64,000 bases of DNA from an uncultured Candidatus Saccharibacteria bacterium. GTDB taxonomy: Bacteria; Patescibacteriota; Minisyncoccia; UBA6257; 2-01-FULL-56-20. The notes under the pieces are model-generated. The model searched no databases. It was not told the DNA's origin and saw nothing but the letters and a program-made list of their open reading frames with translations. Made by a program: the position numbers and the translations under genes. The DNA is taken from positions 6,183 through 70,182 of the forward strand of contig CAZMPQ010000001.1 of NCBI GenBank assembly GCA_964568535.1, read 5' to 3'. Below are positions 1 to 64,000 of this stretch, in pieces. Positions within the stretch are counted from its first letter, which is position 1; each line of letters starts with the position of its first letter.

Positions 1-934
1 ACAGGTTATTCTGTCTTGCGACCGCGGCGAGCGCTTTTTTGATGGCTGCATGTTTCTCGGTCGGCGCAAAGAACATCACGCACCCTCCCCCGCCGGCCCC
101 AAGAACCTTGCCGCCCCATGCGCCATTGGCCATTCCCGCGTTGTAATACTCGTCGATGACGGAATTTGATGCGTTGGTCGTCAGGCTCTTCTTCTTGAGC
201 CATCCGTCGTGCAGCATCTCGCCCATGCCTTTCAGATCGCCCTTCACGAGCCGCGCTTCAAATTCCGGCACGAGGTCGGCCATCGCCTTGAGCGTCTCCA
301 TCTTCTTTGCAATATTCGCTTTTTGCTGCGTCAGGACGCTTGATGCATCCCGCGTAAGCCCCATGAAGAACACCAACATGTTTTGCTCAAGCGTTGAACG
401 CACTTTATAGTCGATCAACACCGGCCTCGCATCCACCGTGCCGTTCATATTGAACTGGAATACATTGAACCCGCCGAACGCAGCTGCATATTGGTCTTGT
501 TTTCCGATAGGTTCTCCGACAAGGTCTATTTCAAGCCGGCTCGCCGCCTCCGCGGCCTCTCCTTTGCCGATCTTCTTCCCCTGGTAGGCATGGAGCGCTT
601 TGACGAGCGCCACAGAAAAACTCGACGAAGAGCCCAGCCCGGTCTTTGATGGAAGCGGCGCGAATGATGCGATCTCAATGTTGCGCTCGATGCCCATGTC
701 CACGAGCGCGGCCTTGATCCTCGTATGACGGAGATCCTTGGCATAATCCACCGTTTCCGAAGAGCTGTAGCGCGCCGAAACTTTGTCCACCAATGGGGTC
801 CGATTTAAAACCACATAGACATATTTATCGATAGCTGCGGAAATAACGCGCCCGGGCGAGCGGCGATAAAAATCGGGGAGGTCCGTTCCCCCACCGACAA
901 AGCTGATGCGCATAGGCGCACGGGCAACGATCAT
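1..934 (-). CDS. GHMP-family sugar kinase, HddA/WcbL-like D-glycero-alpha-D-manno-heptose-7-phosphate kinase; partial, the 3' end runs off the window
   Basis: Manual reverse-strand translation. The ORF track does not list it because no stop codon lies in the window. It begins MIVARAPMRISFVGGGTDLPDFY (the GHMP motif I signature), then GLGSSSSF (the phosphate-binding loop), and ends ...GAGGGGCVMFF. Confidence 0.6.
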   Translation of the reverse strand, partial: MIVARAPMRISFVGGGTDLPDFYRRSPGRVISAAIDKYVYVVLNRTPLVDKVSARYSSSETVDYAKDLRHTRIKAALVDMGIERNIEIASFAPLPSKTGLGSSSSFSVALVKALHAYQGKKIGKGEAAEAASRLEIDLVGEPIGKQDQYAAAFGGFNVFQFNMNGTVDARPVLIDYKVRSTLEQNMLVFFMGLTRDASSVLTQQKANIAKKMETLKAMADLVPEFEARLVKGDLKGMGEMLHDGWLKKKSLTTNASNSVIDEYYNAGMANGAWGGKVLGAGGGGCVMFFAPTEKHAAIKKALAAVARQNNL

Positions 935-969
935 AACATCACTAATCTAACGGAAAAGTCCTGCTTTCG

Positions 970-1839
970 TCAATCTGAACGCCGCACCTCGCCAGATAAG
1001 AACTTCTTTACCGGCCACAGGAGCGCATGTACACGCCTGCGGATGCCGAACGGAATGACCGCATAACACAGTTGCAATAGATGAATGAAAAAGCCGTGCA
1101 AAAATCCCGGATACTTTTCGCGATACCGCCAGAGGACCCGAAATGCTTTTACCGTATGCGGCAACATATCTTTCGCAGAACGATTCAGCCCGGTCGAGGT
1201 GTAATACGAAAAATATGCCGGGAAGTTATAGAGTTTTCCCGCAAGACCCATCTTCAGCGAGAAGTCCCAGTCCTCGTTGAAATTCAGCTCACGATCAAAT
1301 CCGCCGACGCGGCGCAACACGTCCGCGCGATAGATGCCGGTGGAAGACGCGATGGGGTTCGTGACGAGCGCCGTGCGATGAATTGCTTCGTTCGTCTCTT
1401 CTTTGAAATAACGATAGATTTCCTTGCCGTCCGGGTCCACAACGATCATTCCCCCGCCGGCACCCACATAGTCCGGATGCTCGTCCAAGAACGCAACCTG
1501 CCGTGCAAGCTTATCGTTGCCGATCCAGGCGTCGTCCGAGTCCACGCGGGCGATATACTTCCCCCGCGCGACCTCCACGCCGCGATTGAACGTATAAGGA
1601 ATGCCGCTGTTTCTGTCGTTCTCCAGATAAACGATGCGCGGATCTTGTTTTGCGTACTCCGCGACCACTTCGCGCGTATTATCTGTTGAACCGTCGTTCA
1701 CCACGATAAGCTCGAGCTCGCGAAGCGTCTGTCCCAAGACGCTCGAAATAGACTTGCCGACAAATCGCGCCTGATTCCATGTCGGCATGATGACCGACAC
1801 AACCGGCATGACGGAGTTTTCCTTTGGCGCTGTGTTCAT
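970..1839 (-). CDS. family 2 glycosyltransferase
   Basis: Carries VSVIMPTWNQ...VVNDGSTDNT...DSDD (GT-A fold, DxD). I chose the start at M37 (MNTAPKEN) because it gives an ATGA overlap with the upstream gene; alternative starts are at 1809 and 1947. Confidence 0.7.
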   Translation of the reverse strand: MNTAPKENSVMPVVSVIMPTWNQARFVGKSISSVLGQTLRELELIVVNDGSTDNTREVVAEYAKQDPRIVYLENDRNSGIPYTFNRGVEVARGKYIARVDSDDAWIGNDKLARQVAFLDEHPDYVGAGGGMIVVDPDGKEIYRYFKEETNEAIHRTALVTNPIASSTGIYRADVLRRVGGFDRELNFNEDWDFSLKMGLAGKLYNFPAYFSYYTSTGLNRSAKDMLPHTVKAFRVLWRYREKYPGFLHGFFIHLLQLCYAVIPFGIRRRVHALLWPVKKFLSGEVRRSD

Positions 1840-2810
1840 TCGTCGAGTTCGGAAAGCCTGAGTTCGCGGCGGCGGTAGTATACCTTCACCAGGATCTTTT
1901 GCACGAATCCCGCAGGCAAGATAGCGAGCGGCAGCCATACGAGCCATCCGAGCATTACGCCAAGCGGATATTCCGCGAATGCGCTCGTGATGTGGGGCTT
2001 CGCCTCAGCTCTTCGCGCGTTCATCAGATATGCAAGGCCGAGATTCAACCGATAGCGCCTTCTCTGCCGACGCATATCAACGCGCATGCGTTCCTCTGGG
2101 GTCATTTTCGCATTGAGCCGTTCTAGAACTTCTAACATCGTCTCTTTCACTTTTGGCTGGCTTTCTACTCCCTGCAGATTTGCGGTCTTCCGCATGCGCA
2201 ATTTCGCCAGGCGCTTCGACAGGAACTCAAAACGCGCGCCGCCGTGCGCAAGGCGCAGCCAGAATTCAAGATCTTCAGAACGCTTGAGGTTCTCATCGAA
2301 CATGCCGAACCGCTCGATTACCGAGCGCCGGAGCACGACCGACAGCGGCGCGATGAAATTCATGGCCAAGAGATGCGGCAGGACCTCTTCGCCGGAATAA
2401 TACTCGTAGTTCAAGCGCAATAGTGTCGATTCACCGTCCCAAAAGTGGTAGAGGTTGCAGTACGAAACATCGCACGATGGGTGCGCTGTGAGATATGCGA
2501 TCTGCTCGGCTATCTTTTCGGGCAGAAATACGTCGTCGGAATCCAAAAGCGCGATGAATTCGCCCTTACTTGCCTTGATGCCGGTGTTACGCGCGCTAGA
2601 GAGCCCTGCGTTCGCTTGGTAGATGTACGTTATCTTTTTCGCGTTGATATACGGCTCCAACACTGCCTTCGTGTCGTCGGTGGAACCATCGTCAACCACG
2701 ATAATTTCACAGTTCGGATAGATTTGCGCGAGCGCAGAGTCCACCGCTTCGCGGACATAGCGCGCTGTGTTCCACGACGGGATGATAATGGAGACAAGGG
2801 GCTGCGACAT
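1836..2810 (-). CDS. family 2 glycosyltransferase
   Basis: Carries VSIIIPSWNTARYV...IIVVDDGSTDDT...LDSDD. Confidence 0.8.
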   Translation of the reverse strand: MSQPLVSIIIPSWNTARYVREAVDSALAQIYPNCEIIVVDDGSTDDTKAVLEPYINAKKITYIYQANAGLSSARNTGIKASKGEFIALLDSDDVFLPEKIAEQIAYLTAHPSCDVSYCNLYHFWDGESTLLRLNYEYYSGEEVLPHLLAMNFIAPLSVVLRRSVIERFGMFDENLKRSEDLEFWLRLAHGGARFEFLSKRLAKLRMRKTANLQGVESQPKVKETMLEVLERLNAKMTPEERMRVDMRRQRRRYRLNLGLAYLMNARRAEAKPHITSAFAEYPLGVMLGWLVWLPLAILPAGFVQKILVKVYYRRRELRLSELDE

Positions 2811-2817
2811 GGCTCAC

Positions 2818-3873
2818 TTACCGCAAGGGTAATTCGTTCATGATGGCGCGGAAGCGTTCTTCGTAGGTATGTTCGCGCAGTGTTCGTTCATACGCGGCTC
2901 GCGCCATACGCTCGCGCTCTTCCGGACGTTCGAGATAATAGCGAACTTTTTCCACCAATTCTGCATGCGTGCGGAAGAACGCCATTTCGCGGTCGGGCTC
3001 GTAGTATTGCTCCACGCCAGCGGTGTATCCGGAAACGACGCACGCGCCGCACGCCGCGAGCTCAAAAATACGTGCGTGAATATGCGACTCAGCGAAATGC
3101 CACCACGCCTGCGCGTTCCGCACGATGTGGCGGTCCGGCACGATGCGGTTCCGCGATTTCATGAAGAATAGTCGCCCGAGCACCCATGGATCAAACCGCG
3201 ACGGACGGTCGTTCAGGTTGAGCATCATCTTGCTGCGACCGATGATGTCCATCATCTGCTTGGGCGATATGCGGCCCGATGGCCAGCCGAGCCCGAACGC
3301 CTCCACGCGAAATCCTGCGCTGCGCAACGCTCGCACCGCCTCTTCTCGCGGCCGTTTCCACTGCCCGATAAACGCCACGTCGATATCGCGTTCACCGGTC
3401 GTTTCAACCGGCCAGTAGGCGTTCGGATTCGCCGCCCATTGCGAGAGAAAAATATTCTGTATGCCAGCATTCTTGTACCATGCGACCGCCTGCGGCGCCG
3501 TCGTCACCGCGAGCGTAAAATATGGGGCCCAGATGCGCGAATAGTTCCAAAATCGCCAGTAATCGTCCGCAAACCATGCAACGGTCTTCGTTGTTGTTTC
3601 CTTGCGAATACGCTCCAGAACTGCCGGCTCGCATTCATCGGTATACATGAACACGAAAAGCATCTCCGGCTGTTCACGCTTTACCAAGTGCCACAATTCT
3701 TCGTTCCACATACGCTTGCCCATCGCGAGGATGCGGTCGAACGGGTGCGCAAGAACAGAAACGCCTGGCATACGCGCAAGCGTTCCCAGAAAATTCACTT
3801 GCTCAAAGCTCGGCGACCGCTTCGGGTCGTAGTTCTCCGCTTCGATACCGGCATAGAGGACCTTCATGCGCAC
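2818..3873 (-). CDS. CgeB-like glycosyltransferase (DUF3880 / Glyco_trans_1_2)
   Basis: The C-terminal region FELAACGACVVS...YYLERPEERERMARAAYERTLREHTYEERF is typical of the CgeB family. It is a paralog of the 23153..24202 gene. Confidence 0.6.
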   Translation of the reverse strand: MRMKVLYAGIEAENYDPKRSPSFEQVNFLGTLARMPGVSVLAHPFDRILAMGKRMWNEELWHLVKREQPEMLFVFMYTDECEPAVLERIRKETTTKTVAWFADDYWRFWNYSRIWAPYFTLAVTTAPQAVAWYKNAGIQNIFLSQWAANPNAYWPVETTGERDIDVAFIGQWKRPREEAVRALRSAGFRVEAFGLGWPSGRISPKQMMDIIGRSKMMLNLNDRPSRFDPWVLGRLFFMKSRNRIVPDRHIVRNAQAWWHFAESHIHARIFELAACGACVVSGYTAGVEQYYEPDREMAFFRTHAELVEKVRYYLERPEERERMARAAYERTLREHTYEERFRAIMNELPLR

Positions 3874-5135
3874 ATCCCAAATAGCCCTACGGAGGGTGGC
3901 GGATTTTGTCGGACGCGCGATAACAAACGTGAAAGTTGCTTTTCAACCATAGGCACTGAAATTGCAGCGATGCATGGCGATGGTTCGTTTGGCGGCAAAT
4001 CGCGGCCACATCGCCAATTATCACCGTAACACGGAGACAGCGCAGCAACCCACACATTCGTATCCGGATAGCCATAGTCCTGAAACATACCGTACTGCCC
4101 ACCTCCCGTAACGCAGATGGAGGGGTGCTTGATTGCTACTGCAATGTGTATGCTCGCAGTGTCGTTCGTAAGAAGCACTATTGATCCTCGCATAAGCTCA
4201 ACGAGCTCCCCAAGGGATGTTTTTCCCGTGATATCCATGTGTTTTTCTTGAATAAGACGCGTGACCGCCGCAGATGCCTCCGCATCGGCAAATGCACCCA
4301 CAAATACCGGCGTAATCTTTCGTGCTGAAAGAATCCTCGCCATCGCCGCAAATCGATCCTTAGGCCACCGCTTATAGGCAACGCTTGCACCAACGTTCAC
4401 TAAGGCGTAGTCCTCACCAACAAGCCCGAACTTCTCACGCGCCGCAACCGTATCGCCGAGGCGTGGCAATTCGGTTGCGTAATCTTGTTCTGCAAAACCT
4501 GTTGCTCCTTCATAGATGATGATGTAGTGACTGATGACGTGTGGTAAGCGCCCACTGGGGTCACTATTATCCGAAATCGCGGGGATGACTTTCGTGTATC
4601 TGGGTAGATACTGGTCACGGACGATACGTAGGTTGCGCGACTGCTGAAAGTCAAAGGGATTTCGATATTCGAACTTCATACCCTCATACCCGACAACCTC
4701 ATTTGCTCGGAGCGATGTGGCAATTATCTTGCCCATAATTTCTGAAGCGCTGAAATCATGATTGATGACTCGCGAAAATCCACGGCGACGGAGATCGCTG
4801 ATTATGCGCAGACCAATCAGTGGGTTCATCGCAAATGAGGAGTATGGAACAAGCACGATGTCGTCTACATAATATCCCGCAGCAAATACCTCAAAACCCG
4901 TACCCTGTTTGATGAGCAATGTGATATGTGTGTCGGGAAAACGCCGCTTATAGTGCTTGAGGACCGATGTAAACAACACGAGGTCGCCGAGCGCCTCCAG
5001 ATTGATGATGAGCAGCCGCTTATCCCAGCCAACGCGGTTCGGCGCCGGAGCAAAAAGCGCCACGAGCGCCGCTCGGAGTGGCGTTACGAGCTTTGTTTTG
5101 ATGATGAATTTCAAAACGCTGCCGAGCATCCTCAT
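3864..5135 (-). CDS. GT9 ADP-heptose:acceptor heptosyltransferase (RfaF/RfaC-like)
   Basis: Carries LLIINLEALGDLVLFTSVLKHYKRRFPDTHITLL (N-terminal) and LLTNDTASIHIAVAIKHPSICVTGGG (GT9 C-terminal). It sits next to the heptose-nucleotide biosynthesis genes. Confidence 0.7.
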   Translation of the reverse strand: MRMLGSVLKFIIKTKLVTPLRAALVALFAPAPNRVGWDKRLLIINLEALGDLVLFTSVLKHYKRRFPDTHITLLIKQGTGFEVFAAGYYVDDIVLVPYSSFAMNPLIGLRIISDLRRRGFSRVINHDFSASEIMGKIIATSLRANEVVGYEGMKFEYRNPFDFQQSRNLRIVRDQYLPRYTKVIPAISDNSDPSGRLPHVISHYIIIYEGATGFAEQDYATELPRLGDTVAAREKFGLVGEDYALVNVGASVAYKRWPKDRFAAMARILSARKITPVFVGAFADAEASAAVTRLIQEKHMDITGKTSLGELVELMRGSIVLLTNDTASIHIAVAIKHPSICVTGGGQYGMFQDYGYPDTNVWVAALSPCYGDNWRCGRDLPPNEPSPCIAAISVPMVEKQLSRLLSRVRQNPPPSVGLFGMCA

Positions 5136-6101
5136 TTACGCAGGCCGCGCCAGCGCGCGTTTTAGTTCGCCGGCAGTGAGCGCCGTCGTTCCCTCGCGGC
5201 TCACTACGAGACCCGCGGCAGTGTTCGCGAGACGCGCTGCAACAAGGAGCGGCTCGCCCGAGGCGAGCGCAAGCGCAAGTACTGCGGCGACCGTATCGCC
5301 CGCACCCGTCACGTCGAACACCTCACGCGCGTTCGACGGAATATGCACCGCTCCCTTGCGAGCGATATCGCCCACGGTCATGCCATGCTCACCCCGCGTG
5401 AGCACTACGGACGCATTGAATTTCTTCCGAAGTGCCTCTGCTGCCTCACGGGCGGTTTGTGCCGTCGTCGCGTTTATCCCCACGAGCGCTCGTGTTTCAA
5501 CAATGTTCGGGGTGACTGCTGCGATGCCGCGGAAGAACGTGGCATGTTGGGGCTTACAATCGGCAATGATACGCTTTCCTCCAAATCGCTTGCGGAGCGC
5601 GGAAACCACACGCGGGGTCACTACTCCTTTTGCGTAGTCGGATACAACAATGAAATCAACTGGGTCGAGCCGGGCGATCTCTTTAAGCACTGCGGTCTCC
5701 GCTCCTCGAGTAAGACCCCCCGGTGTTTCATGGTCCAAGCGAAGTAATTGGTGCCTCCGCGCAGCTATGCGCGTCTTGACGGTCGTCACGCGGTGCGGGT
5801 CGCGAACTAAGTGCGTTGCGATGTTCATCGCCTTCGCGAGTCGACCGAGCTCCGTTCCAGCAGTATCATTCCCGACAACCCCAAGTAAGATTGCCTTTCC
5901 ACCGAGAGAAGCGACGTTTGCCGCCGTGTTTCCCGCGCCGCCCAGGTGTCCACTTCGCTCGCGTTCCACCACTACCGGCACTGGTGCTTCTGGTGAGATA
6001 CGCTCCACATCGCCACGCACGAACGCATCAAGCATCACATCACCAACTACAAGAATGGTTTTTTTTGTAAACTGATCGATTATGGACGTTTTTGTGCTCA
6101 T
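5136..6101 (-). CDS. hldE: D-glycero-beta-D-manno-heptose-7-phosphate kinase (pfkB/ribokinase family; equivalent to HldE domain I, i.e. HldA)
   Basis: Carries ILVVGDVMLDAFVRGDVERISPEAPVPVVV and GGAGNTAANVASLGG, with the C-terminal pfkB signature DVTGAGDT. Confidence 0.75.
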   Translation of the reverse strand: MSTKTSIIDQFTKKTILVVGDVMLDAFVRGDVERISPEAPVPVVVERERSGHLGGAGNTAANVASLGGKAILLGVVGNDTAGTELGRLAKAMNIATHLVRDPHRVTTVKTRIAARRHQLLRLDHETPGGLTRGAETAVLKEIARLDPVDFIVVSDYAKGVVTPRVVSALRKRFGGKRIIADCKPQHATFFRGIAAVTPNIVETRALVGINATTAQTAREAAEALRKKFNASVVLTRGEHGMTVGDIARKGAVHIPSNAREVFDVTGAGDTVAAVLALALASGEPLLVAARLANTAAGLVVSREGTTALTAGELKRALARPA

Positions 6102-6463
6102 GTATGTAATTGCGAATCCCCATTCGCGAGGCGATACGTATCATCTTCACGATGCTCTGTAGAGAATTCAAATACCTCGCTCTGCTCCACGCCAGTGAAC
6201 TGGTGCGGCAACCCAGGTGGGATGTGTATGGACTCCCCGGCGCGCATCATGCGGCGAATCGGCTCCGCGGGATATCCAAACGGGTAGGTATCCATCTGCA
6301 CGGCGCCGCTCTGCACATAGAACGTCTCATCCTTCAGCTTGTGATAATGGACGCTGCACCGCTTCCCCTTATCGAGCAAAAGCTTTTTCCCGCAATACTG
6401 GGGGTTATTCGCTATCCATTGTTCCTCCCCCCAACCCTTGGGATGTCGTTCGGGAGCTTCCAT
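6098..6463 (-). CDS. cupin-domain protein (possible sugar isomerase/epimerase)
   Basis: Carries WGEEQWIANNPQYCGKKLLLDKGKRCSVHYHKLKDETFYVQSG (cupin_2). I moved the start to M86 at 6463 to avoid overlap with the divergent plus-strand gene. Confidence 0.45.
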   Translation of the reverse strand: MEAPERHPKGWGEEQWIANNPQYCGKKLLLDKGKRCSVHYHKLKDETFYVQSGAVQMDTYPFGYPAEPIRRMMRAGESIHIPPGLPHQFTGVEQSEVFEFSTEHREDDTYRLANGDSQLHT

Positions 6464-6506
6464 AACGATTGTAAGAATGTCATACCTTCCGTATGATGAC
6501 AATATC

Positions 6507-7007
6507 ATGACGCACATGGCCACAAAACGCATCGTCACGCTTACCGAAGCCGCACGCATCGCGCGGCGGGCTCGTTGGGCAGGCAAGCGCGTCGTTACGA
6601 CGAACGGCTGCTTCGACATCCTCCACGTCGGCCACATCCACAATCTGGAAGCCGCGCGAGCGCTTGGCGACCTCCTCATTGTCGGCGTAAACTCCGACGC
6701 ATCGGTAAGCTCGTTCAAAGGCCCAGGGCGGCCTATCGTGACCGCGCGCGAACGCGCCGAGGTTCTTGCCGCACTTCGGCCGGTCGATTATGTCCTCATT
6801 TTCTCTGAACCGACGCCGAACCGCTGGCTCGCGGCGGTCCGTCCGCACGTGCACGTGAAAGGCGGTGATCGACCGATGAGTCAGATCGTCGAACGTGACG
6901 TCGTTCGGCGTGCCGGCGGAAAGATCGTACTCCTCAAGACCATCGCCGGGAAATCGACGACGAACATCATCGGGCGTATCGCCCGGACGTTACGAAAGCG
7001 CTCCTGA
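6507..7007 (+). CDS. hldE: D-beta-D-heptose-1-phosphate adenylyltransferase (cytidylyltransferase-like; equivalent to HldE domain II, i.e. HldC)
   Basis: Carries KRVVTTNGCFDILHVGHIHNLEAARALGDLLIVGVNSD (the HxGH nucleotidyltransferase motif). The start at 6507 is a choice; 6516 and 6438 are also possible. Confidence 0.75.
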   Translation: MTHMATKRIVTLTEAARIARRARWAGKRVVTTNGCFDILHVGHIHNLEAARALGDLLIVGVNSDASVSSFKGPGRPIVTARERAEVLAALRPVDYVLIFSEPTPNRWLAAVRPHVHVKGGDRPMSQIVERDVVRRAGGKIVLLKTIAGKSTTNIIGRIARTLRKRS

Positions 7008-7901
7008 CATAGCATAATCCGAGATGCCACGCTCTAGATCGTACTCCGGCACGAATTCGATGAGTTCTTTTGCACGTGTCATATCGCATTCGGTATATGT
7101 TTGATAGGTCGCAGCGTATGGGTTATCGATATAGACCGGTTTCCGCGTGGTGCCCATCACGCGATTCAGCGTCGCAATGACGTCGTTGAACGTCCGCGCT
7201 TTTCCGAATCCGCAATTCACAGTACCGCTCGCACCGGCTTGCGCAGCGAGGAGATTTGCGCGAACGGCGTCCTTTACGTAGATATAATCGCGCCTCTGCT
7301 CGCCATACTTAAAAATCTTTGGGTCTCCGACTTTCATTTGCCGGGCAAGCTGATATACCATACTTGCCATTTTGCCCTTATGGCTTTCCCCGGGTCCGTA
7401 TACATTGCAATATCGCAAACCGACAACAATTGTGTCTGGGTTTCCGCCTGCGAATCGCATCGCGAACTCGTCCAGCGCTTTTTTTGACTCGCCGTACGGA
7501 TTAAGCGGAGCAAGTGGGCCGTCCTCGCGATACGGCGCCGGAACGTTCCCGTAGACTGCGGTTGACGATGCATACACGATGCGTCGGCAGCCGGCATTGA
7601 CTGCACTGGCGAAAAGCGGCTTCACCGCCTCTACGTTCACGAAGAACATCTTTTCACGGTCGGTCACAAGGGTATCCGTAATGGCTGCTTGGTGGAATAG
7701 GACATCAATGGAGCCGATCTTTTCCCAATCGATATCGTGGAATGTCGGCTGGAGTATGGGACCTCGGAACCCAGACAGTTTTTGTTCTGCATCACTCCCA
7801 GTTACTATGACGTCCCATCCTTGCGCGTCCAGCGTACGCACGAGATTAGAGCCGATGAAACCGGTCCCGCCAGTTACTAACGCTTTTTTCTTTCTTAGCA
7901 T
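6990..7901 (-). CDS. hldD: ADP-L-glycero-D-manno-heptose-6-epimerase
   Basis: Carries ALVTGGTGFIGSNLV, YASSTAVYG, YGESK, LRYCNVYGPGESHKGKMASMVYQLARQ and DYIYVKD. It is collinear with E. coli HldD over its full ~300 aa length. Confidence 0.8.
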   Translation of the reverse strand: MLRKKKALVTGGTGFIGSNLVRTLDAQGWDVIVTGSDAEQKLSGFRGPILQPTFHDIDWEKIGSIDVLFHQAAITDTLVTDREKMFFVNVEAVKPLFASAVNAGCRRIVYASSTAVYGNVPAPYREDGPLAPLNPYGESKKALDEFAMRFAGGNPDTIVVGLRYCNVYGPGESHKGKMASMVYQLARQMKVGDPKIFKYGEQRRDYIYVKDAVRANLLAAQAGASGTVNCGFGKARTFNDVIATLNRVMGTTRKPVYIDNPYAATYQTYTECDMTRAKELIEFVPEYDLERGISDYAMSGALS

Positions 7902-7963
7902 TATCCCAAAGTATATAAGCGGCCCTACAATCGCACAACAATCATTTCATCTGATTGTGACGC

Positions 7964-9166
7964 TCAGATCATCGCGTCAACAATGCCCTGCGCGAATTTT
8001 TCCCAGGACATGTTTTCCTGCACGAACGTCTGACCCGCCGTGGCTATTTTTTTATAGAGCTCAGAGTCGTCCACAACCATCTTCACCTTGTCTGCTATCT
8101 GCTGCGGCGACATCGGGTCAACGGCGAGCGCGGTTTCGCCGTCCCGAAGCGCTTCCATCACGTCGTTCGTGCGGCAAACAATAAGCGGTAACCCTGCCGC
8201 GAGCGCCTCAAAAGCCGTCATCTGCCAGCCGAAACCGTTCCGCGGCGGCGGGAGGTGGATGGGCAATATGAATATGTGGCTCGTCGCGTAGAGTTTTTTG
8301 AGCTCGTCCTCGCTCGCCCCCTCGGGCATGAGCCGAACGTGCGGTTCAAGCTTCCGCTCGGCCACGAACCGTCGGAGTTCCGCAAGATATTCGTCCTGTC
8401 CCCAGATGTTCTTGCATACCACAACAAGACGCACGTTCCGACCCTCCTCGTGGAGGATACGAACGGCATCTATCGCGTCCTCAAACCGACGATATTTGTT
8501 GAGCGCACCGACCGTCATGAGCGTGACTTGCCCTTTGCCGTCCATATTCCGCACCGGCGCCGCGAATGCTTTGACATCAATGCCGGTCCACGCGATGGAC
8601 GTTCGCACGCCGCGCGCCTCAAGCCACACCTGATTTCGTTTCACGAGCGTCACTGCGGCGTCCAAACTTGCGAACGCCTTGCGTTCAGTCATGTCGGCAT
8701 ACATATTCCACGCCCGGCTTGCCCAATCGTAGAGCATGTTTGCTTTCGGTAAGTATTGGTATGGCGGGTCTGCCATGTACCACACAAGCTTCGCTCGCGA
8801 AACGCGCGGACGAACGTATGGTGCGACGCGATATGCAAAGTCGTGCAGGTTCACGAGGTCGGTATCGGCGTCTATCGCCGCAGCAATGCGGCGTGCAGCG
8901 TCGTCCAAACGGCGGACTTGCTCGCGTTTTTCTCGGATGCGCCCCCAAAGCCCCGCGCTTGCGTATTGCCACACGAGCGGACGCTCTGGACGCACGATGC
9001 GGATGTCTATCCCCCGCCGCAGTTCCGGATATACTTGCTCGTCAAACTCCGGCGCATATAACGCGACCGTATGCCCCAAGCGCGTGAGCGCATGCGCTTC
9101 CTCGTAGATAAGCCGCACGCCGCCGGCTTGCCAGCTCAGATTGAAACAAACAAGCGCAATTCTCAT
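7964..9166 (-). CDS. GT4 (group 1) glycosyltransferase
   Basis: Has the C-terminal GT-B signature EALAAGLPLIVCRTNDVMEALRDGETALAV. Confidence 0.75.
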   Translation of the reverse strand: MRIALVCFNLSWQAGGVRLIYEEAHALTRLGHTVALYAPEFDEQVYPELRRGIDIRIVRPERPLVWQYASAGLWGRIREKREQVRRLDDAARRIAAAIDADTDLVNLHDFAYRVAPYVRPRVSRAKLVWYMADPPYQYLPKANMLYDWASRAWNMYADMTERKAFASLDAAVTLVKRNQVWLEARGVRTSIAWTGIDVKAFAAPVRNMDGKGQVTLMTVGALNKYRRFEDAIDAVRILHEEGRNVRLVVVCKNIWGQDEYLAELRRFVAERKLEPHVRLMPEGASEDELKKLYATSHIFILPIHLPPPRNGFGWQMTAFEALAAGLPLIVCRTNDVMEALRDGETALAVDPMSPQQIADKVKMVVDDSELYKKIATAGQTFVQENMSWEKFAQGIVDAMI

Positions 9167-10026
9167 CCTTTTTTGAGCAACAGGTTGGTCATTCGCTCGT
9201 TCTCTCGTGGATAGCGCTCCAAAAGCTCGTCCGTTGTCACAGGACGATCGATGTCCACCTCAATGTCGTAGAACACAAATCCGAGTGCTGCCCATGCCGC
9301 AAGGAATTCCTGCGGATCCTCCCCCGCCTGTGCGAGGAGCATGGGGTAGAACTCCATGATCACCTTTACGTTTGGATTTTTCGCCAGCACATTCCGCATA
9401 CCGCGCAAGACCCGTCCTTCTGAACCTTCTACATCAATCTTCACGACAGCTATGCGCGGAGTTTGAGTGGAGAAAAATTCGTCTAACGGCAAAACTTCCA
9501 CCATGCGCGATGGTGCACCTTCCGCAAATCGGTCATAACCGAGGGAACTGTGCGGGCCGTTCTCGTAGAACGGCAACGAACCGCGTTTGTCGGAAAGCGC
9601 TTTCGGCACAAGGGTGACGTTCGCAAAGCCATTCGTTGCAATATTCTTCTCCAAGAACCCGAAGCTTCGCGGATTCGGCTCAAACGCAAAGACGCGTCCC
9701 GACGGACCGGCGAGTTTCGCCGCAAGGCACGCGTAGTAACCGATATCCGCGCCGATATCTAATACCGTGTCTCCTGTGCGGACCAATTTTCGCATGACGT
9801 CTGTCGTCCGCTCCTCAAACTTCGTAGCGTCTATGCCTTCGCGAACATCAACCTGGAGCGTGTATCCGTTCACCTCAACGACAGATGCCCGTGCCCTACC
9901 GGCGAGGAACTCTTGCAGGCGCGCCACCACGGGAAACCGCTTTTTGAGATGCAATCCGCCAAAAAGCGTTCGCCCCATGGCGTAGAGTACTCTCGATATC
10001 GGCTGGGTGATGCGGCGCATATGCAC
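9163..10026 (-). CDS. FkbM-family SAM-dependent methyltransferase
   Basis: Carries VLDIGADIGYYACLAAKLAGPSGRVFAFEPNPRSFGFLEKNIATNGFANVTLVPKAL. Confidence 0.75.
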   Translation of the reverse strand: MHMRRITQPISRVLYAMGRTLFGGLHLKKRFPVVARLQEFLAGRARASVVEVNGYTLQVDVREGIDATKFEERTTDVMRKLVRTGDTVLDIGADIGYYACLAAKLAGPSGRVFAFEPNPRSFGFLEKNIATNGFANVTLVPKALSDKRGSLPFYENGPHSSLGYDRFAEGAPSRMVEVLPLDEFFSTQTPRIAVVKIDVEGSEGRVLRGMRNVLAKNPNVKVIMEFYPMLLAQAGEDPQEFLAAWAALGFVFYDIEVDIDRPVTTDELLERYPRENERMTNLLLKKG

Positions 10027-10033
10027 CTATTGT

Positions 10034-10954
10034 CTATATCTTTCGTGAGAAGAACAAGCGCATCATCACCAAGATGTTCCACAGCTGTAATTTCAACCGC
10101 TCCCCGAATGACAGCCCCGGCGCACTCGCAATGTGACGCGCGACGTACCAGAAGTATGGCGAGGCAAAGATCTTTTCCAATCGGCGAGCGACCGTTACGG
10201 CAAGCCGCGGCAGGAACCATCGCGGCGGACGGTATTCATCCAGCACCCGCGAACGCCTAAAGAATCGTTTCTGCGGCACGAATCCCACCGGCCCGTTCGT
10301 GATACTTCGAAAGACGAGATAATTATCGAAACCCCAATAATAAGGATATCGATCGTCGCGCTCATGGGGACCAAAGAGCGGCTCACGGAGCACTGCGTTC
10401 CGGCGCCAGAGCCCGAAGATGAGTTGGAGCTTGCCATCGTCCATATAGAGCAGCATGTGCTGTTTGAGACGCTCGTAGAGCTCGTTTGCCGTCGGCATAT
10501 AGTCCCGCGGGTCGATGTGCTTGAATTCACGGCCATCCTTATCAATATCCACCATATCCGCGAAGACCAAGGATAACTCAGGGCGCGCGCGGAATGCCGC
10601 GAGGCAATCTTCTAAGAACTGCCTATCCCATAGATCATCATCGGAAGCCCAGATAAAATACTCCCCACGCGATTGCTGCACGATGAACTTGTAGCAACCG
10701 GGCGCGTTCAAGTTCTTTTTCTGCTGGAAATACCGCACGCGCGGATCCTTGCGCGCATATTCCTCGGCGATAGCGCGGGATTCCACGCCCTGCGGGTCGT
10801 CGTCGGAAATAATGAGCTCAAAATCCTTGAATGTCTGCGCAAGCCACGATTCTATCGTCCCGCGAAGGTAGTGCGGGCGTTTGTACGTCATGAGGCACAC
10901 GCTCACGAGCGGAGCTGCCGCGTTGAACGTTGCGGTGGTATTCTTCTCTTCCAT
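10034..10954 (-). CDS. family 2 glycosyltransferase
   Basis: Carries VSVCLMTYKRPHYLRGTIESWLAQTFKDFELIISDDDP. I moved the start to M49 (MEEKNTT...) to avoid overlap with the downstream deacetylase gene. Confidence 0.7.
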   Translation of the reverse strand: MEEKNTTATFNAAAPLVSVCLMTYKRPHYLRGTIESWLAQTFKDFELIISDDDPQGVESRAIAEEYARKDPRVRYFQQKKNLNAPGCYKFIVQQSRGEYFIWASDDDLWDRQFLEDCLAAFRARPELSLVFADMVDIDKDGREFKHIDPRDYMPTANELYERLKQHMLLYMDDGKLQLIFGLWRRNAVLREPLFGPHERDDRYPYYWGFDNYLVFRSITNGPVGFVPQKRFFRRSRVLDEYRPPRWFLPRLAVTVARRLEKIFASPYFWYVARHIASAPGLSFGERLKLQLWNILVMMRLFFSRKI

Positions 10955-10962
10955 GCGAGCGT

Positions 10963-11664
10963 TCAGAGCGTCGTCCGGAGCACGTGATACGCCTCTGCGA
11001 GCGTTCCGCCCATCTCCTTGCCATATATGCGCGCCAGGCGCTCCATATTCTCTACGCTCCGGGGAAACGGGTCTTTCCGCACCTGTGTCGTGTGGCAATG
11101 ATAAAGCTGTACTTTGAAATCCAACAAGTTGCCTTTTCCAAATTTTTCGCTCAGATCCAGATACGCGTTCGGCGTCCGCTGAGGACGGGAGCTCCAGGTA
11201 TACGGCTCAAAATATTCCAGCACGTGGTCCACGAAATGCCGCGCGGAGCGCGGAGTTGGCCGAAGTGCAGCTATGCATGCGTCGAACGTCGCGCGATGGT
11301 CCTGATTATAGCTGGACGACGCCGGCACAGCCATTATGGTGGGACGGAACTCCTCCAAGAGGTCGTCTAGGCGCTCCACGATGTCTTTCTGCGGGATAGC
11401 GTCGAGCTTTACATGGTCTTTCTGCACATACAGCACGCGCACATCCGCGCCCGTGAGCTTCTTTACCGCTTCAACCTCCTTCAAACGATCGGCTCCGCGC
11501 GTCTTCCCGGTAACAAGCTGACGGCTGTCGCCTACCCCCATGTAGAGGATAAGTACTTTTCCGCCCTCCTTCTTTACTTTGCCGATAAGCCCGCCGACGC
11601 CATCTGCTTCATCGTCAGGATGCGGAGCGACCACGAGAAGCCGCGCTGTGCGATCAATATGCAT
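10963..11664 (-). CDS. PIG-L/LmbE-family N-acetylglucosaminyl deacetylase
   Basis: Carries LLVVAPHPDDEADGVGG (the PIG-L zinc motif). I chose the start at M29; the longest ORF extends to 11748. Confidence 0.7.
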   Translation of the reverse strand: MHIDRTARLLVVAPHPDDEADGVGGLIGKVKKEGGKVLILYMGVGDSRQLVTGKTRGADRLKEVEAVKKLTGADVRVLYVQKDHVKLDAIPQKDIVERLDDLLEEFRPTIMAVPASSSYNQDHRATFDACIAALRPTPRSARHFVDHVLEYFEPYTWSSRPQRTPNAYLDLSEKFGKGNLLDFKVQLYHCHTTQVRKDPFPRSVENMERLARIYGKEMGGTLAEAYHVLRTTL

Positions 11665-11701
11665 ATGTTTTTGTATCGGGGGTGCACCCCCTGTATCTAT
11701 T

Positions 11702-12808
11702 CTACGCAAGATGCCCGAGTTTGCGAAGCTGCCGGGCAAGCGCGGCATGACTCAGCTTCTCCGCGTTCTCAGAACTATATACCTGCCCCGTAACAAGCGT
11801 TCCACCGGAGACATGATACTCGGCAAGTTGAGGCATGTGGTCCGCAAGGAATTTGTACGGTAACACGACAAAATGCCTGGGGAATTCCCATATCCGCCCC
11901 ATCTCATCCTGCGACACGAGCACTTCATGGAATTTCTCTCCCGGCCGCGCACCGATGCGCTCACGTTTCGTTCGCGCGTTTCCTAACTCCTTGATCATCA
12001 CTGTAGCAAGCGTTCCGACATCAACCGCGGCCATTTTCGGGATGAATATCTCGCCACCCCTTCCTTCCACGCCCATACGCAGCGCGAACGTCGCGAGGTC
12101 CTGAGGTATCTCCAAAAATCGCGTCATCCGTTCATCAGTTATCGTCACTTTGTTCCGACGCCTGATCTGTTCGCGGAACAGCGGCACAACGCTCCCGTGG
12201 CTTCCCGTGAGATTCCCGGAACGGACGCAGACGAATTTTGTCTCGGGCGAGTGCGCGTTCGCTGCGATGAACATCTTTTCGGCGATGGCTTTCGTATACC
12301 CATAATTATTAGACGGGTCGGCAGCTTTGTCGGATGAAATAAGAACCGCGCGGGGTACTCCGCTTGCCTTCGCTGCCTCGATCACATTCCGAGTCCCAAC
12401 CACGTTCGTCAGTACGAACTCCCAGATGTGCTGCTCGCCAACGGGCACATGTTTCAATGCCGCAAGGTGGAATACCACGTCCATCCCCCGCATGACCTCT
12501 GCTAAGCGTTCTCGGTCGCGTACGTCACCGATATAAAAGTGCAGGCGCGGATCCGCAAAATCACGCGCCATTTCCACTTGCGCGTTCTCGCCGCGGCTCA
12601 TAATGCGTACTTCGGCAGGGTCGTGCCTCAGGAGCTCTGCGGTCACTGCCTGGCCATACGAACCTGTGCCACCGGTGATGAGTATCCGCTTTCTCGCATA
12701 GAACGGCATCGGCTCTGCGGCTTTCGCTTTTGCGGCCCGGCGGCGTGACGGTGCGGCATGCTTCCGTTGGGCGATCACTCGGGGCCGTTTTGTAGCTTGT
12801 TTTTTCAT
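11702..12808 (-). CDS. polysaccharide biosynthesis protein, CapD/PseB/FlaA1-like UDP-GlcNAc 4,6-dehydratase
   Basis: Carries ILITGGTGSYG, LISSDKAADPSNNYGYTKAIAEK and RSGNLTGSHGSVVPLF. The first ~35 residues form a basic extension. Confidence 0.75.
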   Translation of the reverse strand: MKKQATKRPRVIAQRKHAAPSRRRAAKAKAAEPMPFYARKRILITGGTGSYGQAVTAELLRHDPAEVRIMSRGENAQVEMARDFADPRLHFYIGDVRDRERLAEVMRGMDVVFHLAALKHVPVGEQHIWEFVLTNVVGTRNVIEAAKASGVPRAVLISSDKAADPSNNYGYTKAIAEKMFIAANAHSPETKFVCVRSGNLTGSHGSVVPLFREQIRRRNKVTITDERMTRFLEIPQDLATFALRMGVEGRGGEIFIPKMAAVDVGTLATVMIKELGNARTKRERIGARPGEKFHEVLVSQDEMGRIWEFPRHFVVLPYKFLADHMPQLAEYHVSGGTLVTGQVYSSENAEKLSHAALARQLRKLGHLA

Positions 12809-12874
12809 GGTAGTGGTCCGAAAAATCCCACACAGAATACAACTTCTGGCGGCGTTACGTCAAGCGATTCTCAA

Positions 12875-13432
12875 TTACGAGAACAGATCTGATTCCGGAC
12901 GAGCAAGCCACTTTTTGAAGCTCTGCGCTGCCGCATCTTTTTCGGAGAGAATGGGGTCTTTGACCGGCCACGCAACACCGATATCTGGGTCGTTCCATCG
13001 GATGCTTGATTCCGCGTTCGCGTTCCGCAATGCGGTATAAAGATATTGCACATCGGCCGGCGCCTCAAGCGTGCAGAATCCGAACGCGAATCCCGGCGGA
13101 CAGTAGAGCGCCTTGCGGTTCTCCGCGCCTAACTCCAGGCCAAACCACTTGCCCAAGGTCGGCGATTTCTTGCGGATATCTACGCCGACGGCGAACGCCT
13201 TCCCGCCGATGACGCGCACAAATTTCCCGAGCGGCTTATCCCATTGGAAATGAAGCGCGCGAACAACACCTGCCTTGGATGACGAAAGGTTCTGCTGAAC
13301 GAATGCGATCGGCGCGCCGCGCTCCACGAGGCGATCCTGCCGGAAAAGCTCCATGAAATACCCTCGCTCGTCGGGAATCGCCTCGGGTGTTATGACGAGG
13401 AGTCCCGCAAGCCCAGTTTCTTCAATGATCAT
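12875..13432 (-). CDS. dTDP-4-dehydrorhamnose 3,5-epimerase-like cupin (RmlC family)
   Basis: Carries IPDERGYFMELF, RALHFQ and KFVRVIGGKAFAVGVDIRKKSPTLGKW. I chose the start at M9. Confidence 0.7.
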   Translation of the reverse strand: MIIEETGLAGLLVITPEAIPDERGYFMELFRQDRLVERGAPIAFVQQNLSSSKAGVVRALHFQWDKPLGKFVRVIGGKAFAVGVDIRKKSPTLGKWFGLELGAENRKALYCPPGFAFGFCTLEAPADVQYLYTALRNANAESSIRWNDPDIGVAWPVKDPILSEKDAAAQSFKKWLARPESDLFS

Positions 13433-13439
13433 GAAAAGC

Positions 13440-14672
13440 TCAACGGTAGCGCGCAAGGAACGCTCCGAAGACCTGTTTTATGCGCGCGATGTGCTTCGAA
13501 GTGATGCCCTGATGGCACCCGATGAGGAACGCGTTCTGCATCACGCGGTCTGCGACGGGATAACCGTCCGGGTTCTCGTGGCGAAGCGCATGCTCAAAGC
13601 CCGGCTGGCGCATAATGTTCCCGGTCATCACCGGACGCGTCTGAATGTTCTGTTCCTCCAGATATTTCGTTATCTCGAAGCGCGTGAACGGCGCTTCCTT
13701 CCGCACAATGAGCGGGAATGTAAGCCAGTTCACCTCGGCGTTCGCCGGCTCTTCCGCCAAGACGAAGTAGTGTTCATACTGCTTGAAATATTTGAGCAGC
13801 TCGTCGAAGTTCCGACGGCGGAGCGCGGCGAACTTCGGCAGACGCTTCAGTTGCTCAAGGCCGAACGCAGCCGACAGTTCAAGTGGCTGGAAGTTGTAGC
13901 CAATCTCCGTAAAGAGGAATTTTGCGTCATAGGGTTTACCGTTCAGCGTGCTCGTAAACCGCCGCTTGATCTCCTCGGACTTCTCGTAGAATCCGAAGAG
14001 TGTTGATTGTCGCCCCCAGTTCGCCAGGACTTTCGCTTTTTGCGCAAGCTTCGGGTCATGAAAACAGACCATTCCCCCGCCACCGGCGGCAGTCACAATA
14101 TGCGAAGCGTAGAAACTCGTTGTGGATACGTCGGAATACACACCGCTCCGTTTCCCGCGAAACTTCCCGCCGATCGTATCGCAGGAATCCTCAATGAACC
14201 ATAGCTTGTGTTTCTTCGCGATGCGCTGGAGTTTCGCGAGATCCGGGAAGTTCCCGATGAGCGACGGTATCATGAGCGCTTTTGTCTTTCGCGTTATTTT
14301 CCGTTCTATCTTCGCAGCGTCGATGTTATACGTGCGCAACTTGACGTCCACGAAGACCGGCTTCAACCCTTTCTGCAAAAGCGGTGCGACAGTCGTAGAG
14401 AACGTGAGCGCCGGCGTGATGACCTCTGCGCCGCGTGGGATATCCAACGCTTCAAGCGCGATGAGATTTGCCGAGGAGCCCGAGTTCGTCATCACCGCAT
14501 ACTTCTTGCCGAAGAGCTTCGCAGTCGCAAGCTCAAAATCGCGGACGTTCGGCCCAGCCACGATCTTCTCGGGATTGCTCAATACGCGGAGCACCGCATT
14601 CACCTCCTCCTTCCCATATACCGTCCGGGCGTAAGAAACCCGGAGTCCTTCCCGTGTGTGTTTTTGTCCCAT
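13440..14672 (-). CDS. DegT/DnrJ/EryC1-family PLP enzyme with His in place of the Schiff-base Lys; a ColD/RfbH(E1)-like sugar 3-dehydratase
   Basis: The aminotransferase fold carries SFYASHIVTAAGGGGMV where aminotransferases have SFxxxK. There is no C-terminal Cys cluster, so it resembles ColD more than E1. Confidence 0.7.
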   Translation of the reverse strand: MGQKHTREGLRVSYARTVYGKEEVNAVLRVLSNPEKIVAGPNVRDFELATAKLFGKKYAVMTNSGSSANLIALEALDIPRGAEVITPALTFSTTVAPLLQKGLKPVFVDVKLRTYNIDAAKIERKITRKTKALMIPSLIGNFPDLAKLQRIAKKHKLWFIEDSCDTIGGKFRGKRSGVYSDVSTTSFYASHIVTAAGGGGMVCFHDPKLAQKAKVLANWGRQSTLFGFYEKSEEIKRRFTSTLNGKPYDAKFLFTEIGYNFQPLELSAAFGLEQLKRLPKFAALRRRNFDELLKYFKQYEHYFVLAEEPANAEVNWLTFPLIVRKEAPFTRFEITKYLEEQNIQTRPVMTGNIMRQPGFEHALRHENPDGYPVADRVMQNAFLIGCHQGITSKHIARIKQVFGAFLARYR

Positions 14673-14700
14673 GAAAGTATCGTTCTCTTGTTAGTCCATT

Positions 14701-15636
14701 CTATCTCACCTTGAGCCATTCTGTCATCCGCTCAATGCCCATCCGCAGGTCGCATGCCGGCCGCCACGGGAGCGCGGCGAAGGTTTTTGTCATGTTCGCC
14801 TGCTGGCATCCTTTGTCGTACGCCACGGCCTTCGCGCCGCCCCACACCAGCTTGCTCCGCGAGCCGGTCAGCGTAAATGTAACGTCTACGAGCTCCTTGA
14901 GCGTCACTGCCTTACCGCACGCGGCATTCAACACTTCTCCCGCAAGCTTGCCGGCATGTTCCGCCGCCTGCATGTAGAGTTGAACGAGATCGTCTATAAA
15001 AATGAAGTCGCGGCTCACGTCGGGACTTGTGAGCGTAATGTCCTCGTTCCGCAACGCCTTGCGGACGACCGCTTCCACGAGGCGGCCCTCTTCCATCTGC
15101 GGTCCATACGGCGAGAAGATGCGAAGCGCGACCACGGGCTTTCCCGCGTTCCGCGCGACCGTTTGCCCGTAGAGCGTCATCGCGAGCTTGGTCAGTGCGT
15201 ATATTTCGAGCGGCTCGCATCGGTCGCTTTCCTTGAGCGGCGTCTCGTGCGTTCCATACTCTAAATAGCTCCCACTGTTCACGAAGAACGCGTAATCCAC
15301 GTGCTCCAACGCTTGGAACAAGCGGATAGTGTTTCCGATGTTCGCGCGAATAAGCTCATCCTCCGCCGCAGCAACGCCTTGCTTAATATTGGATGCCGCG
15401 CAGTGGAACACGCCCGACGGGTTCAGTTCGGTGAGAAGTTTTTTGAGCCGCGGGGCGTCCGTCATGTCGTCACGGACGACCGCGAGCTGCGGCAAGATGT
15501 CCGCGATGCGGTGCGTGTCCGTCGTCTCTCTTATGAGCACTGCCGCCGGCCGCCCGTCCCGCACGAGCCGATGCAGTAGATGGCTACCGATAAATCCTGC
15601 TCCGCCGGTCACGAGTACCGGCCGTTCATTCTTCAT
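14701..15636 (-). CDS. NAD-dependent epimerase/dehydratase (extended SDR)
   Basis: Carries VLVTGGAGFIGSHLLHRL and a YxxxK site (YALTK). Confidence 0.75.
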   Translation of the reverse strand: MKNERPVLVTGGAGFIGSHLLHRLVRDGRPAAVLIRETTDTHRIADILPQLAVVRDDMTDAPRLKKLLTELNPSGVFHCAASNIKQGVAAAEDELIRANIGNTIRLFQALEHVDYAFFVNSGSYLEYGTHETPLKESDRCEPLEIYALTKLAMTLYGQTVARNAGKPVVALRIFSPYGPQMEEGRLVEAVVRKALRNEDITLTSPDVSRDFIFIDDLVQLYMQAAEHAGKLAGEVLNAACGKAVTLKELVDVTFTLTGSRSKLVWGGAKAVAYDKGCQQANMTKTFAALPWRPACDLRMGIERMTEWLKVR

Positions 15637-15734
15637 AATGGGCCTAGTGTAGTACGGAAGTCAGAGCGAATCAATGAAAACGGCCTCGCGCGGAGCGTGT
15701 CCACGCGAGGCCGAATTACCGAAGCTGTTGATGG

Positions 15735-16064
15735 TCAGTTCATGAACCCCCAGCCCGGGGCTCTCAAGTTACGCCGGAGGAATTCCTTGACCTCGGCGTT
15801 CGCCGACGAGATCATGCGTGGCTTCTCCACGTGCATGAGACAGAGCACCTCTTGACGCTTTGGGAACAACCCCAACCGCTTCCCTGGCGGGCGCACGCGC
15901 ACGGCATATCCCCAGCACGCCTCCATCGGGTCGATGGCGACATCCCGGAAGAGCCACTCCACCGCCAGCTCCCCGCTCACTTTCGCGGCGAGGATGTTCA
16001 TCGCCTGTTCTGCCACGGACTTCGCCTCCAACGCTTCCGCCGACTCCCTGGTCGTTGCGAGCAT
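15735..16064 (-). CDS. hypothetical small protein
   Basis: A 109-aa ORF that does not overlap its neighbours. The alternative 195-aa ORF 15769..16356 overlaps the HD-domain gene out of frame. Confidence 0.3.
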   Translation of the reverse strand: MLATTRESAEALEAKSVAEQAMNILAAKVSGELAVEWLFRDVAIDPMEACWGYAVRVRPPGKRLGLFPKRQEVLCLMHVEKPRMISSANAEVKEFLRRNLRAPGWGFMN

Positions 16065-16102
16065 GCTTTTCTCCTTTCAGCTTATCTAACAGATTGTCAA
16101 CG

Positions 16103-16765
16103 CTAGAGCGTGATGCCGACGAGGCCGAGGTCGGCGTACTGCTTCTCCACGCCGGCGACGAAGACCGCGAGCTGCGCGGCGTAACGATTCGCGAGGTCGC
16201 GGCCTCGTGGGGTCCGCATCGGGTGGAGCATCTCGTAGCAAACGCGTACGCCGTCCAACGCCGAGCACGGCTCATCCCATGTCGTTCTGGGATTCCGTCT
16301 CCCAGCGAGGTACCCGAACTCCATGGCCGGCACTTCGGCATAGAGCTGTGCCGCACGGATCACAACCGAGAGCATGATGTTCGCAAGGCGGTCGGCGTCC
16401 ATCAGGACGCACTGGACGAGCGAGTCGTCGTCGCGCGGCTCTCGGTGTCGCATGACCGACTCAAAGATGTCGTCCAGCTCTTCCCGTGTGAAGTATCCGC
16501 TCGGCAGGTACTCCAGATGCGCCGCCACGATGTCTCGCACGTACGCCCCCTTCTCCACGATGCGATCCACCGAGTGGAGCAGGCCGGCGCAGAATGCGAG
16601 CTCCGCGGTCCGCGCGTCCGGCGCGAGCCAGATGGCGAGCGCAGCGACCGTCACGTCGTGATCCAGTCCGTGGCCGCGATGCGGCCGCTTGGACGTCTCG
16701 TGCAGACGCTTCACCGCATCGTAGAACTCCTGGAACCGTTCCCGATATTCCTCGAATGCGCTCAT
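16103..16765 (-). CDS. HD-domain phosphohydrolase-like protein
   Basis: Carries HRGHGLDHDVTVAALAIWLA (H...HD). Confidence 0.5.
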   Translation of the reverse strand: MSAFEEYRERFQEFYDAVKRLHETSKRPHRGHGLDHDVTVAALAIWLAPDARTAELAFCAGLLHSVDRIVEKGAYVRDIVAAHLEYLPSGYFTREELDDIFESVMRHREPRDDDSLVQCVLMDADRLANIMLSVVIRAAQLYAEVPAMEFGYLAGRRNPRTTWDEPCSALDGVRVCYEMLHPMRTPRGRDLANRYAAQLAVFVAGVEKQYADLGLVGITL

Positions 16766-16843
16766 CGGCGCACCTCCTCAAGCCTGCCGAACACCCGCCC
16801 GGCAGATAGCTGGGCAATATTATAGTAGAAAAATTCTACAAAG

Positions 16844-18388
16844 TCAATCTTCTGCGCCGGCTCCACCGCACTCGTACGCCGCGAAACCGTATCCCGGCAT
16901 GGTGTTCGTGAGTTGCACGCCGAGGATGCGCGGCACGCCGCGAGTCAGGTGGTCAACAATGAGCGCGCACCCCTCGGCCTCTTGCGGGATCGCAACTTCC
17001 GAACCATTCTCCCCGCGCAGATACGTGCGGTCCAGGACCATCAACCGACGTTCAGGCAACACGACTAATGGAAGAACGTCTCCCGAGTAGTGCATCCGGC
17101 TATATTCTTCTGAAATCACCCACAAGTTCCCCGCGACGAACACTTCATCACTGGGATATTGCGCCAAGATCGGAGCGAACTCCTCGCGCGCCTCGGCGAT
17201 GCCCATCCCCCGCTCCAGATATGCTGGGAACGCGAATACGGTCTTGAGTGAGATGAGCGCGAAGAGGACGAGAAACGCGAGCGCTCCGTATCGCGCCCAG
17301 CGCGGAAGCGCGCCTTGCGTCAGATATCTGACGATGAACGCGAACACGATGAGCGCAAAAAGTGTCGCGTAGTAGGTCTTCGTGCCCATGAAGACCATCT
17401 TCACCAAGAGTCCCGCGAGCGCCGCGGCAAAAAGCAGAAAGAGCGGCAGCGAACGGATCTCGCCGCGGATGCGCACAAAGAGCCGGAACGCCGCGAACGC
17501 GAGGAATACGCCAACGACGGCGTAGGAAAGCGCATACGTGCTCTTCAAGAATGCAGCAGCGTTCCGCAGTTCTATCTTCGCGACCTCAAGGTCCGCGTGG
17601 CGCGATACGCCCTGGAGCGTTTCCGCAATGCTGTACGGCGAGAACTGCATGACGAGGAGATACGTCATGAGCGCGATGCCCGCTACCATCGCAAGCTTCG
17701 TGAGCGCTTCGCGCCACGGATACCGGAACGAGATGTAGAGTCCCACGAGAAGCGGCGAGAACATCGCGCCGAACGGATGGATCGCGGGCATGAGACCAAC
17801 TGCGACACCGCACGCCGCAAGCACCGTCCGCTCGCGCTTCGCGGCGAGTACGATAAGACAAACAATGAGCAGCAAGACGGCTTCCAGGTTCTCCGGGCGC
17901 GCCATATTATTCCATACGGAACGCAAGATGATACAGAGCGATGCCGTGATGAGCAGAACGCCGTATCCCGTGAGCGGCGTGCCGCCGGACGTCGCGACGC
18001 GGAAGAAGAACGTGCCCGCGAGAAGCGCGACTGCTGCGGCGAAAAAACCCATCACCGTCATCGCCTGCTGCGGCAGCGGCATGGCGAACGAGGGCGAGAT
18101 GAGCGTCCCCACGACGAGCTGCAGGAGCGGCGGGAAATAGAGATACCGGTCCGCGCCCGTCGGGTCGCCCCAGGACGTGCGCGTGTCGGTCAGTGGGTTC
18201 ATGAGCCCGTCGCCCATCGCCCAGTTTATCGCCGGAGGGATGAAGAACGACGCGTCGTGATAGCCGTTCAGCGAGTGCCCCGTCGCGCCGAACGCCGCGG
18301 TCATCACCGCAAGCGCGAGCACGATGCCCGCGAGGACGTTCGGCCAGATGTTCCGGGTAGGTTCCATATTAGAAATCATAATAGCCAC
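16844..18388 (-). CDS. polytopic membrane protein, putative GT-C-fold glycosyltransferase/polymerase; paralog of the 34957..36432 gene
   Basis: About 11 predicted TM segments followed by a soluble C-terminal domain. The C-terminus GVQLTNTMPGYGFAAYEC is shared with the paralog (GVQLAHAVPGYGFAVYDC). It is adjacent to a Dpm1-like GT2. Confidence 0.55.
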   Translation of the reverse strand: MAIMISNMEPTRNIWPNVLAGIVLALAVMTAAFGATGHSLNGYHDASFFIPPAINWAMGDGLMNPLTDTRTSWGDPTGADRYLYFPPLLQLVVGTLISPSFAMPLPQQAMTVMGFFAAAVALLAGTFFFRVATSGGTPLTGYGVLLITASLCIILRSVWNNMARPENLEAVLLLIVCLIVLAAKRERTVLAACGVAVGLMPAIHPFGAMFSPLLVGLYISFRYPWREALTKLAMVAGIALMTYLLVMQFSPYSIAETLQGVSRHADLEVAKIELRNAAAFLKSTYALSYAVVGVFLAFAAFRLFVRIRGEIRSLPLFLLFAAALAGLLVKMVFMGTKTYYATLFALIVFAFIVRYLTQGALPRWARYGALAFLVLFALISLKTVFAFPAYLERGMGIAEAREEFAPILAQYPSDEVFVAGNLWVISEEYSRMHYSGDVLPLVVLPERRLMVLDRTYLRGENGSEVAIPQEAEGCALIVDHLTRGVPRILGVQLTNTMPGYGFAAYECGGAGAED

Positions 18389-19106
18389 GCAGATACCGCC
18401 ACATGATCTTCAAGATGTTCAAGCCGTACTGGATGGGCTTCAGGTGGCTCACTTCGTCCGCATAGCGGGTCGGAATGGGCAGTTCCGTAACGCCCAGCCC
18501 TTTCTTTGCGCCAACCAAAAGCATCTCGCCGTCAAAATGGAACGTGTCCGATAGCTTTATGAACGGAATGGTCTGCAGCGCCTTCCGCGAGTAGAGCATG
18601 TATCCCGAGTGGTACTCCGCAAAACGGAGCCCGTAGACCAGATTCTCCATTGTGCTCAGCACGATGTTCGCGATCCACTTATAGAGCGGCATCCCGCCGC
18701 GCAACGCGTCGCGTTTCCGCATCATGCGCGAGCCCTGGACGATATCAGCGCCCTCCTCGGCGAACGGCCGCAGCAGCGTCGGCAACATTTCCGGCGCATA
18801 CTGGCCGTCTGCATGGAGCAAGGCCACGATATCCGCGCCGCGCGCAACAGCTTCAGCGAACGCGCTTTTCTGCGCACGCGCGTAACCCTCGTTCTTCGGC
18901 TTGTCTAACATCGATATCCGGTCGCCCCATCGCGAGCGTATCTCGGCTATCTTCTGCCTTGTCCCGTCGGTGCTTCCGTCATTCACGATGATGACCGAAG
19001 TGCCTGCGTCCCACACCTCCTGTGGGATGCGCTCAAAGACCGAGACGAGCGTCTTCTCGGCGTTATACGCTGGTACGACGATCGTGATACGCTTGCCGTT
19101 CGTCAT
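18369..19106 (-). CDS. GT2 polyprenyl-phosphate sugar transferase (Dpm1/ArnC-like)
   Basis: Carries ITIVVPAYNAEKTL...VIIVNDGSTDGT...LHADGQY. Confidence 0.75.
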   Translation of the reverse strand: MTNGKRITIVVPAYNAEKTLVSVFERIPQEVWDAGTSVIIVNDGSTDGTRQKIAEIRSRWGDRISMLDKPKNEGYARAQKSAFAEAVARGADIVALLHADGQYAPEMLPTLLRPFAEEGADIVQGSRMMRKRDALRGGMPLYKWIANIVLSTMENLVYGLRFAEYHSGYMLYSRKALQTIPFIKLSDTFHFDGEMLLVGAKKGLGVTELPIPTRYADEVSHLKPIQYGLNILKIMWRYLRGYYDF

Positions 19107-19118
19107 GAAAGCGGCGCC

Positions 19119-20132
19119 CTAAAACAGCTTATCTTTCCACGTGCGCGGGGTCTTCGGACTCACGATCTCCAAGTCCAAGTGGTACCGAAAGGGTTTCACG
19201 CCGCGCGTCTGGATATAGACGATCATGTCGCGCAGGCCGTGCTCCAAGGTCGTTGTGGTCTTGTAGCCGAGCAACTTGCGCGCTTTTTCTGCGCTGCAGG
19301 TTGCGAGCTTCACTTCGTTCGGCCGGTCGGGCATATACACGGGCTTCAGCGGGAAATCCAGCAGCTTTGCGACGGTCTCGGCGAGCGTATTGATCGTGAT
19401 GAACTCTTCGTCCGGCCCGACGTTCACCACCTCCCCCACCACGCTCCGATCGAACGCCATTTTTTCCAGGGGGTCCACCACGTCCTGCACGAACGAAAAG
19501 CACCGTTTCTGCTCGCCGTCGCCATAGATCACCGGCTGACGGTTCTGCAACATAAGATTGATCATAATGGACGCGACGTTCCGATACGGATCGTCATACT
19601 TCTGTCGCGGGCCGATGATGTTATGGGGGACGGCGATAACATACTCGATGCCGTGCGTTTCGCAGAGGTTCCGTACCGTGAGTTCCGCAGCGTACTTCGC
19701 GATGCCGTAGGGGTCCTGCGGCTTCGGCGTCATGTCCTCCGTGAACGGAACGCGTTCCTGCGTGCCGTAACGCGCCATACTTGAACACAGCACGAACCGC
19801 TTGATCTTCTGGGCGATACCAGCGGAAAGCACCGATACGGTGATGTCGTACACATTGCGCGTCACGAGGTGCGGCGAAAAGACGCTCAATCCTTCGTATG
19901 CCGTCGCGGCGCAGTGGTAGACCACGTCAACGCCGTCCATGATGCGCGTCATCGCCGCGCGGTCGGCGCAATCCAGTGTATGGAACTCAACACCCGGCGG
20001 TACGTTGTCCAAATAGCCGCCCAAAAGATTGTCTACGCCGATCACCCGGTGCCCGCGCTCCAGGAACCGTTCAGCAAGATAACTGCCTAAAAAACCGGCC
20101 GCGCCGGTAATGAAGATGGTCTGTTTCGCCAT
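19119..20132 (-). CDS. NAD-dependent nucleotide-sugar epimerase/dehydratase (GalE/UXS-like SDR)
   Basis: Carries IFITGAAGFLGSYLAERF and YGIAK. Confidence 0.75.
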   Translation of the reverse strand: MAKQTIFITGAAGFLGSYLAERFLERGHRVIGVDNLLGGYLDNVPPGVEFHTLDCADRAAMTRIMDGVDVVYHCAATAYEGLSVFSPHLVTRNVYDITVSVLSAGIAQKIKRFVLCSSMARYGTQERVPFTEDMTPKPQDPYGIAKYAAELTVRNLCETHGIEYVIAVPHNIIGPRQKYDDPYRNVASIMINLMLQNRQPVIYGDGEQKRCFSFVQDVVDPLEKMAFDRSVVGEVVNVGPDEEFITINTLAETVAKLLDFPLKPVYMPDRPNEVKLATCSAEKARKLLGYKTTTTLEHGLRDMIVYIQTRGVKPFRYHLDLEIVSPKTPRTWKDKLF

Positions 20133-20178
20133 TCGCGCCTTTCATTGTAGTCGGCGGCGGCGCGAACGTCAAAGAAAT

Positions 20179-20997
20179 CTAGCTTTCCCGTATCGTCCTG
20201 CGAAGATCCTCGTTCACTTCCTCAAGCGTCTCCAGAAGCCGCACATCAACGCCCGCGGCTTTTGCGAACGCCGTGAGGGCACGCACATCCTTCGGTAGAC
20301 ACGCCCCCGCATATCCGCGATATCCCTCGTCAAAGACATCAAAGTGGCTCCCGCCGACGCGCGCATCCTGTGCAACGCCCTCTTTCACGGCTGTGTAATC
20401 GATATCCAGTGTTTTGCAGATGTCGTACATCTGGTTCGCGAAGACGACGCGCGCGGCGAGGAAGTTGTTGTTGAAATACTTCACCATCTCGGCCTCTCGC
20501 GCGCGCAGAACGCGCGCGTAGGGCGCTGGCGGGAGCATTGCAAGGACCGCTTCCGCAGCGCGCTTGCCCGCCTCGTTCGCATATCCGACGAGCTGCCGGT
20601 CGGGACGCAGAAAATCCTCATTCGCCGTTTTCGCGCGGAGAAATTCCGGATTGAACAGGATGGTCTTCCCGGGAAACTGCTTCTGATACCGTTCGGTGGA
20701 TGTCGGGAGCACTGTGGACTTCACGACCGCCACCTTGCCGTCGGCGACGGTGGTGAGCGACTCCACAACAGCCGAATCGTCGTATCCCTGTTTGCCGGAC
20801 GCAGGGTCCGTATGGAACGGCGTCGGCACGGCGATGAATACGGTGTCCGCGCGGTTCACTTCCGCAAGCGAACCGAGCCGTTTTGCCGTGTCGTAGAGAA
20901 ATACCTCGTACTCGTCGCGCTTCCCTTCGAACCAGTTCCGGAGCGCGCCGCCCACGTATCCCACCCCAATGATGCCGATCTTCTTCTTTGCGGGCAT
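20179..20997 (-). CDS. UDP-glucose/GDP-mannose 6-dehydrogenase-family protein lacking the C-terminal UDP-binding domain
   Basis: Carries KIGIIGVGYVGG, IAVPTP, FNPEFLRAKTANEDF and GYAGACLPKD (catalytic Cys). It stops after the central domain, about 273 aa from M51. Confidence 0.55.
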   Translation of the reverse strand: MPAKKKIGIIGVGYVGGALRNWFEGKRDEYEVFLYDTAKRLGSLAEVNRADTVFIAVPTPFHTDPASGKQGYDDSAVVESLTTVADGKVAVVKSTVLPTSTERYQKQFPGKTILFNPEFLRAKTANEDFLRPDRQLVGYANEAGKRAAEAVLAMLPPAPYARVLRAREAEMVKYFNNNFLAARVVFANQMYDICKTLDIDYTAVKEGVAQDARVGGSHFDVFDEGYRGYAGACLPKDVRALTAFAKAAGVDVRLLETLEEVNEDLRRTIRES

Positions 20998-21002
20998 CGT
21001 GC

Positions 21003-22058
21003 TCAATAATATTGGGCGCGCGACTGCACCTGGTAATGCTTCTGGAACGCCTGCGTTGCCTTGATCTTCCCCCACCAATCCGGATGCTTCACATACCACG
21101 ACACGAGGTCCGCCGCGGCGTTCTCCAGCGTGAACTGCGGCGCCCAACCAAGCTCGTTTTTTATTTTTGACGAATCAAGCGCATACCGCAGGTCCGCGCC
21201 CGGGCGATCGGCGACGTGCTGCCGGTGATGGGCGAGGTTTTTCCCCAAGTGATGCGCGAGCAGTTCCAGTACGCCCAAATTGGTCTTCTGCGCTCCGCCG
21301 GCGTTGTAGATGCTGTAATCAGACGCTTCGTGGGCAACAAGGTCTATCGCCGCGCAGAAGTCCTCCACGTGCACCCAACTCCGTGTGTGCTCGCCCGTTC
21401 CATGCACGGGTATCTTCTTCCCTTCTATCATGTTCGTGATAGCAAGCGGGATGAGCTTCTCGGGGTACTGATACGGCCCGAAATTATTTGACCCGCGGAC
21501 GATAAGCGCGGGTATCTGGTGTGTCTTTATCCATGCCTGCACCAAGAGGTCTGCGCCGGCTTTTGAGGACGAGTAGGGATTGGATGGGCGGAACGGCGTT
21601 TCTTCCGTCGCGAACCCTTCAGGAACCGACCCGTATATCTCGTCGGTTGATACCTGGATAAAGCGCGTCGTGCTGAATTTGCGCACTGCTTCAATGAGCG
21701 ACCGCACGCCTTCAATATTCGTCCGGATGAAGTCGTAGCCATTCACAATGGAACGGTCCACATGGCTCTCGGCGGCAAAGTTCACGACGAGATCAAATGC
21801 GTGTTCGGAGAAGATGCGCTCCAGGAGCTTCTCGTCGCAGATGTCCCCGTGGATGAACTGATAGCGGCGCTTCTCCGGGGGGAGCGCCCCGTCTTCCGCA
21901 GCAATGTCCGCTAAATTGTCCTGATTTCCCGCATACGTCAGGAGGTCCAAATTAAAAATACGCATCTGCGGATGCTTGCGGTATGCGTACCGGACGAAGT
22001 TAGATCCGATGAATCCCGAACCGCCGCATATGAGCGCGTTCTTAAAAGTCCGACGCAT
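21003..22058 (-). CDS. rmlB: dTDP-glucose 4,6-dehydratase
   Basis: Carries ALICGGSGFIGSNFVRY, STDEIYG and YSSSKAGADLLVQAW. It is collinear with RmlB. Confidence 0.8.
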   Translation of the reverse strand: MRRTFKNALICGGSGFIGSNFVRYAYRKHPQMRIFNLDLLTYAGNQDNLADIAAEDGALPPEKRRYQFIHGDICDEKLLERIFSEHAFDLVVNFAAESHVDRSIVNGYDFIRTNIEGVRSLIEAVRKFSTTRFIQVSTDEIYGSVPEGFATEETPFRPSNPYSSSKAGADLLVQAWIKTHQIPALIVRGSNNFGPYQYPEKLIPLAITNMIEGKKIPVHGTGEHTRSWVHVEDFCAAIDLVAHEASDYSIYNAGGAQKTNLGVLELLAHHLGKNLAHHRQHVADRPGADLRYALDSSKIKNELGWAPQFTLENAAADLVSWYVKHPDWWGKIKATQAFQKHYQVQSRAQYY

Positions 22059-22166
22059 GGTGGCTGGTGGTAAAAGCGGATGATATATGAAGAGCGCGGC
22101 GACCGCGCCGCGCGCGCAACCCTCTCATCCTACCGGCGAGCATCGCATTGTCAAGCGACGCTTTGG

Positions 22167-23156
22167 TCACCGCCCGCCGGTGCGGCGCTTTGCGAACACA
22201 TCAGTTGATCGATTGTCTTTGCATCGCACCATCAGCTCGCCCGGGGAGATCGGGGACATTGCGGTGGCGTGCTTTGTCAGTCGGAACGCATCCTCATTCG
22301 CATCGTAGAATGCAAACCCCATGCGCTCCAAGTCATACAGAAGCGCGGCCGGGTCCGTGCCGTAGAGGCGCATGCCGGCGGGCCACAGCTCAAAATGGAG
22401 CTTTATATCAGGATTTGCCTGCAAGAGCCCACGCATGCCGGCGATGACCGCCCCCTCCGAGCCCTGCACGTCTATCTTCACCAAGCTGACCGGACGCTTT
22501 TCGCCCTTCATGAATTCATCAAGCGACACCATCTGCACCTCAACAGACGGACGGAGGCCTGCTTGTTCAAGCACGAGCGATTTGTCTTCCTTGGTCAATG
22601 CCGTTGAGTGCGCAAGACGTTCCTGCGGATCGTAGCTTCGGTGGTCGCCCGGATTCGCTTCGGACATGTAGAGCCGCACCGTGCCGGCGCGTTCGCCAAC
22701 TGCTTTCGGAACGATGTCTACATTCGCGTAGTTGTTCATTGCAACATTTTTCCGCAGGAGAACGAGATTGTCCGGTCCCGGCTCAAAGGCGAATACCTTC
22801 CCCTCCGGGCCTACGCAGCGCGCGAAGGTCAGCGTGTGCATGCCGATGTTCGCACCGACATCCACGACCGCCGTGCCGCGGGGTATCTCGCGTTCAAAGA
22901 GGCGGCGCGTGTCGGCCTCGCGCTCGCCGCCGAACACGGCGAATGCGGCGCGGAATTGCCCGGGGACGGCGATGCGGTGCCCGTCTATCTCGTAAACCTC
23001 CGGCCACTCGTGGTGCTTCAGTGTCGCGTCTATTGTCCGGTAGAGGTAGCCGAACGGCCACACTTTCTGCAGACCTTTGCCGCGCAGATACGTCGTACCA
23101 ATGCGCCAAAAGAACGCTGCTCCCGCTATCTTTGCCTTCTCTAATATTCCCTTCAT
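22167..23156 (-). CDS. FkbM-family SAM-dependent methyltransferase
   Basis: Carries VVDVGANIGMHTLTFARCVGPEGKVFAFEPGPDNL. I chose the start at M47, which gives an ATGA overlap with the upstream gene. Confidence 0.7.
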   Translation of the reverse strand: MKGILEKAKIAGAAFFWRIGTTYLRGKGLQKVWPFGYLYRTIDATLKHHEWPEVYEIDGHRIAVPGQFRAAFAVFGGEREADTRRLFEREIPRGTAVVDVGANIGMHTLTFARCVGPEGKVFAFEPGPDNLVLLRKNVAMNNYANVDIVPKAVGERAGTVRLYMSEANPGDHRSYDPQERLAHSTALTKEDKSLVLEQAGLRPSVEVQMVSLDEFMKGEKRPVSLVKIDVQGSEGAVIAGMRGLLQANPDIKLHFELWPAGMRLYGTDPAALLYDLERMGFAFYDANEDAFRLTKHATAMSPISPGELMVRCKDNRSTDVFAKRRTGGR

Positions 23157-24202
23157 GCCGTGTGGTTCCCTGAAGATCGCAGGTGTCCGAGCATTTGCTG
23201 GGCACGATGGCGCCAGGTGTGGTGTTGCAGCACGTACTCGCGGACACGTGCCGCGCGCTTTGCACGCTCCGCGTCCATTCCCGGCGCGAGCCAATGGTCC
23301 AGAAGCGGATGTATCTCTTTTGCCGAGCTGAACGTCACGAGCGAATCCTTCGGGAAGAGGAGGTCGTGGTCCGCGCGATGGTCCACGAGCTGAAACAGCC
23401 CTGCAAGCGCGACCTCAAAGGTCCGCGCGGATACGGAGGTGAAGTGCCACGTCGAATGGATGTTGAGGAATAGTTTCGTCTTTGCATACAACTCGTTCAG
23501 CGCCGCCGTGCTCAACCGCCCGCTTTGGACAACGCGCTGTTTGAGCCCCGGGAAGTAGCGGTGCCAATACTCCAGCCCTGTGCCGCAGACGGCAACACGG
23601 TATTTTTCAGGAATGTCGGCGAGTATCTTTGCGCGCAGATAGCCGTCCCCGCTCTGCGGCGGCAAGCTGCCGGCGAAGACGATGTCGTATTCCTTTTTCG
23701 GCTCCGGCGAGAGCGGATGGAATACTTTGGGGTCGCCAGCAAGCGGGAGGTGCACCGCATCTTGCTCGCCGTAGAGGATGGTCATCCAGGACGGGAATCG
23801 GTCTATCGTGAACACCCGGTCCACGTACGCGAGCGCCGCGAGGGCGTCCTTTGCCTGCGCGCCTGCGGCGGGAGAATCCATCCAGTAGAAGATGGGTTTC
23901 TTGAGCTCTCGCGCTTCGCGGACCGCCTCGGGCAGGATGTTCGGCGCGTGTTCCAAAACAATGAGGTCCGGCTTCGCGTCGCGGACGCTCTGGAGCCAGT
24001 CGCGGCTCACTGCCCTGCGAAACACGTCTTCCGCGCCATACTGCACCTTCGGAATGCGCGTGCCGATACGCTGTATCCATCGCTGGGTCTTCGTGCCGTT
24101 ATCGTTGAAAAACGAGACGCTGTGCCCAAGCTCGCGCAGGGCATCGCCGAAGAACGCGCCGAATCCCCCATGCCAAACCGGCGTCGTATAGTGTATCTTC
24201 AT
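23153..24202 (-). CDS. CgeB-like glycosyltransferase (paralog of the 2818..3873 gene)
   Basis: Carries FEVALAGLFQLVDH...DAERAKRAARVREYVLQHHTWRHR. Confidence 0.6.
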   Translation of the reverse strand: MKIHYTTPVWHGGFGAFFGDALRELGHSVSFFNDNGTKTQRWIQRIGTRIPKVQYGAEDVFRRAVSRDWLQSVRDAKPDLIVLEHAPNILPEAVREARELKKPIFYWMDSPAAGAQAKDALAALAYVDRVFTIDRFPSWMTILYGEQDAVHLPLAGDPKVFHPLSPEPKKEYDIVFAGSLPPQSGDGYLRAKILADIPEKYRVAVCGTGLEYWHRYFPGLKQRVVQSGRLSTAALNELYAKTKLFLNIHSTWHFTSVSARTFEVALAGLFQLVDHRADHDLLFPKDSLVTFSSAKEIHPLLDHWLAPGMDAERAKRAARVREYVLQHHTWRHRAQQMLGHLRSSGNHTA

Positions 24203-24267
24203 GCACAGACAGGATAATCCAACTCTCGCCCGAATGGAACCCGTGCGCGAATTGCTGCGTGAATAGA

Positions 24268-24302
24268 CCCCGAGCGGCGTGCTACGAGCACGCCGCTCGG
24301 GG
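24268..24302. terminator. perfect 16-bp inverted repeat with a 3-nt loop (CCCCGAGCGGCGTGCT-ACG-AGCACGCCGCTCGGGG)
   Basis: Read directly from the sequence. It lies between the end of the surface-protein operon and the start of the CgeB-like gene. There is no strong T-tract, so it is either a stem-loop terminator or an RNA stability element. Confidence 0.4.
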
Positions 24303-24319
24303 CGTTTACCGTATCGCTC

Positions 24320-24397
24320 TTACTGGGACGTAGAACTCGGAGCTGGAGCCGAAGGAGTTGAGGTAACGTGGATGGGAGGTGGAAGGGGTGGTAGTCC
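24320..24397 (-). pseudogene. relic 3' end of a third small-partner gene (it encodes ...GLPPLPPPIHVTSTPSAPAPSSTSQ*)
   Basis: The minus-strand translation matches the C-terminal tail of the 26134..27117 protein (PPPPPPIHVTSTPPAPAQSSTSQ*). No corresponding N-terminal or central domain lies upstream of it. Confidence 0.55.
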
Positions 24398-24404
24398 CTC
24401 TTTA

Positions 24405-24752
24405 TTAGAATAAAGTCGGGTGAGCAAACATTTGAGAGGCACCATACATAAAAAAAGCTGTCGATACGAATACCCCCAAAGAAAAGAAGAGAAAAGAAAA
24501 GAAGAGAAAAGAAGAGCCCAATCTTCTTAGCTGTTCTCGAAATCGCTTTATGAAGAAGTTCACCAAGAAAAATGGTAAAGAAAAAACACTGATGATTTCC
24601 AAGATTAGTGAATAAATGTTTTCAAATGGAAAGAGCGCCTTTGGCAAGCTTGGGAATACATCTAACGAATAGGGAATCGTAAAAACTAACAATCCGACTA
24701 CTATGCCACCTAAAAGATTTCCGACATAAAACAAATTTAACTTTTTTTTCAT
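24405..24752 (-). CDS. hypothetical small Phe-rich membrane protein in a low-GC (~30%) patch
   Basis: A 115-aa ORF with three or four hydrophobic segments. It begins MKKKLNLFYVGNLLGGIVVGLL, similar to the partner-protein signal anchors. The local GC content is far below the window average. Confidence 0.35.
   Translation of the reverse strand: MKKKLNLFYVGNLLGGIVVGLLVFTIPYSLDVFPSLPKALFPFENIYSLILEIISVFSLPFFLVNFFIKRFREQLRRLGSSFLFFSFLFFSLGVFVSTAFFMYGASQMFAHPTLF
24481..24516. repeat. simple purine-rich repeat, roughly (GAAAAGAAGA)x3.5
   Basis: The sequence reads gaaaagaagagaaaagaaaagaagagaaaagaagag. Confidence 0.6.
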
Positions 24753-24781
24753 GAATTTTTGATATTATTAACAAGATTATA

Positions 24782-26137
24782 TCACCATTTGATTATCCCT
24801 TTAATTCTATAAGGGTCGAAGATGGGGTTTAGCTTAGAACTCCAAAGCATTTCAAAATCGCTTATATCTTGGGTACCCAAGTCAGTCTTGGGCGATACAA
24901 GACCGCAAGTGCTAGTGGAATTATCCATAATATTATTTCCTGTACTATGCGCCAGACCGAGTGCGTGCCCAAGCTCATGCGTAATAGTGCATTGTTTCAT
25001 TGAATTCGTATAAGGATCCATATAGTAAGTATTGAAAAGGATATGAGGTTGGTTTGGTGTGGTTGTAGGAACCCATAATCCTGCTTTTCCCATCCATTGA
25101 CCAACGGTCGAGCTGACGACGTCTACATATATATCCCAATCTGAACCAGATGTAGAGGTTGATTTCTTGAGATTCACATAGCTTGCAGTCGCGTCATTCC
25201 AAGTAATGATTGCGTTTAACATTTGCGCATCATATGGCGTAGAACTGCCTATTCTCATGATATATGGCGATGTGCTTGTATTGACGCCCGGCGGCGACCA
25301 CTCGGTATTGTCAGGACGTGACAAGAACGCCGTGTAATAATTGTCCGCATCAATATAGTCAGAAATCTTCGCACCTGTTCCTGAAGCGTTCTGCGTGGCA
25401 TGCCAGGGTCCGGCGTTCTCCGTAGAACTGTTGGCATCATCCAGCGGATACCACCCACCCCAGAAGTTCAATCTCATTGTGGAGGTCGGACTGCCAGTCT
25501 TCCAAGCACTGCTTGTGCTGTTGTTGTATATCGTGCTCGACGCCACCGTCACCGTCCCGCCGGTAATATACAGGCCGTAATCGTTATCGTGTATCGCTGA
25601 TTCCGTTACCGTCGTCGCGCCTCCCGTGCTGTATATCCCGTAGTCCGAAGCATAGGAGATGTCGGTATATCTCGTATTGAGCGTGCCGCCAGTAACGTAC
25701 ACGGTACTGCCTGCTGTGTTTCCGCCGTATCTCACGACGGTTCCTGCGAGAGTCGTGCTCGCGCCGGAGGTAATTTGAATATTTCCCCAATCCCCTGCGG
25801 CTCCCGTTGAAGTTCCATCTCCATTCAGATCCCCTCCCACGCTGTCGTCTTTGAAGGAGGTGAAATATACGAGGGTAGGGCTCAGTGCTCCTCCTTTCAC
25901 ATCAAGCTCTCCGTTCACGATGAGGGAGGTAGATGGTTTGAACTTGATGATGGTGCCGGGTTCAATGGTGATAGTCTTGCCTGCATTGATGGTGACGGTT
26001 GAGGAGACGATATATGGGCCTTCGGCTTTGGACCAGGTGGTGGAGGTTGCGATGGAGCCGGAGAGGGTGCTGGATGGCTTCGCCACGAGTGGTATGCATA
26101 CAAGCATACCACTTTGTTCTATGCGCTCACAGCTCAC
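24782..26137 (-). CDS. secreted parallel beta-helix plus metzincin zinc-metallopeptidase domain protein (a truncated paralog of the 1058-aa protein, lacking the LamG domains)
   Basis: It is about 85-95% identical to the C-terminal ~440 aa of the 27152..30328 gene product. It carries HELGHALGLAHS. An ATGA overlap couples it to the upstream partner gene. Confidence 0.6.
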   Translation of the reverse strand: MSCERIEQSGMLVCIPLVAKPSSTLSGSIATSTTWSKAEGPYIVSSTVTINAGKTITIEPGTIIKFKPSTSLIVNGELDVKGGALSPTLVYFTSFKDDSVGGDLNGDGTSTGAAGDWGNIQITSGASTTLAGTVVRYGGNTAGSTVYVTGGTLNTRYTDISYASDYGIYSTGGATTVTESAIHDNDYGLYITGGTVTVASSTIYNNSTSSAWKTGSPTSTMRLNFWGGWYPLDDANSSTENAGPWHATQNASGTGAKISDYIDADNYYTAFLSRPDNTEWSPPGVNTSTSPYIMRIGSSTPYDAQMLNAIITWNDATASYVNLKKSTSTSGSDWDIYVDVVSSTVGQWMGKAGLWVPTTTPNQPHILFNTYYMDPYTNSMKQCTITHELGHALGLAHSTGNNIMDNSTSTCGLVSPKTDLGTQDISDFEMLWSSKLNPIFDPYRIKGIIKW

Positions 26138-27117
26138 TGACTGGTTGATGACTGAGCAGGTGCTGGAGGCGTTGAGGTAACGTGGATAGGAGGCGGAGGG
26201 GGCGGAGTTGGTGGTTGGGGTGGAGGCGGATAAAATGGGGCGCAGTCGGGGTCTTGGGCGTCGGTGAGGTTGTCGAGGTCGTTGTCTTTGTTGTCACGAC
26301 AATTCACCTGATGGTCCTCTCGATAATATGGCCGGCAGTTGGGGTCGCCCTGATCGACAAGTCTATCTCCGTCATTATCTATGCCGTCGCGACAACTACT
26401 CCCTGAAGTTTCTGTTGTATCTTGTGGTAGTGGCGGTGGCGGCAATGTCTCTGGCACAGGACGGGGAGGTATGAGTTCAGCAAATTTATTGTGGACTGCC
26501 TGTTTCTCAGCTTGGGAGAGCGACTGGAATAAATTAGCGGCAGATTCGCCTGTTGTGCGTCCGTCAAATGGTATCTCATTCGGATACGCATTGAGTAGTT
26601 CGTATGTCCGCGCGTGTCGTAAAACGAGTTCTCTTAATTGCTCCTTACTCAAGTTGGCGTGCTCACTCACTACGGTCTTAGTCGCCGGATGAAAACCTAC
26701 AAAATACCATGGGCCAGCTTCATCGGGGAGATGAGTAGCTCCAAACAGATACGTTGTGCCGGGTGCAAGTTTATCCCCTTTTGTAGAATCCAAGCTCACA
26801 ACAATCCTATCCTCGGCAATACCTTTGATATTGTAAATAACCTCAACGTCATATTGTGTTCTTGATAAACCCAGTGAGTTATCGCTTCTTCCTGCTTCTG
26901 CAAGCACCTTGCCGGCAAATACATTTTGGTAATAACCAACCAACCTGCGGTTGTTATTGAAGTCAGTTGCCCACGTCGCGGCAATGCCGGATTCTCCCAT
27001 GTTCTTTACGCCTGAGTCAGTTGGTGTCTGAAAACCAACCTGCTGTACACCCCTCATCCCGAGATAGATTGCACCGAAAATCAAGATACTTCCAACGATA
27101 AATAGTCGTTTCTTCAT
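26134..27117 (-). CDS. secreted partner protein: signal anchor, a conserved domain of unknown function, two Cys-bracketed Asp-rich (TSP3-like calcium-binding) repeats, and a poly-proline C-terminal tail
   Basis: Starts MKKRLFIVGSILIFGAIYLG. Carries CRDGIDNDGDRLVDQGDPNC and CRDNKDNDLDNLTDAQDPDC, and ends PPPPQPPTPPPPPPIHVTSTPPAPAQSSTSQ. It is a paralog of the 38053..39054 gene. Confidence 0.6.
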   Translation of the reverse strand: MKKRLFIVGSILIFGAIYLGMRGVQQVGFQTPTDSGVKNMGESGIAATWATDFNNNRRLVGYYQNVFAGKVLAEAGRSDNSLGLSRTQYDVEVIYNIKGIAEDRIVVSLDSTKGDKLAPGTTYLFGATHLPDEAGPWYFVGFHPATKTVVSEHANLSKEQLRELVLRHARTYELLNAYPNEIPFDGRTTGESAANLFQSLSQAEKQAVHNKFAELIPPRPVPETLPPPPLPQDTTETSGSSCRDGIDNDGDRLVDQGDPNCRPYYREDHQVNCRDNKDNDLDNLTDAQDPDCAPFYPPPPQPPTPPPPPPIHVTSTPPAPAQSSTSQ

Positions 27118-27151
27118 GGTGATGGTTAATTATGTGATGACCCTATGGAAC

Positions 27152-30100
27152 TTATTGCCATTGAATGATGTTTTTCAATCGGTGCGGATCGAAAATAGGG
27201 TGCAGAGCGGGGGTCCAAAGCAATCGAAAATCGCTTATGTCTTGGGCACTTAGATTGGTCTGCGACGATCCTATCTGGCACGTCTGGTCCATTAAGTTGC
27301 CTTCCGGACTATGCGCCAATCCCAAAGCATGCCCGAGCTCGTGGGTGGTTACGCACTGCTTATTCATCTCGACGCCCATTCGCGCGGTATTGAAGTAAAT
27401 GTGAGCGATGCTAGTTGAAGACGGGATATAAAACCATGCCCAACCTCGAGGAACATAAAGCCCGGCCCAATCCAGTGTAGAACTCGTAATATCTGCCGCG
27501 GCCACATCCCACTGCGAGTTCGGGTACGAACTTGCCTTCTCTAAGTTAATATAACCTACGGTTGTATCATTCCAAGTATCAATGCCATCCTCCAATTGCG
27601 TCTGATATTGAGTAGAACTGCCCACCCGCATCACGTATGTTGATGTATTAGTGTAAACAGCTAACGGCGACCAAGTGTTAACATTAGGATGAGACAAATA
27701 CGCGGTGTAGTAATTGTCCGCGTCTATGTAATCGGATATTTTCGCTCCAGTCCCACTAGTATTCTGCGTAGCGTGCCACGGTCCAGCATTTTCCGTCGAG
27801 GTGTTCTTTTCGCTTGAGCCATCATAAGTATCGTCGAGCGGATACCATCCACCCCAGAAGTTCCATTTCATTGTGGAGGTCGGGCTGCCGGTTTTCCAAG
27901 CACTGCTTGTCGCGTTGTTATATATCGTGCTCGATGCCACCGTCACCGTCCCACCGGTAATATACAGACCGTAATCGTTGTCATGTATCGCTGATTCCGT
28001 TACCGTCGTTGCCCCTCCTGTGCTGTATATGCCGTAGTCCGAGGAGTAGGAGATATCGGTATATCGGGCGTTCAGCGTGCCTCCAGTCACGTAGATGGTA
28101 CTACTTGCAGTGCTTCCACCATAGCGGACAACGCTTCCTGCGATGGTAGTACTCGCCCCCGAGTTGATTTGGATATGCCCCCAATCCCCTGCCACCGGCG
28201 CTGTCGCTCCTCCGTCTCCATTCGTATCCCCACCCACACTGTCATCCTTGTATGACGTGAAATATACGAGCGTGGAGCTCAGTGCTCCTCCCTGCACATC
28301 AAGCTCTCCGTTCACGATGAGGGAGGTAGAGGGTTTGAACTTGATGATGGTGCCGGGTTCAATGGTGATAGTCTTGCCTGCATTGATGGTGACGGTTGAG
28401 GAGACGATATATGGGCCTTCGGCTTTGGACCAGGTGGTGCTGGTTGCGATGGTACCGGAGAGGAGGCCTCCGCAGCCGGAGGATTGGGCGCAGACGCGCC
28501 TGCCCTGACTACTGTTCCAGAGCTTCGTCACTTCGCCTGCGGTCAATGCGCGGTTCAGGACCACCACCTCGTCAATCATAGCAGAGATCTTTCCGTAACC
28601 GCCGCCTGAGGGGTAGCCGCCGTGGGCGCCGATGCCGGTGCCGGTGTCTACCGCCGAGGTGCCGTTCCCGGAGCCAGCGGCTGCCTCGGCCTTGAGGTCG
28701 TTCTGCACATAGAGGCGGAGGCTCGTGCCGTCGAAGGTGCAGGCGACGTGGTACCAGGTGGAAGTTGCGAGGCCGTTCCCGCCATTCGTCCAGGAGGCGG
28801 TCTCGTTCGCGGCGCCCCAGCGATTCCGTTGGCAATAAAGTGTCCTCGTGCTCCCGCCGGTATATTCAATGCCGTAGGCAACATCAGTGCCGCTGTCCAC
28901 GACGGAGACGATTTCCTGGTCTCCGGAGGCGATGCTGGCGAACTTGACCCAGGCCGCGAGAGACATGGCGCCCCCGGAGATACCGAGATTCTCCGACGCG
29001 TAAAGATACTTCGTCGTGTTGTCCGTCCCGAAGTCCGCGGCAGTGCCGAGCACGCCGGTTCCCGTTGCGGCGGGGCCGTAGTTCGTCAGGGTGTAGTGAT
29101 TGCCGCTCGCGTCGGCGGCGAAGTGATGGTCAGTATGGTAGAGCGCTCGGATCGCGCCGTCGGTGATCTGGAGATACGGCGATGGGTCCGTTTCCACCGT
29201 GAAATCAAATACATCCGCCGTCCCGAATTGCGTCCAGGAGGATGTGGCGAAAGTCACAGTGTCCTGCGCCCGCGCGCGCCAGTACCAGGACCCGGGCGTG
29301 ATAGAGGAAACGGTCGTTGACGCCTGTGCGCCAGGCGCGACTGGGGAGCTTGTCTGCGTCATTGGGCCGGCGAACGAGGTGCTCGTTGCGAGCTCCACCT
29401 GGACTATGAGCTGGTTCGTGGATGAGGAGTTCGGGATAGCCTTGAGCACGACGCTCGTCTCCGCCGTCGTTGCTCCTTCGGCGAGCGAGGTCGTACCGTT
29501 AGACTTGAACTGGAGGAGATCGCCGATGCTCGGCGGCGTGGACGACGTGCAGCCTACCGTAACGCAAATCGTATCCCCCGAACCGCTGTTCCAGAGCGCA
29601 TTGCGAGTAGAGGTGGAGATGCGGGTGTTCATGAAAAAGAGCTCATCGATATGGAAGTCACCGAGTGCAGCCGCGTTGCATACGGGATTCACGTTCGCCG
29701 AGCGGCCGTTCACGCAGATATCCGTCGTGAAGTTCGTCGTGTCACTGTCGCTCCCCGAGGTCACGATGGTGTTGTTCACATACCACTCTACCGAGCTTCC
29801 CGTACGGGTCAGGAGATGCCACTGCCAAGCGCCGACTGGCGGGCTGGAGGTGGTGTATTGCATCTCGCAGGGCGGCGTACCGTCCACGAACTCCAGGACG
29901 CCTGCGGCACAGGCCTGCGCACGGCTTATCTGTTCGATGCTGTCAGCTCCCGCACTACGGCGGCTGATCACGGCATCATCGTCCAGGGTCGCTTGTGCAT
30001 TAATCCAGAAACCGATGCTGAAATCACTGGAGAGGTCCATAGCGCTGGACGAGGCTCGGAACCAGCCGGTTCCCTGAGTGTCGCCGGCGTTGCCGAACCA

Positions 30101-30328
30101 ACCGGTCACGTAGGCGGTGCCGCTTGCGGTGAGGTTCCTACCGTTTCCTGAGGAATCGCTTGCATCCTCAAAGTGGTAGAGGGCGGTGACGGAGCTTGAG
30201 GGGATGTATACAGTGGCGGAGGCGGGGTGGGGGAAGAAAAACGCCGCCAAGATGGCGACGGTAGGGACGGCGAGGACAGCGGCGGACGTTATTCCACCGA
30301 ACGGAACGACCCTGGCGTTCCTGAACAT
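27152..30328 (-). CDS. very large secreted surface protein: signal peptide, two LamG_3 (concanavalin A-like) domains, an Ig/FN3-like region, a parallel beta-helix and a C-terminal metzincin (M10-like) catalytic domain
   Basis: Starts MFRNARVVP followed by a hydrophobic helix. The LamG_3 domain ends are ALYHFEDASDSSGNG...IDELFFMNTRISTSTRNALWNSG and ALYHTDHHFAADASGNH...IDEVVVLNRALTAGEVTKLWNSS. The beta-helix repeats include TGGATTVTESAIHDNDYGLYITGG. The zinc motif is THELGHALGLAHS, and the conserved C-terminus is FDPHRLKNIIQWQ. Confidence 0.75.
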   Translation of the reverse strand: MFRNARVVPFGGITSAAVLAVPTVAILAAFFFPHPASATVYIPSSSVTALYHFEDASDSSGNGRNLTASGTAYVTGWFGNAGDTQGTGWFRASSSAMDLSSDFSIGFWINAQATLDDDAVISRRSAGADSIEQISRAQACAAGVLEFVDGTPPCEMQYTTSSPPVGAWQWHLLTRTGSSVEWYVNNTIVTSGSDSDTTNFTTDICVNGRSANVNPVCNAAALGDFHIDELFFMNTRISTSTRNALWNSGSGDTICVTVGCTSSTPPSIGDLLQFKSNGTTSLAEGATTAETSVVLKAIPNSSSTNQLIVQVELATSTSFAGPMTQTSSPVAPGAQASTTVSSITPGSWYWRARAQDTVTFATSSWTQFGTADVFDFTVETDPSPYLQITDGAIRALYHTDHHFAADASGNHYTLTNYGPAATGTGVLGTAADFGTDNTTKYLYASENLGISGGAMSLAAWVKFASIASGDQEIVSVVDSGTDVAYGIEYTGGSTRTLYCQRNRWGAANETASWTNGGNGLATSTWYHVACTFDGTSLRLYVQNDLKAEAAAGSGNGTSAVDTGTGIGAHGGYPSGGGYGKISAMIDEVVVLNRALTAGEVTKLWNSSQGRRVCAQSSGCGGLLSGTIATSTTWSKAEGPYIVSSTVTINAGKTITIEPGTIIKFKPSTSLIVNGELDVQGGALSSTLVYFTSYKDDSVGGDTNGDGGATAPVAGDWGHIQINSGASTTIAGSVVRYGGSTASSTIYVTGGTLNARYTDISYSSDYGIYSTGGATTVTESAIHDNDYGLYITGGTVTVASSTIYNNATSSAWKTGSPTSTMKWNFWGGWYPLDDTYDGSSEKNTSTENAGPWHATQNTSGTGAKISDYIDADNYYTAYLSHPNVNTWSPLAVYTNTSTYVMRVGSSTQYQTQLEDGIDTWNDTTVGYINLEKASSYPNSQWDVAAADITSSTLDWAGLYVPRGWAWFYIPSSTSIAHIYFNTARMGVEMNKQCVTTHELGHALGLAHSPEGNLMDQTCQIGSSQTNLSAQDISDFRLLWTPALHPIFDPHRLKNIIQWQ

Positions 30329-30349
30329 GATTCGATTGTATCTCCAAAG

Positions 30350-30358
30350 CCCCCCCCC
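30350..30358. repeat. homopolymeric tract, C9 on the plus strand (G9 on the coding strand), 21 nt upstream of the ATG of the 1058-aa gene
   Basis: Read directly. On the coding strand the context is CTTGCCTCGGGGGGGGGCTTTGGAGATACAATCGAATCATG, i.e. TTGCCT, then 19 nt including G9, then TACAAT, then 6 nt, then ATG. Confidence 0.8.
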
Positions 30359-30380
30359 GAGGCAAGGAGGTTATGCACAG

Positions 30381-31655
30381 CTACTCGCCGATCACTTTGA
30401 ATTCCGGTAACGGCACAATGAACTTGCCGCCGCGGGCGAAGAATTCCTTCTCACGCTCTCTGAACTCCGGCAGAAAGTGCCACGGCAGGATGAGGAAGTA
30501 GTGCGGCGCGTCCGCGCGGGCCTGCTCTTCGGAAATGATGGGTACGCGGCTCCCAACGGTCTTCTTTCCCCACTTCTGCGGATTTCGCTCTGCGGCGAAC
30601 GGGATGTGTCCATGATCAAGCCCGTAATACTGGAGGAGTGTGTTCCCCTTTGTTGATGCGCCATATACATATACTTTCTCGCCGCGCTTTTTCGCATCTT
30701 TGATGAATTGCACCGTCTTTGCCTTCATCTCCTCAACGCGCTTTGCGAATGCGTCGTAGGCCTTCCGTTCTGAAAGCTCAAGTTTTTTCTCTTCCGCATG
30801 CAACGCTGCGATGCGCTCTTTCGCGCCTTCGGGAATATGGAGGTGCTTGCCTCCGCCTTCGTGCTTTATATACACGCGGAAGCTGCCGCCGTTCACATCG
30901 TTCAGCTCCACATCGCAAACCTCAAGCTTGTGGCGCTTCAAGAGGTGTTCCAGCGAGCGGAGTGAGTAATATTCCAGGTGTTCATGGCAGATGTTATCGA
31001 ACGCGTTCTGCGACAGCATGAGCGGCAGATAACTCATCTGGATGATGAAGATGCCATCCTCGTGCAGAAGTTTCGCCACATCGCGGACGAACGCATTCGG
31101 GTCCTCCAGGTCGTAGAACATCGCGATAGCCGTCACGATCTTCGCCTTCTTGCCCGGAAGCTCCTTGTGCCACGCGTCGTAGTTGAAGAAGTCATTGATG
31201 ACCTTGTCTGCGCTCAACTTCGTTACCGGAACGAGATTTCGCGCCGGTTCAAAGCCGACCTTCACGACCGGGTCTGTGGCGTATCCACGAAGGAGCGTCC
31301 CGTCGTTCGCGCCGATATCCAATACGTGGTCTCCCGCCTCAAGCGTCGCGAATTTTTTCGCCGAGCGTACGATGTCGTGCAGGGCGTTCGTCATCGTCTG
31401 ATTCGTACCCGACACATACCAATAGTTCCGGTACATGACCTCGTTCGGCACCGTGTGCCGGAGCTGAAGCAGTCCGCACCCGCCCTGCTTCTCGTCACAG
31501 AGAGCAAGGGTCAGCGGATATGGCTCAAGCTCTTCATGCTCCTTATCGTCCACGAACGCGGACACGTAGAGATCCCCGAGAGAGAGTATCTCTTCAAGGT
31601 TTGCACTGCCGCAGACGCGGCAGGCGGATATTTCTTTGACGCCGTTCGTGCTCAT
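30381..31655 (-). CDS. sugar C-methyltransferase (TylC3/TcaB9-like: N-terminal Zn-ribbon, class I SAM-dependent methyltransferase domain, C-terminal C-methyltransferase domain)
   Basis: Carries ACRVCGSANLEEILSLGDL, then VLDIGANDGTLL, then a C-terminal domain of about 150 aa. Confidence 0.65.
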   Translation of the reverse strand: MSTNGVKEISACRVCGSANLEEILSLGDLYVSAFVDDKEHEELEPYPLTLALCDEKQGGCGLLQLRHTVPNEVMYRNYWYVSGTNQTMTNALHDIVRSAKKFATLEAGDHVLDIGANDGTLLRGYATDPVVKVGFEPARNLVPVTKLSADKVINDFFNYDAWHKELPGKKAKIVTAIAMFYDLEDPNAFVRDVAKLLHEDGIFIIQMSYLPLMLSQNAFDNICHEHLEYYSLRSLEHLLKRHKLEVCDVELNDVNGGSFRVYIKHEGGGKHLHIPEGAKERIAALHAEEKKLELSERKAYDAFAKRVEEMKAKTVQFIKDAKKRGEKVYVYGASTKGNTLLQYYGLDHGHIPFAAERNPQKWGKKTVGSRVPIISEEQARADAPHYFLILPWHFLPEFREREKEFFARGGKFIVPLPEFKVIGE

Positions 31656-31667
31656 GGAATGCCAGGC

Positions 31668-32729
31668 TTAGCCCGCAATATCGCGGACGAGCGCTCGTAT
31701 ATCCCTCATCGTAGAACGGTCGCGCAGAAACCGCAAGATATTTTCTCGGTACCGGGCCATATCCGCCTCCGTGCGCGACGCAAGAAAGCGGTGCACGTCC
31801 GCGTCGCTGCTGAACGTTCGCCGGTCGATAAAGCAATCTTCTGGCACGATCGTCGCGATGTCCGGCGCGCCCAGATAGACCGGGACGCATCCTGCCGCAA
31901 GACAGTCAAAGATCTTTTCGCTCACATATCCCGGGTACGCGGAGTTCTCATAGCAGATGGCAAATCTATATGTACTCATGAGCGGCATTTTATATTCCAC
32001 TCCTCCCCGCCACGCGCGCGCAACGTACGTGCCGTAGTGCATATAGAATGGGTGGCGGGGAGCGTGCTCCCAGCCGTGACCGTAGAGGTCAAACCCCGAA
32101 ACCCCGCTCCAATAACGGATAGCGCGAAGCCGCTCGCCATAGAGCTCATGCCGCAACGAGTGCGGACGCACGTTCCCGTTCACCAGCACCACAAACTTAT
32201 CTTTTCTATCTCCGAAATAGGGGCTCACGATATCGCGGTTGCGATAGAAGAACGGGTTGTAATATATGATGTCGTCTCCCCATCCTCGTCCCATCACCAT
32301 CATTGCGTGATACGTACCCGACCGGCGTATCGCACCCAGACGGTCGTATACATACGGCATCACGAGCGGCGACTCGCCCTGCACAAGCACGCGCCGTTTG
32401 AAAAACTTGAAGTTGTCAGCGAGGAACTTCTGCCGGGCACGCAAGAACCCCCCGCCGGAGCGGGCGTGTTTTACGGCATAGAACACGCGCCAGATGAGCG
32501 TCTCGCCTGGATGGTTCTGCACGAGCAGCACATCGTCCGGCCCTGCCATTTCGCGCGACCAGGCGTCCGTGGTATGCACTTCTATTCCAAGCTTTCGCGC
32601 TTCATCGGGAAATCCCTCGCCGAAGAACGGGATGTCCCACATGCCGCCCTCATAAATGCGTTTTGGGTTGCCGAACACCTGACCGCGAAGGCCTTGTTCG
32701 CTCGTCGGCAGTACGAATATGCGCTTCAT
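31668..32729 (-). CDS. GT10-like (alpha-1,3-fucosyltransferase family) glycosyltransferase
   Basis: Carries FAICYENSAYPGYVSEKIFDCLAAGCVPVYLGAP, which matches the GT10 FxxxFENSxxxxYxTEK and C-terminal motifs. Confidence 0.5.
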   Translation of the reverse strand: MKRIFVLPTSEQGLRGQVFGNPKRIYEGGMWDIPFFGEGFPDEARKLGIEVHTTDAWSREMAGPDDVLLVQNHPGETLIWRVFYAVKHARSGGGFLRARQKFLADNFKFFKRRVLVQGESPLVMPYVYDRLGAIRRSGTYHAMMVMGRGWGDDIIYYNPFFYRNRDIVSPYFGDRKDKFVVLVNGNVRPHSLRHELYGERLRAIRYWSGVSGFDLYGHGWEHAPRHPFYMHYGTYVARAWRGGVEYKMPLMSTYRFAICYENSAYPGYVSEKIFDCLAAGCVPVYLGAPDIATIVPEDCFIDRRTFSSDADVHRFLASRTEADMARYRENILRFLRDRSTMRDIRALVRDIAG

Positions 32730-34123
32730 TTCCTCTCCAAAAGATACAACGTGCGTTTCGTGCCCGGAATGGCGTACCGCTCACGCACGAGGAACCGCTC
32801 GGCGAACGCCTGTTCAAACCGCTCCGCCGTGTAGTCCATGAAAATGTCGGCACGGTTCCGCAGGAGCCGCTCCGCTTGCGAGTCGTCCTTCGGCACGAAT
32901 TCAATGACGAGCGTCCGGCAGATGCCCGCGAAGAACTCCGCCATCATCGCGAACGGGACGTTATTCGTGATGGCGAGATGATGCACGAGCGCGAGGGCAA
33001 GCGCCATATCCGCCGGGCCGCGCTCCGCGAGCGACATGCGCTCCGCATTCGCCCACCCAAGCGCCGGGCTAGGGTTCGTGAGGTCCAAGACGAGCGGGAG
33101 GAGCCGTTCTTCTTTTTTCTCTTTCACCGTACGGTATCCGTGCTCCACCGCCGCCGGGTCAATATCAAATGCGACGGTCGGAATGCCGGCATCGCTCGCC
33201 ACGCGGCTGTACGTTCCGTCGTTTGCGCCAAGGTCCCATACTGTTCTCGGTTTCACCGTCGCGACGAACCGCGCAACGGCGCGCGCTTTTTCGTCTGCCG
33301 CAGATGCGGAATAGTTCGTATTGCCGTAATACTCGCCCCATTCGGTGCCTGTGGACTTCCACCGCAGCGAGCGCACGCCGGAGGCGAGATTCGCGACGAG
33401 GTCGTCCATCGCAGAGCGCGGGAACGAGCTTTTTCCTGCGCGCACCGTACGTTCGGCATTGCGACGCTGGCTCCGCGCGTGCATGTGGATATGAAAGAAC
33501 GTTCCTGCACTCAACCAACTTCGCCACGGCAAAAGCTTGCTCGCAAGATCCAGCGGAATGCCGTGCACCGACACGCGGAGCAACTGCCCCAGCCGGACTT
33601 CGGCGAAGCTCATGAGCGCAAGTGGTGCGAGGAAGTGTTCGCAGAACTGCTTGTATGCGACCCACGGCATGCCTTCCGCGTACGGCTCAAACGAAAGCGT
33701 ATCTATCAGGATGGGTTTTCCGTTGCGGAACTGAACATTGTATGCCGAAGCATCCTTCAGCGTCATGCCGAACTTCAGCGCAAGCTTCTGAACCCTGAGC
33801 GTGAGGAGCGCTGCGTCCTGCAGCTCGCTGAAACACCATTCGTAGGGATACGAGATGAACGGAATGCGCTCGGGTTTCAAGAGCTTATACGCGCCTGCTG
33901 CCGGCGGAACTTCCTCGTGCGGCACGAGATATCCTTTCTTCACCAGTTCATCGTAGAGCCCCGAACTCATGAGGGTGTCGTAGCTTTGTGCGTATGATCC
34001 GTTCACCTGCCGATAGAGCACGTCGTCTTTCGTGAACACAAAGCCGCTCGGATCGCGGAACGACGAGGCAACGCGCGCTTCTCCGCTCGCGTGCCGTACT
34101 GAACCATGCGTGCCGTGTTCCAT
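32726..34123 (-). CDS. class I SAM-dependent methyltransferase with a ~270-aa N-terminal domain of unknown function
   Basis: Carries VWDLGANDGTYSRVASDAGIPTVAFDIDPAAVE. Confidence 0.55.
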   Translation of the reverse strand: MEHGTHGSVRHASGEARVASSFRDPSGFVFTKDDVLYRQVNGSYAQSYDTLMSSGLYDELVKKGYLVPHEEVPPAAGAYKLLKPERIPFISYPYEWCFSELQDAALLTLRVQKLALKFGMTLKDASAYNVQFRNGKPILIDTLSFEPYAEGMPWVAYKQFCEHFLAPLALMSFAEVRLGQLLRVSVHGIPLDLASKLLPWRSWLSAGTFFHIHMHARSQRRNAERTVRAGKSSFPRSAMDDLVANLASGVRSLRWKSTGTEWGEYYGNTNYSASAADEKARAVARFVATVKPRTVWDLGANDGTYSRVASDAGIPTVAFDIDPAAVEHGYRTVKEKKEERLLPLVLDLTNPSPALGWANAERMSLAERGPADMALALALVHHLAITNNVPFAMMAEFFAGICRTLVIEFVPKDDSQAERLLRNRADIFMDYTAERFEQAFAERFLVRERYAIPGTKRTLYLLERK

Positions 34124-34177
34124 TGAACACCACCATCCTAGCCGAGAACCGCGCGTGCGGCAACCGGCGCACGCCGC

Positions 34178-34909
34178 TCACTTCGCGGCGTTCTTCGCGC
34201 GTTTACCCGTGCGGATGCGCTCCTTCCATATCATCACCGACATCATGAACCCAACCTTCGCCGAACGCGGGATATTGCCCGTTCCTTTTGACACGCCGAC
34301 CCGCGGCAAGTAGCGCACCGGCACCTCAACCGAGCGCAAACCATGCTGGATAACGCGAATCATGACCTCGGGAGAAAAGTGCAATCCTTTCACGGTAAGG
34401 TCGTTCTTGATGGCCTCGTATGTATGGCGTTTCAGCAATTTGAACGTGCAGCCAACCTCCGTAAAGGACGGCCCGTCAAAAAGAAAGCTCAGCATCTTCG
34501 CCACCGCCCAGTTGCCCATGCGGACCGGGCGTGGCATGAATGCGCCGGGGCTGATCAATGTGCGCGAGGTTCGCGTGGAGAATACGGCATCAAAATCGTC
34601 GCTGTATGCAAGCAACTTGTGGATGTCGGATGGCGCATAGGTGCCGTCGGAATCCGCGGTCACGATGATGTCTCCTGTCGCCTCGCGCATCCCCCGCTGT
34701 AGCGCAGAACCGTATCCGCGCTCGGGCTCCAACACATACCGCGCTCGCGTGCGTTTGATCTCTGCAGCGGTCGCGTCGGACGACGCGTTATCCACCGCAA
34801 CGACCTCATCCACTTCCGGCTGGGCGAAAAATCCTTCTATGGTATCGCGAATGCACCCTTCCTCATTGTAGGCCGGGAGCACCACGCTCACTTTCTGGTT
34901 CCGATACAT
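34178..34909 (-). CDS. GT2 polyprenyl-phosphate sugar transferase (Dpm1-like)
   Basis: Carries VSVVLPAYNEEGCI...VVAVDNASSDAT...VTADSDGTY. Confidence 0.75.
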   Translation of the reverse strand: MYRNQKVSVVLPAYNEEGCIRDTIEGFFAQPEVDEVVAVDNASSDATAAEIKRTRARYVLEPERGYGSALQRGMREATGDIIVTADSDGTYAPSDIHKLLAYSDDFDAVFSTRTSRTLISPGAFMPRPVRMGNWAVAKMLSFLFDGPSFTEVGCTFKLLKRHTYEAIKNDLTVKGLHFSPEVMIRVIQHGLRSVEVPVRYLPRVGVSKGTGNIPRSAKVGFMMSVMIWKERIRTGKRAKNAAK

Positions 34910-34956
34910 ATATATGGAGATGCGGTCCCATGCCGGGGCCGCGCATGGTCATTGTA

Positions 34957-36432
34957 TCACTTCACACCGGGGGCGCGGCAATCATATACCGCAAAACCAT
35001 ATCCGGGAACGGCGTGCGCAAGTTGGACGCCAAAGAGCTTTGGCGGACGCGACACATAGAACTCGCGCTCCAACGCGCAGCCGCTATAGTGCACCGAAAG
35101 ATCCGGCGATTCCCATTCTTCCGTAATGAGCAGATATTGCGAAGCGCCCGGATTCGCCGGAATTTCCGCAACGAACATCCGGTCGTAGGACTCGGAAAGC
35201 ATCCACATCCGCGAACCGCCAGGCATAAAGGGAGCGCCGGTATGTTTTGCGAGGACATCGGCGAACGCCGCGCGCGCCGCGGGGAGCGTGACGCCGTCAC
35301 GCAGGAAAAGCGGGAAGAGCGCTGCGGGAACGAGCGACAGCGCAGCAAGCATCCCGACGAACACAACAAGCGGATACATTACGCGCTTATCCCTCCGGAT
35401 GCCGGAAGCGGGGTGCAGCAGCGCGGCGAACGCGACGACCACGAATGGCGTGAGGTAGTAGAATCTGGCGTTCGCCGCGGCAAATGCGCCGTAGGCCGCG
35501 AACACGAGCGCTGAGAGCACGACGAGCGCGGGCGAGCCGATAGCGCCGGCACGCATCTTGCGCACGAACAGGCGCACGGCGAAGAATGCGAATATTCCGG
35601 CGAATACCACGAGCGGCGGGCGGCTGAAAAGCGCCGCGGCGATGCCCGCAGGCGTGAGGCGCGACACCATCGCCGAGCCATGGCGCAGCGTGCCGTTTAT
35701 CATCTCGCCGATGGGAAATGGGCTCAATTGCATCACCGCGACGAATGCGACGGCCGCAGTTGCCGCGATAATGGCGAGATACGTTGCGCTTGTGCGCATG
35801 TCGTACCGTATACCGAAGAACATCGCTCCAAGCGCGGCGAACGCGACGGGGATGACCACGTGCGTAGCTACGGTAAACCCGATGAGCGCACCAAGCGCGA
35901 GCGCGAGACGCCGCGGCTCACGAAAAGCGACCGCAGCGACGAGGCCGAGCGTCACAAAAAGGCGGGCGAGTATCTCTGGTCGCGTCCCGAACGTCCACGA
36001 AGCGCGGAAAACGAGGGCAATGCCAACGCAGATAAGAAGCGCGGTTAGCCAATCAAGCCGCGTTCCATCGCTTGACGCGATGCGCATGAGCGACCATGCA
36101 GAAAGCGCGAGCGCTGCGGCCGTGATGAGCGCCATGCCTTTCATCGCCTGGAGCGGCGCAGGTGTTGCAGCGTCCGGCGAGACGAACCAACTAACGACGA
36201 TAGGAAAGAGCGGCGGATACGACAGGAACGGACCGTTCCCGCCGATAAGTTTCGAGTCCAGCCATCGAATGGGGTTTTGCAGATCGCCCGAACGGGCACG
36301 TTCTATGCCCGGCGCCATGAACCACGCGCCGTCGTTCATGCCTGCAGGCGGATAGCCGAACGCGCCGAAGAGCAGCGCAAGCCCTGCGAAAAACGCCGTT
36401 ACGCCGATGACCGTTCCCCGTTGCGCCGTCAT
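34957..36432 (-). CDS. polytopic membrane protein, putative GT-C-fold glycosyltransferase; paralog of the 16844..18388 gene
   Basis: Many TM helices. The C-terminus GVQLAHAVPGYGFAVYDC is shared with the paralog. It is adjacent to a Dpm1-like GT2. Confidence 0.55.
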   Translation of the reverse strand: MTAQRGTVIGVTAFFAGLALLFGAFGYPPAGMNDGAWFMAPGIERARSGDLQNPIRWLDSKLIGGNGPFLSYPPLFPIVVSWFVSPDAATPAPLQAMKGMALITAAALALSAWSLMRIASSDGTRLDWLTALLICVGIALVFRASWTFGTRPEILARLFVTLGLVAAVAFREPRRLALALGALIGFTVATHVVIPVAFAALGAMFFGIRYDMRTSATYLAIIAATAAVAFVAVMQLSPFPIGEMINGTLRHGSAMVSRLTPAGIAAALFSRPPLVVFAGIFAFFAVRLFVRKMRAGAIGSPALVVLSALVFAAYGAFAAANARFYYLTPFVVVAFAALLHPASGIRRDKRVMYPLVVFVGMLAALSLVPAALFPLFLRDGVTLPAARAAFADVLAKHTGAPFMPGGSRMWMLSESYDRMFVAEIPANPGASQYLLITEEWESPDLSVHYSGCALEREFYVSRPPKLFGVQLAHAVPGYGFAVYDCRAPGVK

Positions 36433-37826
36433 GTCTGCACGGGCGATGATTCGCTCTGTTCCGGCATATTCGGAATGAACGGCACGAGTTGACGTTCCAA
36501 TCCATCCGCCACAGAACGCTTCGTGTCATACAAGTTCTCTTTTTCTCCTGCGTCGTCCAACGCGTACAGATGTTTTTGCCCCTTCCAGCGGAAGAATTTG
36601 TATCCGCCGGAGATCATTGCGATACCGGTGAATTTCCGATCGGTGAGGTCGCCTGCGCTCTCCGATGCCTGCACGATGACCGGCCGTTCGTCCACCTCCA
36701 ACAAGCTTTTTCCTTTATATGTATCCGGCAGCTGCACCCCCGCAAGCGCAAGGAGCGTTGGCGCAACGTCCACCAAGCTCACGGGGCGCTCAATACCGCC
36801 CGCGGGTGCCCGGCCCGGCGCGTGCATGATGAGCGGCACCTGCACGTTCACGTTATAAAGCTTCTGCGGATGACCGAACGAGCCATGTTCCAAAAATTCC
36901 TCGCCATGGTCTGCATGGATGACGACGACCGCGTCATCGTTCAGCACACCGCGCTCCTTGAGCGCGGCAAGAAGCTTTTGTATGCCTTCGTCCACATAGC
37001 GCAGTGAGTCGTCGTAGGTGCTTTGCTGAAGCGGCATGAAATATTTGAATACTGAAGGGAATTCGCCAAAGAGGAATGCGGATAGTTCTGTTGCGTGGAA
37101 TTTGAGTGCTTTGAAAAAGCCTTTTCCGCGGCGATAAAAAAGTCCGTAGGGCGCGTGTGCGTCAAGATAATGGAGCCACAGATAGACAGGACGGCCGGAT
37201 GCGCCATCCAGCGCTTTCAGCAGCTCGCGGTTCATTTCCTCCGCAGTAAAGAACGGCGGTTTGAATCCCAACATATCCTTCAGGATCTTCCGCAGGGTGA
37301 GCACGACCCGTTCCGCCGCCTTCACGAGCGATGCAAGGAGCCGCGAACGCCTGCGGAGCCACTCATGCCCCGCTGCGGTCTTTTTGAGGACTTTTGATTT
37401 CGTCGTTCCTTTCCGGAGACCGGGGCTCATCGGAGCCGATTGGCCGGTTGTCTTTTTAAAGTAGTTCAAATACTTGAACACATTCCAGCCACGGTTGTAG
37501 CCAAAGTAGTCCGAAAGATAGGGTGAAGAATGGATGCCGATGGTCGCGTAGCCCGCCCGCTGCAGCGCCTCGGGCAGAAGAACACGCGGCGTTTCAATAA
37601 AGCCATAGCCGCCATGATCCAGCGGATAGGTAGAGGTGAACATCCCGACGAACGACACTGAAGAGCCGGGGCCTGTTGCGTACGCATGCTTGAACCACGC
37701 GCTCTTCGCGGCGAGTGAATCCAAAAACGGCGTTGTCCCCTTGCCGTATCCGGCGAACCCCATGTGGTCCTGCCGGCCGCTATCAAAGGTAATATGGATG
37801 ATATTGGGTTTTTTCGCGGAATTCAT
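36429..37826 (-). CDS. sulfatase-like hydrolase/transferase (alkaline-phosphatase superfamily)
   Basis: Carries IIHITFDSGRQDHMGF...YATGPGSSVSFVGMFTS...HADHGEEF. It lacks the CxPxR formylglycine motif and has no N-terminal TM segment. Confidence 0.65.
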   Translation of the reverse strand: MNSAKKPNIIHITFDSGRQDHMGFAGYGKGTTPFLDSLAAKSAWFKHAYATGPGSSVSFVGMFTSTYPLDHGGYGFIETPRVLLPEALQRAGYATIGIHSSPYLSDYFGYNRGWNVFKYLNYFKKTTGQSAPMSPGLRKGTTKSKVLKKTAAGHEWLRRRSRLLASLVKAAERVVLTLRKILKDMLGFKPPFFTAEEMNRELLKALDGASGRPVYLWLHYLDAHAPYGLFYRRGKGFFKALKFHATELSAFLFGEFPSVFKYFMPLQQSTYDDSLRYVDEGIQKLLAALKERGVLNDDAVVVIHADHGEEFLEHGSFGHPQKLYNVNVQVPLIMHAPGRAPAGGIERPVSLVDVAPTLLALAGVQLPDTYKGKSLLEVDERPVIVQASESAGDLTDRKFTGIAMISGGYKFFRWKGQKHLYALDDAGEKENLYDTKRSVADGLERQLVPFIPNMPEQSESSPVQT

Positions 37827-38052
37827 CTATTCCCCTTCTTCAGGCCCAGAGCCGCCGAAGAGCTTGCGAACGCCGGCAGTGAGCCGGAAAAAACGCGCGA
37901 GCGCCATCTGCCACAGCGAACTCCCCGCGCCGGGGTCAATGTACCCCAGGGCTTTCAATTGCTCTACAACTTCGTCACGTGAGGGATCTTGTTCGTCAGC
38001 CACGCGATGATGGTAGCAGAGGAAATGGAGGGTGTAAACGCTGACACGCCAA

Positions 38053-39054
38053 TTACTGCCCGGTTGAGGTCGGAGCCGGTGCCGGAGGCGTTGAAGTGGG
38101 CGCAGTAGGAGATGGCGCGAAGTTCTCCGGTGGGAGTGGAGCGGAAGGCGGAGGAGGTGGGGGTTGTGGCGGATAGAATTGGGCGCAGTCGGGGTCGGCG
38201 GAGTCGGTGAAACCGTCGCGATCGTTGTCGATGTTGTCTCCACAAAGGGCTGGGAGGTCTTCTCGGAGAGCCCCACCACAGTCGGGATCTGCTTTATCAA
38301 TTAGCCCATCTTTGTCGTTATCTTCTTTATCACCGCAACGACTCCAAGAATTCTCAGGTATACTATCGCGGCTTGTAGAAATGGGAGGCAAAATCTCCGG
38401 CACCGGGCGTGGAGGTATCAACTCCTGGAATTTGTCGTACACTGCTCGCTTGTTCGCTTCAAAAAGGGATTGGAAAGAGTTTATCGTCCGGCCCTTTTGA
38501 ATATCAATATCTCTCAATATCTCGTTCGGATATGCGTTGAGTAATTCATACGTCCTTGAGTGTTTTTTTACAATGTCGGTCAGTTCTTCGTTTGTAAGAC
38601 GCGAACTCTGGCTTATGGACACATGGAAGGCGTTCGGGGAACCAACGTAATACCACGGTTCTGTTTCGGCCCAGTGACGAGCGGCAAGGATATACGTGTT
38701 GCCCGGGACAAGTCGAGCGCCCTCAAATGCTTCTATATCAACTTGTATCCTACCACTCGCAGTGCCTTTGATGTTGTAAAGAACTTCTACTTCGTACTGA
38801 TAATGTGCAAGCTGACTACCTCCAGGGAGTGTTTGAGGATTGTTTCCTCTCTCTGCGAGGACTTTCGCCGCAAAGACCTCTTGGGCGTAGCCCACTAAGA
38901 CGCGCGGATTGTCGTAGTTGATTGCGTATGAAGCTGCGGGGCTAGAATTTTCTTCGTTTTGCCCATTATCAAGGGGTAATTCAGAGTTCACGGCGACATA
39001 GAAACCAACGATAACTGCTACACTGCTTACGATGATGGCTAGTTGCCTTTTCAT
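38053..39054 (-). CDS. secreted partner protein (paralog of the 26134..27117 gene): signal anchor, a conserved domain, two Cys-bracketed Asp-rich repeats and a poly-proline tail
   Basis: Starts MKRQLAIIVSSVAVIVGFYVA. Carries RTYELLNAYPNEI, CGDKEDNDKDGLIDKADPDC and CGDNIDNDRDGFTDSADPDC, and ends PPQPPPPPPSAPLPP...TPPAPAPTSTGQ. Confidence 0.6.
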   Translation of the reverse strand: MKRQLAIIVSSVAVIVGFYVAVNSELPLDNGQNEENSSPAASYAINYDNPRVLVGYAQEVFAAKVLAERGNNPQTLPGGSQLAHYQYEVEVLYNIKGTASGRIQVDIEAFEGARLVPGNTYILAARHWAETEPWYYVGSPNAFHVSISQSSRLTNEELTDIVKKHSRTYELLNAYPNEILRDIDIQKGRTINSFQSLFEANKRAVYDKFQELIPPRPVPEILPPISTSRDSIPENSWSRCGDKEDNDKDGLIDKADPDCGGALREDLPALCGDNIDNDRDGFTDSADPDCAQFYPPQPPPPPPSAPLPPENFAPSPTAPTSTPPAPAPTSTGQ

Positions 39055-39079
39055 TGCATTGTTTAATGTGTTAGGGACC

Positions 39080-42000
39080 TTACCATTGAATGACGTGCTT
39101 CATCCGGTGTGGGTCAAAGAAGTAAGACGGGCTCCAGAGAAGATTGAAATTGAATAAATCTAAAATGCCTAATGTTGTTTGGGGCTCAAGAATTCCTGGG
39201 AAGTAATCGCATGAATGACGCGCCATAATACTATCCCCGTATTCAGTGTGCGATAAACCTAACGCATGACCAATCTCATGGGTTGCAACACATTGTTGCG
39301 AGTCTGAGTAAGAATTCATTCCATTTGTGTTGAATATAATGTGAGCGGTACTCGTAACAAATGGATACCACAATCCCGCCCACGATGAGGTGTCTACTGT
39401 GATATCAGCCACGTATATATCCCAGGTATCACTCGATGACGCACTTGCATTGACGACCATCACATAGCCCGATGACGAAGCGTTCCATGTGCTCATACCA
39501 TCAATAAGTTCTGATTGGTATTGCGTAGAGCTTCCCACTCTCATTTTCAGAGTACTAGAATTCACTCCAGGCGGAGACCATGTTGACTCACTAGGACTCG
39601 CAATAAATGCACTCATGTATGGACTAATGTCAATGTAATCCGATACGTCATCACCTGCTCCTGATGGGTTTTGACCAGAATGGTAAGGTCCTGCGTTGTC
39701 GGTAGATGTAGAGATATCATCAAGCGGAAACCATCCTCCCCAGAAGTTGTTGGTCATCGTAGATGTCGGCCCCGATGCATCGTGGAGCGCACCGTAGCCT
39801 GCAGTCGCATTGCTGAAGACGGTACTTGAAGACATCGTCACATTGTTGCCGCTCGTAACTCTTACGCCGTTGTAGTTGTCGTGTATTGAGGCGTATATGA
39901 TAGTCGTTGTTCCGGCCGTAAGGTACAAACCGTGCGTTTCTGCATAGGAGACATCGCTGTTTCTGATGTTCAGCACTCCCCCGTTGTTGTAGATATTTGC
40001 ATCACTTGCCGCATCTCCTCCGCCATATCTGACAACGCTTCCCACAAGCGTACTGCTCGCACCTGTATTGAACTTGATATGTCCCCAGTCACCTACCGCC
40101 GGCTGCGTCGTACTGTTGTTTGTGTCCCCTCCTACCGCATCATCGTGATACGACGTGAAATATACCAAGGTTGAGCTCAGGGCTCCTCCCTTCACATCAA
40201 GCTCTCCGTTCACGATGAGGGAGGTATTGGGTTTGAACTTGATGACGGTGCCGGACGCTACGGTGATTTTCACGCCGGAGGCGATGGTAGCGGTACTTGT
40301 GACGATGTATGGGGAGAGGTTGTGGGTCCAGGTGGTGCTTGCGGTGATAGTGCCGGAGAGGAGGTTCGCCGTGCCGCACCCTGCCGTCGTACACACTTCC
40401 GCACCGCTTCCGCTGTTCCAGAGCGCATTCCGAGTACTCGTGGATATCCGCGACGTGGACAGGAATAGTTCGTCAATATGCCAGCTGTGCTTGTAGTCGG
40501 CGTTCAAGCCGTTCACCTGGAGATCGGTGGAGTAGTTCGTGGTTGCGCTGTCGGTGAACGAATGTTGGCGCACGTTGTCCACGTAATAATCAACGATCGA
40601 GCCGCTGCGAAGCACTGTTACCCAGTACCACGTGGATGTCGCGAGAGAATAGGAGAAGTTCCCCTTGCAAGTCCCGTTGTGCCTGAACTCAAAGTTGTTT
40701 CCCGCGCACTGGGCGCCATACATCACCGCGTCATTGCTTGTTCCGCCCGTCGTCCTGCCGACAAGGGAAGTGTCGTTCAGGGCTTCCATCGGCTTCATCC
40801 AGAACCCAATAGAGAAGTCCCCCGAAAGGTCCATAGCGGATGAGGACACTGTCCAATATCCGGAACCCTGCGTAATGCCTGCGGTTGATAGCTTGCCCTC
40901 GGTAGATCCTGTCCCCCACGACGTGAGGTGGCGCGCGTTCCCCGAGGCGTCGGACGTGTCCTCAAAATGATACAGGCCGACAACGTTTGAAACCTCTACC
41001 CGCGGATTGGGAACGGTCTCCACCACGACGTCCACCACATTGTCTGTGCCGAATTGTCGCCAAGAGGATGTGGCGTTCGTCGCGGTATCCAGCGCTCTCC
41101 CTCGCCAATACCAGAATCCATCGGGGATGGCCGAGATGGTTGTTGTGGCATACGAGCTCGGAGTCACTGCGGTGCTTGTGCCGTGAAGTGCGTTCGTGAA
41201 CGACGTGCTCGTAGAAAGCTCAACTTGAAGCATGAGGTTGTTTGACGATGAGGAGTTCAAAAAAGCTTTGAAGAATACCGTGCTCTCCGCCGTGGTCGCG
41301 CCCTCGCTCAATGGGGTCGTGCCATCAGCTTTGAACTGCGTTGTTGAGGAGATGACGGGGATAGAGGAGGTCGCACATCCTAGTGTAGCGCATATCTCCG
41401 CCCCACTACCACTTGCCCAGAGCGCATCTTTCGTGCTCGTCGTGATGCGAGCGTTCATGAAAAAGAGTTCGTCCATAAGATAGGCGTGGTTGTACGATGA
41501 GCAACCGCCACCCGAGAGACCAAGGGCGCCGATACAGAGGTCGCTGCTGATATTTCCCGTCTCGCTGTCGGTGAACGGGAATACTACGCTGTTGTTCACA
41601 TAATAATCGGTGTTCGTTCCCGTTCGGGCGATGAGGAACCAGTACCAGGTGTTCGTCGAGAGCGTGTATGCCGAAGTATGGCACGTGTTGTTGTGCTTGA
41701 ACTCAACGTGGCTCCCCGCGCATGTATTCCCATAATACACGCCTTCGCGGGAAGAACCGGATATCCGATCAATGAACGGCGTGTCGTTCAGAGATACCTG
41801 TGGGTATATCCAGAATCCGATAGTGAAGTCGCCCGACAGATCCATAACTGATGACGATGCCCGGAGGAATGCGCCGCTCGCGAAGTTTGCCGCATTGGAC
41901 AGCGTACCAGTTGTGAACGTGGTCCCGGAAGCGTTTACGAGGTCGTGTCGGTTCGCCGATGACGTAACGGAGTCTGTCAGGTTCTCCATGTGGTAGAGGG

Positions 42001-42139
42001 CGGTGATGTTGGGGACGTACACGGCGGCGGAGGCGAAGCTTGGAAACAAAAACGCCACCAGAGTGGCGGCGAGGAACGCGGTGGAGAGAGCAACAAGCGT
42101 TGTTCTTTGTGACGGAACGACCCTGGCGTTCCTGAACAT
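39080..42139 (-). CDS. very large secreted surface protein with the same LamG, LamG, Ig/FN3-like, beta-helix and metzincin architecture (paralog of the 27152..30328 gene)
   Basis: I chose the start at the conserved MFRNARVVP; the ORF extends to 42199 across the poly-G tract. Carries ALYHMENLTDSVTSSANRHDL...MDELFFMNARITTSTKDALWASG, ATHEIGHALGLSH, DSIMARH (the Met-turn) and FDPHRMKHVIQW. Confidence 0.75.
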   Translation of the reverse strand: MFRNARVVPSQRTTLVALSTAFLAATLVAFLFPSFASAAVYVPNITALYHMENLTDSVTSSANRHDLVNASGTTFTTGTLSNAANFASGAFLRASSSVMDLSGDFTIGFWIYPQVSLNDTPFIDRISGSSREGVYYGNTCAGSHVEFKHNNTCHTSAYTLSTNTWYWFLIARTGTNTDYYVNNSVVFPFTDSETGNISSDLCIGALGLSGGGCSSYNHAYLMDELFFMNARITTSTKDALWASGSGAEICATLGCATSSIPVISSTTQFKADGTTPLSEGATTAESTVFFKAFLNSSSSNNLMLQVELSTSTSFTNALHGTSTAVTPSSYATTTISAIPDGFWYWRGRALDTATNATSSWRQFGTDNVVDVVVETVPNPRVEVSNVVGLYHFEDTSDASGNARHLTSWGTGSTEGKLSTAGITQGSGYWTVSSSAMDLSGDFSIGFWMKPMEALNDTSLVGRTTGGTSNDAVMYGAQCAGNNFEFRHNGTCKGNFSYSLATSTWYWVTVLRSGSIVDYYVDNVRQHSFTDSATTNYSTDLQVNGLNADYKHSWHIDELFLSTSRISTSTRNALWNSGSGAEVCTTAGCGTANLLSGTITASTTWTHNLSPYIVTSTATIASGVKITVASGTVIKFKPNTSLIVNGELDVKGGALSSTLVYFTSYHDDAVGGDTNNSTTQPAVGDWGHIKFNTGASSTLVGSVVRYGGGDAASDANIYNNGGVLNIRNSDVSYAETHGLYLTAGTTTIIYASIHDNYNGVRVTSGNNVTMSSSTVFSNATAGYGALHDASGPTSTMTNNFWGGWFPLDDISTSTDNAGPYHSGQNPSGAGDDVSDYIDISPYMSAFIASPSESTWSPPGVNSSTLKMRVGSSTQYQSELIDGMSTWNASSSGYVMVVNASASSSDTWDIYVADITVDTSSWAGLWYPFVTSTAHIIFNTNGMNSYSDSQQCVATHEIGHALGLSHTEYGDSIMARHSCDYFPGILEPQTTLGILDLFNFNLLWSPSYFFDPHRMKHVIQW

Positions 42140-42165
42140 GATGATTGAACGATACCACGGAGGAA

Positions 42166-42177
42166 CCCCCCCCCCCC
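42166..42177. repeat. homopolymeric tract, C12 on the plus strand (G12 on the coding strand), 26 nt upstream of the conserved start of the 1039-aa gene
   Basis: Read directly. On the coding strand the context is GTGCGGGGGGGGGGGGTTCCTCCGTGGTATCGTTCAATCATCATG. With 12 G the tract is in frame with an upstream ATG at 42199. Confidence 0.8.
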
Positions 42178-42199
42178 GCACAAGCGGGGATGTGCACAA

Positions 42200-43138
42200 C
42201 TATCCGCTGCTTTTCAAATACCACTCAATCGTCTTCTTCAGCCCTTCCTCAAAATCTGTCTTCGCCTTGAATCCGAATTCTTTTTCCGCGCGCGTGGTGT
42301 CCAACATTCGGCGCGGCTGGCCGTCGGGCTTTTCTGCATTCCACTTAATATCGCCTGCGTAGTCCGTAAGCCGCGCGATAAGTTCCGCAAGATTCTTGAT
42401 AGAAATTTCCATCCCTGAGCCGAGGTTCACGGGATCCGACGTATCATATTTCTCTAATGCACTTACGATGCCTTCCGCGGCGTCTTCAACATATAAGAAC
42501 TCGCGCGTCGGCCGGCCGGTACCCCATGCTTCCACGGATTTCGCGCCACTTTGCTTTGCTTCCGCAAATTTCCTGATGAGCGCAGGGACGACGTGTGAGG
42601 ATTTCGGATCGAAGTTATCTCCCGGGCCGTACAGATTCACCGGCAGGAGAAAAACAACATTCATTCCGTACTGTGTGCGATATGCGCGGGCTGCGGTGAG
42701 GAACGATTTTTTTGCGAGCCCGTAAGGCGCGTTCGTTTCTTCTGGATATCCGTTCCAGAGGTCTTCTTCATTGAACGGCACGCGTGTGTACTTCGGATAG
42801 GCGCAGATGGTGCCGAGCAGAATTATCTTTTGCACATTCGCCTTCCGCGCGGCTTCCAAAAGCCGCGCGCCCATGATCGCGTTGTCGTAAAAAAGCTCGC
42901 CGGGTTTTTCCTGGTTGTACCCGATGCCGCCCACTTTCGCGGCCAAATGGATAACCAAGTCCATCCCTTGGACGGCACGCTCGCAATCCTCGGCTTTCCG
43001 TAGGTCGTAGTCCCCCATCTGCGGGACGCGAATATCCTCGTCGCGTACGCCGCGCGCGCGGAGAACGTTCAAAATATGCGCGCCTAAAAATCCGGCGCCG
43101 CCGGTCACGAGAATTTTTTTGTTCTTCAAATCAAGCAT
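42200..43138 (-). CDS. fcl: GDP-L-fucose synthase-like (GDP-4-keto-6-deoxy-D-mannose 3,5-epimerase/4-reductase)
   Basis: Carries MLDLKNKKILVTGGAGFLGAHI, YGLAKK and NLYGPGDNFDPKSSHVVPALIRKF. I chose the start at M29. Confidence 0.75.
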   Translation of the reverse strand: MLDLKNKKILVTGGAGFLGAHILNVLRARGVRDEDIRVPQMGDYDLRKAEDCERAVQGMDLVIHLAAKVGGIGYNQEKPGELFYDNAIMGARLLEAARKANVQKIILLGTICAYPKYTRVPFNEEDLWNGYPEETNAPYGLAKKSFLTAARAYRTQYGMNVVFLLPVNLYGPGDNFDPKSSHVVPALIRKFAEAKQSGAKSVEAWGTGRPTREFLYVEDAAEGIVSALEKYDTSDPVNLGSGMEISIKNLAELIARLTDYAGDIKWNAEKPDGQPRRMLDTTRAEKEFGFKAKTDFEEGLKKTIEWYLKSSG

Positions 43139-44075
43139 GGTTCGTAAAATCGTTTTCGTTCCACGCGATGGTCTCGCGCAGGCCGTTCTCAAGTGACGTC
43201 GTTGCGCGGAAACCGAATTCACGCTCCGCGCGGCCCGGGTCTAGAATGCGGCGCATTTGGCCGTCGGGCTTCATGCTATCCCACTGCACCTCGCCGCGGA
43301 AATCCATGAGCTTTGCAATGGTCTCTGCAAGCTCGCGAATGGAAATCTCCCATCCCGAGCCGATATTGACCGGTTCCGGCTTGCTGTACCGCTCTGCCGC
43401 AGAGACGAACGCCTCGGCGGCGTCCTTCACGAAAACGAAGTCGCGTGTCGGCGAGCCCGTTCCCCACAATGTGATGGACGATGCGCCGTCGCGCTTCGCC
43501 TCAAGTATTTTGCGGATGATGTTCGTGATAACGAATCCGCGCACCGCTTCCTTGCCGGGACCGTACATGTTGGTCATCAAAAGATGCACCGCATCAAAGC
43601 CGTACTGCGCGCGATATGCCTGCGCTTGCACAAGAAGCATCGTCTTCGCCACGGAATATGCCTCGTGGAGCTCCTCGACCGGCCCGGCCCAGATATCTTC
43701 CTCGCGGAACGGCATTGGCGCTCGCGCGGGATATTCGGTGATGCTTCCGGCGGTGACGAATTTTTTGACGCCGTTTTGCCGCGCGGCCTCCATAAGCTCC
43801 ACGCCCATCACCAGATTGTCGTGGAAAATTTCCGCAGGATGTTCGCGGTGGAACTGCCCGTCGCCCGTGATGCCGGCCAAATGGATAACCACGTCCACGC
43901 CCTTCGTCACCTCGCGGCATGCAGACGCGTTCCGTAGGTCGTGCGTTTCACGCGTCGGAACGACGATGTTCTTCTCCGGCGCGCCGCGGTCTTTCAATGC
44001 CTGGACCACGTGCGTGCCGAGAAAGCCGCTCCCGCCAGACACCAGGATTTTTTTATCGCGGAGGTCAAGCATCAA
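43131..44075 (-). CDS. second Fcl-like GDP-sugar epimerase/reductase (a tandem paralog; it may act on a 3,6-dideoxy intermediate, i.e. ColC-like)
   Basis: Starts MMLDLRDKKILVSGGSGFLGTHV. It shares the same SDR fold, is about 40-45% identical to the downstream paralog, and lies 2 nt before that gene's start. Confidence 0.7.
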   Translation of the reverse strand: MMLDLRDKKILVSGGSGFLGTHVVQALKDRGAPEKNIVVPTRETHDLRNASACREVTKGVDVVIHLAGITGDGQFHREHPAEIFHDNLVMGVELMEAARQNGVKKFVTAGSITEYPARAPMPFREEDIWAGPVEELHEAYSVAKTMLLVQAQAYRAQYGFDAVHLLMTNMYGPGKEAVRGFVITNIIRKILEAKRDGASSITLWGTGSPTRDFVFVKDAAEAFVSAAERYSKPEPVNIGSGWEISIRELAETIAKLMDFRGEVQWDSMKPDGQMRRILDPGRAEREFGFRATTSLENGLRETIAWNENDFTNHA

Positions 44076-44127
44076 TGCTTTGATACTACCCCACCGAATG
44101 ATGAAAAAACAACCGTAAAAGTACGTC

Positions 44128-44162
44128 GGCCCCGGACGCGCAACAGGTGCGCAGCCGGGGCC
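44128..44162 (-). terminator. GC-rich hairpin (8-bp and 5-bp stems) followed on the minus strand by TTTTACGGTTGTTTTTT
   Basis: The sequence is GGCCCCGG-ac-GCGCA-acagg-TGCGC-ag-CCGGGGCC. A T-rich run follows in the direction of transcription of the 44169..44777 gene. Confidence 0.5.
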
Positions 44163-44168
44163 AAGTCA

Positions 44169-44777
44169 CTACTTGACGAGCTCCACGTCGTCGATGTCAA
44201 CGAGAGATGCGAACGTCTCGGTGATGAACTGCCGATGGACCTCCGGCATCGGGTCGGGAAGCCGGTCCGCTCGGAAGAACCGGCGGTGCGGCGTTTCCTG
44301 CACGGGTGCCCGCGGAACGCACTTCACGAAGAGCGATAGCGGGTTGCCGAAGGGATGCGCCGCTGCGGGGTCCGTCTCGCGCGACGGCCAGAGCATCGGA
44401 TTGGGATACGAGCTCATATAGACCACATCCACGCCGACCTCCCGCAACGCGATCGTGGAACAGGCCTCCTGGAGCGTGCCCATCACCGGCTTGTACCACG
44501 CGCCCGGGATGACCCAGTGGTCACGGAACGCCTCGGTCGCGCCGTCGTAGAACGTGAGGAGTATCTCGCGGATGTGCGGTTCGTTCGGTGTGGGCCGGTC
44601 TAGTACGAGCTCCGGCGCCCACGTGGAACGTCCCGCTTCGGCGATGCGCCAGCAGCGCTCGCTTGGAAGCAGCCCCTTGTCTCGCGCTACCTTACCGAGC
44701 AGATGGTAGAGCGCCGCCTCCTCGCCGGTCGTGAACGAACTCTTCGGATGGATCTTCTGCAGACCTTCGTCGTTCAA
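44169..44777 (-). CDS. hypothetical protein; possibly a degenerate Nudix-fold hydrolase (GDP-mannose mannosyl hydrolase-like, by context)
   Basis: Carries PGAWYKPVMGTLQEACSTIALREVGV, which loosely resembles a Nudix box. It lies between the gmd and fcl genes. Confidence 0.35.
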   Translation of the reverse strand: MNDEGLQKIHPKSSFTTGEEAALYHLLGKVARDKGLLPSERCWRIAEAGRSTWAPELVLDRPTPNEPHIREILLTFYDGATEAFRDHWVIPGAWYKPVMGTLQEACSTIALREVGVDVVYMSSYPNPMLWPSRETDPAAAHPFGNPLSLFVKCVPRAPVQETPHRRFFRADRLPDPMPEVHRQFITETFASLVDIDDVELVK

Positions 44778-44793
44778 GACGTCCTCCTTCCTC

Positions 44794-45159
44794 TCAATTC
44801 AGATGCGCCGACTCGCCAGGATGGCGGACTGCACCGTCTTCCGTTCCTTCCTGCGACACCCACCGAACGGGCCGGCGACGCCGGATCGCATCGTCAGCGA
44901 GATCCATCTTCACGATGAAGCGGACCTTTCCGCTTCCGCGCTCGGTCTCCACATCGGCCTCGAACAGCTGACCGGAGACGCTGCCGATGCAGGTATGTGC
45001 GAACTGCGTTGTGATGCGGCCATCCATCTCGTCCGTCTTCACGCGCCGAGCCGCCTTGTACTGCCGCGCCATCTCACATGCGTTCAGCATGAGGCGCTCG
45101 GCAATGCTCGGGGTGACGCACACCTCCGCCCGCAACACGAAAAACCTCTGCCAGTGCAT
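44794..45159 (-). CDS. hypothetical protein
   Basis: A 121-aa ORF with no recognisable motif. Confidence 0.3.
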   Translation of the reverse strand: MHWQRFFVLRAEVCVTPSIAERLMLNACEMARQYKAARRVKTDEMDGRITTQFAHTCIGSVSGQLFEADVETERGSGKVRFIVKMDLADDAIRRRRPVRWVSQEGTEDGAVRHPGESAHLN

Positions 45160-45211
45160 ACCTCCACCTTCCCTTCCGTAAAAAGCCGGCAGTATATTAC
45201 GATAAAAAAAT

Positions 45212-46228
45212 CTACTTTGTCAATTTTCCTCCAACTGCCTTCAATTCCGCGCGGACCATGAGCTTCACCAGGTCTTTGAACTTCGTCTTTGCTTTCCAGC
45301 CAAGCTTCGTCCGTGCTTTGCGCGTATCAGCGACAAGATGCTCAACTTCGGACGGACGGTAGTAGCGCGGGTCTATCGCCACGTACTTTTTCCAATTCTT
45401 GATACCGGCTTCGGCGAACGCGAGCTCCACGAACTCGCGGACCGTGTGCGATTCACCCGTGCCGATAACATAATCGTCCGGTTTCGGTTGCTGGAGCATC
45501 TTCCACATCGCTTCCACATACTCCGGTGCATATCCCCAATCGCGGCGCGCGTTCAGATTTCCTAGATAGAGCTTTTTGTCCAAGCCCGCTTTGATGCGCG
45601 CAACGCCTCGCGCGATTTTCCGCGTCACAAAGGTCTCGCCGCGCCGTTCGGATTCATGATTAAAGAGAATGCCGTTCACGGCATAGATGCCGTACGCTTC
45701 GCGATAGTTCACGGTGGTCCAATAAGAGAACACTTTGGCAACGCCGTAAGGGCTCCGCGGATGGAATGAGGTCGTCTCCGACTGCGGCGGCTTCGCCGAA
45801 CCAAACATCTCTGATGAAGATGCCTGATAGAACCTCACTTTCCGGCCCGTTTCCTCCTCGTAATCCTTCACCGCTTCCAAAACGCGCAGGGTGCCGATAC
45901 CCGTGATGTTCGCGGTGTATTCCGGAATGTCGAAGGACACGCGGACGTGCGACTGCGCGCCGAGATTGTAGATTTCCGTCGGACGAACTTGATGGATGAG
46001 CTTCCGGACCGTGTTCGCGTCTGAAAGGTCGCCGAAGTGCAGGTGAAATCGTGACCCAGCTGCGTGGACGTCGCGGTAGAGATGCTCAATGCGCCCCGTG
46101 TTAAAGGTGGAAGCGCGACGGATGACCCCGTGCACGTCGTATTTTTTCTTCAACAAGAACTCGGCGAGGTAGGAACCATCCTGGCCCGTGATACCGAAGA
46201 TGAGAGCGGTGCGCGAGCGGGGTGTCAT
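45212..46228 (-). CDS. gmd: GDP-mannose 4,6-dehydratase
   Basis: Carries [50 protein letters not shown] and [21 protein letters not shown]. Confidence 0.85.
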
Positions 46229-46230
46229 GC

Positions 46231-46902
46231 TTATTGCTGTGCTTGGCCGGGTAGTTGAACGGGGCCGTTTATGCGTTCGAATTCGTCCAGTCGGCGCAGA
46301 AATTCGTCGGTTGCCGGAGCCACGCGATCATCATCCGGCCAGTTCTCTACTATCTTCTCCTGCATCTCCAGAACCCCTGCCCGGTCGCCGAGCATCCGAT
46401 ACACATCAAAGAGACCGTACAAGAATTGCGGCCGCTTCGGCGCAAGCGCGATGCCGCGAAGATAGTTTTGCTTTGCCGCTTCGAGATATCGGACATCGCC
46501 TGTCCGAACGAACGCGGTCTGATACATCGTCGCGAGCACGAAGATGTTCTGTGTGAAGCTCATGCCGGTCCCCCGGTCCATAATGCTCCGGTAGTTCTCT
46601 TCGGCAAATTGCACGATGGCGGGGAGCACTTCTTTGTTCTTTTCGTTGCTCAAATATGGCGTAATACTACTCACGAGATGCCGCACCAGCTCCTCTTGCC
46701 CAATCGGAGAAGGGATAGCAAGAACGCCCGTGAATACCTCTCGAAAGCTTCCGATGGTCGTCGTTGGAGCGTTCACTGTTCGCATCCCCTTAATGAACTC
46801 CTGCGACTTGCGCATCGGCAGATAACTTCCATAGTACGCCACACCGATGACGGCCACGGAGGCGGCGAGCGCAACGAGGCGTTTTACAGCAGAGCTCATC
46901 AT
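46231..46902 (-). CDS. hypothetical membrane-anchored protein
   Basis: An N-terminal TM segment ([17 protein letters not shown]) followed by a soluble helical domain. Confidence 0.4.
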
Positions 46903-48284
46903 GATATGCGGTGGCGGTCAAAAAGGAATCCGGCGAATGCAAGGAAAAGAAACACGTTTAGGTAGATGGGTAACACATCAAAAAGGATCATCCCCTGTAC
47001 CAGATATGCAGTGGGCAGCGCCGCAAGGAGCGCGGCTTCGGCGGGCGAAAGGTGCCGCTCACCGTTCGGCAGTATGACCGCAGCACCGTCACGTATGCGG
47101 CGATAGAGCGCGTTCGCAAAGACAGCGAACATGGCGATGAACGTTCCGAACCCTACAATGCCGGTCGTCGCGAGGTAGTCAAAAACGATGCTGTGGGCGC
47201 GGTCGAACCAAGTTTCGCCGCCCGACAGCGGATCAAAGTGCCGCGAATCAAAATGTTTGTCGAACGCCATACTAAAATTCTCCGGGCCCCAACCAAATGC
47301 CGGACGCTCCAAGAAGCCGCGCCACGCTGAGCCCCAGGTCCACAAGCGCGTTTGCGCCGACTGTGCCGAGAAGGTTGTTGTGAGAAGCCGCCCAGCGGGA
47401 AGCGCCGAGATATCGTCCCGACCGGCGAAAAGTTGATGCACAATAAGGATGAGTAGGACCAGTCCCGCAATGCCGCCGAATATCCTGTTCCGCCACCGAC
47501 GGTCCAGAAGCGCATATACGATAAGGAACACAAATATGGCGGCGAGCAGTCCCAAAAACGCTCCGCGTGTCTGGCTCATAATAAAGAACACGAAAAAGAA
47601 CGCGGCGAGCGTGCCGTAGATCGCATGTCGATTGCGCTGCTTCGGCTCGGTGAGCCACAGCCATCCGACATAGAAAAGTGTGAAGAGGAGATAGGGAGCT
47701 ACGAATGCGGGGTTTCCCAGCGAGCCCTGGAACCGGCTGGATGAGAATATCGTTTTTAACACGTTCCCTGCGTTCGGATCGCTCGGAGCGTACGGTCCCA
47801 CAAATCCGGGCACAAGCGCGGCGGCGAGCAGACCATACGCAATCATGAGCACAGCAGCCACAATGGACGCGCGGAGCGCCAAACGCCAGTCCGACCATCG
47901 GTCAAAGAGCACAGACAACAGTACAAAGAACAGATAGTAATGCAGCATTTGGAACCCGCCTTCGCCGCGTTCGTAGTTTGACCAGAACGCGCCATATGGG
48001 TCGTATGCGAACACGGTCGCGAGCAGGTACGCGAGCACGAACGCCGACACCGCAATGAAGAGCGGACGGCGCGACACAGCCCGCAGCCGCTCGCCGAGCT
48101 CTCCATCCTTTGCCTCGAACGCCCACCAGAGAAGCAGGAACACCAAGCCCAGCTCGGTCATCACGCGGAAGAAGTAGTACTTCCCGCCGATGAATGGGAA
48201 GAATGTCGTGCTCATCACAACCACTACGCTGAAGAGTGCGGCGGCGGTGAAGAACTTCGCGAGGTGACGGAGCGTGATGACCAT
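46899..48284 (-). CDS. O-antigen ligase/polymerase-like membrane protein (Wzy_C family)
   Basis: About 10 TM helices with a large loop near the C-terminus; carries LWTWGSAWRGFLERPAFGWGPENF. Confidence 0.6.
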   Translation of the reverse strand: MVITLRHLAKFFTAAALFSVVVVMSTTFFPFIGGKYYFFRVMTELGLVFLLLWWAFEAKDGELGERLRAVSRRPLFIAVSAFVLAYLLATVFAYDPYGAFWSNYERGEGGFQMLHYYLFFVLLSVLFDRWSDWRLALRASIVAAVLMIAYGLLAAALVPGFVGPYAPSDPNAGNVLKTIFSSSRFQGSLGNPAFVAPYLLFTLFYVGWLWLTEPKQRNRHAIYGTLAAFFFVFFIMSQTRGAFLGLLAAIFVFLIVYALLDRRWRNRIFGGIAGLVLLILIVHQLFAGRDDISALPAGRLLTTTFSAQSAQTRLWTWGSAWRGFLERPAFGWGPENFSMAFDKHFDSRHFDPLSGGETWFDRAHSIVFDYLATTGIVGFGTFIAMFAVFANALYRRIRDGAAVILPNGERHLSPAEAALLAALPTAYLVQGMILFDVLPIYLNVFLFLAFAGFLFDRHRIS

Positions 48285-48304
48285 AGGGGTGCTTCTATTG
48301 TACC

Positions 48305-49831
48305 TTATCGGGCCACTTCCACCGCGCGCATTTCACGGATGACCACCACCCGTATCTCGCCCGGATATTTGAGCTCCGATTGCACGCGGTTCGCCACTTC
48401 GCGGGCAAGCTCCAGCGCACGGAAGTCGTCCACCTTTTCCGGCGTGACAAAGATGCGCAGTTCACGCCCAGCCGAGATGGCGTACGCCTGTTTCACACCC
48501 GGAAAATCCATCGCGATCTTCTCCAGGTCCGCAAGCCGCTTGATGTAGTGCTCCAGCGTGTCGCGCCGCGCACCTGGCCGGGCGGCGGAGAGCACGTCCG
48601 CCGCGGTTACGATGTGCGCTTCGGCGTTCCCGTACGGATAGTCCTCGTGGTGCGATTGCATCGCCGTGATAACGGCCTCGTCCACGTTGTATTTTTTGAG
48701 AATCTTCATCCCGAGATCCACATGCGTTCCCTCCACATCGTGGTCGATGGCTTTGCCGATGTCGTGGAGGAGCGCTCCCTTTTTGGCCACCTCAACGTTC
48801 AATCCGAGCTCGCCCGCCATCGCGGCAGCAATGTAGGCCATCTCCATGGAGTGCGTGAGGACGTTCTGGCCATAGCTCGTACGGAAGTGGAGCCGCCCCA
48901 AAAGCTGCAAGAGCTCCTTTGGCAGGTCGTACACGCCAACCTCCATCGCGGCGGCTTCTCCGATCTCCAGGATGCGTTTCTGCAACTCCTGTTTCGCCTC
49001 CTCAACCTTCTCTTCTATCTTCGCCGGCTGGATCCGCCCGTCCTTGATGAGCTTCTGGAGCGCGATCCGCGCAGTCTCGCGACGATACGGGTCAAAGGAC
49101 GAAATGATGATGGTGTCCGGCGCTTCGTCAACGATGAGCTCCACGCCAGTTGCGCGTTCCAATGCGCGAATATTCCTTCCCTCGCGGCCGATGATCTTGC
49201 CTTTCAGGTCGTCGTCGCCACCCAGCGGGAACGCGCTCGTCGTGAGCTCCGAAACGTGCGAGCGAGCGTACCGCTGTAACGCGACGGTGATGATGCCGAG
49301 CGCGCGCTTTTCCACCTCGTCAACTTTTTCTTTCTCAAATTTCTGCAGGACCTGCGCAAGCTCCTGTTCATGCATCCGCTGCATGGTGTGCACGAGCTCC
49401 TCTTTCGCCGCCTGCACGGAGAGTCCTGCGACTTGCTCCAGCTTCCGGCTCATTTCCTCTTCGCCGGATGCAAGGCGCGTTTCGCGAGCTTTCAACTCCT
49501 CTGCTTTCTGCTTGAGCTTCGCATCATCCGCGTCCATCGCTGCGCGACGCTTATCAAGCGTCTCTTCGCGTTGGAGCAGCCGCTCCTCTAAAGCGGTTAT
49601 CTTCGATTTCCGTTCGCGCTCATCGTTCTGCGCGTCGAGCAAAAGCGCCGCCGCTTTTTCCTTCGCGTCGGCAGTTATCTTCTTCGCCTCCGCTTCTGCG
49701 GCGTCCTGGCGAACTTTTATCTGCTGCTCAGCGGACTGCGAATCGCGGAGTGCCTGCGCCCGCCGGATGAGATATCCAGCGATGCAACCAACCACAAGCG
49801 CGCCAGCTCCTACAAGGAGTGTTGTCGTCAT
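48305..49831 (-). CDS. rny: ribonuclease Y
   Basis: An N-terminal TM segment, a coiled-coil region, a KH domain (GKIIGREGRNIRALE) and an HD domain (LLHDIGKAIDHDVEGTHVDLG). Confidence 0.85.
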   Translation of the reverse strand: MTTTLLVGAGALVVGCIAGYLIRRAQALRDSQSAEQQIKVRQDAAEAEAKKITADAKEKAAALLLDAQNDERERKSKITALEERLLQREETLDKRRAAMDADDAKLKQKAEELKARETRLASGEEEMSRKLEQVAGLSVQAAKEELVHTMQRMHEQELAQVLQKFEKEKVDEVEKRALGIITVALQRYARSHVSELTTSAFPLGGDDDLKGKIIGREGRNIRALERATGVELIVDEAPDTIIISSFDPYRRETARIALQKLIKDGRIQPAKIEEKVEEAKQELQKRILEIGEAAAMEVGVYDLPKELLQLLGRLHFRTSYGQNVLTHSMEMAYIAAAMAGELGLNVEVAKKGALLHDIGKAIDHDVEGTHVDLGMKILKKYNVDEAVITAMQSHHEDYPYGNAEAHIVTAADVLSAARPGARRDTLEHYIKRLADLEKIAMDFPGVKQAYAISAGRELRIFVTPEKVDDFRALELAREVANRVQSELKYPGEIRVVVIREMRAVEVAR

Positions 49832-50044
49832 GAGTAAGGAAGATCCCCCGATCCGTTCTCAGGTATATGGCTGATGTCATAGTTCCGAACACGTGAACAA
49901 AGGGACCCCAATGGGTGAATGACTCTTTGGTAATATCGTAGGTTCAGTATATCTCCCGCCGCGACGTTCGTCAATCGTCCAAAGCCGAAAATCCCCCCTC
50001 CGAACGTTCACGAACGCCCCCGGATGGCGTACAATGGTCACTGT

Positions 50045-51583
50045 ATGACCAAGCGACCCGTTGTGCTCATCATCTTCGATGGTTTCGGCATCGGCGCGCA
50101 GAACGAATCGAATCCCGTCCATGTCGCGAACCCCCAGAACCTGAAGTGGCTCGGGGAAAATTATCCACTCACGTCGCTCCAGGCCTCCGGCATCTCCGTG
50201 GGACTCCCGTGGGGCGAGGTCGGGAACAGCGAAGTGGGACACCTGACCCTTGGCGCCGGTAAAGTGGTCTACCAATACTATCCCAAGATCACGATGGCCA
50301 TTGAGGATGGGAGCTTCTATCAGAACGAGGTCTTGAAGGCTGCGTGCGACCATGCGAAAAAGAACAACGGCTCCGTGAACTTCGCTGGCCTGCTTTCTAA
50401 GGCGAACGTGCACGCATCGCTCCAACACCTCCAGAAGCTCGTCCAGATGGCGGAGCAAGAGGGCGTCCCGCGCGTGAAGCTCCACATCTTCTGCGACGGC
50501 AAAGACAGTCCGCCGCACACGGTCTTTGAATTTCTAAAGCAGATACCGATGGACAAGGTGGCAAGCATCATGGGGCGGCACTACGGCATGAATCGCAGCG
50601 ACCATTGGGAACTGACGGAACGCGCCTACCAGTGCATGACCGGCCAGCTCGGCGACATCACGACCGATCCTGTGCCGCTCATCCAAGAGATGTATCCGAA
50701 GAACCTGTCCGAAGAGTTCCTGCCGCCGCACCGCATGGGCGACGGCACAGGCGTCACGGACGGCGACGCGCTCGTGTTCTTCAACTTTCGTGAAGACAGC
50801 ATCCTGCAGATCGCTGAATCTTTCGCTATGCCCGGCTTCGATAAGTTCAAGACGCTGCCATTCCAGAACCTTTATGTCGCGACCTTCACACGGTACAGCG
50901 AAAAACTCGCGTGTCCGGTCGCCTTTCCCGCGGACACGGTCGAAAAGCCGCTTGGGCAGGTCCTCGCGGAGAACGGATTCACGCAGCTGCGGCTCGCGGA
51001 ATCCTACAAGCATGCGCATGTCACTTTTTTCTTCAACGGCCATCGCGAGGAGCCCTTCCCCGCCGAGTACCGCGTGCTCATCCCCTCCCTCCCCACGACG
51101 CATCCCGAAGAACATCCGGAGCTCATGGCGGGGCCCATCACCGACCGGCTTTTGGAGGCCATTCAGAACCGCGGTTTTGATTTCATGCTCGTGAACTATT
51201 CAAATTCCGACACCATCGCGCACACCGGCAATTACGACGCGTGTCTCACCGCCGTGAAGGTTCTGGACGAACAGCTCGGCCGCATCCTCAAGGTAGTCCT
51301 CGCCACCGATACCATCCTCATCCTTACGTCCGACCATGGGAACATGGAAGAGGTCATTAGCCCCGTGACCGGTGAATTCGAGACCCAGCATGACGCGAAT
51401 CCCGTGCCATTCTATATGGTCGCGAAAGAGTTCAAGGGGCGGAAGTTCTTCAATTATTCGAACCTTCTGCACGAAACGACCGGTGTCCTTGCGGATGTCG
51501 CACCAACCATTCTCGAGCTCCTTGGCATCCCGAAACCTCCGGAAATGGGCGGCCGGAGCCTACTCAAGGACCTGCTCCCCTAG
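50045..51583 (+). CDS. gpmI: 2,3-bisphosphoglycerate-independent phosphoglycerate mutase
   Basis: Carries KRPVVLIIFDGFG, SGISVGLPWGEVGNSEVGHLTLGAGKVVYQ and TSDHGNMEE. I chose the start at MTKRP (50045); the ORF opens at 50024. Confidence 0.85.
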   Translation: MTKRPVVLIIFDGFGIGAQNESNPVHVANPQNLKWLGENYPLTSLQASGISVGLPWGEVGNSEVGHLTLGAGKVVYQYYPKITMAIEDGSFYQNEVLKAACDHAKKNNGSVNFAGLLSKANVHASLQHLQKLVQMAEQEGVPRVKLHIFCDGKDSPPHTVFEFLKQIPMDKVASIMGRHYGMNRSDHWELTERAYQCMTGQLGDITTDPVPLIQEMYPKNLSEEFLPPHRMGDGTGVTDGDALVFFNFREDSILQIAESFAMPGFDKFKTLPFQNLYVATFTRYSEKLACPVAFPADTVEKPLGQVLAENGFTQLRLAESYKHAHVTFFFNGHREEPFPAEYRVLIPSLPTTHPEEHPELMAGPITDRLLEAIQNRGFDFMLVNYSNSDTIAHTGNYDACLTAVKVLDEQLGRILKVVLATDTILILTSDHGNMEEVISPVTGEFETQHDANPVPFYMVAKEFKGRKFFNYSNLLHETTGVLADVAPTILELLGIPKPPEMGGRSLLKDLLP

Positions 51584-51632
51584 TCAGGGCAATTGCAACA
51601 CCCTCATATATACCGACATACCGAAGGTACCT

Positions 51633-51989
51633 ATGCGACTTCTTGCACGGCTCATCGTCACGGTCATCGGGAACAGCGTCGCGCTCTTTGCCGCGGAGCG
51701 CTTCGTGCCGGGATTTTCAGTCGTCACAGAACCGCTCTGGGATCTGCTCGCGCTCGCGCTTGTGCTTACCGCGCTCAACATCTTTGTGAAACCGGTCTTG
51801 AAGCTCCTCATCGGGCCCATCATCGTGCTCACGCTCGGCCTCGCGCTCATCGCGGTGAATGCCCTCGTGCTTGCGTTGCTTGACTTTCTCTCGGGAGACC
51901 TTACCATTCAGAATATCCAGGCATTGTTCTTCGCATCGCTCATCGTCGGCGCGGTGAACACGCTTTTCCATCTTGCTCGCAAGTCCTGA
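51633..51989 (+). CDS. phage_holin_4 (PF04020) family small membrane protein
   Basis: Starts MRLLARLIVTVIGNSVALFAAERFVPGFSVV and carries LKLLIGPIIVLTLGLALIAVNALVLALL. It is a four-TM protein of 118 aa. Confidence 0.55.
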   Translation: MRLLARLIVTVIGNSVALFAAERFVPGFSVVTEPLWDLLALALVLTALNIFVKPVLKLLIGPIIVLTLGLALIAVNALVLALLDFLSGDLTIQNIQALFFASLIVGAVNTLFHLARKS

Positions 51990-51996
51990 GATCGCC

Positions 51997-52215
51997 ATGC
52001 AAAACTACCTCCCCATCATTCAGATCATCGTATCGGTCCTCATCGTCGGGCTTATTCTCCTTCAGGAACGCTCCGCAGGGCTTTCAGGCCTCATGGGCGG
52101 CGAGGGTGGCGGATTCTATCAGACCCGGCGCGGCCTTGAGCGGGTCATCTTCATCGCCACCATTTGCCTCATCGTGGTCTTTGTCGCGCTCGCGGTCCTG
52201 CAACTCGTGATCTGA
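51997..52215 (+). CDS. secG: preprotein translocase subunit SecG
   Basis: Carries MQNYLPIIQIIVSVLIVGLILLQ and a glycine-rich loop (GLMGGEGGGFYQ), followed by a second TM helix. Confidence 0.7.
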   Translation: MQNYLPIIQIIVSVLIVGLILLQERSAGLSGLMGGEGGGFYQTRRGLERVIFIATICLIVVFVALAVLQLVI

Positions 52216-52232
52216 ACTTTCCGGTCAACGTG

Positions 52233-53858
52233 ATGATCGTCAAACGCATCATCGCCGTCCTCACGCGCGCAGAGCGCAATATTTTCATCGCCGCCCTTGT
52301 GGCTGCTGGCGCTTCGGCGGCAGCGCTCGGCATCTTCACCTTTCAGGCGCTCACGCTCCCCGTTCCCGCTCGCGGCGGCACGTTCACGGAAGGCGTCGTC
52401 GGCCAGCCGACGTATGTGAATCCCATTCTTGCCGAGAATCCTGCCGACAAAGCGCTCGCGCGGCTACTTTTTGCGAACCTTCCCGTCCTCGTCGAAAAAA
52501 TGGCCCCGGACGAGACCGGACGCGTGTGGAACGTGCGGCTCAAGGAGAACGTGCGCTGGTCGGATGGCAGAAAGATAACCTCCGACGACCTGCTTTTTAC
52601 GATCGGCGCCATCCAGGACCCGGATACCGCTTCGCCCCTTTTCGTGAGTTGGCAAGGCATCGCCGGCCAGCGGCTTTCCGAACTGGAGATACAACTCACG
52701 CTTGGCGGTCCGTATCCGTTCTTCCGCCGGACATTGGAGATGCTTTCGCCCGTGCCGAAACACATCTTCGCGGACACGCCCGGCAAGAACTGGCGCCTGT
52801 CCGATTACAACCTCGCGCCAATCGGCAGCGGCCCGTATGCGTTCATGTCCTATGAACGGCGTGCGGACGGATTCATCGAGACCTACTCCGTCACGCGCAA
52901 TGCGACCTATGCAGGCAATGTTCCGTTCATAGATACCATCCTCTTCCGTTTCTTCACGCAAGAGGACGACCTCCTCCGCGCGTTCAACGGCGGGCGAATA
53001 GACGGGTTCGGCAAGTTGGATCCGGCTCTCCTATCAAAACTTTCGCGCAGCTACACAGTGACGCCATTCTCGCTCGCCGGCTATTATGCGGTGTTCATCA
53101 ACCAAGGAGAGCATCCTGCGCTGAAGGAAGTTGCGGTGCGGCGCGCGCTTGCATCCGCCATCCGCCGCGACGAGCTTGTAACGGGCGCGCTTGGCGGATA
53201 TGGCCGCGCGGTACTCGGACCGACCGAAGTTGCACCGGCAGGAGACCCTCCGGCGCCGGCCGATGCCCCAGATATCACGCTCGCCGCGGCCGGCTGGAAT
53301 CCGGGAGCGGACGGTGTCCGCGAAAAAAGTATCAGTGGGCAGACCGTGCGGCTTGCCTTTGAGCTCGTCGTACCGGATGTGCCATTCCTCGTACAAGCGG
53401 CGAACGAGCTTGCCGAGATGTGGCGACCGCTTGGCGTCGCATTGACCGTTCGGGCGCTGAATTCCCAAGACATCGCCGCCGCGCTCAGGAATCGACAGTA
53501 TCAGACCATCCTCTTCGGCAATTTCTTGGACCCCGCCGACGACCTCCATCCGTTCTGGCATTCCGATGAACGATTTTCGCCGGGACTGAACCTTGCGCTC
53601 TGGAACAGTTCGCGCGGCGATACGCTTTTAGAACAGGTACGGCGGGAGCTGAACGATGGGAAGCGTACGGAACTGCTCGCCGAACTTGAAGCGCTCATCC
53701 GGCGCGATATGCCGGCGCTCTTCCTCTTCGCTCCTGATTATCTCTATGTGACGAGCCGCAACGTGCGCGGCGTGAATGGCGAACGGGTCGCCGACCCTGC
53801 CGGGCGGTTCGCCCGTGTTGCCGACTGGTACCTCCACATGACCCGCGCGTTCCGCTAG
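52233..53858 (+). CDS. ABC transporter substrate-binding protein, family 5 (oligopeptide/nickel type)
   Basis: A signal anchor followed by an SBP_bac_5-like region (RLKENVRWSDGRKITSDDLLFTI). Confidence 0.65.
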   Translation: MIVKRIIAVLTRAERNIFIAALVAAGASAAALGIFTFQALTLPVPARGGTFTEGVVGQPTYVNPILAENPADKALARLLFANLPVLVEKMAPDETGRVWNVRLKENVRWSDGRKITSDDLLFTIGAIQDPDTASPLFVSWQGIAGQRLSELEIQLTLGGPYPFFRRTLEMLSPVPKHIFADTPGKNWRLSDYNLAPIGSGPYAFMSYERRADGFIETYSVTRNATYAGNVPFIDTILFRFFTQEDDLLRAFNGGRIDGFGKLDPALLSKLSRSYTVTPFSLAGYYAVFINQGEHPALKEVAVRRALASAIRRDELVTGALGGYGRAVLGPTEVAPAGDPPAPADAPDITLAAAGWNPGADGVREKSISGQTVRLAFELVVPDVPFLVQAANELAEMWRPLGVALTVRALNSQDIAAALRNRQYQTILFGNFLDPADDLHPFWHSDERFSPGLNLALWNSSRGDTLLEQVRRELNDGKRTELLAELEALIRRDMPALFLFAPDYLYVTSRNVRGVNGERVADPAGRFARVADWYLHMTRAFR

Positions 53859-53901
53859 GACGCCACCCCGGATTACACACGCCGATTTTCAAGGTACACT
53901 T

Positions 53902-54909
53902 ATGAGCGTGGAGCCATATCTCAAACATATTGAACGATTCAATGAACAGCTCACGCGCCGCGGCCTTGTGAGCGTCGGCTTGGACGGCCTGAGGCGCCGC
54001 GCGTCGGACACGGTCATTTTAGCAGGCATGGGCGGCTCGGCATTGCCGGGCGAGATCGTGAACGCCGTTGCGGAAGAACTCGGCCTGCGGCACACGGTCA
54101 TCATCTGGAAAGAATATGGACTTCCCCGCGTGTCGCACCACCACCGTTCGCCCCTCTACATCTTCACTTCATTCTCAGGCAACACCGAAGAAACGCTTTC
54201 GGGGCTCCGCGAGTTCTTAAAGACGTCACGCGCACGGTCTGGAGCACGCGCGGCGGTCATCACGACCGGCGGCGAACTCTTGCGCATCGCGAAGGCGAAC
54301 CGCATCCCTTACATCACATTCCCCGCCGGGGACTTGACACCGCGCCAGGCATCGGGTAAGATGTTCTATGCCATCAGTGAACTCCTCTTCGCCGCCCGGC
54401 TCATCGCCCGGAGGCCTCCGGAATTCACTCACCTTCGACCTCTGCTATGGAAACGGCGTGGCTACGAACTCGCCCGCCGCTTGAATCGAAAGCTCATTGT
54501 TATCTACACCGGAACCGCCGACCACTATTTGGGTTATTTCTGGAAGATCAAGTTCAATGAGTCCGCGAAAGTGCCGGCGTTCAACAACGTTATCCCCGAA
54601 ATGAACCACAATGAGCTCGTCGGGTTCACCAGGCCGAACTCGCCTGCTGCGGCGCTTCTCCTTGAACATCCGAACGCCCATGTACGAGTAAAGAAGCGGT
54701 TCCGCGTTTCCGCTCGACTGCTCTCCCGTCAAGGGGTCACGGCGCTCCTCATGCCCTTCGTCGGGAAAAGCAAGCTTGAAGAGACCTGGAACACTATTAT
54801 GTTCGCTGACTGGACCACCTACGCGCTCGCGAAATTGCGGCGAGTCGACCCTCGGGAGACCGAGATCATCGATGGACCGCAGGGGCTCAAAGCTGCGATG
54901 CGGAAGTAG
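53902..54909 (+). CDS. bifunctional phosphoglucose/phosphomannose isomerase (SIS domain, archaeal-type PGI/PMI)
   Basis: Carries VILAGMGGSALPGEIV and IFTSFSGNTEETL, and is about 330 aa long. Confidence 0.65.
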   Translation: MSVEPYLKHIERFNEQLTRRGLVSVGLDGLRRRASDTVILAGMGGSALPGEIVNAVAEELGLRHTVIIWKEYGLPRVSHHHRSPLYIFTSFSGNTEETLSGLREFLKTSRARSGARAAVITTGGELLRIAKANRIPYITFPAGDLTPRQASGKMFYAISELLFAARLIARRPPEFTHLRPLLWKRRGYELARRLNRKLIVIYTGTADHYLGYFWKIKFNESAKVPAFNNVIPEMNHNELVGFTRPNSPAAALLLEHPNAHVRVKKRFRVSARLLSRQGVTALLMPFVGKSKLEETWNTIMFADWTTYALAKLRRVDPRETEIIDGPQGLKAAMRK

Positions 54910-54959
54910 GTCTGGTTCGCACGGAGTGAATATATCGGGTATCGTTCATACGGCAATTC

Positions 54960-55041
54960 GGGGATGTGGCGGAACTGGCATACGCGTACGCTTCAGGAGC
55001 GTATGGAGCAATCCTTGAGGGTTCAAATCCCTCCATCCCCA
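54960..55041 (+). tRNA. tRNA-Leu (anticodon CAG), a type II tRNA with a long variable arm
   Basis: Hand-folded. The acceptor stem pairs GGGGATG with CATCCCC. The anticodon stem TACGC/GCGTA carries the loop TTCAGGA. The T-arm is GAGGG-TTCAAAT-CCCTC. CCA is not encoded. Confidence 0.7.
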
Positions 55042-55222
55042 CGAGCAGTAAATAAAAAGTCGTTATTGCCACACACCACAACACAAGAGAAATTTGTCGC
55101 TCGGGATTTGAACGGGAAAGGGGTCGGGGAAACGGGAGTTTCCCCGTGGAGGAAAACAGCCCCGCCAAATGGCGGGGCGCTAGAAACCGAGAGGTGTCTA
55201 GGGAGCGAATGAAATGAGCGAC

Positions 55223-55251
55223 GTTCAAATCCCTCCATCCCCACGAGCAGT
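55223..55251 (+). repeat. exact 29-bp direct repeat of the tRNA-Leu 3' end plus 8 flanking nt (GTTCAAATCCCTCCATCCCCACGAGCAGT); the first copy is at 55021..55049
   Basis: Read directly. The second copy has no matching 5' acceptor strand, so it is not a second tRNA. This is an attL/attR-like arrangement. Confidence 0.7.
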
Positions 55252-55342
55252 CATAAACTCTCAATAATCATTCATCAAATCTAACGTCGAGCGTTTTCCC
55301 TCTCGCCAGATCGCGAACAGGCGAAACGCAACAATTCATCAC

Positions 55343-57256
55343 ATGATGATACAAAAACCAAAACAGCCGCTCCGGCGCCCCGGAGCGCAGAAGCGCGGTA
55401 GCGCGCACGGAGCGCAAAAACCAACGGGTCCTCATCAACAAGACCGCGGTCCTCGCCGCGGCCCACGCCGCGACCGCGGCCGGCACGCTCCCCCAGAAGG
55501 CCCGCGGAGCTTCGGCCAGATACGGAAAACCAAGCATTATCGCGACCTTCCGCCGGATGTGAACGGCGAGCAAAAACCAGCCGGCCCGCGCGACCAAAAC
55601 GCAGTGCGGTTCGTACCGCTCGGCGGCCTTGAAGAGATCGGCCGCAACTGTTCGTTCTTTGAATACCAGAACGAGATCGTTGTCGTTGACGTCGGCATCC
55701 AATTCCCCGAAGAGGAGACGCCGGGCATTGACTACATCATCCCGAACGTCGCGTATCTCGAGGGGCGGAAGCAGCACGTCAAAGCGCTCTTGCTCACGCA
55801 CGGCCACTACGACCATATCGCCGCCATCCACTACCTCATTGAAAAGCTGGGCAATCCCATCATCTACACGTCCAAGTTCACGAAGGCCATCGTGGAAAAG
55901 CGGCACGAAGAGTTCCCGAACGCGCCGAAGCTGAAGTTCGTCGCGGTAGACAGCGGCACTCGCGTGAAACTGTCCGAACATTTCACGGCGGAATTCTTCG
56001 AAGTAGAACACACCATTCCCGAAGCGTACGGATTCGCTCTTGAAACGCCCGTCGGGAACATGGTGAACTTCGGTGACTTCCGCCTGGATTACAACAAGAG
56101 CGGCGAGCCCCGACAGCTTGAGATATTTGACCGGCTTGGGGCAAAGGGCATCCACTCGCTCTTTATGGATTCCACGAACGCGGACATCACCGGCAGGGGC
56201 GCATCCGAAGAAACGGTGAAAGAGAACTTGGAGGCGCTCATCAAAGCCGCGCCAGGACGCATCATCATCACGTGCTTCGCCTCGCTCGTAGACCGCATCA
56301 TTGAGATAACGGATGTGGCCCAGCGTCTCGGCAGGAAGGTGGCGGTCATCGGCCGCTCCATGACGAGCAACTTGGAAATTGCCCGTCAGCTCGGATACCT
56401 CAAAGAGAAAAAGGACCTTTTCATCCCCATTGAGGAGGCACAGAAATACAAGGACGACAAAATCCTCATCCTCACGACCGGGAGCCAGGGTGAACCGAAC
56501 GCACAATTCATGCGCATCGTGAACGGCGAGCATCGCATCGTGCGATTGAAACCTTCGGACACCGTCGTTTTCTCGTCGTCCGTCATTCCTGGAAACGAAC
56601 GGAGCATTCAGGCCTTGCAAGACAATATCTCTCGCCAGGTGGATGAGCTCTATAACTCTAAATTACTGGACATCCACGCGTCCGGACATTGTCACAAGGA
56701 AGATCTTGCGCTCGTGCTCTCGCGTGTGAAACCGAAATTCGTCGTACCTATCCACGGGTACTACTTCAAACGGAAGTCTGTCATCAAGACCGCGGGTTCG
56801 GTCGGTATCGACCGAGATCGCGTTGTTCTCATGGACAACGGCCAGGTCGCCGAGCTCACGCCTGATAAGTTCACCGTGACGAACGAGAACGTTCCCGCGT
56901 TCTATGTGATGGTAGACGGCCTCGGCGTCGGCGATGTGGAGGAGGTGGTCATTCGCGACCGGCGTTCCCTCGCGCAGGAGGGCATGATCGTCACCATCAT
57001 TACTGTGGACCGACACAACGGCCGGCTCCTGAAGAATCCCGACATTATCTCGCGCGGGTTCATCCTCATGAAGGACAACCAGGAGATCCTGGACGAGATA
57101 CGAAAGCGCGTACGGAACGTCATGGCGGGGCTCCCAGCGTACCGTGAAGTTGAGCCGGACTACCTGAAGACCCTTATCCGCGACCAATTGGGCACGTTCC
57201 TGTACAATAAGACCAAGCGGCGGCCGATGATTCTCCCTGTTATCATAGAAATATAG
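55343..57256 (+). CDS. rnj: ribonuclease J (beta-CASP metallo-beta-lactamase), with an Arg/Pro/Gly-rich N-terminal extension of about 70 aa
   Basis: Carries HGHYDHIAAIHYL, the beta-CASP region and the C-terminal domain. The N-terminus reads RRPGAQKRGSAHGAQKPTGPHQQDRGPRRGPRRDRGRH. Confidence 0.85.
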   Translation: MMIQKPKQPLRRPGAQKRGSAHGAQKPTGPHQQDRGPRRGPRRDRGRHAPPEGPRSFGQIRKTKHYRDLPPDVNGEQKPAGPRDQNAVRFVPLGGLEEIGRNCSFFEYQNEIVVVDVGIQFPEEETPGIDYIIPNVAYLEGRKQHVKALLLTHGHYDHIAAIHYLIEKLGNPIIYTSKFTKAIVEKRHEEFPNAPKLKFVAVDSGTRVKLSEHFTAEFFEVEHTIPEAYGFALETPVGNMVNFGDFRLDYNKSGEPRQLEIFDRLGAKGIHSLFMDSTNADITGRGASEETVKENLEALIKAAPGRIIITCFASLVDRIIEITDVAQRLGRKVAVIGRSMTSNLEIARQLGYLKEKKDLFIPIEEAQKYKDDKILILTTGSQGEPNAQFMRIVNGEHRIVRLKPSDTVVFSSSVIPGNERSIQALQDNISRQVDELYNSKLLDIHASGHCHKEDLALVLSRVKPKFVVPIHGYYFKRKSVIKTAGSVGIDRDRVVLMDNGQVAELTPDKFTVTNENVPAFYVMVDGLGVGDVEEVVIRDRRSLAQEGMIVTIITVDRHNGRLLKNPDIISRGFILMKDNQEILDEIRKRVRNVMAGLPAYREVEPDYLKTLIRDQLGTFLYNKTKRRPMILPVIIEI

Positions 57257-57280
57257 TCCGGTTCGGCTGGCTGCTAATTC

Positions 57281-57610
57281 ATGGAAACGCCAGGAAAATC
57301 GCCTGAAGGAGTGCGCGAGAAATTCACCCGCACCATACATGACGCACCCGACAGCATCACGGCGGAAATGGCCCGAACTCCGAACGACTGGTTTTCCTGC
57401 TTCGGCAGTGTAGTATTCACGCTAGAGAACCGGCTCTTCGTTATGATACATAACGAAGAACTGACCATTGACGAAGGTAAAGCGAAAACCGAAACATTGG
57501 AGCGCATTAAGGCTCGACTCCACGAACTCGGTGAGCAATATGGCGAGACTAAGAACCCTCCGGGGTCGGTAACCACAGAACTCCTCGGAATGTTGCAGGA
57601 ACTCCTGTAA
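57281..57610 (+). CDS. hypothetical protein
   Basis: A 109-aa ORF lying between the rnj and trpS genes. Confidence 0.4.
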   Translation: METPGKSPEGVREKFTRTIHDAPDSITAEMARTPNDWFSCFGSVVFTLENRLFVMIHNEELTIDEGKAKTETLERIKARLHELGEQYGETKNPPGSVTTELLGMLQELL

Positions 57611-57622
57611 AATACTAGCGAG

Positions 57623-58612
57623 ATGCCCGAACCAATTCTTGTATCAGGAATCCAGCCCTCCGGCCGTCTCCATATCGGGAACTACTTGGGCGCGCTCAAA
57701 AACTTCGTTGACCTGCAGAACTCGCGGAAATATTCCTGCTACTTCTTCCTCGCGGACCTGCACTCGCTCACCGAGTATCCCGCAGGCGCTACGGAGCAGA
57801 AAAAGCGTATTCTAGAACTCACCGCTGATTTTCTCGCGGCTGGTTTGGACCCGAAGAAATCACTCATCTACCAACACTCGCAGATCCCCGCGCATAGCGA
57901 AATGGCGTGGATTTTGAACACCATCACGCCGATGGGCGAACTGGAACGAATGACGCAGTACAAGGACAAGTCCGTGCGCCAACATGAGGTGAACGCTGGC
58001 CTCCTCACCTATCCGACGCTTATGGCCGCGGACATTTTGCTCTACGATGCGAAGTATGTCCCTGTCGGGAACGACCAGGACCAGCACCTTGAGCTCACAC
58101 GCACGCTCGCGCGAAAGTTCAATAAAAAATTTGGGAAGACGTTCGTTGAACCGGAAGGACTCCACACCGCGACTCCGCGTGTGATGTCTTTGAAAGACCC
58201 GTCAAAGAAGATGTCTAAATCTCAGCCGGAGACGTGCCTTTTTCTGGATGAATCCCCCGTTGAGCTAGAGAAGAAGATAAAAAGTGCAACGACCGACTCC
58301 GGAAGCGATGTGCGGTACGATGCGAAGGAAAAGCCGGGCATCTCGAACTTACTTGATATCTACTGCGGCGTAACCGGAAAAACTGTTCCGCAGGCGGTCA
58401 AAGAATTCCGCGGCAAGCAATACGGCGCCTTCAAGCAAAAAGTTGCGGAGGCGGTTGTGAAACATCTCGCGCCGTTCCGCACGAAAAAGGCAGCGCTCAT
58501 GAAAAAACCGACGGTGCTCGCGAAAGTGCTCGCAACCGGCTCGGCAAAAGCGGCGAAAGTCGCAGACGCGAAGATCGCAGGAGTGAAGGAGAAGGTCGGG
58601 CTTGCGCTCTAG
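57623..58612 (+). CDS. trpS: tryptophanyl-tRNA synthetase
   Basis: Carries the HIGH-class motif GRLHIGNYLG, plus KMSKS and GNDQDQHLELTR. Confidence 0.85.
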   Translation: MPEPILVSGIQPSGRLHIGNYLGALKNFVDLQNSRKYSCYFFLADLHSLTEYPAGATEQKKRILELTADFLAAGLDPKKSLIYQHSQIPAHSEMAWILNTITPMGELERMTQYKDKSVRQHEVNAGLLTYPTLMAADILLYDAKYVPVGNDQDQHLELTRTLARKFNKKFGKTFVEPEGLHTATPRVMSLKDPSKKMSKSQPETCLFLDESPVELEKKIKSATTDSGSDVRYDAKEKPGISNLLDIYCGVTGKTVPQAVKEFRGKQYGAFKQKVAEAVVKHLAPFRTKKAALMKKPTVLAKVLATGSAKAAKVADAKIAGVKEKVGLAL

Positions 58613-61600
58613 ACCTTTCGCACGCCGAGCCAGATATCAACGCCGTCCAGTTTTGCCTGGATCTCGGCGGTAAACTTCCCTTTCTTATACTCTATTGTCT
58701 TTGCGCCTACCTCGGTTTTGAGGAATTTTTCGTTCTCCTGAACGATCGCGCCGACGCTCGGCGCTTCTACCATCAGCACAATGGCGTCCTTCGCCTGAAG
58801 CCCGGCATTCTGCCGCAACTCCTGTACCATCCGCACGAGGTCGCGCAACGTTCCCTCGGCTTTGAGCTCCGGTGTAATGGTTGTATCGAAAACAACCTCG
58901 TCGTTCTTTGTCGCATCATCCCATACAATTTCCTTCACGTTTATCTCGTCTTTCAGGATACTGATGAGTTCTTTGTTGCTCTTGACACCTGATACCTGAT
59001 ACCTGACACGAACGGATGCGAGCGGCTGACGAACCTTAATACCAAGTTCCGCGCGCTTCGCGAGCGCTACGCTTGCAATGCGCCGTATTTCGCCCATTGC
59101 GGCAACCAGTTTCGCATCCATTTGTTTTTTGTCTAACGCGGGCCAGGTATCCAGATGCACCGACTCCTTTTCGCCCAATCCGTGATAGATGCTTTCCGCA
59201 AAGAACGGCGTGAATGGGGCCATCAGTTTCGCGGTCTCGCGCAATACATGCGCAAGCATTGCGGACGCGGCTTCGTAATCGGCTTTTGAATCGGGCTTCT
59301 GCAAACGCCGGCGCGAGCGGCGGATGAACCAGCGCGAAAGGTCGTCCACAAGCGTCTCTATCGCGAGTGCCGCCTCGCGTATCTCGTACTGCTCTAATTG
59401 TTTCGTCGCTTCGGCTATCGTCTCGTTCAACCGCGCTAGTATCCAACTATCCAACACATTTCCTGATACCTGATACTTGACACCTGACACCTTGGCGGCA
59501 TATGTCCGCCAAAAGATCAGCGAGTTGTAGACGATGAGGTGCACGCGCCGGAACGTTTTTTGGATGTCCACTTCGTCGAAGTTTTTCGGTTCGCCGAGCG
59601 GCGAATTCGTATAGAGATACCAGCGCACGGCGTCCACGCCATATTTTTCGATGACCGCGAACGGCTCCACGATATTCCCCTTGGACTTGCTCATCTTCTG
59701 CCCGTTCTTATCGTTCACAAGCCCGAGGCAGACGACGTTCTTGAACGGCGCGGGGTATCCGAGCGCGGTCGCGATTGCAACGAGCGTATAGAACCAGCCA
59801 CGCGTCTGGTCGATGCCTTCAGAAATATAGTCCGCAGGAAATGCTGACGGGCGCTTCCCGCGCTTCACGAACGGGAAGTGCTCTTGTGCGTATGGCATTG
59901 CACCCGAGTCGTACCATACGTCTGCGACCTCCGGCACACGACGCATCTCTCCCTTGCATTTCTTGCATGGGAGCGTGAGTTCGTCCGCGAACGGCCGATG
60001 GAGATCTACTTCGCCGGTATCGTTCCGCGGGATAGTTTTGAGCTCCAATGGGACCACTTCTCCGGTGCGCATGAACACATCGTTATGCAGCGATTTCTTC
60101 TCGGCTGTTTCTTTCTCCGTCCATCCATTCGCGATCTGCGAGAGCATCCAGATGGTATCTTCATGGCTCACCAAAAGTATCCGTTTCCCGGCATACGCCT
60201 TCTCGGTCCCTTGCAAGAAGTCCCATGCGCGCGTACGAACATCGCGAAGCGACTCGGCGCGTGGCACGGCATGTTCGCTGAATCGCATCTCCTGCTCGGG
60301 AATTTTTTTCTGATACTCCCCCACTGGCCGCCCAGACAGTTCCGCAAGTTGTATTTCACGAAGTCGCTTATCGAACAGAACTTTTTTAATGCCGAGCTCT
60401 TTTGCAACAATGGCCGCGGTTTCTTTCGTTCGAAGGATGTCAGATGCGATGATGACGTCTATCTTTTCCTTTTTGAGCCTCTTCGCGGCTTGCTTCACCT
60501 GATCTTTTCCGAGCGTTGAGAGGTGAAATCGCTGATTGCCCGAGTCAATGATGTGTTTGATGTTTCCTTCTGCCTCTCCGTGCCGAAGTGCGAAATAGGC
60601 ATTTTTTGCCCTCTTCCCGCGCGCGGAAAGTTCGTGCAAGCTTCCGATCACTTCGCGCGTATCGCACTTCTTGCACTCCCAAATTGGAAGCGGTACGCCC
60701 CAGTAGCGTTCGCGAGACAGGTTCCAGTCCTTCGCTTCGCGGAGCCACTCACCAAAACGGCCTTCTTTGATATGATCCGGCACCCACGTGATGCCCTTAT
60801 TGTTCGCGAGCAGTTCTTTCCGAAGCTTGGACATCGCGATGAACCACGACGTCCGCGCGTAGTACAAGACCGGCGTTCCGCATCGCCAGCAAAATGGATA
60901 TTCGTGCTTATACTTCTCTATGCGCAGGAGGTTCTTGTTCTTTGTAAGATGTGCGAATATCTTATCCTCGGTTTCTTTCGCCTTTGCGGACATGCCCGCA
61001 AGCCCGCCGGGAACTTCTTTCTTAAATATGCCCTCTTCCGTTACGGTGTGATGTTGCGGCAAGCCCACCTTCACGCCAAGTTGGTAGTCGTCCTCGCCGT
61101 ACATTACAGCGGTATGCACCACGCCCGTGCCATCCGTTGTTGTCACGAAGCTTGCAGGATATACCTTGTATGCCGCCTCGTTCTTCAGTGCCAAGATTTT
61201 GAACAGCGGTTCGTATTCCAGGCCAACAAGGTCTTCGCCGCTCACTTTGCCGATAACATCGTATTCGGTTTTGCCAAGCACCGCGGGCGCCAATTCTTCC
61301 GCTACCACATATGTTTCTTTCGCGCTCTTCGGCCGCACGAGCGCATATTTCACTTTTTCGCCCACTGCAAGCGCGACATTTCCCGGCAGCGTCCACGGCG
61401 TCGTCGTCCACGACAGAATAAAGAGCGGACCGTCTGTTTTAAAATGCGGCCTTGATAGTACTTTGAACTTCAGATAGACCGATTGGTCCTCTACTTCCGC
61501 ATATCCTTGGGCCAATTCGTGCGATGAAAGCGCCGTTCCGCACCGCGAGCACCACGGCACGACTTTGTGGCCTTTGTAGAGCAATTTCTTCTTCGCGATC

Positions 61601-62112
61601 TCCGAGAGCGTCCACCAGATGCTTTCAATATAGTCGGCGGAGTACGTGACATAGGCGTTCTTCAAGTCCAGCCAGTAGCCGATGCGCTCCGTGAGCCGCT
61701 CCCATTCGTCCTTGTAGAGCCAGACGGCTTTTTTCGCCTCTTCGTTGAACTTTTGAACGCCGAACTTTTCTATGTCGGCTTTGGACTTCAATCCGAGCGC
61801 CTTTTCTGCCGCAATCTCCACGGGCAATCCGTGCGTGTCCCACCCAGCTTTGCGCGGCACGCGATATCCCTGCATCGTTTTAAAGCGCAGGATGATGTCT
61901 TTCACGACGCGCGCGAGCACGTGGTGAATGCCCGGCTTCCCGTTCGCGTACGGCGGCCCCTCGTAGAAAACAAATATCTTTTTTCGTTTCGGATCGAGCG
62001 TCTTCTCGAATATCCGATTCGTTTTCCAAAATTCCAGTACTTTTTCCTCCACTTTTGGGAGGTCGAATCCATCGCTCAAAAAGTCACGGCGCGTAGCTGC
62101 CCTCTTTTGCAT
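58609..62112 (-). CDS. ileS: isoleucyl-tRNA synthetase carrying an inserted histidine-phosphatase (PGAM-like) domain
   Basis: Carries PYANGKPGIHHVLARVVKDI, the editing domain, KMSKSKGN and the anticodon-binding region. An insert of about 190 aa (residues ~500-690) carries ALRHGEAEGN...IIASDILRTKETA...ILLVSHEDTI. Confidence 0.85.
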   Translation of the reverse strand: MQKRAATRRDFLSDGFDLPKVEEKVLEFWKTNRIFEKTLDPKRKKIFVFYEGPPYANGKPGIHHVLARVVKDIILRFKTMQGYRVPRKAGWDTHGLPVEIAAEKALGLKSKADIEKFGVQKFNEEAKKAVWLYKDEWERLTERIGYWLDLKNAYVTYSADYIESIWWTLSEIAKKKLLYKGHKVVPWCSRCGTALSSHELAQGYAEVEDQSVYLKFKVLSRPHFKTDGPLFILSWTTTPWTLPGNVALAVGEKVKYALVRPKSAKETYVVAEELAPAVLGKTEYDVIGKVSGEDLVGLEYEPLFKILALKNEAAYKVYPASFVTTTDGTGVVHTAVMYGEDDYQLGVKVGLPQHHTVTEEGIFKKEVPGGLAGMSAKAKETEDKIFAHLTKNKNLLRIEKYKHEYPFCWRCGTPVLYYARTSWFIAMSKLRKELLANNKGITWVPDHIKEGRFGEWLREAKDWNLSRERYWGVPLPIWECKKCDTREVIGSLHELSARGKRAKNAYFALRHGEAEGNIKHIIDSGNQRFHLSTLGKDQVKQAAKRLKKEKIDVIIASDILRTKETAAIVAKELGIKKVLFDKRLREIQLAELSGRPVGEYQKKIPEQEMRFSEHAVPRAESLRDVRTRAWDFLQGTEKAYAGKRILLVSHEDTIWMLSQIANGWTEKETAEKKSLHNDVFMRTGEVVPLELKTIPRNDTGEVDLHRPFADELTLPCKKCKGEMRRVPEVADVWYDSGAMPYAQEHFPFVKRGKRPSAFPADYISEGIDQTRGWFYTLVAIATALGYPAPFKNVVCLGLVNDKNGQKMSKSKGNIVEPFAVIEKYGVDAVRWYLYTNSPLGEPKNFDEVDIQKTFRRVHLIVYNSLIFWRTYAAKVSGVKYQVSGNVLDSWILARLNETIAEATKQLEQYEIREAALAIETLVDDLSRWFIRRSRRRLQKPDSKADYEAASAMLAHVLRETAKLMAPFTPFFAESIYHGLGEKESVHLDTWPALDKKQMDAKLVAAMGEIRRIASVALAKRAELGIKVRQPLASVRVRYQVSGVKSNKELISILKDEINVKEIVWDDATKNDEVVFDTTITPELKAEGTLRDLVRMVQELRQNAGLQAKDAIVLMVEAPSVGAIVQENEKFLKTEVGAKTIEYKKGKFTAEIQAKLDGVDIWLGVRKV

Positions 62113-62168
62113 ACCCGCGTAGAATAGCCCAAAATCCCTTGAAAATCAAAGGTTTTTAGCCGCCTCAG

Positions 62169-63857
62169 CTAGATCTTCTCTAGCACCCTGATACCCAAAA
62201 GACCAAGCCCCCACTTCAGCACGTCTGCAATAGTTGCGACGAGGAGGAGCCGCGCGTTGCGGCGGTTTTCGTTTTCGTCTTTCAGAATTGGCGTGGATTC
62301 ATAATAGCGGTTCGCGATATCGGCGAGTTCGTAGAGATATGTCGCGATAACATGCGGCGCAATGTCCCCCGCCGCGCGTGATACGGCATCCGGAAATTCT
62401 GAAACTTTTCGCATAAGATCAAGCTCTCCACTTGTTTCGAGATTTTTTGCATCACCTTCTGGAGCGGGTGATTTTGCGAGAATGCTCTTCATGCGCGCAT
62501 AGGTATATTGCAGATATGGACCGGAGTCACCATGGAAGGCGATGGAGTGTTCCATATCAAAAATGATGTCTCCGCCGATGCTTTGCTTCAAAATGGAATA
62601 GCGAATCGCGGCGATGGCAACGGTTTCCTGTATCTCCTCGCGCTCCGCATCGGTCAGTTCGCGTTCATTTATCTTTTCGTGAACGGCACGTTTCACATCG
62701 TCAATAAGCGATTCTGCGGTAATCACATCGCCGGTGCGCGAGGACATCTTTCCGGTTGGAAGACGCAACATTCCGTGGCCGATATGCTTCGTTTTTGCCG
62801 CTACTTCAGGCACAACAAGCTCCATCGCTTTCAGCAATACGCGGAAGTAGTCGTTCACCTCGTTTCCGGTCACGATGAGCGAACTGTCGGGATGATGCGT
62901 GTCGAATTTCTTCTTGTTCAAGCCCAATTCTTTCGCCTCGTAGGTCGGCAAGCCTTGCGCGGTCACAAAGACACGATTGTGGAGGCCGTGCTCCTCGCCC
63001 CGAAAGATGGTTGCGCCCTCGCTCTGCACGAAGATATCGGGGTGCGCCTTTACGATAGCAAGCCCGTCCGGCCCCGCTTCGCTTTCAAAGTAATACTGGT
63101 TGAACTTCGTGCCGAGCCGCGCGTAGAGCGTTTCAAAGTAGTCCAAGCTCCATTTCCGTCCGGCATCATAGAGCTCATTTACTTTCGCATCGCTCCGGTC
63201 GTATATCTTCTTGTTGAGTCCGTCCATCTCCCCTTTCGTCCCCGGGTCGTCATATGCTTTCGCGCCCGTTGCGTACGCCTCGCCGAGGAACGCAACTTTC
63301 TCTCCAAGTGACGCGTCAGTTTTCGGCATCTTTTCGCTCAGCCGCATCATCCCCCAAATGCTTTTTGCAACATGAAGGCCAACGTCGCCCTGATAATTCG
63401 CGCGCAGAACTTCGGCGCCCGATGCTTCATAGAGCCGCGCGATGGATTCGCCGATGACATTCGTCATGAGGTGGCCGATGTGAAACTGCTTGAATGGATT
63501 TGGGTCGGTATATTCCACCATCACGCGCTTCCCCTTCCCTACTTGCGGTACGCCGAACTTCTCGTCCTTTGCAAGCCGCGTAAATTCTGCCCGAAGCGTC
63601 TCATCCGTCAGCCAAAAGTTCACGAATCCCGGCGGAGCGGCTTCTACTTTCGTGAAAAATCCCGGCGGGGCGGCTTCTCCTATCTTCTTCGCAAGGTCTT
63701 GCGCGATTTCCATCGGCGGCTTTCCCGCCGCCTTCGCAAGCCGGAGCGCAACGCTCGTAGAATAATGTCCCATCTCCGCTCGCGGCGGAATTTCAATGAT
63801 CGCAACGGTCCCTGACGGAACCGCTTTCTGGAACAGCTCTGCAATGCGTTCTTTCAT
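62169..63857 (-). CDS. argS: arginyl-tRNA synthetase
   Basis: Carries FHIGHLMTNVIGESIARL (HIGH), the core catalytic domain and the DALR anticodon-binding domain. I chose the start at M40 (MKERIAELF). Confidence 0.85.
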   Translation of the reverse strand: MKERIAELFQKAVPSGTVAIIEIPPRAEMGHYSTSVALRLAKAAGKPPMEIAQDLAKKIGEAAPPGFFTKVEAAPPGFVNFWLTDETLRAEFTRLAKDEKFGVPQVGKGKRVMVEYTDPNPFKQFHIGHLMTNVIGESIARLYEASGAEVLRANYQGDVGLHVAKSIWGMMRLSEKMPKTDASLGEKVAFLGEAYATGAKAYDDPGTKGEMDGLNKKIYDRSDAKVNELYDAGRKWSLDYFETLYARLGTKFNQYYFESEAGPDGLAIVKAHPDIFVQSEGATIFRGEEHGLHNRVFVTAQGLPTYEAKELGLNKKKFDTHHPDSSLIVTGNEVNDYFRVLLKAMELVVPEVAAKTKHIGHGMLRLPTGKMSSRTGDVITAESLIDDVKRAVHEKINERELTDAEREEIQETVAIAAIRYSILKQSIGGDIIFDMEHSIAFHGDSGPYLQYTYARMKSILAKSPAPEGDAKNLETSGELDLMRKVSEFPDAVSRAAGDIAPHVIATYLYELADIANRYYESTPILKDENENRRNARLLLVATIADVLKWGLGLLGIRVLEKI

Positions 63858-64000
63858 GCGAATATTGACGGTGTCTTTCAGTGTGTTTGAATACCGTATA
63901 GTAAGCGAGGTGCGGCCCCCGTAAAATCGGGAATACCGTTCTGGGCGGCACGTGGGCCCGGAATCCCGCCTCAACGACGGTGGAACACGACCCCGCCAGA

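Follow-up and report, generated by a model that had tools for sequence, protein, structure and literature searches.

The window, by which we mean the entire 64,000-nucleotide stretch of DNA analysed here, is occupied from 1 to 48 kb by a co-directional glycan-biosynthesis supercluster in which two cassettes encoding large proteins are embedded. The RNase Y encoded in the window belongs to a 90%-identity cluster together with a protein named 'Candidatus Parcubacteria bacterium'. All features of the window described below are on the minus strand. Gene A (27152..30328), reported by the first-pass annotation as a 1058-aa gene, was confirmed as an ORF of that length; its product has a signal-like N terminus, two Laminin_G_3 domains, a beta-helix and a C-terminal HELGHALGLAH metzincin motif. 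Gene B (39080..42139; 1019 aa from the ATG at 42139) is a paralogue of gene A. The two proteins are 45% identical by BLASTP and 49% identical in a MAFFT alignment, begin with the identical N terminus MFRNARVVP, and share a hydrophobic signal-like N terminus with an ASA motif, Laminin_G_3, a beta-helix and the HExxHxxGxxH metzincin motif. Judged by these features, the products of genes A and B look secreted or surface-exposed, and genes of this class are typical of contingency loci. A 31-nt stretch at gene A, ATCATGTTCAGGAACGCCAGGGTCGTTCCGT (30301..30331), is identical to 42112..42142 at gene B and holds a hairpin, GGAACG-N7-CGTTCC, directly after the ATG.

Downstream of each of the two large genes lies a partner gene. 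The partner in cassette A (26134..27117) encodes 327 aa and the partner in cassette B (38053..39054) encodes 333 aa; the two are paralogous, with 47% identity, and neither matches a Pfam family. Cassette A contains in addition a truncated gene, paralogue C (24782..26137), the product of which is 70% identical to the C-terminal 440 aa of the gene A product and has no signal peptide. Its GTG start overlaps the stop of the partner gene, and its nucleotide identity to gene A is mosaic and includes an exact run of 108 nt.

Cassette A as a whole spans 24203..30380, and sits between the stop codon of a C-methyltransferase gene and the start codon of a glycosyltransferase gene. In the close relative L008, 11 nt separate the methyltransferase gene from the glycosyltransferase gene downstream of it and, therefore, 24203..30380 represents an insertion relative to L008. 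Similarly, cassette B (~38048..42199) is bordered by the stop codon of an epimerase gene on one side and by a conserved leaderless promoter on the other; because the epimerase gene in L009 directly precedes the unit consisting of this promoter and a sulfatase gene, ~38048..42199 is also an insertion. Close relatives are syntenic with the window at 78-83% nucleotide identity in the flanks, and the closest of them (L008, L009 and L010) have neither cassette; relatives come from the 0.1-µm fraction of Hainich groundwater. The homology between cassettes A and B starts right at the stop codons of the upstream genes, which are unrelated to each other (C-methyltransferase vs GDP-sugar epimerase). The sequence CTGTGCAT is found twice in the window, solely at the two junctions of cassette A (24201..24208 and 30373..30380), where it forms an 8-bp direct repeat, while cassette B has no exact flanking repeat. 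One hairpin is present at the 3' end of cassette A. From the gene order in the relatives, we conclude that both cassettes are accessory. Because they are separate insertions, the cassettes plausibly bring their own promoters.

The stop codon TAG of the gene upstream of gene A is at 30383..30381, and the region from this stop codon to the start codon of gene A reads CTGTGCATAACCTCCTTGCCTC-G9-CTTTGGAGATACAATCGAATC on the minus strand. After the TAG follow CTGTGCATAACCTCC, TTGCCT, C, G9, CTTTGGAGA, TACAAT, CGAATC and the ATG (30328). Thus, the layout described in the first-pass annotation for 30380..30329 was recovered in every element: the -35-like hexamer TTGCCT (30360..30365), which matches TTGACA at four of six positions, a 19-nt spacer that includes the G9 tract (30350..30358; C9 on the plus strand), and the -10-like hexamer TACAAT (30335..30340), which ends 6 nt 5' of the ATG. 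The predicted transcript start falls on the A of the ATG, i.e. the transcript would be leaderless. Moreover, a box, TGTGCATAACCTC (30367..30379; consensus TGTGCAYAWCCYC), begins 21 nt before the tract. In the reading frame of gene A, a TAA is located 5' of the tract and no start codon occurs from there to the ATG. A GGAG in this region was considered as a Shine-Dalgarno motif and rejected, given that the genome shows no Shine-Dalgarno usage and that the motif is absent in the two further copies of the region described below.

The first-pass annotation had called the tract very unusual in a genome of 62% GC. While the GC content of the window is in fact 56.5%, the rarity of the tract is borne out more strongly than claimed. 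In the 64-kb window, there are 52 G/C runs of length 5, five of length 6, none of length 7 or 8, one of length 9 and one of length 12, and each added base cuts the number of runs by a factor of 0.18. Extrapolation of this decay gives an expectation of 0.05 runs of at least 9 and 3e-4 runs of at least 12 per 64 kb; a third-order Markov simulation is more permissive, and has a run of at least 9 in 17% of windows. The G9 and a G12 are thus the only G/C runs of at least 7 in the window, and they occupy equivalent positions 5' of the two paralogous genes, A and B. This position is stronger evidence than the rarity of the runs. In the ~73 kb of related Parcubacteria loci, there is no further run of at least 8.

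The G12 tract (copy B; 42166..42177) lies in the 60-nt gap between the epimerase gene and gene B. As in copy A, a box, TGTGCACATCCCC (42186..42198), begins 21 nt before the tract, and its C-rich part may pair with the first Gs (CCCCGC-TTGT-GCGGGG). The -10-like element is TG-extended (TGgTATCGT; 42149..42157) and lies 9 nt 5' of the ATG. The sole -35-like hexamer is TTGTGC (42183..42178), which leaves a spacer of 23 nt. Across the tract, the reading frame of gene B contains no stop codon between a TTG at 42199 and the ATG.

A third copy was reached via homologues of the partner genes in an independent NCBI MAG (GCA_964632585.1; locus L004), in which the gene order is C-methyltransferase, large LamG protein and partner. 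Here, the intergenic sequence reads TTATGCACATCCCCGCCTAGCC-G8-TACTGTCCGTGATACGCTCATCGC-ATG, and the G8 (L004 4777..4784) is the sole G/C run of at least 7 in the 9.3-kb locus. The potential pairing is CCCCG-N6-CGGGG, and an in-frame TGA is located between the tract and the ATG. Unlike in copies A and B, the box is ~70 nt away from the upstream stop codon. The -35 region contains no TTG; the candidate hexamers are CTAGCC and TAGCCG, with spacers of 19-20 nt (the best being TAGCCG-19-TACGCT). The terminator-like hairpins in the signal-peptide coding regions of genes A and B are missing in L004, and we therefore rejected them as part of the module described below.

Copies A, B and L004 have a common layout: the box TGTGCAYAWCCYC, poly-G, 9-12 nt, TAnnnT, 6-9 nt and the ATG. 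The distance from the start of the box to the start of the tract is 21 nt in all three copies. By contrast, tract length varies (9 in A, 12 in B and 8 in L004), as do the distance from the tract to the -10-like element (9, 11 and 12 nt, respectively), the -10-like element itself (TACAAT, TGgTATCGT and TGaTACGCT), its distance to the ATG (6, 9 and 6 nt) and the distance from the start of the box to the -10 element (39, 44 and 41 nt). The exact box consensus occurs in the window only in copies A and B; L004 matches it from TGCA on (it reads TATGCA), and the shorter core TGCAYAWCCYC matches L004 as well and none of the other fetched loci. Over the 22 nt upstream of the tract, identity is 55% between A and B, 45% between A and L004, and 77% between B and L004. 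On the 3' side of the tract, the sequence is barely alignable among the three copies, and the TAnnnT aligns in all of them.

Despite these diverged flanks, the tract is uninterrupted in three of three copies. The chance that eight aligned sites would all stay identical under neutrality is ~0.002-0.008 per pair (0.45^8 to 0.55^8); the three tracts share ancestry and are, hence, not independent observations (n=3). Because the tract has stayed intact while the flanks diverged, we read the homopolymer as selected and its length as evolutionarily labile, i.e. the uninterrupted tract appears to be under selection while its length drifts. G8, G9 and G12 all lie in the range, about 7-8 or more for a G/C homopolymer, in which a simple-sequence tract is long enough to be hypermutable. 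The tract is non-coding in copies A and L004, in which the in-frame TAA and TGA, respectively, separate it from an upstream reading frame or from the ATG; only in B is the frame open.

To place these regions among the other gene starts of the window, we counted promoter-like sites, which were defined as TTGnnn-(16-18)-TAnnnT sites that end 4-12 nt before a start codon and have at least 8 of 12 consensus matches. Such sites precede 6 of 44 gene starts compared to 1.5% of background positions, which is an enrichment of ~9-fold, and the spacer is 17 nt in all six. Moreover, the promoter right after cassette B (TTTACA-17-TACCAT-6-GTG) is conserved in L009, including the 6-nt distance to the start codon, which copy A shares, and no Shine-Dalgarno motifs were found 5' of genes in the window. 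By this survey, leaderless or near-leaderless sigma70-type promoters with a 17-nt spacer are the predicted local norm, a rule derived from this window only.

The first-pass annotation had proposed that the G9 lies in the spacer between a -35 and a -10 hexamer, and that the loss of two Gs would give the optimal spacer of 17 nt. The local norm supports this model for copy A. When the tract length of copy A was varied in silico, the score was 9 of 12 for G7, 8.5 of 12 for G6 or G8, and 6 of 12 for the observed G9; at G6-G8, copy A equals the top-scoring promoter-like sites of the window. Thus, by score, the loss of a single G would bring copy A into the 16-18-nt spacer range and give a predicted strong promoter. 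The model did not carry over to the other two copies. Copy B, with its 23-nt spacer, would need five to six contractions to reach the optimal spacer, and L004 has no TTG. No -35 hexamer is shared by the three copies, A having TTGCCT, B having TTGTGC and L004 having either CTAGCC or TAGCCG, and none of the observed lengths (G8, G9 and G12) gives a 16-18-nt spacer. A standard consensus promoter scan, which allows spacers of 16-18 nt only, called no promoter at A, B or L004. The TG-extended -10 elements of B and L004 could make a -35 element, and hence the length of the spacer, dispensable. Also, all genes of the region are co-directional, and the cassettes could therefore be expressed by read-through of upstream transcription, regardless of the number of Gs.

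Altogether, these observations led us to favour, at about even confidence, the explanation that an accessory cassette in this Candidatus Parcubacteria genome has a leaderless promoter that contains a hypermutable contingency tract, the G9. The contingency reading of the first-pass annotation is partly supported, in that the tract recurs at varied length, precedes genes of a surface type and lies in a setting in which leaderless promoters are the norm; the spacer geometry on which it was built is not found in B and L004. Each cassette would consist of its own box/poly-G/-10 module, a gene of ~1050 aa with LamG, beta-helix and metzincin parts, and a partner gene of ~330 aa. Slipped-strand mispairing at replication would alter the number of Gs, and this number would set the distance and the helical phase between the upstream determinants (the -35-like hexamer and/or the box) and the -10 element. 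As a consequence, transcription of a cassette would be switched or graded between cells, with each paralogue varying independently. In the state captured by this assembly, copy A (G9) would be near the 16-18-nt window and copy B (G12) far off. We infer that the tract slips in the population, that the module has promoter activity and that expression depends on tract length. By comparison of the three copies, it is the box at its fixed distance of 21 nt, and not the -35 hexamer, that is conserved 5' of the tract and, in this respect, the module resembles the fim design more than the porA type. The upstream partner of the tract may be either a -35 hexamer or a factor bound to the box.

We considered it unlikely that the module is instead a structured element at the cassette end, i.e. 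a hairpin or recombination site that marks the 5' boundary, or an element that insulates from or terminates upstream transcription, with the Gs retained for pairing or for recognition by a protein and with lengths fixed between loci. Such an element would account for the fact that the module in A and B begins directly after the stop codons of unrelated upstream genes, that each cassette is an insertion when compared to close relatives and that CTGTGCAT occurs exactly at the junctions of cassette A. Moreover, the C-rich part of the box can pair with the first Gs in B and L004, and the distance from box to tract is invariant. However, the folding of the module does not stand out from that of shuffled sequence (z = +0.27 for A and -1.31 for B), the stem in A shrinks to four pairs, one of which is a wobble, and no compensatory changes were seen. 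As the pairing needs only 4-6 Gs, it does not explain tracts as long as G9 and G12. The stem lacks a T-run on its 3' side and is thus not a canonical intrinsic terminator; nor was any terminator predicted there. Finally, no recombinase or integrase domain was detected in any ORF scanned across the window, the L004 box is separated from the upstream stop codon by the ~70 nt noted above, and an exact flanking repeat is lacking in cassette B. A structured-RNA leader was rejected on the same grounds of folding energies no better than those of shuffled sequence.

Somewhat more doubtful is a static promoter-region element, in which the G-tract 5' of the extended -10 would shape the DNA or bind a protein and would change in length rarely, with no appreciable switching. 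The TG-extended -10 elements of B and L004, which need no -35, fit such an element, as does the finding that zero of three tract lengths give the optimal spacer. What argues against it is that G/C homopolymers of at least 8 are established as slippage-prone in every bacterium measured (PMC1891110 and PMC5084427), that the genome otherwise purges such runs, arguing for a mutational cost here too, and that three copies have three lengths.

The slippage-switchable promoter could also be combined with the recombination junction. In that case, the box/poly-G/-10 module would be both the recombination junction and the slippage-switchable leaderless promoter of a portable Parcubacteria cassette family, surface-protease cassettes would drop into glycan operons and be switched singly, and the signal-less paralogue C would serve as a silent gene-conversion donor, giving combined phase and antigenic variation in an episymbiotic CPR lineage. 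We regard this scenario as speculative and give it a low probability.

A chance or neutral homopolymer, or an artefact of assembly or sequencing such as the poly-G of two-colour chemistry, is very improbable. While the Markov model does produce a run of at least 9 in a sizeable fraction of simulated windows, the real run-length distribution is empty between 6 and 9, three diverged copies, taken from two assemblies independent of each other, agree in the position of the tract, which is surrounded by unique sequence, and eight sites are hardly expected to stay identical at a flank identity near 0.5. This possibility is effectively refuted by copies B and L004. Least probable of all is a translational frameshift switch, in which the tract would be part of an N-terminal extension and would move an upstream start in and out of frame: this fits the open frame of copy B, but not the in-frame TAA without a following start codon in A, the in-frame TGA of L004 or the signal-like N termini, which start at the annotated ATG in A and B. 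Reiterative transcription from the tract was rejected, there being no -10-like element 6-8 nt upstream and no room for a shared -35.

If the G9 is a contingency tract, its mechanism would be that of a classical promoter-located homopolymer contingency locus, for which the nearest analogues are, as the first-pass annotation had suggested, the Bordetella fim genes and Neisseria porA and opc. The fim promoters combine a conserved fim box with a C-stretch and a -10 element, and each paralogue has its own tract length (PMC1891110). Like fim2, fim3, fimX and fimN of Bordetella pertussis and B. bronchiseptica, the genes studied here encode what appear to be surface structures and have a G/C homopolymer in the promoter region, with a conserved box upstream of the tract at a fixed position that is common to the paralogues. 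In both systems, the paralogues have their own tract lengths, which would result in independent switching. Moreover, the tract in both would set the distance from an upstream determinant to the -10 element (PMC1891110). The two systems differ in that any BvgA-like activator that binds the box described here would be hypothetical, and in that our copy A promoter is apparently leaderless, its -10 element ending 6 nt before the start codon, in a CPR host without Shine-Dalgarno usage. Also, the genes are not for fimbrial subunits but for LamG/beta-helix/metzincin proteins in cassettes that look mobile.

The Neisseria loci resemble only copy A, in which the homopolymer likewise lies between a -35-like and a -10-like hexamer upstream of a gene for a predicted surface protein. 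The opc and fetA genes of Neisseria are contingency loci whose promoter spacer contains a poly-C. At the Neisseria loci, promoter strength depends on how long the spacer is, and experiments have shown that tract length is polymorphic and affects expression. In porA of N. meningitidis, a poly-G is located between the -35 and the -10 (van der Ende 1995, as cited in PMC5084427). Unlike these loci, copies B and L004 do not fit the order -35/tract/-10, and for our cassettes the polymorphism and the effect on expression are predictions. Promoter-region homopolymers also turn variable surface-protein families on and off, or adjust their expression, in small-genome, host-dependent bacteria, and in this sense our loci may be compared to vlp and sabA. 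The vlp genes of Mycoplasma hyorhinis have a poly-A in the promoter spacer, and sabA of Helicobacter pylori has a poly-T beside the -35. Those tracts differ from ours in being A/T tracts in other phyla, for which there is direct experimental evidence.

The layout of the cassettes also recalls integron cassettes, a likeness of layout only: both are co-oriented accessory units set precisely between the genes of an array and, as far as cassette A is concerned, have a short repeated core at the junctions and a palindromic element at the cassette end. In contrast to integrons, no integrase was found among the ORFs scanned in the window, and no attI or attC-like R/L box was found. Moreover, our cassettes seem to carry their own promoter, and the junction repeat is confined to cassette A.

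A life attached to host cells is assumed for CPR/Patescibacteria, which devote much of their resources to giant surface proteins. Variation of CPR surfaces is known mainly from diversity-generating retroelements, which vary large extracellular proteins of these bacteria. Within CPR, the nearest precedent is a Gracilibacterium gene with a hypervariable in-frame 9-mer repeat (PMC6851277). Like these, the cassettes described here would provide population-level variation of large extracellular proteins. The retroelements and the 9-mer repeat change the sequence of a protein, whereas the poly-G would change whether a protein is made. Thus, while this kind of locus is already known, what would be new is the lineage, for which none is reported in the literature searched. 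If the contingency reading is correct, it would add reversible on/off variation of accessory surface proteases to the CPR repertoire. Independently of the tract, the promoter survey provides sequence-level evidence for many leaderless or near-leaderless sigma70-type starts without Shine-Dalgarno motifs in this lineage, and such starts matter for gene calling and for the prediction of expression in CPR.

We searched for further copies of the module and its genes in several ways. Our literature search returned no report of phase-variable Patescibacteria or of leaderless Parcubacteria genes; the Saccharibacteria literature on phase variation was covered in part. Exact-protein look-ups with the gene A product and the upstream methyltransferase gave no match. 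A genome-contig scan with the alignment of A and B found only an unrelated Pseudomonas LamG segment, and a metagenome scan found one homologue, on a contig that ends before the N terminus, so that the upstream region is missing. Similarly, the contigs with partner homologues L005, L006 and L007 end inside the large gene and added no further tracts. A pattern scan of viral contigs for box plus tract gave zero matches. An Rfam search of the region matched none of the families, even with E values up to 1 admitted, and over the whole window Rfam detected a tRNA-Leu only. Word-indexed searches, with the gene A product or with a five-sequence profile, recovered A, its paralogue and distant multidomain proteins, and missed the L004 protein. 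Finally, an exhaustive profile search, the output of which gives no genomic context, showed how widespread the beta-helix and metzincin modules are among giant proteins, with 1871 representatives recovered at a threshold of E ≤ 1e-30.

Cassette A, the 6.2-kb insertion containing gene A, one of two paralogous genes for large secreted-type LamG/beta-helix/metzincin proteins, is flanked by an 8-bp direct repeat, CTGTGCAT. The two copies (30373..30380 and 24201..24208, minus strand) are the sole occurrences of this sequence in the 64 kb, and both coincide with the junctions of the insertion as defined by comparison with L008, a close relative without the cassette. The direct repeat at these junctions suggests that cassette A was inserted by a site-specific or microhomology-mediated mechanism. 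For cassette B, which contains the paralogous gene B, the counterpart of the flanking repeat is imperfect only (TTGTGCAC versus GTGTCAGC).

The 3' end of cassette A contains an AT-rich island of 36% GC (24300..24800, minus strand) with a small ORF that encodes a hydrophobic protein and contains a 15-nt unit repeated 2.4 times (24478..24513). The ORF is followed by a perfect hairpin with a 14-bp stem, CCCGAGCGGCGTGC-TCGTA-GCACGCCGCTCGGG (24267..24300, minus strand), which is probably the terminator of the cassette.

Genes A and B are 100% identical over 31 nt across the start codon, ATCATGTTCAGGAACGCCAGGGTCGTTCCGT (30301..30331 in A and 42112..42142 in B, minus strand), whereas the remainder of the two genes is barely alignable by blastn. 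Directly after the ATG, this stretch includes a 6-bp hairpin, GGAACG-N7-CGTTCC. The stretch is not shared by L004, a locus of another MAG (GCA_964632585.1) with a homologue of A and B. The identity could be a gene-conversion patch, or it could reflect selection at the nucleotide level that constrains how a leaderless mRNA begins at its 5' end.

Approximately 70-85 nt into the coding region, within the signal-peptide segment, A and B each contain a terminator-like hairpin (30242..30260, TTTTTCTT, and 42053..42071, TTTTTGTT, minus strand) with an 8-bp GC-rich stem followed by a T-rich tail, and the pairing is preserved through wobble changes. Because L004 lacks such a hairpin, those in A and B may have arisen as a side effect of Ala/Phe codons.

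A third, truncated paralogue (24782..26137, minus strand) comprises only the beta-helix and metzincin part, lacks a signal peptide, and starts with a GTG that overlaps the stop codon of the partner gene, i.e. the ~330-aa gene behind the large gene. Its protein is 70% identical to the C terminus of A; at the nucleotide level, the identity is mosaic, with a 108-nt exact run followed by 60-70% identity. This pattern looks like gene conversion, and the truncated paralogue could be a silent donor copy.

Three independent metagenome contigs with partner-gene homologues (L005, L006 and L007) all end within the large upstream gene, consistent with assembly trouble from paralogous or variable sequence in the large-gene family. 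In L005, the proline-rich linker of the homologue contains a C8 run (1784..1791), the sole further G/C run of at least 8 among all fetched loci, which could represent a site of slippage within the coding region or nothing more than consecutive Pro codons.

Shine-Dalgarno motifs were not detected before genes anywhere in the window, and TTGnnn-17-TAnnnT sites ending 6-11 nt upstream of a start codon occurred at 6 of 44 gene starts versus a background of 1.5% (e.g. 58609..62112, 19119..20132, 14701..15636, 6990..7901 and 38010..38038). Together, these observations point to leaderless or short-leader mRNAs being widespread in this Parcubacteria genome. The gene at 58609..62112 (minus strand) encodes an isoleucyl-tRNA synthetase of 1167 aa, the two halves of which are separated by an inserted histidine-phosphatase/phosphoglycerate-mutase-like domain (approximately residues 504-670).

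Follow-up and report, generated by a model that had tools for sequence, protein, structure and literature searches.

Serralysin-inhibitor operons are diderm, periplasmic systems, and their inhibitors (AprI, Inh), which protect the producer, form a barrel of eight strands and insert an N-terminal trunk into the active site. The closest precedents for the locus described here are the mtz-tim pair of Listeria and the potempins of Tannerella. In Listeria monocytogenes, Mtz-Tim corresponds to LMRG_00713/00714; Tim is TIMP-like, membrane-anchored and cut by Mtz approximately 50 residues from its N-terminus, and the pair, for which a mobile-element or phage-derived origin has been proposed, sensitises the cell wall (Boichis et al., 2021; PMC8235301). 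The peptidases that the OB-fold potempins (PotA, PotC, and PotD) inhibit are co-transcribed with them, and karilysin, an MMP-like enzyme, is one of these (PMC9890683).

The window analysed here, a 64,000-nt stretch of DNA from a Saccharibacteria-like CPR bacterium, carries two full cassettes, each with a protease gene (A) followed by a partner gene (B), and a truncated third protease gene, giving a copy number of 2.5. We put the probability at roughly 0.6 that the two genes of each cassette form an operon, encoding an extracellular protease together with a membrane-bound protein dedicated to binding it. The genes are:

39080..42139 (-): A2, secreted modular metalloprotease, 1019 aa, stop included (ORF and translation)
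38053..39054 (-): B2, membrane-anchored partner, 333 aa, stop included (ORF and translation)
27152..30328 (-): A1, protease paralogue, 1058 aa
26134..27117 (-): B1, partner paralogue, 327 aa
24782..26137 (-): A1t, truncated third protease copy, 451 aa, beta-helix plus metzincin

The A2 and B2 ORFs lie where the sequence-only reading had placed them, and the A2 N-terminus MFRNARVVP, the motif HEIGHALGLSH...DSIM and the C-terminal end FDPHRMKHVIQW were all found in the translation; the truncated paralogue A1t was absent from that reading. The A2 ORF is open further 5' to a TTG at 42199, and its ATG start agrees with the paralogue and with public gene call P0001. B2 lies 25 nt downstream of A2, with no terminator-like site found between them, and the A-B gaps span 25-34 nt, again free of such a site. 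A1t directly follows B1, the GTG start of A1t overlapping the B1 stop (caGTGAgc), and has neither a signal peptide nor a B gene of its own.

Previously described as a giant surface protein, A is reidentified here as a modular secreted MMP-like protease, with the domain order LamG, unassigned domain, LamG, right-handed beta-helix and M10/MMP-like metzincin. In A2 these features are placed as follows:

42026..42139 (-): signal peptide, aa 1-38, from MFRNARVVP to PSFASA, followed by AV (inferred from translation)
41360..42007 (-): first LamG module, alpha subtype, ~aa 45-260 (Pfam PF13385, two stretches; subtype comparison)
40985..41332 (-): conserved inter-LamG domain, ~aa 270-385, 53-54 % identical to A1
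40370..40984 (-): second LamG module, alpha subtype, ~aa 386-590 (Pfam best stretch 425-539)
39740..40360 (-): right-handed parallel beta-helix, ~aa 594-800 (AF2 model)
39083..39562 (-): metzincin (M10/MMP-like) catalytic domain, ~aa 860-1019 (Pfam PF00413 and profile)
39248-39280 (-): zinc-binding motif HEIGHALGLSH
39224-39226 (-): Met-turn, Met972

A basic n-region, hydrophobic core and ASA cleavage motif point to Sec export of A2 with a cleavable signal peptide. Pfam Laminin_G_3 and Peptidase_M10 both score above the gathering cutoff in A2, the latter (PF00413) at 28.8 bits against a cutoff of 24 in a match that spans the active-site third of the profile only; the domain between the LamG modules has no Pfam match. 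Among PDB sequences, an A-family profile matches the catalytic domains of MMP-1/3/8/10/12/14 and of serralysin (E 2e-5 to 1e-3), and HExxHxxGxxH and the Met-turn are conserved in the three copies and 15 family members. The AF2 model has a metzincin-like topology (strand-helix-4 strands-helix-helix); both AF2 models of this study used shallow input alignments, 14-15 sequences deep, and have a mean pLDDT of 77-79. The domain order reported as common to A2 and A1 holds at fold level but not for the second LamG, whose subtype differs: that of A2 is 46 % identical to the first LamG of A1 and 28 % to the second, which is of a different (beta) subtype and 25-28 % identical to either A2 LamG. The A proteins are rich in Ser/Thr and N-x-S/T sequons, and their beta-helix module also occurs elsewhere in CPR proteins, joined there to M23 peptidoglycan peptidases.

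The partner, taken earlier for a small secreted protein, proves to be membrane-anchored with a predicted TIMP/NTR-like fold. The parts of B2 are:

38986..39051 (-): N-terminal hydrophobic helix, aa 2-23 (AF2 model)
38926-38985 (-): disordered linker, aa 24-43 (AF2 pLDDT < 50)
38410..38922 (-): NTR/TIMP-like OB-fold domain with flanking helices, aa 45-215 (AF2 model and Foldseek)
38179..38349 (-): two acidic double-disulfide repeats, aa 236-292 (NCBIfam NF033662)

The linker is unconserved in the family alignment, and a Pro/Thr-rich tail follows the disulfide repeats to 38056. B2 has no match in Pfam; its repeats score 56.6 bits against NF033662 (cutoff 41) and give weak matches to the teneurin Cys-rich region. 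The core of the B2 model has a pLDDT of 85-97, and an independent Foldseek search with it returned TIMP-2 as top match (E 5e-5), the best structural matches of B being TIMPs and NTR modules. The fold of B is thereby predicted to resemble that of the TIMPs, the animal protease inhibitors. Sequence and profile comparison found no relation between B and TIMPs (hhalign probability at most 0.3 %), and a motif resemblance between B2 and TIMP-2 (z ~4) is absent from other family members and other TIMPs. Assignment of B as a true TIMP was rejected, given that its OB domain has zero cysteines and no disulfides, that B has no free N-terminal Cys1, that sequence similarity is lacking, and that the fold alone is common. 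The combination of an MMP-like A with a TIMP/NTR-fold B points to an enzyme-regulator pair.

This combination recurs. Each of the 13 loci examined, from several CPR lineages, has a B-family gene placed right after a metzincin gene; the loci are those of the window (2), a Saccharibacteria MAG (3), L002, L003, L004, L006, L007/8 (Giovannonibacteria), L009, L010, and L011. The N-terminal protease modules differ among the 13, and at the Giovannonibacteria locus the protease and B-like genes have a 94-aa ORF between them.

We infer that A leaves the cell through Sec by way of a cleavable signal peptide, that its two LamG modules and beta-helix are presumptive glycan- or surface-binding modules, and that it acts on its putative substrates through the C-terminal MMP/serralysin-like metzincin domain. 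B would be anchored in the cytoplasmic membrane by its N-terminal helix, a flexible linker of ~20 residues carrying the NTR/TIMP-type OB barrel, which is followed by the pair of acidic disulfide repeats and a stalk rich in Pro and Thr. The most likely role of the TIMP-fold domain would be physical binding of the A metzincin domain, which may hold the protease in a latent state or tether it to the producer's own surface, like potempins and serralysin inhibitors; alternatively, A may cut B in the linker and free it, as Listeria Mtz does to Tim. The cassette thus has the look of an enzyme paired with a dedicated regulator rather than of a coat protein with a purely antigenic role.

It is possible, though unlikely, that B is instead a membrane-anchored maturation factor or docking receptor that folds, activates or tethers A in the manner of lipase-specific foldases (Lif), which are all-alpha and encoded downstream of their lipase. 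B has the Lif-type topology (N-terminal anchor, variable linker, folded domain), its gene directly follows that of the enzyme, and it has neither the inhibitory N-terminus of TIMPs nor its cysteines; against this, the modelled OB barrel differs from the all-alpha foldases, bacterial OB- or TIMP-fold peptidase partners are known as inhibitors or substrates, and A, as read from its sequence, has no recognisable prodomain needing a foldase.

The history of the cassettes is one of old duplication. Aligned pairwise by BLASTP, A2 and A1 are 45 % identical end to end (769 bits) and B2 and B1 46 % (E 1e-79), so that homology extends far beyond the first 35 nt; with the swapped LamG subtypes and the gene-conversion tracts described below, this upholds the proposal that a two-gene module was duplicated and diversified. 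Both cassette positions are also present in a syntenic Saccharibacteria MAG (identities: Gmd 80 %, A2 orthologue 54 %, B1-like gene 56 %), and the duplication is therefore old, stably inherited and predates the split from that MAG. dN/dS was < 1 in every measurable window, with dS saturated. A1t is 73 % identical in amino acids to the C-terminal half of A1 with dN/dS (omega) ~0.17, and all three copies, A1t included, retain an intact zinc-binding motif and Met-turn, which argues that A1t is not a silent pseudogene. The copies have diverged under purifying selection since the old duplication.

Several elements in and upstream of the A genes bear on how these copies interact:

42112..42142 (-): 31 nt shared without mismatch with 30301-30331, covering the 3 nt before the A2 CDS and its first 28 nt
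40193..40226 (-): 34-nt core (STSLIVNGELDV) at the A2 beta-helix start, identical in A1 (28295-28328) and A1t (25898-25931)
42166..42177 (-): poly-G tract of 12 nt (coding strand), 27-38 nt before the A2 ATG
30350-30358: 9-nt G tract upstream of A1, counterpart of the former
42191..42198 (-): palindromic TGTGCACA motif, just past the stop of the gene upstream of A2

The identical 5' end of A1 and A2 is real but 31 nt long, not ~35; within the window it is confined to these two 5' ends, and it holds the inverted repeat GGAACG-N7-CGTTCC. The 34-nt core differs at 6-8 of 34 positions in the related MAG copies, so its identity in A2, A1, and A1t points to intragenomic gene conversion; A1 and A1t share identical runs of 108 and 36 nt. 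Gene-conversion tracts link all three genes. G/C runs of at least 7 nt occur in the window only as the two tracts just upstream of A1 and A2 (at least 9 nt: 2 observed, 0.29 expected; at least 12 nt: 1 observed, 0.01 expected), and these may render expression of both A genes switchable. Related T[GA]TGCA[CT]A motifs precede the ATG by 51-59 nt in A1, A2, the second A gene of the MAG and the A-like gene of L003.

The sequence-only reading saw in these cassettes a surface module typical of antigenically variable families. In an antigenically or phase-variable family, surface variation would be the main role, partial copies would act as conversion donors and poly-G tracts would switch expression. 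We consider this improbable, although the poly-G and conversion tracts (31 nt, the 34-nt core in three copies, 108 plus 36 nt) to some degree allow for expression that switches or recombines. The swapped LamG subtypes, the signal-less fragments after B genes here and in the related MAG, the restriction of long G tracts in the window and the 22.6-kb MAG contig to sites upstream of A genes, and the sequon- and Ser/Thr-rich composition of A within a glycan island all fit such a family; a duplication older than the MAG split at conserved positions, dN/dS < 1 throughout, catalytic motifs intact in all copies, an A1t omega of ~0.17, only two full copies, and a between-genome divergence of A and B (33-56 %) inside the range of neighbouring glycan genes (31-80 %) do not. 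Under the enzyme-regulator reading, the two cassettes and A1t would derive from the old duplication inside the surface-glycan island, and occasional segmental conversion with LamG-module replacement suggests two target specificities, not antigenic decoys.

The glycan-gene surroundings noted earlier (GT2, GT10, C-methyltransferase, epimerases, Gmd, Wzy_C) were confirmed, and the lower GC claimed for the cassettes is restricted to the B genes, with a GC3 of 0.45-0.49, and to the final third of the A genes (0.47-0.57); the N-terminal two-thirds of A are flank-like (0.67-0.80; flanks 0.65-0.82). A horizontally acquired, mobile-element or phage-derived metzincin-B core acting on the cell wall, its own or that of a host bacterium, and not on environmental proteins, would suit the low GC3 of B1, B2, A1t, and the metzincin-coding third of A (0.45-0.57), the serine recombinase, TrwB-like and relaxase genes adjoining the L003 pair, the beta-helix fusions to M23 peptidases and the cell-wall effect of the Listeria pair (PMC8235301), but is improbable given no match in 50,697 phage records, 72,556 plasmids or PHROGs, no integrase or repeats flanking the cassettes within the window, and cassette positions conserved across two diverged genomes.

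Among known systems, the animal MMP-TIMP system and NTR modules (MEROPS I35; Pfam TIMP, NTR) likewise pair an MMP-like catalytic motif with a TIMP/NTR-fold partner, whereas B differs from animal TIMPs in the N-terminal, disulfide and sequence features given above. Serralysin operons (AprA-AprI, PrtA-Inh) also set an M10 metzincin gene beside that of a small dedicated proteinaceous inhibitor, but their enzymes, unlike A, have RTX repeats and a type I secretion signal. T. forsythia combines secreted KLIKK peptidases, including an MMP-like M10 enzyme, with small membrane-anchored beta-barrel inhibitors (karilysin-PotA; PMC9890683) and has several paralogous enzyme-inhibitor pairs per genome; its potempins, however, are outer-membrane lipoproteins of 98-132 residues encoded upstream of their peptidases, whereas B is larger, multi-domain and encoded downstream, and no sequence relation between B and potempins was found. 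With Listeria Mtz-Tim the locus shares a secreted metzincin (HExxHxxGxxH plus Met-turn) followed by a membrane-anchored partner without its own promoter, a partner that resembles TIMP by fold and not by sequence, and ~45-50 N-terminal residues (anchor plus linker) before the TIMP-like domain, where Mtz cuts Tim. The locus also differs from Mtz-Tim: the metzincin of A is the C-terminal domain of a ~1000 aa protein with LamG and beta-helix modules, B is anchored by a transmembrane helix in place of a lipobox and bears extra acidic disulfide repeats and a Pro/Thr tail, and the window lacks a cI/cro switch or mobile-element context, the A-B unit being instead duplicated in a glycan island, with poly-G tracts, in a CPR host.

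Two cassettes, each consisting of a gene for a large secreted protease (A) and, on its 3' side, a gene for a membrane-anchored partner (B), were placed by the ORF map and translations as colinear units on the minus strand of the window, with a truncated third protease copy (A1t) after B1:

39080-42139, minus strand: A2, large protease, 1019 aa
38053-39054, minus strand: B2, partner of A2, 333 aa
27152-30328, minus strand: A1, large protease, 1058 aa, about 12 kb from A2/B2
26134-27117, minus strand: B1, partner of A1, 327 aa
26134-26140, minus strand: overlap of the B1 stop with the A1t GTG start (caGTGAgc)
24782-26137, minus strand: A1t, truncated paralogue, 451 aa, beta-helix and protease domains only

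The sequence-only reading had proposed duplication and diversification of a two-gene module, and this is real. A2 and A1 align end to end at 45 % identity (BLASTP), and B2 and B1 at 46 % (BLASTP, E 1e-79); the large ORFs are therefore homologous over their full length, and homology limited to the 5' nucleotides, which had been named as the outcome that speaks against duplication, is ruled out. The features described for A2, namely the N-terminus MFRNARVVP, the HEIGHALGLSH...DSIM motif and the C-terminus FDPHRMKHVIQW, were all found in its translation. The A2 ORF reaches a TTG at 42199; the ATG at 42139 agrees with the paralogue and with the public gene call. The laminin G-like (LamG) modules fall into two subtypes, and because A2 has an alpha-alpha and A1 an alpha-beta arrangement, the second LamG is the region in which the two proteins are least alike (28-29 %). 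The lower GC attributed to the cassettes as a whole holds for the B genes, for A1t and for the third of A that codes for the protease (GC3 0.45-0.57), and not for the remainder of A, where GC3 is 0.67-0.80 and comparable to that of the flanks (0.65-0.82). Directly 3' of A1t, a 115-aa multi-pass membrane ORF (24405-24752, minus strand; GC 0.35) marks a GC trough at 24-25 kb, and a scan against PHROGs gave no family match for it. Elsewhere, a 1167-aa class I tRNA-synthetase ORF (58609-62112, minus strand; Pfam tRNA-synt_1, IleRS-like) carries a histidine-phosphatase domain (PF00300, E 7e-33) at aa 509-668, inserted between the halves of the catalytic domain, and a search of Rfam returned one tRNA-Leu and nothing else.

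The contig CAZWBU010000010.1 of a metagenome-assembled genome labelled "uncultured Candidatus Saccharibacteria" is syntenic with the window. Its order is Wzy (50 %), a hypothetical gene, Gmd (80 %), a hypothetical gene, an epimerase (66 %), an A2 orthologue (54 %) with its B, gene fragments, a 491-aa hypothetical protein (37 %), a GT2 (38 %), a C-methyltransferase (31 %) and finally a second A (45 % to both window copies) with its B (56 % to B1). Both cassette positions are thus syntenic, and the duplication is older than the split of the two genomes; the divergence of A and B between them lies inside the range of the neighbouring genes. An assembly artefact or collapsed strains can be dismissed, since the flanks of the two cassettes differ and the independent genome has the same layout.

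Pfam placed two Laminin_G_3 stretches and Peptidase_M10 on the A proteins, all over the gathering score, the latter (PF00413) with scores of 28.8 and 30.3 bits (cutoff 24) and spanning only about positions 103-155 of the 159 in the profile. A profile of the C-terminal half matched, among PDB sequences, the active-site region of MMP-1, -3, -7, -8, -10, -12 and -14 and of serralysin (E 2e-5 to 1e-3); in a fold search with the same half, beta-helix proteins were the sole matches, with no metzincin fold among them. The zinc motif HExxHxxGxxH reads HEIGHALGLSH in A2 and HELGHALGLAH in A1 and A1t, its H, E, H, G and H being invariant in 15 family members, and the Met-turn, aligned to GALMY of MMP-1, reads GDSIM in A2, GNLM in A1 and NNIM in A1t. 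Motif and Met-turn are kept in all three window copies and across the 15 homologues. Neither the cysteine-switch prodomain of matrixins (PRCGxPD) nor the RTX repeats and C-terminal secretion signal of serralysins occur in the translations of A1, A2 and A1t, which argues that the A proteins are, as judged from sequence, M10-like enzymes and neither canonical matrixin zymogens nor serralysins. The N-terminus of A1 and A2 is probably a cleavable Sec signal peptide, with cleavage between ASA and A. The full-length architecture is very rare (5 matches in 5.8 billion proteins); about 30 CPR proteins are related to the beta-helix-metzincin half, among them a "matrixin family metalloprotease" of Candidatus Giovannonibacteria, and the beta-helix is also found fused to M23 peptidases in other CPR proteins. 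Serine and threonine make up 24-26 % of A, and N-x-S/T sequons occur at 1.4-2.2 per 100 aa, compared with 0-0.6 in neighbouring genes. Two paralogous proteins of about 500 aa (34957-36432 and 16844-18388, both minus strand) have no family assignment or a weak one to GT87, and one of the pair also lies between the cassettes in the syntenic genome (37 %); they are possibly membrane glycosyltransferases, for which A and B, rich in Ser/Thr and in sequons, could be substrates.

The partner has no match in a Pfam scan, and NCBIfam recognized two acidic double-disulfide repeats in its C-terminal part and nothing else (38179-38349, minus strand, in B2). When PDB sequences were searched by profile with B, the sole match was the teneurin Cys-rich region, over the acidic repeats, with none in the OB domain. 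The sequence matches between these repeats and the Cys-rich region in animal teneurins are weak (E 1e-4 to 0.05), and an exhaustive search found up to 28 of them per protein in giant proteins. A structure model of B2, built with 14 homologues (mean pLDDT 78.9; core 85-97), consists of a helix at residues 2-23, a disordered and unconserved linker at 24-43 and a beta barrel with flanking helices at 45-215, the arrangement that characterizes the NTR fold. Foldseek with this model returned TIMP-2 as the top match (E 4.8e-5), with additional complexes of TIMP-2 and TIMP-1, C4, the NTR domain of PCOLCE and NtA next in rank.

Mature TIMPs begin with Cys1, the alpha-amino group of which chelates zinc. 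B2 has no such cysteine or free N-terminus: a transmembrane helix and linker precede the domain, and residues 1-239 contain no Cys. Nor is the disulfide pattern of the TIMP N-domain present, the OB domain being cysteine-free in every aligned member of the family. Profiles of 14 and 40 B sequences, compared by hhalign with TIMP-2 and with an alignment of four TIMPs (TIMP sequences entered by hand), gave probabilities of 0.3 % and 0.14 %. A common register of B2 and TIMP-2 with the same spacing (NPR~HPQ, AAKV~RAKAV and QYE..KG~QYE..KG; z ~4 in an ungapped test) was considered as a signal of homology; it fails with 19 other family members and with TIMP-1, -3 and -4, and is therefore taken as chance. 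The lack of a sequence link to TIMPs, of N-domain cysteines and of a free N-terminus argues that B, as modelled, shares the TIMP fold and is not a member of the TIMP family. The family comprises 14 close relatives, and in an exhaustive profile search about 40 of the top 150 cluster representatives matched the OB-domain region, all with the anchor-linker-domain order and none with a Pfam match.

A metzincin gene lies directly 5' of the B-family gene at 13 of 13 readable loci: two in the window, three on CAZWBU010000010.1, and one each at L002, L003, L004, L009, L006 (Patescibacteria), L007/L008 (Giovannonibacteria, with a small ORF between the two genes), L010 and L011. The N-terminal modules of the protease vary between loci; the adjacency of metzincin and B is constant. 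In the window, A and B are separated by 25 and 34 nt, and neither interval contains a terminator-like site. At L003 (9601-13629), on one metagenomic contig, the metzincin-B pair adjoins serine-recombinase, TrwB-like ATPase and relaxase genes, which hints that the module is able to travel on mobile elements. A phage or plasmid origin of the cassette was considered and rejected, as tblastn searches of phage records and plasmids with B2 and metzincin-domain queries, as well as PHROGs, produced no matches.

Several stretches clearly point to homogenization within the genome. The identical 5' end of A1 and A2, put at about 35 nt in the sequence-only reading, exists and measures 31 nt (42112-42142 = 30301-30331), with no further occurrence in the window. 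At the start of the beta-helix, A1 (28295-28328), A2 (40193-40226) and A1t (25898-25931) have a 34-nt core in common without a single difference, the copies in the syntenic genome differing from it at 6-8 positions, and identical runs of 108 and 36 nt occur between A1 and A1t (P ~1e-13). Truncated copies begin at the beta-helix start in both genomes; together with the conversion core, this indicates that the beta-helix start acts as a junction at which the N-terminal binding modules recombine with the C-terminal enzyme module. The suggestion that the family is antigenically variable was not borne out. dN/dS was below 1 in every measurable stretch, although, as dS is saturated in the A1-A2 as well as the B1-B2 comparison, this states only that omega is below 1 where measurable and is not a test for positive selection. 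The sole partial copy, A1t, does not have the features of a silent cassette: it has an intact ORF and catalytic motif and is under purifying selection (dN/dS ~0.17 against A1). A1t lacks a signal peptide and a partner gene of its own. The caGTGAgc at the B1-A1t boundary recurs in the syntenic genome (L001 12104-12113, plus strand) between a B gene and a LamG fragment that lacks a signal; this recurrence could reflect translational coupling or a recombination scar.

Upstream of each full-length A gene lies a poly-G tract:

30350-30358, coding strand (minus): G9 tract just upstream of A1
42166-42177, coding strand (minus): G12 tract just upstream of A2

These are the sole G/C runs of at least 7 nt in the 64-kb window. 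Against a first-order Markov model, runs of at least 6 are depleted (7 observed, 19.5 expected), those of at least 9 number 2 (0.29 expected, p ~0.035) and those of at least 12 number 1 (0.01 expected). The second A gene of the syntenic genome has a G8 at the homologous place, 3' of the same TGCACATCCCCGC motif, the only such run in that 22.6-kb contig; no poly-G is present at its A2 orthologue or at the L003 gene. With these tracts, the 5' regions of A1 and A2 have the anatomy of a putative contingency locus. Two metagenome scans, with a 23-nt 5' element and with the motif TGCACATCCCCGC-N5-CG7, found no further copies, and in a regulon search GAACG-N7-CGTTC was exact only at the two A genes, near matches being at chance level. 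Leaderless mRNA as a property of A was rejected, since most genes in the window are without a Shine-Dalgarno sequence and its absence is not specific to A; a structured 5' RNA leader was likewise set aside, its folding z-scores (-0.8 and -1.8) being unconvincing. In the A2 orthologue of the syntenic genome, an inverted repeat GAACGCC...ACGTTC directly follows the ATG (L001 5714-5750, plus strand) and resembles GGAACGCCAGGGTCGTTCC of the window (42112-42139, minus strand) in another reading frame; coincidence is one possible reason, an element at the DNA or RNA level another. The best two terminator-like hairpins between 24.3 and 43.3 kb (8 bp and a T run; 42053-42071 and 30242-30260, minus strand) are both located within the part of A2 and A1 that encodes the signal peptide, some 70-90 nt past the ATG, with pairing kept via one-sided changes, and may be a by-product of Ala/Phe codons or an attenuator.

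Attachment to host bacteria is the way of life of Saccharibacteria and other CPR bacteria, most of whose surface and secreted proteins have no annotation. Two "dark" families would here gain a concrete and testable role, as a modular glycan-binding MMP-like protease and its dedicated, predicted TIMP-fold membrane partner, and across CPR lineages the two are conserved together. With the poly-G tracts there is a simple route to asking whether CPR bacteria phase-vary; the papers found in a literature search on phase variation or homopolymeric tracts matched with Saccharibacteria make no mention of this group. If B inhibits MMP-like enzymes, it would also bear on the origin of the MMP-TIMP system. 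We regard as improbable a far-reaching scenario in which the B family and the animal NTR/TIMP module are truly related and the prokaryotic form has stayed genetically coupled to an MMP-like protease, so that the MMP-TIMP pairing would be pre-animal or exchanged with animals, and in which the duplicated pairs of this CPR epibiont act as a contingency system that poly-G switches and gene conversion shuffles, setting which host-cell surfaces can be attacked.

The cassette is best read as a CPR version of a gene pairing that is rare in bacteria, namely of a metzincin with a TIMP-fold partner; such pairings of metzincins with TIMP-like or OB-fold proteins are hereby extended, in a new architecture, from Firmicutes and Bacteroidota to CPR bacteria. 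In Listeria and other Firmicutes, a secreted metzincin (Mtz) is directly followed by a membrane-anchored TIMP-like protein (Tim) that resembles TIMPs in structure and not in sequence, and Mtz cuts Tim about 50 residues from its N-terminus, freeing a TIMP-like fragment (Boichis et al., 2021; PMC8235301). The likeness lies in the metzincin gene immediately 5' of that for a TIMP-fold protein, at 13/13 loci here, and in the membrane anchoring of B, with its helix at 2-23, linker of about 20 residues and domain from about residue 45; the anchor of B differs in being a transmembrane helix with no lipobox. The potempins of Tannerella forsythia, OB-fold or eight-stranded proteins that are membrane-anchored and co-transcribed with their own peptidases, inhibit these at nanomolar Ki, the MMP-like karilysin included (PMC9890683), and serralysin-Inh operons provide a third analogue. 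By analogy with these precedents, we infer that an enzyme with a dedicated binding or regulatory partner is the best explanation of the cassette. B would then inhibit and tether A or, alternatively, A would cleave and release B in the manner of Mtz-Tim. The CPR version of the pairing is new in architecture; it is also present in duplicate within a glycan island and is accompanied by possible switch elements.

What the first reader, a model, noticed from the sequence alone, without database searches (positions are those of the whole stretch)
42140..42199. A poly-G12 tract upstream of the paralogous 1039-aa surface-protein gene, in frame with an upstream ATG
The coding strand reads ATG TGC ACA TCC CCG CTT GTG CGG GGG GGG GGG GTT CCT CCG TGG TAT CGT TCA ATC ATC ATG TTC AGG... 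The G12 run therefore lies 26 nt upstream of the conserved MFRNARVVP start. It also sits inside a possible 20-codon N-terminal extension that is in frame only when the tract length is a multiple of 3. Tract length therefore could switch either translation from the upstream ATG or promoter strength. Both paralogous surface-protein genes carry a long G homopolymer at the same relative position, which argues strongly for selected, independently switchable (phase-variable) expression.
Basis: partly seen in the sequence, partly recalled or inferred. Interest (0 to 1): 0.85.

Follow-up and report, generated by a model that had tools for sequence, protein, structure and literature searches.

The report
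Poly-G tract in surface-protein promoter
A run of 12 G's, and a run of 9 G's before a sister gene, lies inside the predicted promoter of a secreted protease-like gene in an uncultured Saccharibacteria bacterium; this is the classic layout of a slippage-driven expression switch, but nothing available here shows that the run changes length.

Summary
The G12 tract is real (C12 on the + strand, 42166-42177) and ends 26 nt before the ATG at 42139. The paralogue has G9 at 30350-30358, 21 nt before its ATG. These are the only G/C runs longer than 6 in 64 kb; 0.003-0.04 runs of 9 or more are expected.

The in-frame upstream start is TTG, not ATG, and it abuts the stop codon of the upstream epimerase gene. 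The paralogue and a G8-bearing homologue in another genome have no in-frame extension, so the translational model is not supported.

The promoter model fits better. Six homologous genes in three Saccharibacteria genomes carry TAnnnT, five of them as TGnTAnnnT, 6-9 nt before the ATG. That implies leaderless or near-leaderless mRNAs. In the window, a TTGnnn hexamer lies next to each tract, giving spacers of 23 and 19 nt. Other promoters in the window mostly use 17 nt.

No reads or conspecific assemblies were available, so length variation is untested. Closer relatives lack both gene modules entirely.

Verdict: a probable promoter-type contingency locus. It is a new member of a known kind (T. pallidum tp0126, N. 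meningitidis porA) in a phylum with no report found in the library searched. Confidence is about 0.5.

The parts
42166..42177 (-). G12 homopolymer (C12 on the + strand). Proposed slippage-prone upstream part of the promoter spacer of the 1019-aa gene.
42178..42183 (-). TTGTGC, a -35-like hexamer immediately 5' of the tract. It lies 23 nt from the -10 hexamer at the assembled tract length. The same hexamer is used with a 17-nt spacer before gene 6990-7901.
42149..42157 (-). TGgTATCGT, an extended -10-like element, 9 nt before the ATG. This implies a leaderless or 2-3 nt leader mRNA.
   Evidence: same layout in L001, L003 and L014
42184..42198 (-). TGTGCACATCCCCGC: the palindrome TGTGCACA (42191-42198) plus a C-rich arm that can pair with the first G's (CCCCGC/GCGGGG). 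13 of 13 nt (TGCACATCCCCGC) are identical to the sequence upstream of the G8 tract in L001. Function unknown.
42197..42199 (-). TTG, the first possible in-frame start of the 1039-codon ORF. It abuts the TAG (42200-42202) of the epimerase gene.
39080..42139 (-). Gene for a 1019-aa secreted or surface protein: signal-peptide-like N-terminus, two Laminin_G_3 domains, a central region and a C-terminal HExxHxxGxxH metzincin-like domain.
38053..39054 (-). 333-aa partner gene (acidic double-disulfide repeats). It is paralogous to 26134-27117 and belongs to the same inserted module.
30350..30358 (-). G9 homopolymer upstream of the paralogue.
30360..30365 (-). TTGCCT, a -35-like hexamer. It lies 19 nt (c + G9 + 9 nt) from the -10 hexamer.
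30335..30340 (-). TACAAT, a -10 hexamer 6 nt before the ATG at 30328.
27152..30328 (-). Paralogous 1058-aa LamG/metzincin gene, 45% aa identity to the 1019-aa gene.
30373..30380 (-). CTGTGCAT, left copy of an exact 8-bp direct repeat flanking the 6.2-kb module that relatives lack. It includes the TGTGCATA motif.
24201..24208 (-). CTGTGCAT, right copy of the direct repeat. It overlaps the ATG of the glycosyltransferase gene 23153-24202.

Best explanation
The G12 run is the upstream part of the spacer of a sigma-70-type promoter. This promoter is packed into the 60 nt between the epimerase stop codon and the ATG of a secreted LamG/metzincin protein gene.

Layout on the coding strand: TAG, TTGTGCACATCCCCGC, TTGTGC (-35-like), G12, 11 nt, TGgTATCGT (extended -10), 9 nt, ATG. 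The mRNA would be leaderless or nearly so.

The paralogue has the same design: TTGCCT, c, G9, 9 nt, TACAAT, 6 nt, ATG.

Slipped-strand mispairing in the G run during replication would lengthen or shorten the spacer. At the assembled lengths the spacers are 23 and 19 nt; most other promoters in the window use 17 nt. Transcription of each gene would then be raised or lowered heritably, reversibly and independently of the other gene.

Shown:
- the tracts and their non-random placement;
- the -10 element at a fixed distance from the ATG in six homologous genes of three genomes;
- the TTG hexamers next to the tracts;
- the 17-nt norm in the window;
- tract lengths of 12, 9, 8 and 0 across family members.

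Inferred:
- the transcription start;
- that the tracts actually slip;
- that tract length changes expression.
For: Tract and statistics:
- These are the only G/C runs longer than 6 in 64 kb. Both sit 22 nt after the upstream stop codon and 21-26 nt before the paralogues' ATGs.
- Expected runs of 9 or more: 0.003-0.04.
- In about 84 kb of related loci, the only G/C runs of 7 or more are a G8 before another family member (L001 18123-18130) and one run in L017.

Promoter:
- TAnnnT lies 6-9 nt before the ATG in all six family genes: TACAAT-6, TGgTATCGT-9, TGaTACGCT-6, TGgTATAGT-8, TGtTATACT-6, TGcTATACT-6.
- In the window, TAnnnT is 5-fold enriched 5-12 nt before start codons (14 observed, 2.6 expected). 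By my reading of the upstream sequences printed (not counted), Shine-Dalgarno motifs are mostly absent.
- Six of 11 other such promoters have TTGnnn at 17-18 nt, five of them at exactly 17. One of these uses the same hexamer, TTGTGC.
- In the two tract-bearing promoters the TTG hexamers lie at 19 and 23 nt. The excess length is supplied by the G run.

Gene product and context:
- The N-terminus looks like a signal peptide. The protein has LamG domains and a metzincin motif.
- The genes lie in a roughly 45-kb surface-glycan cluster.
- Both genes belong to accessory modules that closer relatives lack.

Precedent:
- Poly-G between -35 and -10 with a 17-nt optimum is documented for T. pallidum tp0126 and N. 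meningitidis porA.
- Paralogous tpr genes each carry their own poly-G (PMC7864442).
Against: - No length variation was observed. No reads and no conspecific assembly were reachable.
- Both spacers are longer than optimal. This gene would need to lose 5-6 G's to reach 17-18 nt, so single-step on/off switching is not obvious.
- This promoter and the L001 one have an extended -10 (TGn). By general knowledge, that lessens dependence on -35 spacing.
- The L001 G8 promoter has no TTG hexamer next to its tract.
- The strict conservation of TGCACATCCCCGC upstream of the tract is not explained by a spacer role.
- All genes of the cluster point the same way, so read-through transcription could express the gene regardless.
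- The simple promoter scan (16-18 nt spacers only) found no promoter here.
Confidence: 0.5

Rival explanations
1. The G run is part of a fixed cis-element, not a switch. The conserved block TGCACATCCCCGC-N6-G(n) would be a regulator-binding site, or a GC hairpin (CCCCGC/GCGGGG) that insulates the module's own promoter from transcription coming out of the upstream glycan genes. The different run lengths would then be neutral drift.
For: - 13 of 13 nt are identical between this locus and L001, although the N-terminal domains downstream are only about 28-36% identical.
- The palindromic consensus TRTGCAYA lies at the same place in all three tract-bearing loci.
- A stable local hairpin is predicted for this locus (centroid -10.8 kcal/mol).
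- The element sits exactly at the 5' edge of the inserted module.
Against: - Folding energies of the three intergenic regions are no better than shuffles (z = -1.1, +0.3, -0.55).
- No T-run follows the hairpin, and the terminator scan did not report it.
- Only 6 G's are needed for the stem, yet 12 are present.
- The G9 paralogue has a different C-rich arm.
- No Rfam family matches.
- By established knowledge, a G:C run of 9-12 is intrinsically slippage-prone whatever else it does.
Confidence: 0.25
2. The motif TGTGCAYA with the adjoining C-rich/G-rich inverted repeat marks the end of a mobile or recombining gene cassette. The G run would be part of the recombination site, or a by-product of it, rather than an expression switch.
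For: - Both LamG modules are precise indels relative to L015, L016, L018 and L019.
- The 6.2-kb module is flanked by an exact 8-bp direct repeat CTGTGCAT. TGTGCAY occurs only four times on that strand in 64 kb.
- The tract-bearing 5' end is shared between non-orthologous family members in two genomes.
- Another relative has a different insertion at the same methyltransferase/glycosyltransferase junction (L017).
Against: - No recombinase or transposase was found in or next to the modules among the genes scanned.
- The repeat flanking the second module is only imperfect.
- An 8-bp repeat could equally be microhomology used for deletion in the relatives.
- The pattern scan of the metagenome collection gave only chance-level, unrelated hits.
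- This rival does not exclude the promoter role.
Confidence: 0.12
3. Translational phase variation. Ribosomes start at the upstream in-frame codon, possibly by re-initiation at TAG-TTG. They reach the protein only when the tract length is a multiple of 3.
For: The ORF is open and in frame from TTG 42199 through G12 to the ATG. The stop-start juxtaposition TAGTTG could allow coupling.
Against: - The start is TTG, not ATG, and has no Shine-Dalgarno motif.
- The conserved ATG has its own -10 element 9 nt upstream.
- The G9 paralogue has an in-frame TAA and no upstream start.
- In the G8 locus in L001 the upstream ATG is out of frame and is stopped by TAG.
- Being in frame is a 1-in-3 chance event.
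- The annotated product starts at the ATG.
- A frameshift upstream would not prevent initiation at the ATG.
Confidence: 0.04
4. The run is an assembly or sequencing artefact, for example poly-G from two-colour chemistry or a chimeric join.
For: Homopolymer lengths of 9-12 are hard to call exactly, so the stated lengths could be off by one or two.
Against: - The run is internal to an 86.9-kb contig.
- It is flanked by homologous sequence in two paralogous loci.
- It recurs with the same upstream motif in an independent MAG from another study.
Confidence: 0.02

Closest known systems
Poly-G between -35 and -10: Treponema pallidum tp0126 (OmpW homologue) and Neisseria meningitidis porA (as summarised in PMC7864442)
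   Same: A G homopolymer lies in the promoter spacer of a surface-protein gene. Expression is best when the spacer is 17 nt. Tract length changes by slipped-strand mispairing.
   Different: - Here the -35, -10 and start site are predictions only, and length variation is unobserved.
- The assembled spacers are 19 and 23 nt, on the long side of the optimum.
- The mRNA appears leaderless.
- The organism is a CPR/Saccharibacteria episymbiont candidate, not a pathogen of animals.
- A conserved 13-nt block precedes the tract.
T. pallidum tprE/G/J and tprL poly-G, and N. meningitidis opc poly-C that covers the -35 region (PMC7864442)
   Same: Members of a paralogous surface-protein family each carry their own homopolymer just upstream of the start site. 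The tract overlaps the -35 region rather than sitting cleanly in the spacer. A regulator (a CRP homologue in T. pallidum) acts together with tract length, which is a possible parallel to the TGTGCACA palindrome here.
   Different: The gene family is unrelated (LamG/metzincin rather than Tpr porins or Opc). No regulator is known here. There is no experimental support here.
Intragenic poly-G contingency genes of Campylobacter jejuni surface-glycan loci (own knowledge; touched on in PMC5530802)
   Same: G runs of 8 or more are confined to surface-structure loci of a small genome and are otherwise avoided in that genome.
   Different: Those tracts lie inside coding sequences and act by frameshift. 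Here the tract is upstream of the conserved start codon in all three cases.

Membership tests
Promoter-type simple-sequence contingency locus (phase or rheostat variation by slipped-strand mispairing) | A homopolymer or short repeat much longer than the genome's background | tested here: met
   G12 and G9 are the only G/C runs longer than 6 in 64 kb. Expected runs of 9 or more: 0.003-0.04.
Promoter-type simple-sequence contingency locus (phase or rheostat variation by slipped-strand mispairing) | The repeat lies within the core promoter (between or overlapping -35 and -10) of the regulated gene | tested here: inconclusive
   Predicted only. A conserved TAnnnT/TGnTAnnnT lies 6-9 nt before the ATG in six family genes. 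TTGnnn hexamers abut the tracts, at 19 and 23 nt, against the 17-nt norm. There is no TSS data, and the standard scan found no promoter.
Promoter-type simple-sequence contingency locus (phase or rheostat variation by slipped-strand mispairing) | Tract length varies within a population or between close strains | not testable with these tools
   No reads are available. The window's proteins are absent from the contig index. The closest relatives lack the genes. Only between family members and genomes do lengths differ: 12, 9, 8 and 0.
Promoter-type simple-sequence contingency locus (phase or rheostat variation by slipped-strand mispairing) | Expression changes with tract length | not testable with these tools
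   Needs reporters or transcriptomes.
Promoter-type simple-sequence contingency locus (phase or rheostat variation by slipped-strand mispairing) | The regulated gene encodes a surface-exposed or secreted product | tested here: met
   The N-terminus has basic residues, a hydrophobic stretch and ASA|AV (read directly). Laminin_G_3 x2 and Peptidase_M10 HExxHxxGxxH are present. The gene lies in a surface-glycan cluster.
Translational (intragenic) phase variation | The repeat lies inside the translated ORF, so that length changes shift the frame of the product | tested here: not met
   An in-frame extension from TTG exists only in this gene. It is absent in the G9 paralogue and the G8 homologue. 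The annotated start is the ATG downstream of the tract.
Intrinsic (rho-independent) terminator | A GC-rich hairpin followed by a T-run | tested here: not met
   The hairpin CCCCGC-TTGT-GCGGGG is followed by GGGGGGTTCCTCC. The scan does not report it. The fold is not better than shuffles.
Known structured RNA (Rfam) | A match to a covariance model | tested here: not met
   No match at E <= 1 in 41950-42300. Only one tRNA was found in the whole window.
Site-specific gene cassette (integron-like or other) | Presence/absence polymorphism with short repeats at the junctions | tested here: met
   Both modules are absent from L015, L016, L018 and L019. An exact 8-bp repeat CTGTGCAT flanks the 6.2-kb module. 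The repeat around the other module is only imperfect.
Site-specific gene cassette (integron-like or other) | An associated recombinase and a recognisable recombination site shared by many cassettes | tested here: inconclusive
   No recombinase was found among the neighbouring genes scanned, but not all window genes were scanned. The pattern scan of metagenomes found only unrelated chance hits.

The most novel reading that the evidence does not exclude
The block TGTGCAYA, C-rich arm, G(n), extended -10, leaderless ATG would be a portable 5' end. It would be exchanged between paralogous surface-protein genes of Saccharibacteria. The LamG/metzincin modules it heads would be gene cassettes inserted and excised at short TGTGCAY core sites inside the surface-glycan locus. 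An episymbiont of the candidate phyla radiation would then combine cassette gain and loss with slippage-driven promoter switching to vary the proteins it shows to its host.
Probability: 0.12. Interest if true: 0.8.

Novelty: new member of a known kind. Interest (0 to 1): 0.5.

Why it matters
Saccharibacteria live attached to other bacteria. How they vary the surface molecules used for that contact is largely unknown. Full-text searches of the held library found no report of repeat-mediated phase variation in Saccharibacteria or Patescibacteria.

If these tracts do switch, two things would follow. Contingency loci would extend to the candidate phyla radiation. Two accessory LamG/metalloprotease modules inside a surface-glycan cluster would become candidates for host-interaction factors.

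The locus also gives a simple, testable handle: two tracts whose lengths can be read in metagenomic data. In addition, it provides evidence that genes in this lineage are commonly transcribed as leaderless mRNAs from TTGnnn-17-TAnnnT promoters.

Tried and rejected
- Exact-protein look-ups, meant to find other assemblies of the same strain and compare tract lengths. I tried the 1019-aa, 1058-aa and 333-aa proteins and the 312-aa epimerase. None is on record.
- A scan of the metagenome collection with TRTGCAYAWCCYC-N8-G7. It gave 7 hits, about the number expected by chance. None encodes anything similar to a window gene. The same core pattern in viral contigs gave 0 hits.
- Protein-based searches for more family members. 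They found only the paralogue, one orthologue (P0002), one partial relative (P0004) and distant LamG proteins.
- The RNA-structure idea. The three intergenic regions fold no better than shuffles, and there is no Rfam match.
- The terminator idea. There is no T-run, and the scan reports nothing at the tract.
- TRTGCAYA as a window-wide motif. It has 4 matches against 2.2 expected, which is not significant on its own. Only its placement is notable.
- A Markov-chain simulation of run lengths timed out. I replaced it with an analytic estimate.
- Literature search for phase variation, homopolymers or leaderless mRNAs in Saccharibacteria/Patescibacteria. Nothing relevant was found.

Full report
**What is in the sequence**

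On the coding (minus) strand the region reads...GGA TAG | TTGTGCACATCCCCGCTTGTGC | G12 | TTCCTCCGTGGTATCGTTCAATCATC | ATG TTC AGG....
- The G12 run is C12 on the + strand at 42166-42177.
- 26 nt separate it from the ATG at 42139.
- 22 nt separate it from the TAG (42200-42202) that ends an NAD-dependent epimerase gene.
- The ORF is indeed open and in frame from 42199. However, that codon is TTG, not ATG. 'ATGTGCACA' is what the + strand shows across the palindrome TGTGCACA.
- The public record's product is the 1019-aa protein from the ATG (P0001).

The paralogue (27152-30328, 1058 aa, 45% identical) has the same design: TAG | CTGTGCATAACCTCCTTGCCTC | G9 | CTTTGGAGATACAATCGAATC | ATG.
- Again 22 nt lie between the stop codon and the run, and 21 nt between the run and the ATG.
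- It has no in-frame upstream start.

**Is it more than chance?**

- The two runs are the only G or C homopolymers longer than 6 in the window.
- With the window's own run-extension frequencies, 0.003-0.04 runs of 9 or more are expected, and 2e-6 to 3e-4 runs of 12 or more.
- Both lie at equivalent positions before paralogous genes.
- In about 84 kb of related loci, only two G/C runs of 7 or more occur. One of them (G8) lies before another member of this gene family.

**Organism and gene**

- The nearest public relatives are MAGs labelled uncultured Candidatus Saccharibacteria.
- The two proteins have a signal-peptide-like N-terminus, two Laminin_G_3 domains and a C-terminal HExxHxxGxxH metzincin-like domain.
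- Each gene is followed by a paralogous gene of about 330 aa.
- They sit in a long, co-directional surface-glycan cluster: Wzy_C, epimerases, glycosyltransferases, sulfatases and C-methyltransferases. The cluster is bounded by housekeeping genes.

**Promoter anatomy**

Family genes could be read in three genomes. In all six, a TAnnnT hexamer lies 6-9 nt before the ATG, and five of the six have the extended form TGnTAnnnT:

| Gene | Element and distance to ATG |
|---|---|
| Paralogue (G9) | TACAAT-6 |
| This gene (G12) | TGgTATCGT-9 |
| L001, G8 gene | TGaTACGCT-6 |
| L001, orthologue | TGgTATAGT-8 |
| L003 | TGtTATACT-6 |
| L014 | TGcTATACT-6 |

- Across 49 putative genes of the window, TAnnnT is five-fold enriched 5-12 nt before start codons (14 observed, 2.6 expected). 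By my reading of the upstream sequences printed, Shine-Dalgarno motifs are mostly lacking.
- Of 11 other such promoters, six have TTGnnn 17-18 nt upstream, five of them at exactly 17. One uses TTGTGC.
- I infer that this organism commonly makes leaderless or near-leaderless mRNAs from TTGnnn-17-TAnnnT promoters.
- In the two tract-bearing promoters a TTG hexamer sits directly 5' of the run (TTGTGC here, TTGCCT+c in the paralogue). The spacers are 23 and 19 nt. The surplus over 17 nt is made of G's.
- The run therefore occupies about -35 to -24 (this gene) and -30 to -22 (paralogue) relative to the inferred start.

**Related loci**

- L001 (GCA_964632585.1) has the orthologue of this gene (P0002, 54% identity) after the orthologous epimerase (66% identity). 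It has no G run there: the extended -10 follows the stop codon directly.
- The other family member in L001 carries TATGCACATCCCCGCCTAGCC-G8. TGCACATCCCCGC matches this locus at 13 of 13 nt, although the N-terminal protein parts are only about 28-36% identical.
- The tract-bearing 5' end is thus shared between non-orthologous family members. Consistent with this, the first 28 nt of the two window genes are identical against 56% identity overall.
- Closer relatives are L015, L016, L018 and L019. Their flanking genes are 74-83% identical at the nucleotide level; the methyltransferase is 91% and the epimerase 79% identical in protein.
- These relatives lack both modules precisely. The methyltransferase stop is followed by the glycosyltransferase start. 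The epimerase stop is followed by the small ORF and the sulfatase.
- The 6.2-kb module is flanked by an exact 8-bp direct repeat, CTGTGCAT.

**Most likely mechanism**

Placement in the core promoter, a surface-protein target, independent tracts on paralogues, and differing lengths among family members (12, 9, 8, 0) match the documented promoter-type contingency loci (PMC7864442):
- T. pallidum tp0126 and N. meningitidis porA: poly-G between -35 and -10, with a 17-nt optimum.
- T. pallidum tprE/G/J/L and N. meningitidis opc: a tract at or over the -35 region, acting with a regulator.

I therefore favour slippage-driven modulation of transcription.

The weak points are these:
- No length variation could be observed.
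- Both spacers are over-long.
- The extended -10 may lessen dependence on the -35.
- The L001 G8 promoter has no TTG hexamer.
- The conserved 13-nt block is unexplained.
- Read-through from upstream genes is possible.

**Rivals**

- A fixed regulatory or insulating element. Its support is the conservation of the block and a local hairpin. However, the folds are not better than shuffles, there is no T-run, and there is no Rfam match.
- A cassette-end recombination site. Its support is the indels and the 8-bp repeat. However, no recombinase was seen, and there are no further instances.
It fails in two of the three tract-bearing loci.
- An artefact. This is excluded by recurrence in an independent MAG.

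**Novelty**

The mechanism is a known kind. Full-text searches of the held library found no report of it in Saccharibacteria or Patescibacteria. I file this as a new member of a known kind, pending read-level evidence.

Noticed in passing
window 42053-42071 and 30242-30260 (minus strand): A terminator-like hairpin followed by TTTTTGTTT/TTTTTCTT lies inside both coding sequences, about 70-95 nt after the ATG, in the signal-peptide region (CGCCGCCA-CTC-TGGTGGCG and CGTCGCCA-TCT-TGGCGGCG). The two differences keep pairing through G-U. It could be an attenuator of a leaderless transcript, or an accident of Ala/Leu/Val/Phe codons.
   Followed up: no
window 42112-42139 and 30301-30328 (minus strand): The first 28 nt of the two paralogous coding sequences are identical (ATGTTCAGGAACGCCAGGGTCGTTCCGT), although the genes are 56% identical overall. 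Only one longer exact match (34 nt) exists along the genes. This suggests gene conversion or selection on the 5' end of the mRNA.
   Followed up: partly
window 24201-30380 and about 38047-42199: Both LamG/metzincin modules are precise indels relative to four closer relatives (L015, L016, L018, L019). The 6.2-kb module is flanked by an exact 8-bp direct repeat CTGTGCAT. The 4.2-kb module has TTGTGCACA at its left end and GTGTCAGCG on its right flank.
   Followed up: partly
window 24268-26137: The end of the 6.2-kb module is a patchwork:
- a 451-aa ORF (24782-26137) that is a truncated copy of the C-terminal half of the 1058-aa gene (70% aa identity, up to 92% nt identity in stretches);
- a 36% GC segment with a 115-aa membrane-like ORF (24405-24752) containing (AAAGA)7;
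- a remnant of the 3' end of a 327-aa-type gene (24319-24391);
- a perfect 16-bp hairpin (24268-24302).
   Followed up: partly
whole window (49 putative genes): By my reading of the upstream sequences printed (not counted), Shine-Dalgarno motifs are mostly absent. TAnnnT hexamers are five-fold enriched 5-12 nt before start codons, often with TTGnnn exactly 17 nt further upstream. This suggests widespread leaderless or very short-leader mRNAs in this Saccharibacteria lineage.
   Followed up: partly
L017 7295-7657 and L017 1378-1385: In a relative whose methyltransferase is 66% identical, the same methyltransferase/glycosyltransferase junction holds a 120-aa bAvd-like gene (PF22296, the accessory protein of diversity-generating retroelements). 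Elsewhere on that contig a G8 run lies 3-4 nt before the start of a Methyltransf_21 gene.
   Followed up: no
window 58609-62112 (minus strand): The class I tRNA synthetase gene (1167 aa) has a histidine-phosphatase (His_Phos_1) domain inserted between halves of the catalytic domain (residues about 509-668).
   Followed up: no
window 37827-38003 (minus strand) and L018 2862-3041: A small conserved ORF (58-59 aa, ...EVVEQLKALGYIDPGAGSSLWQ...) ends 1 nt before the sulfatase start codon. It is retained in relatives with and without the LamG module.
   Followed up: no
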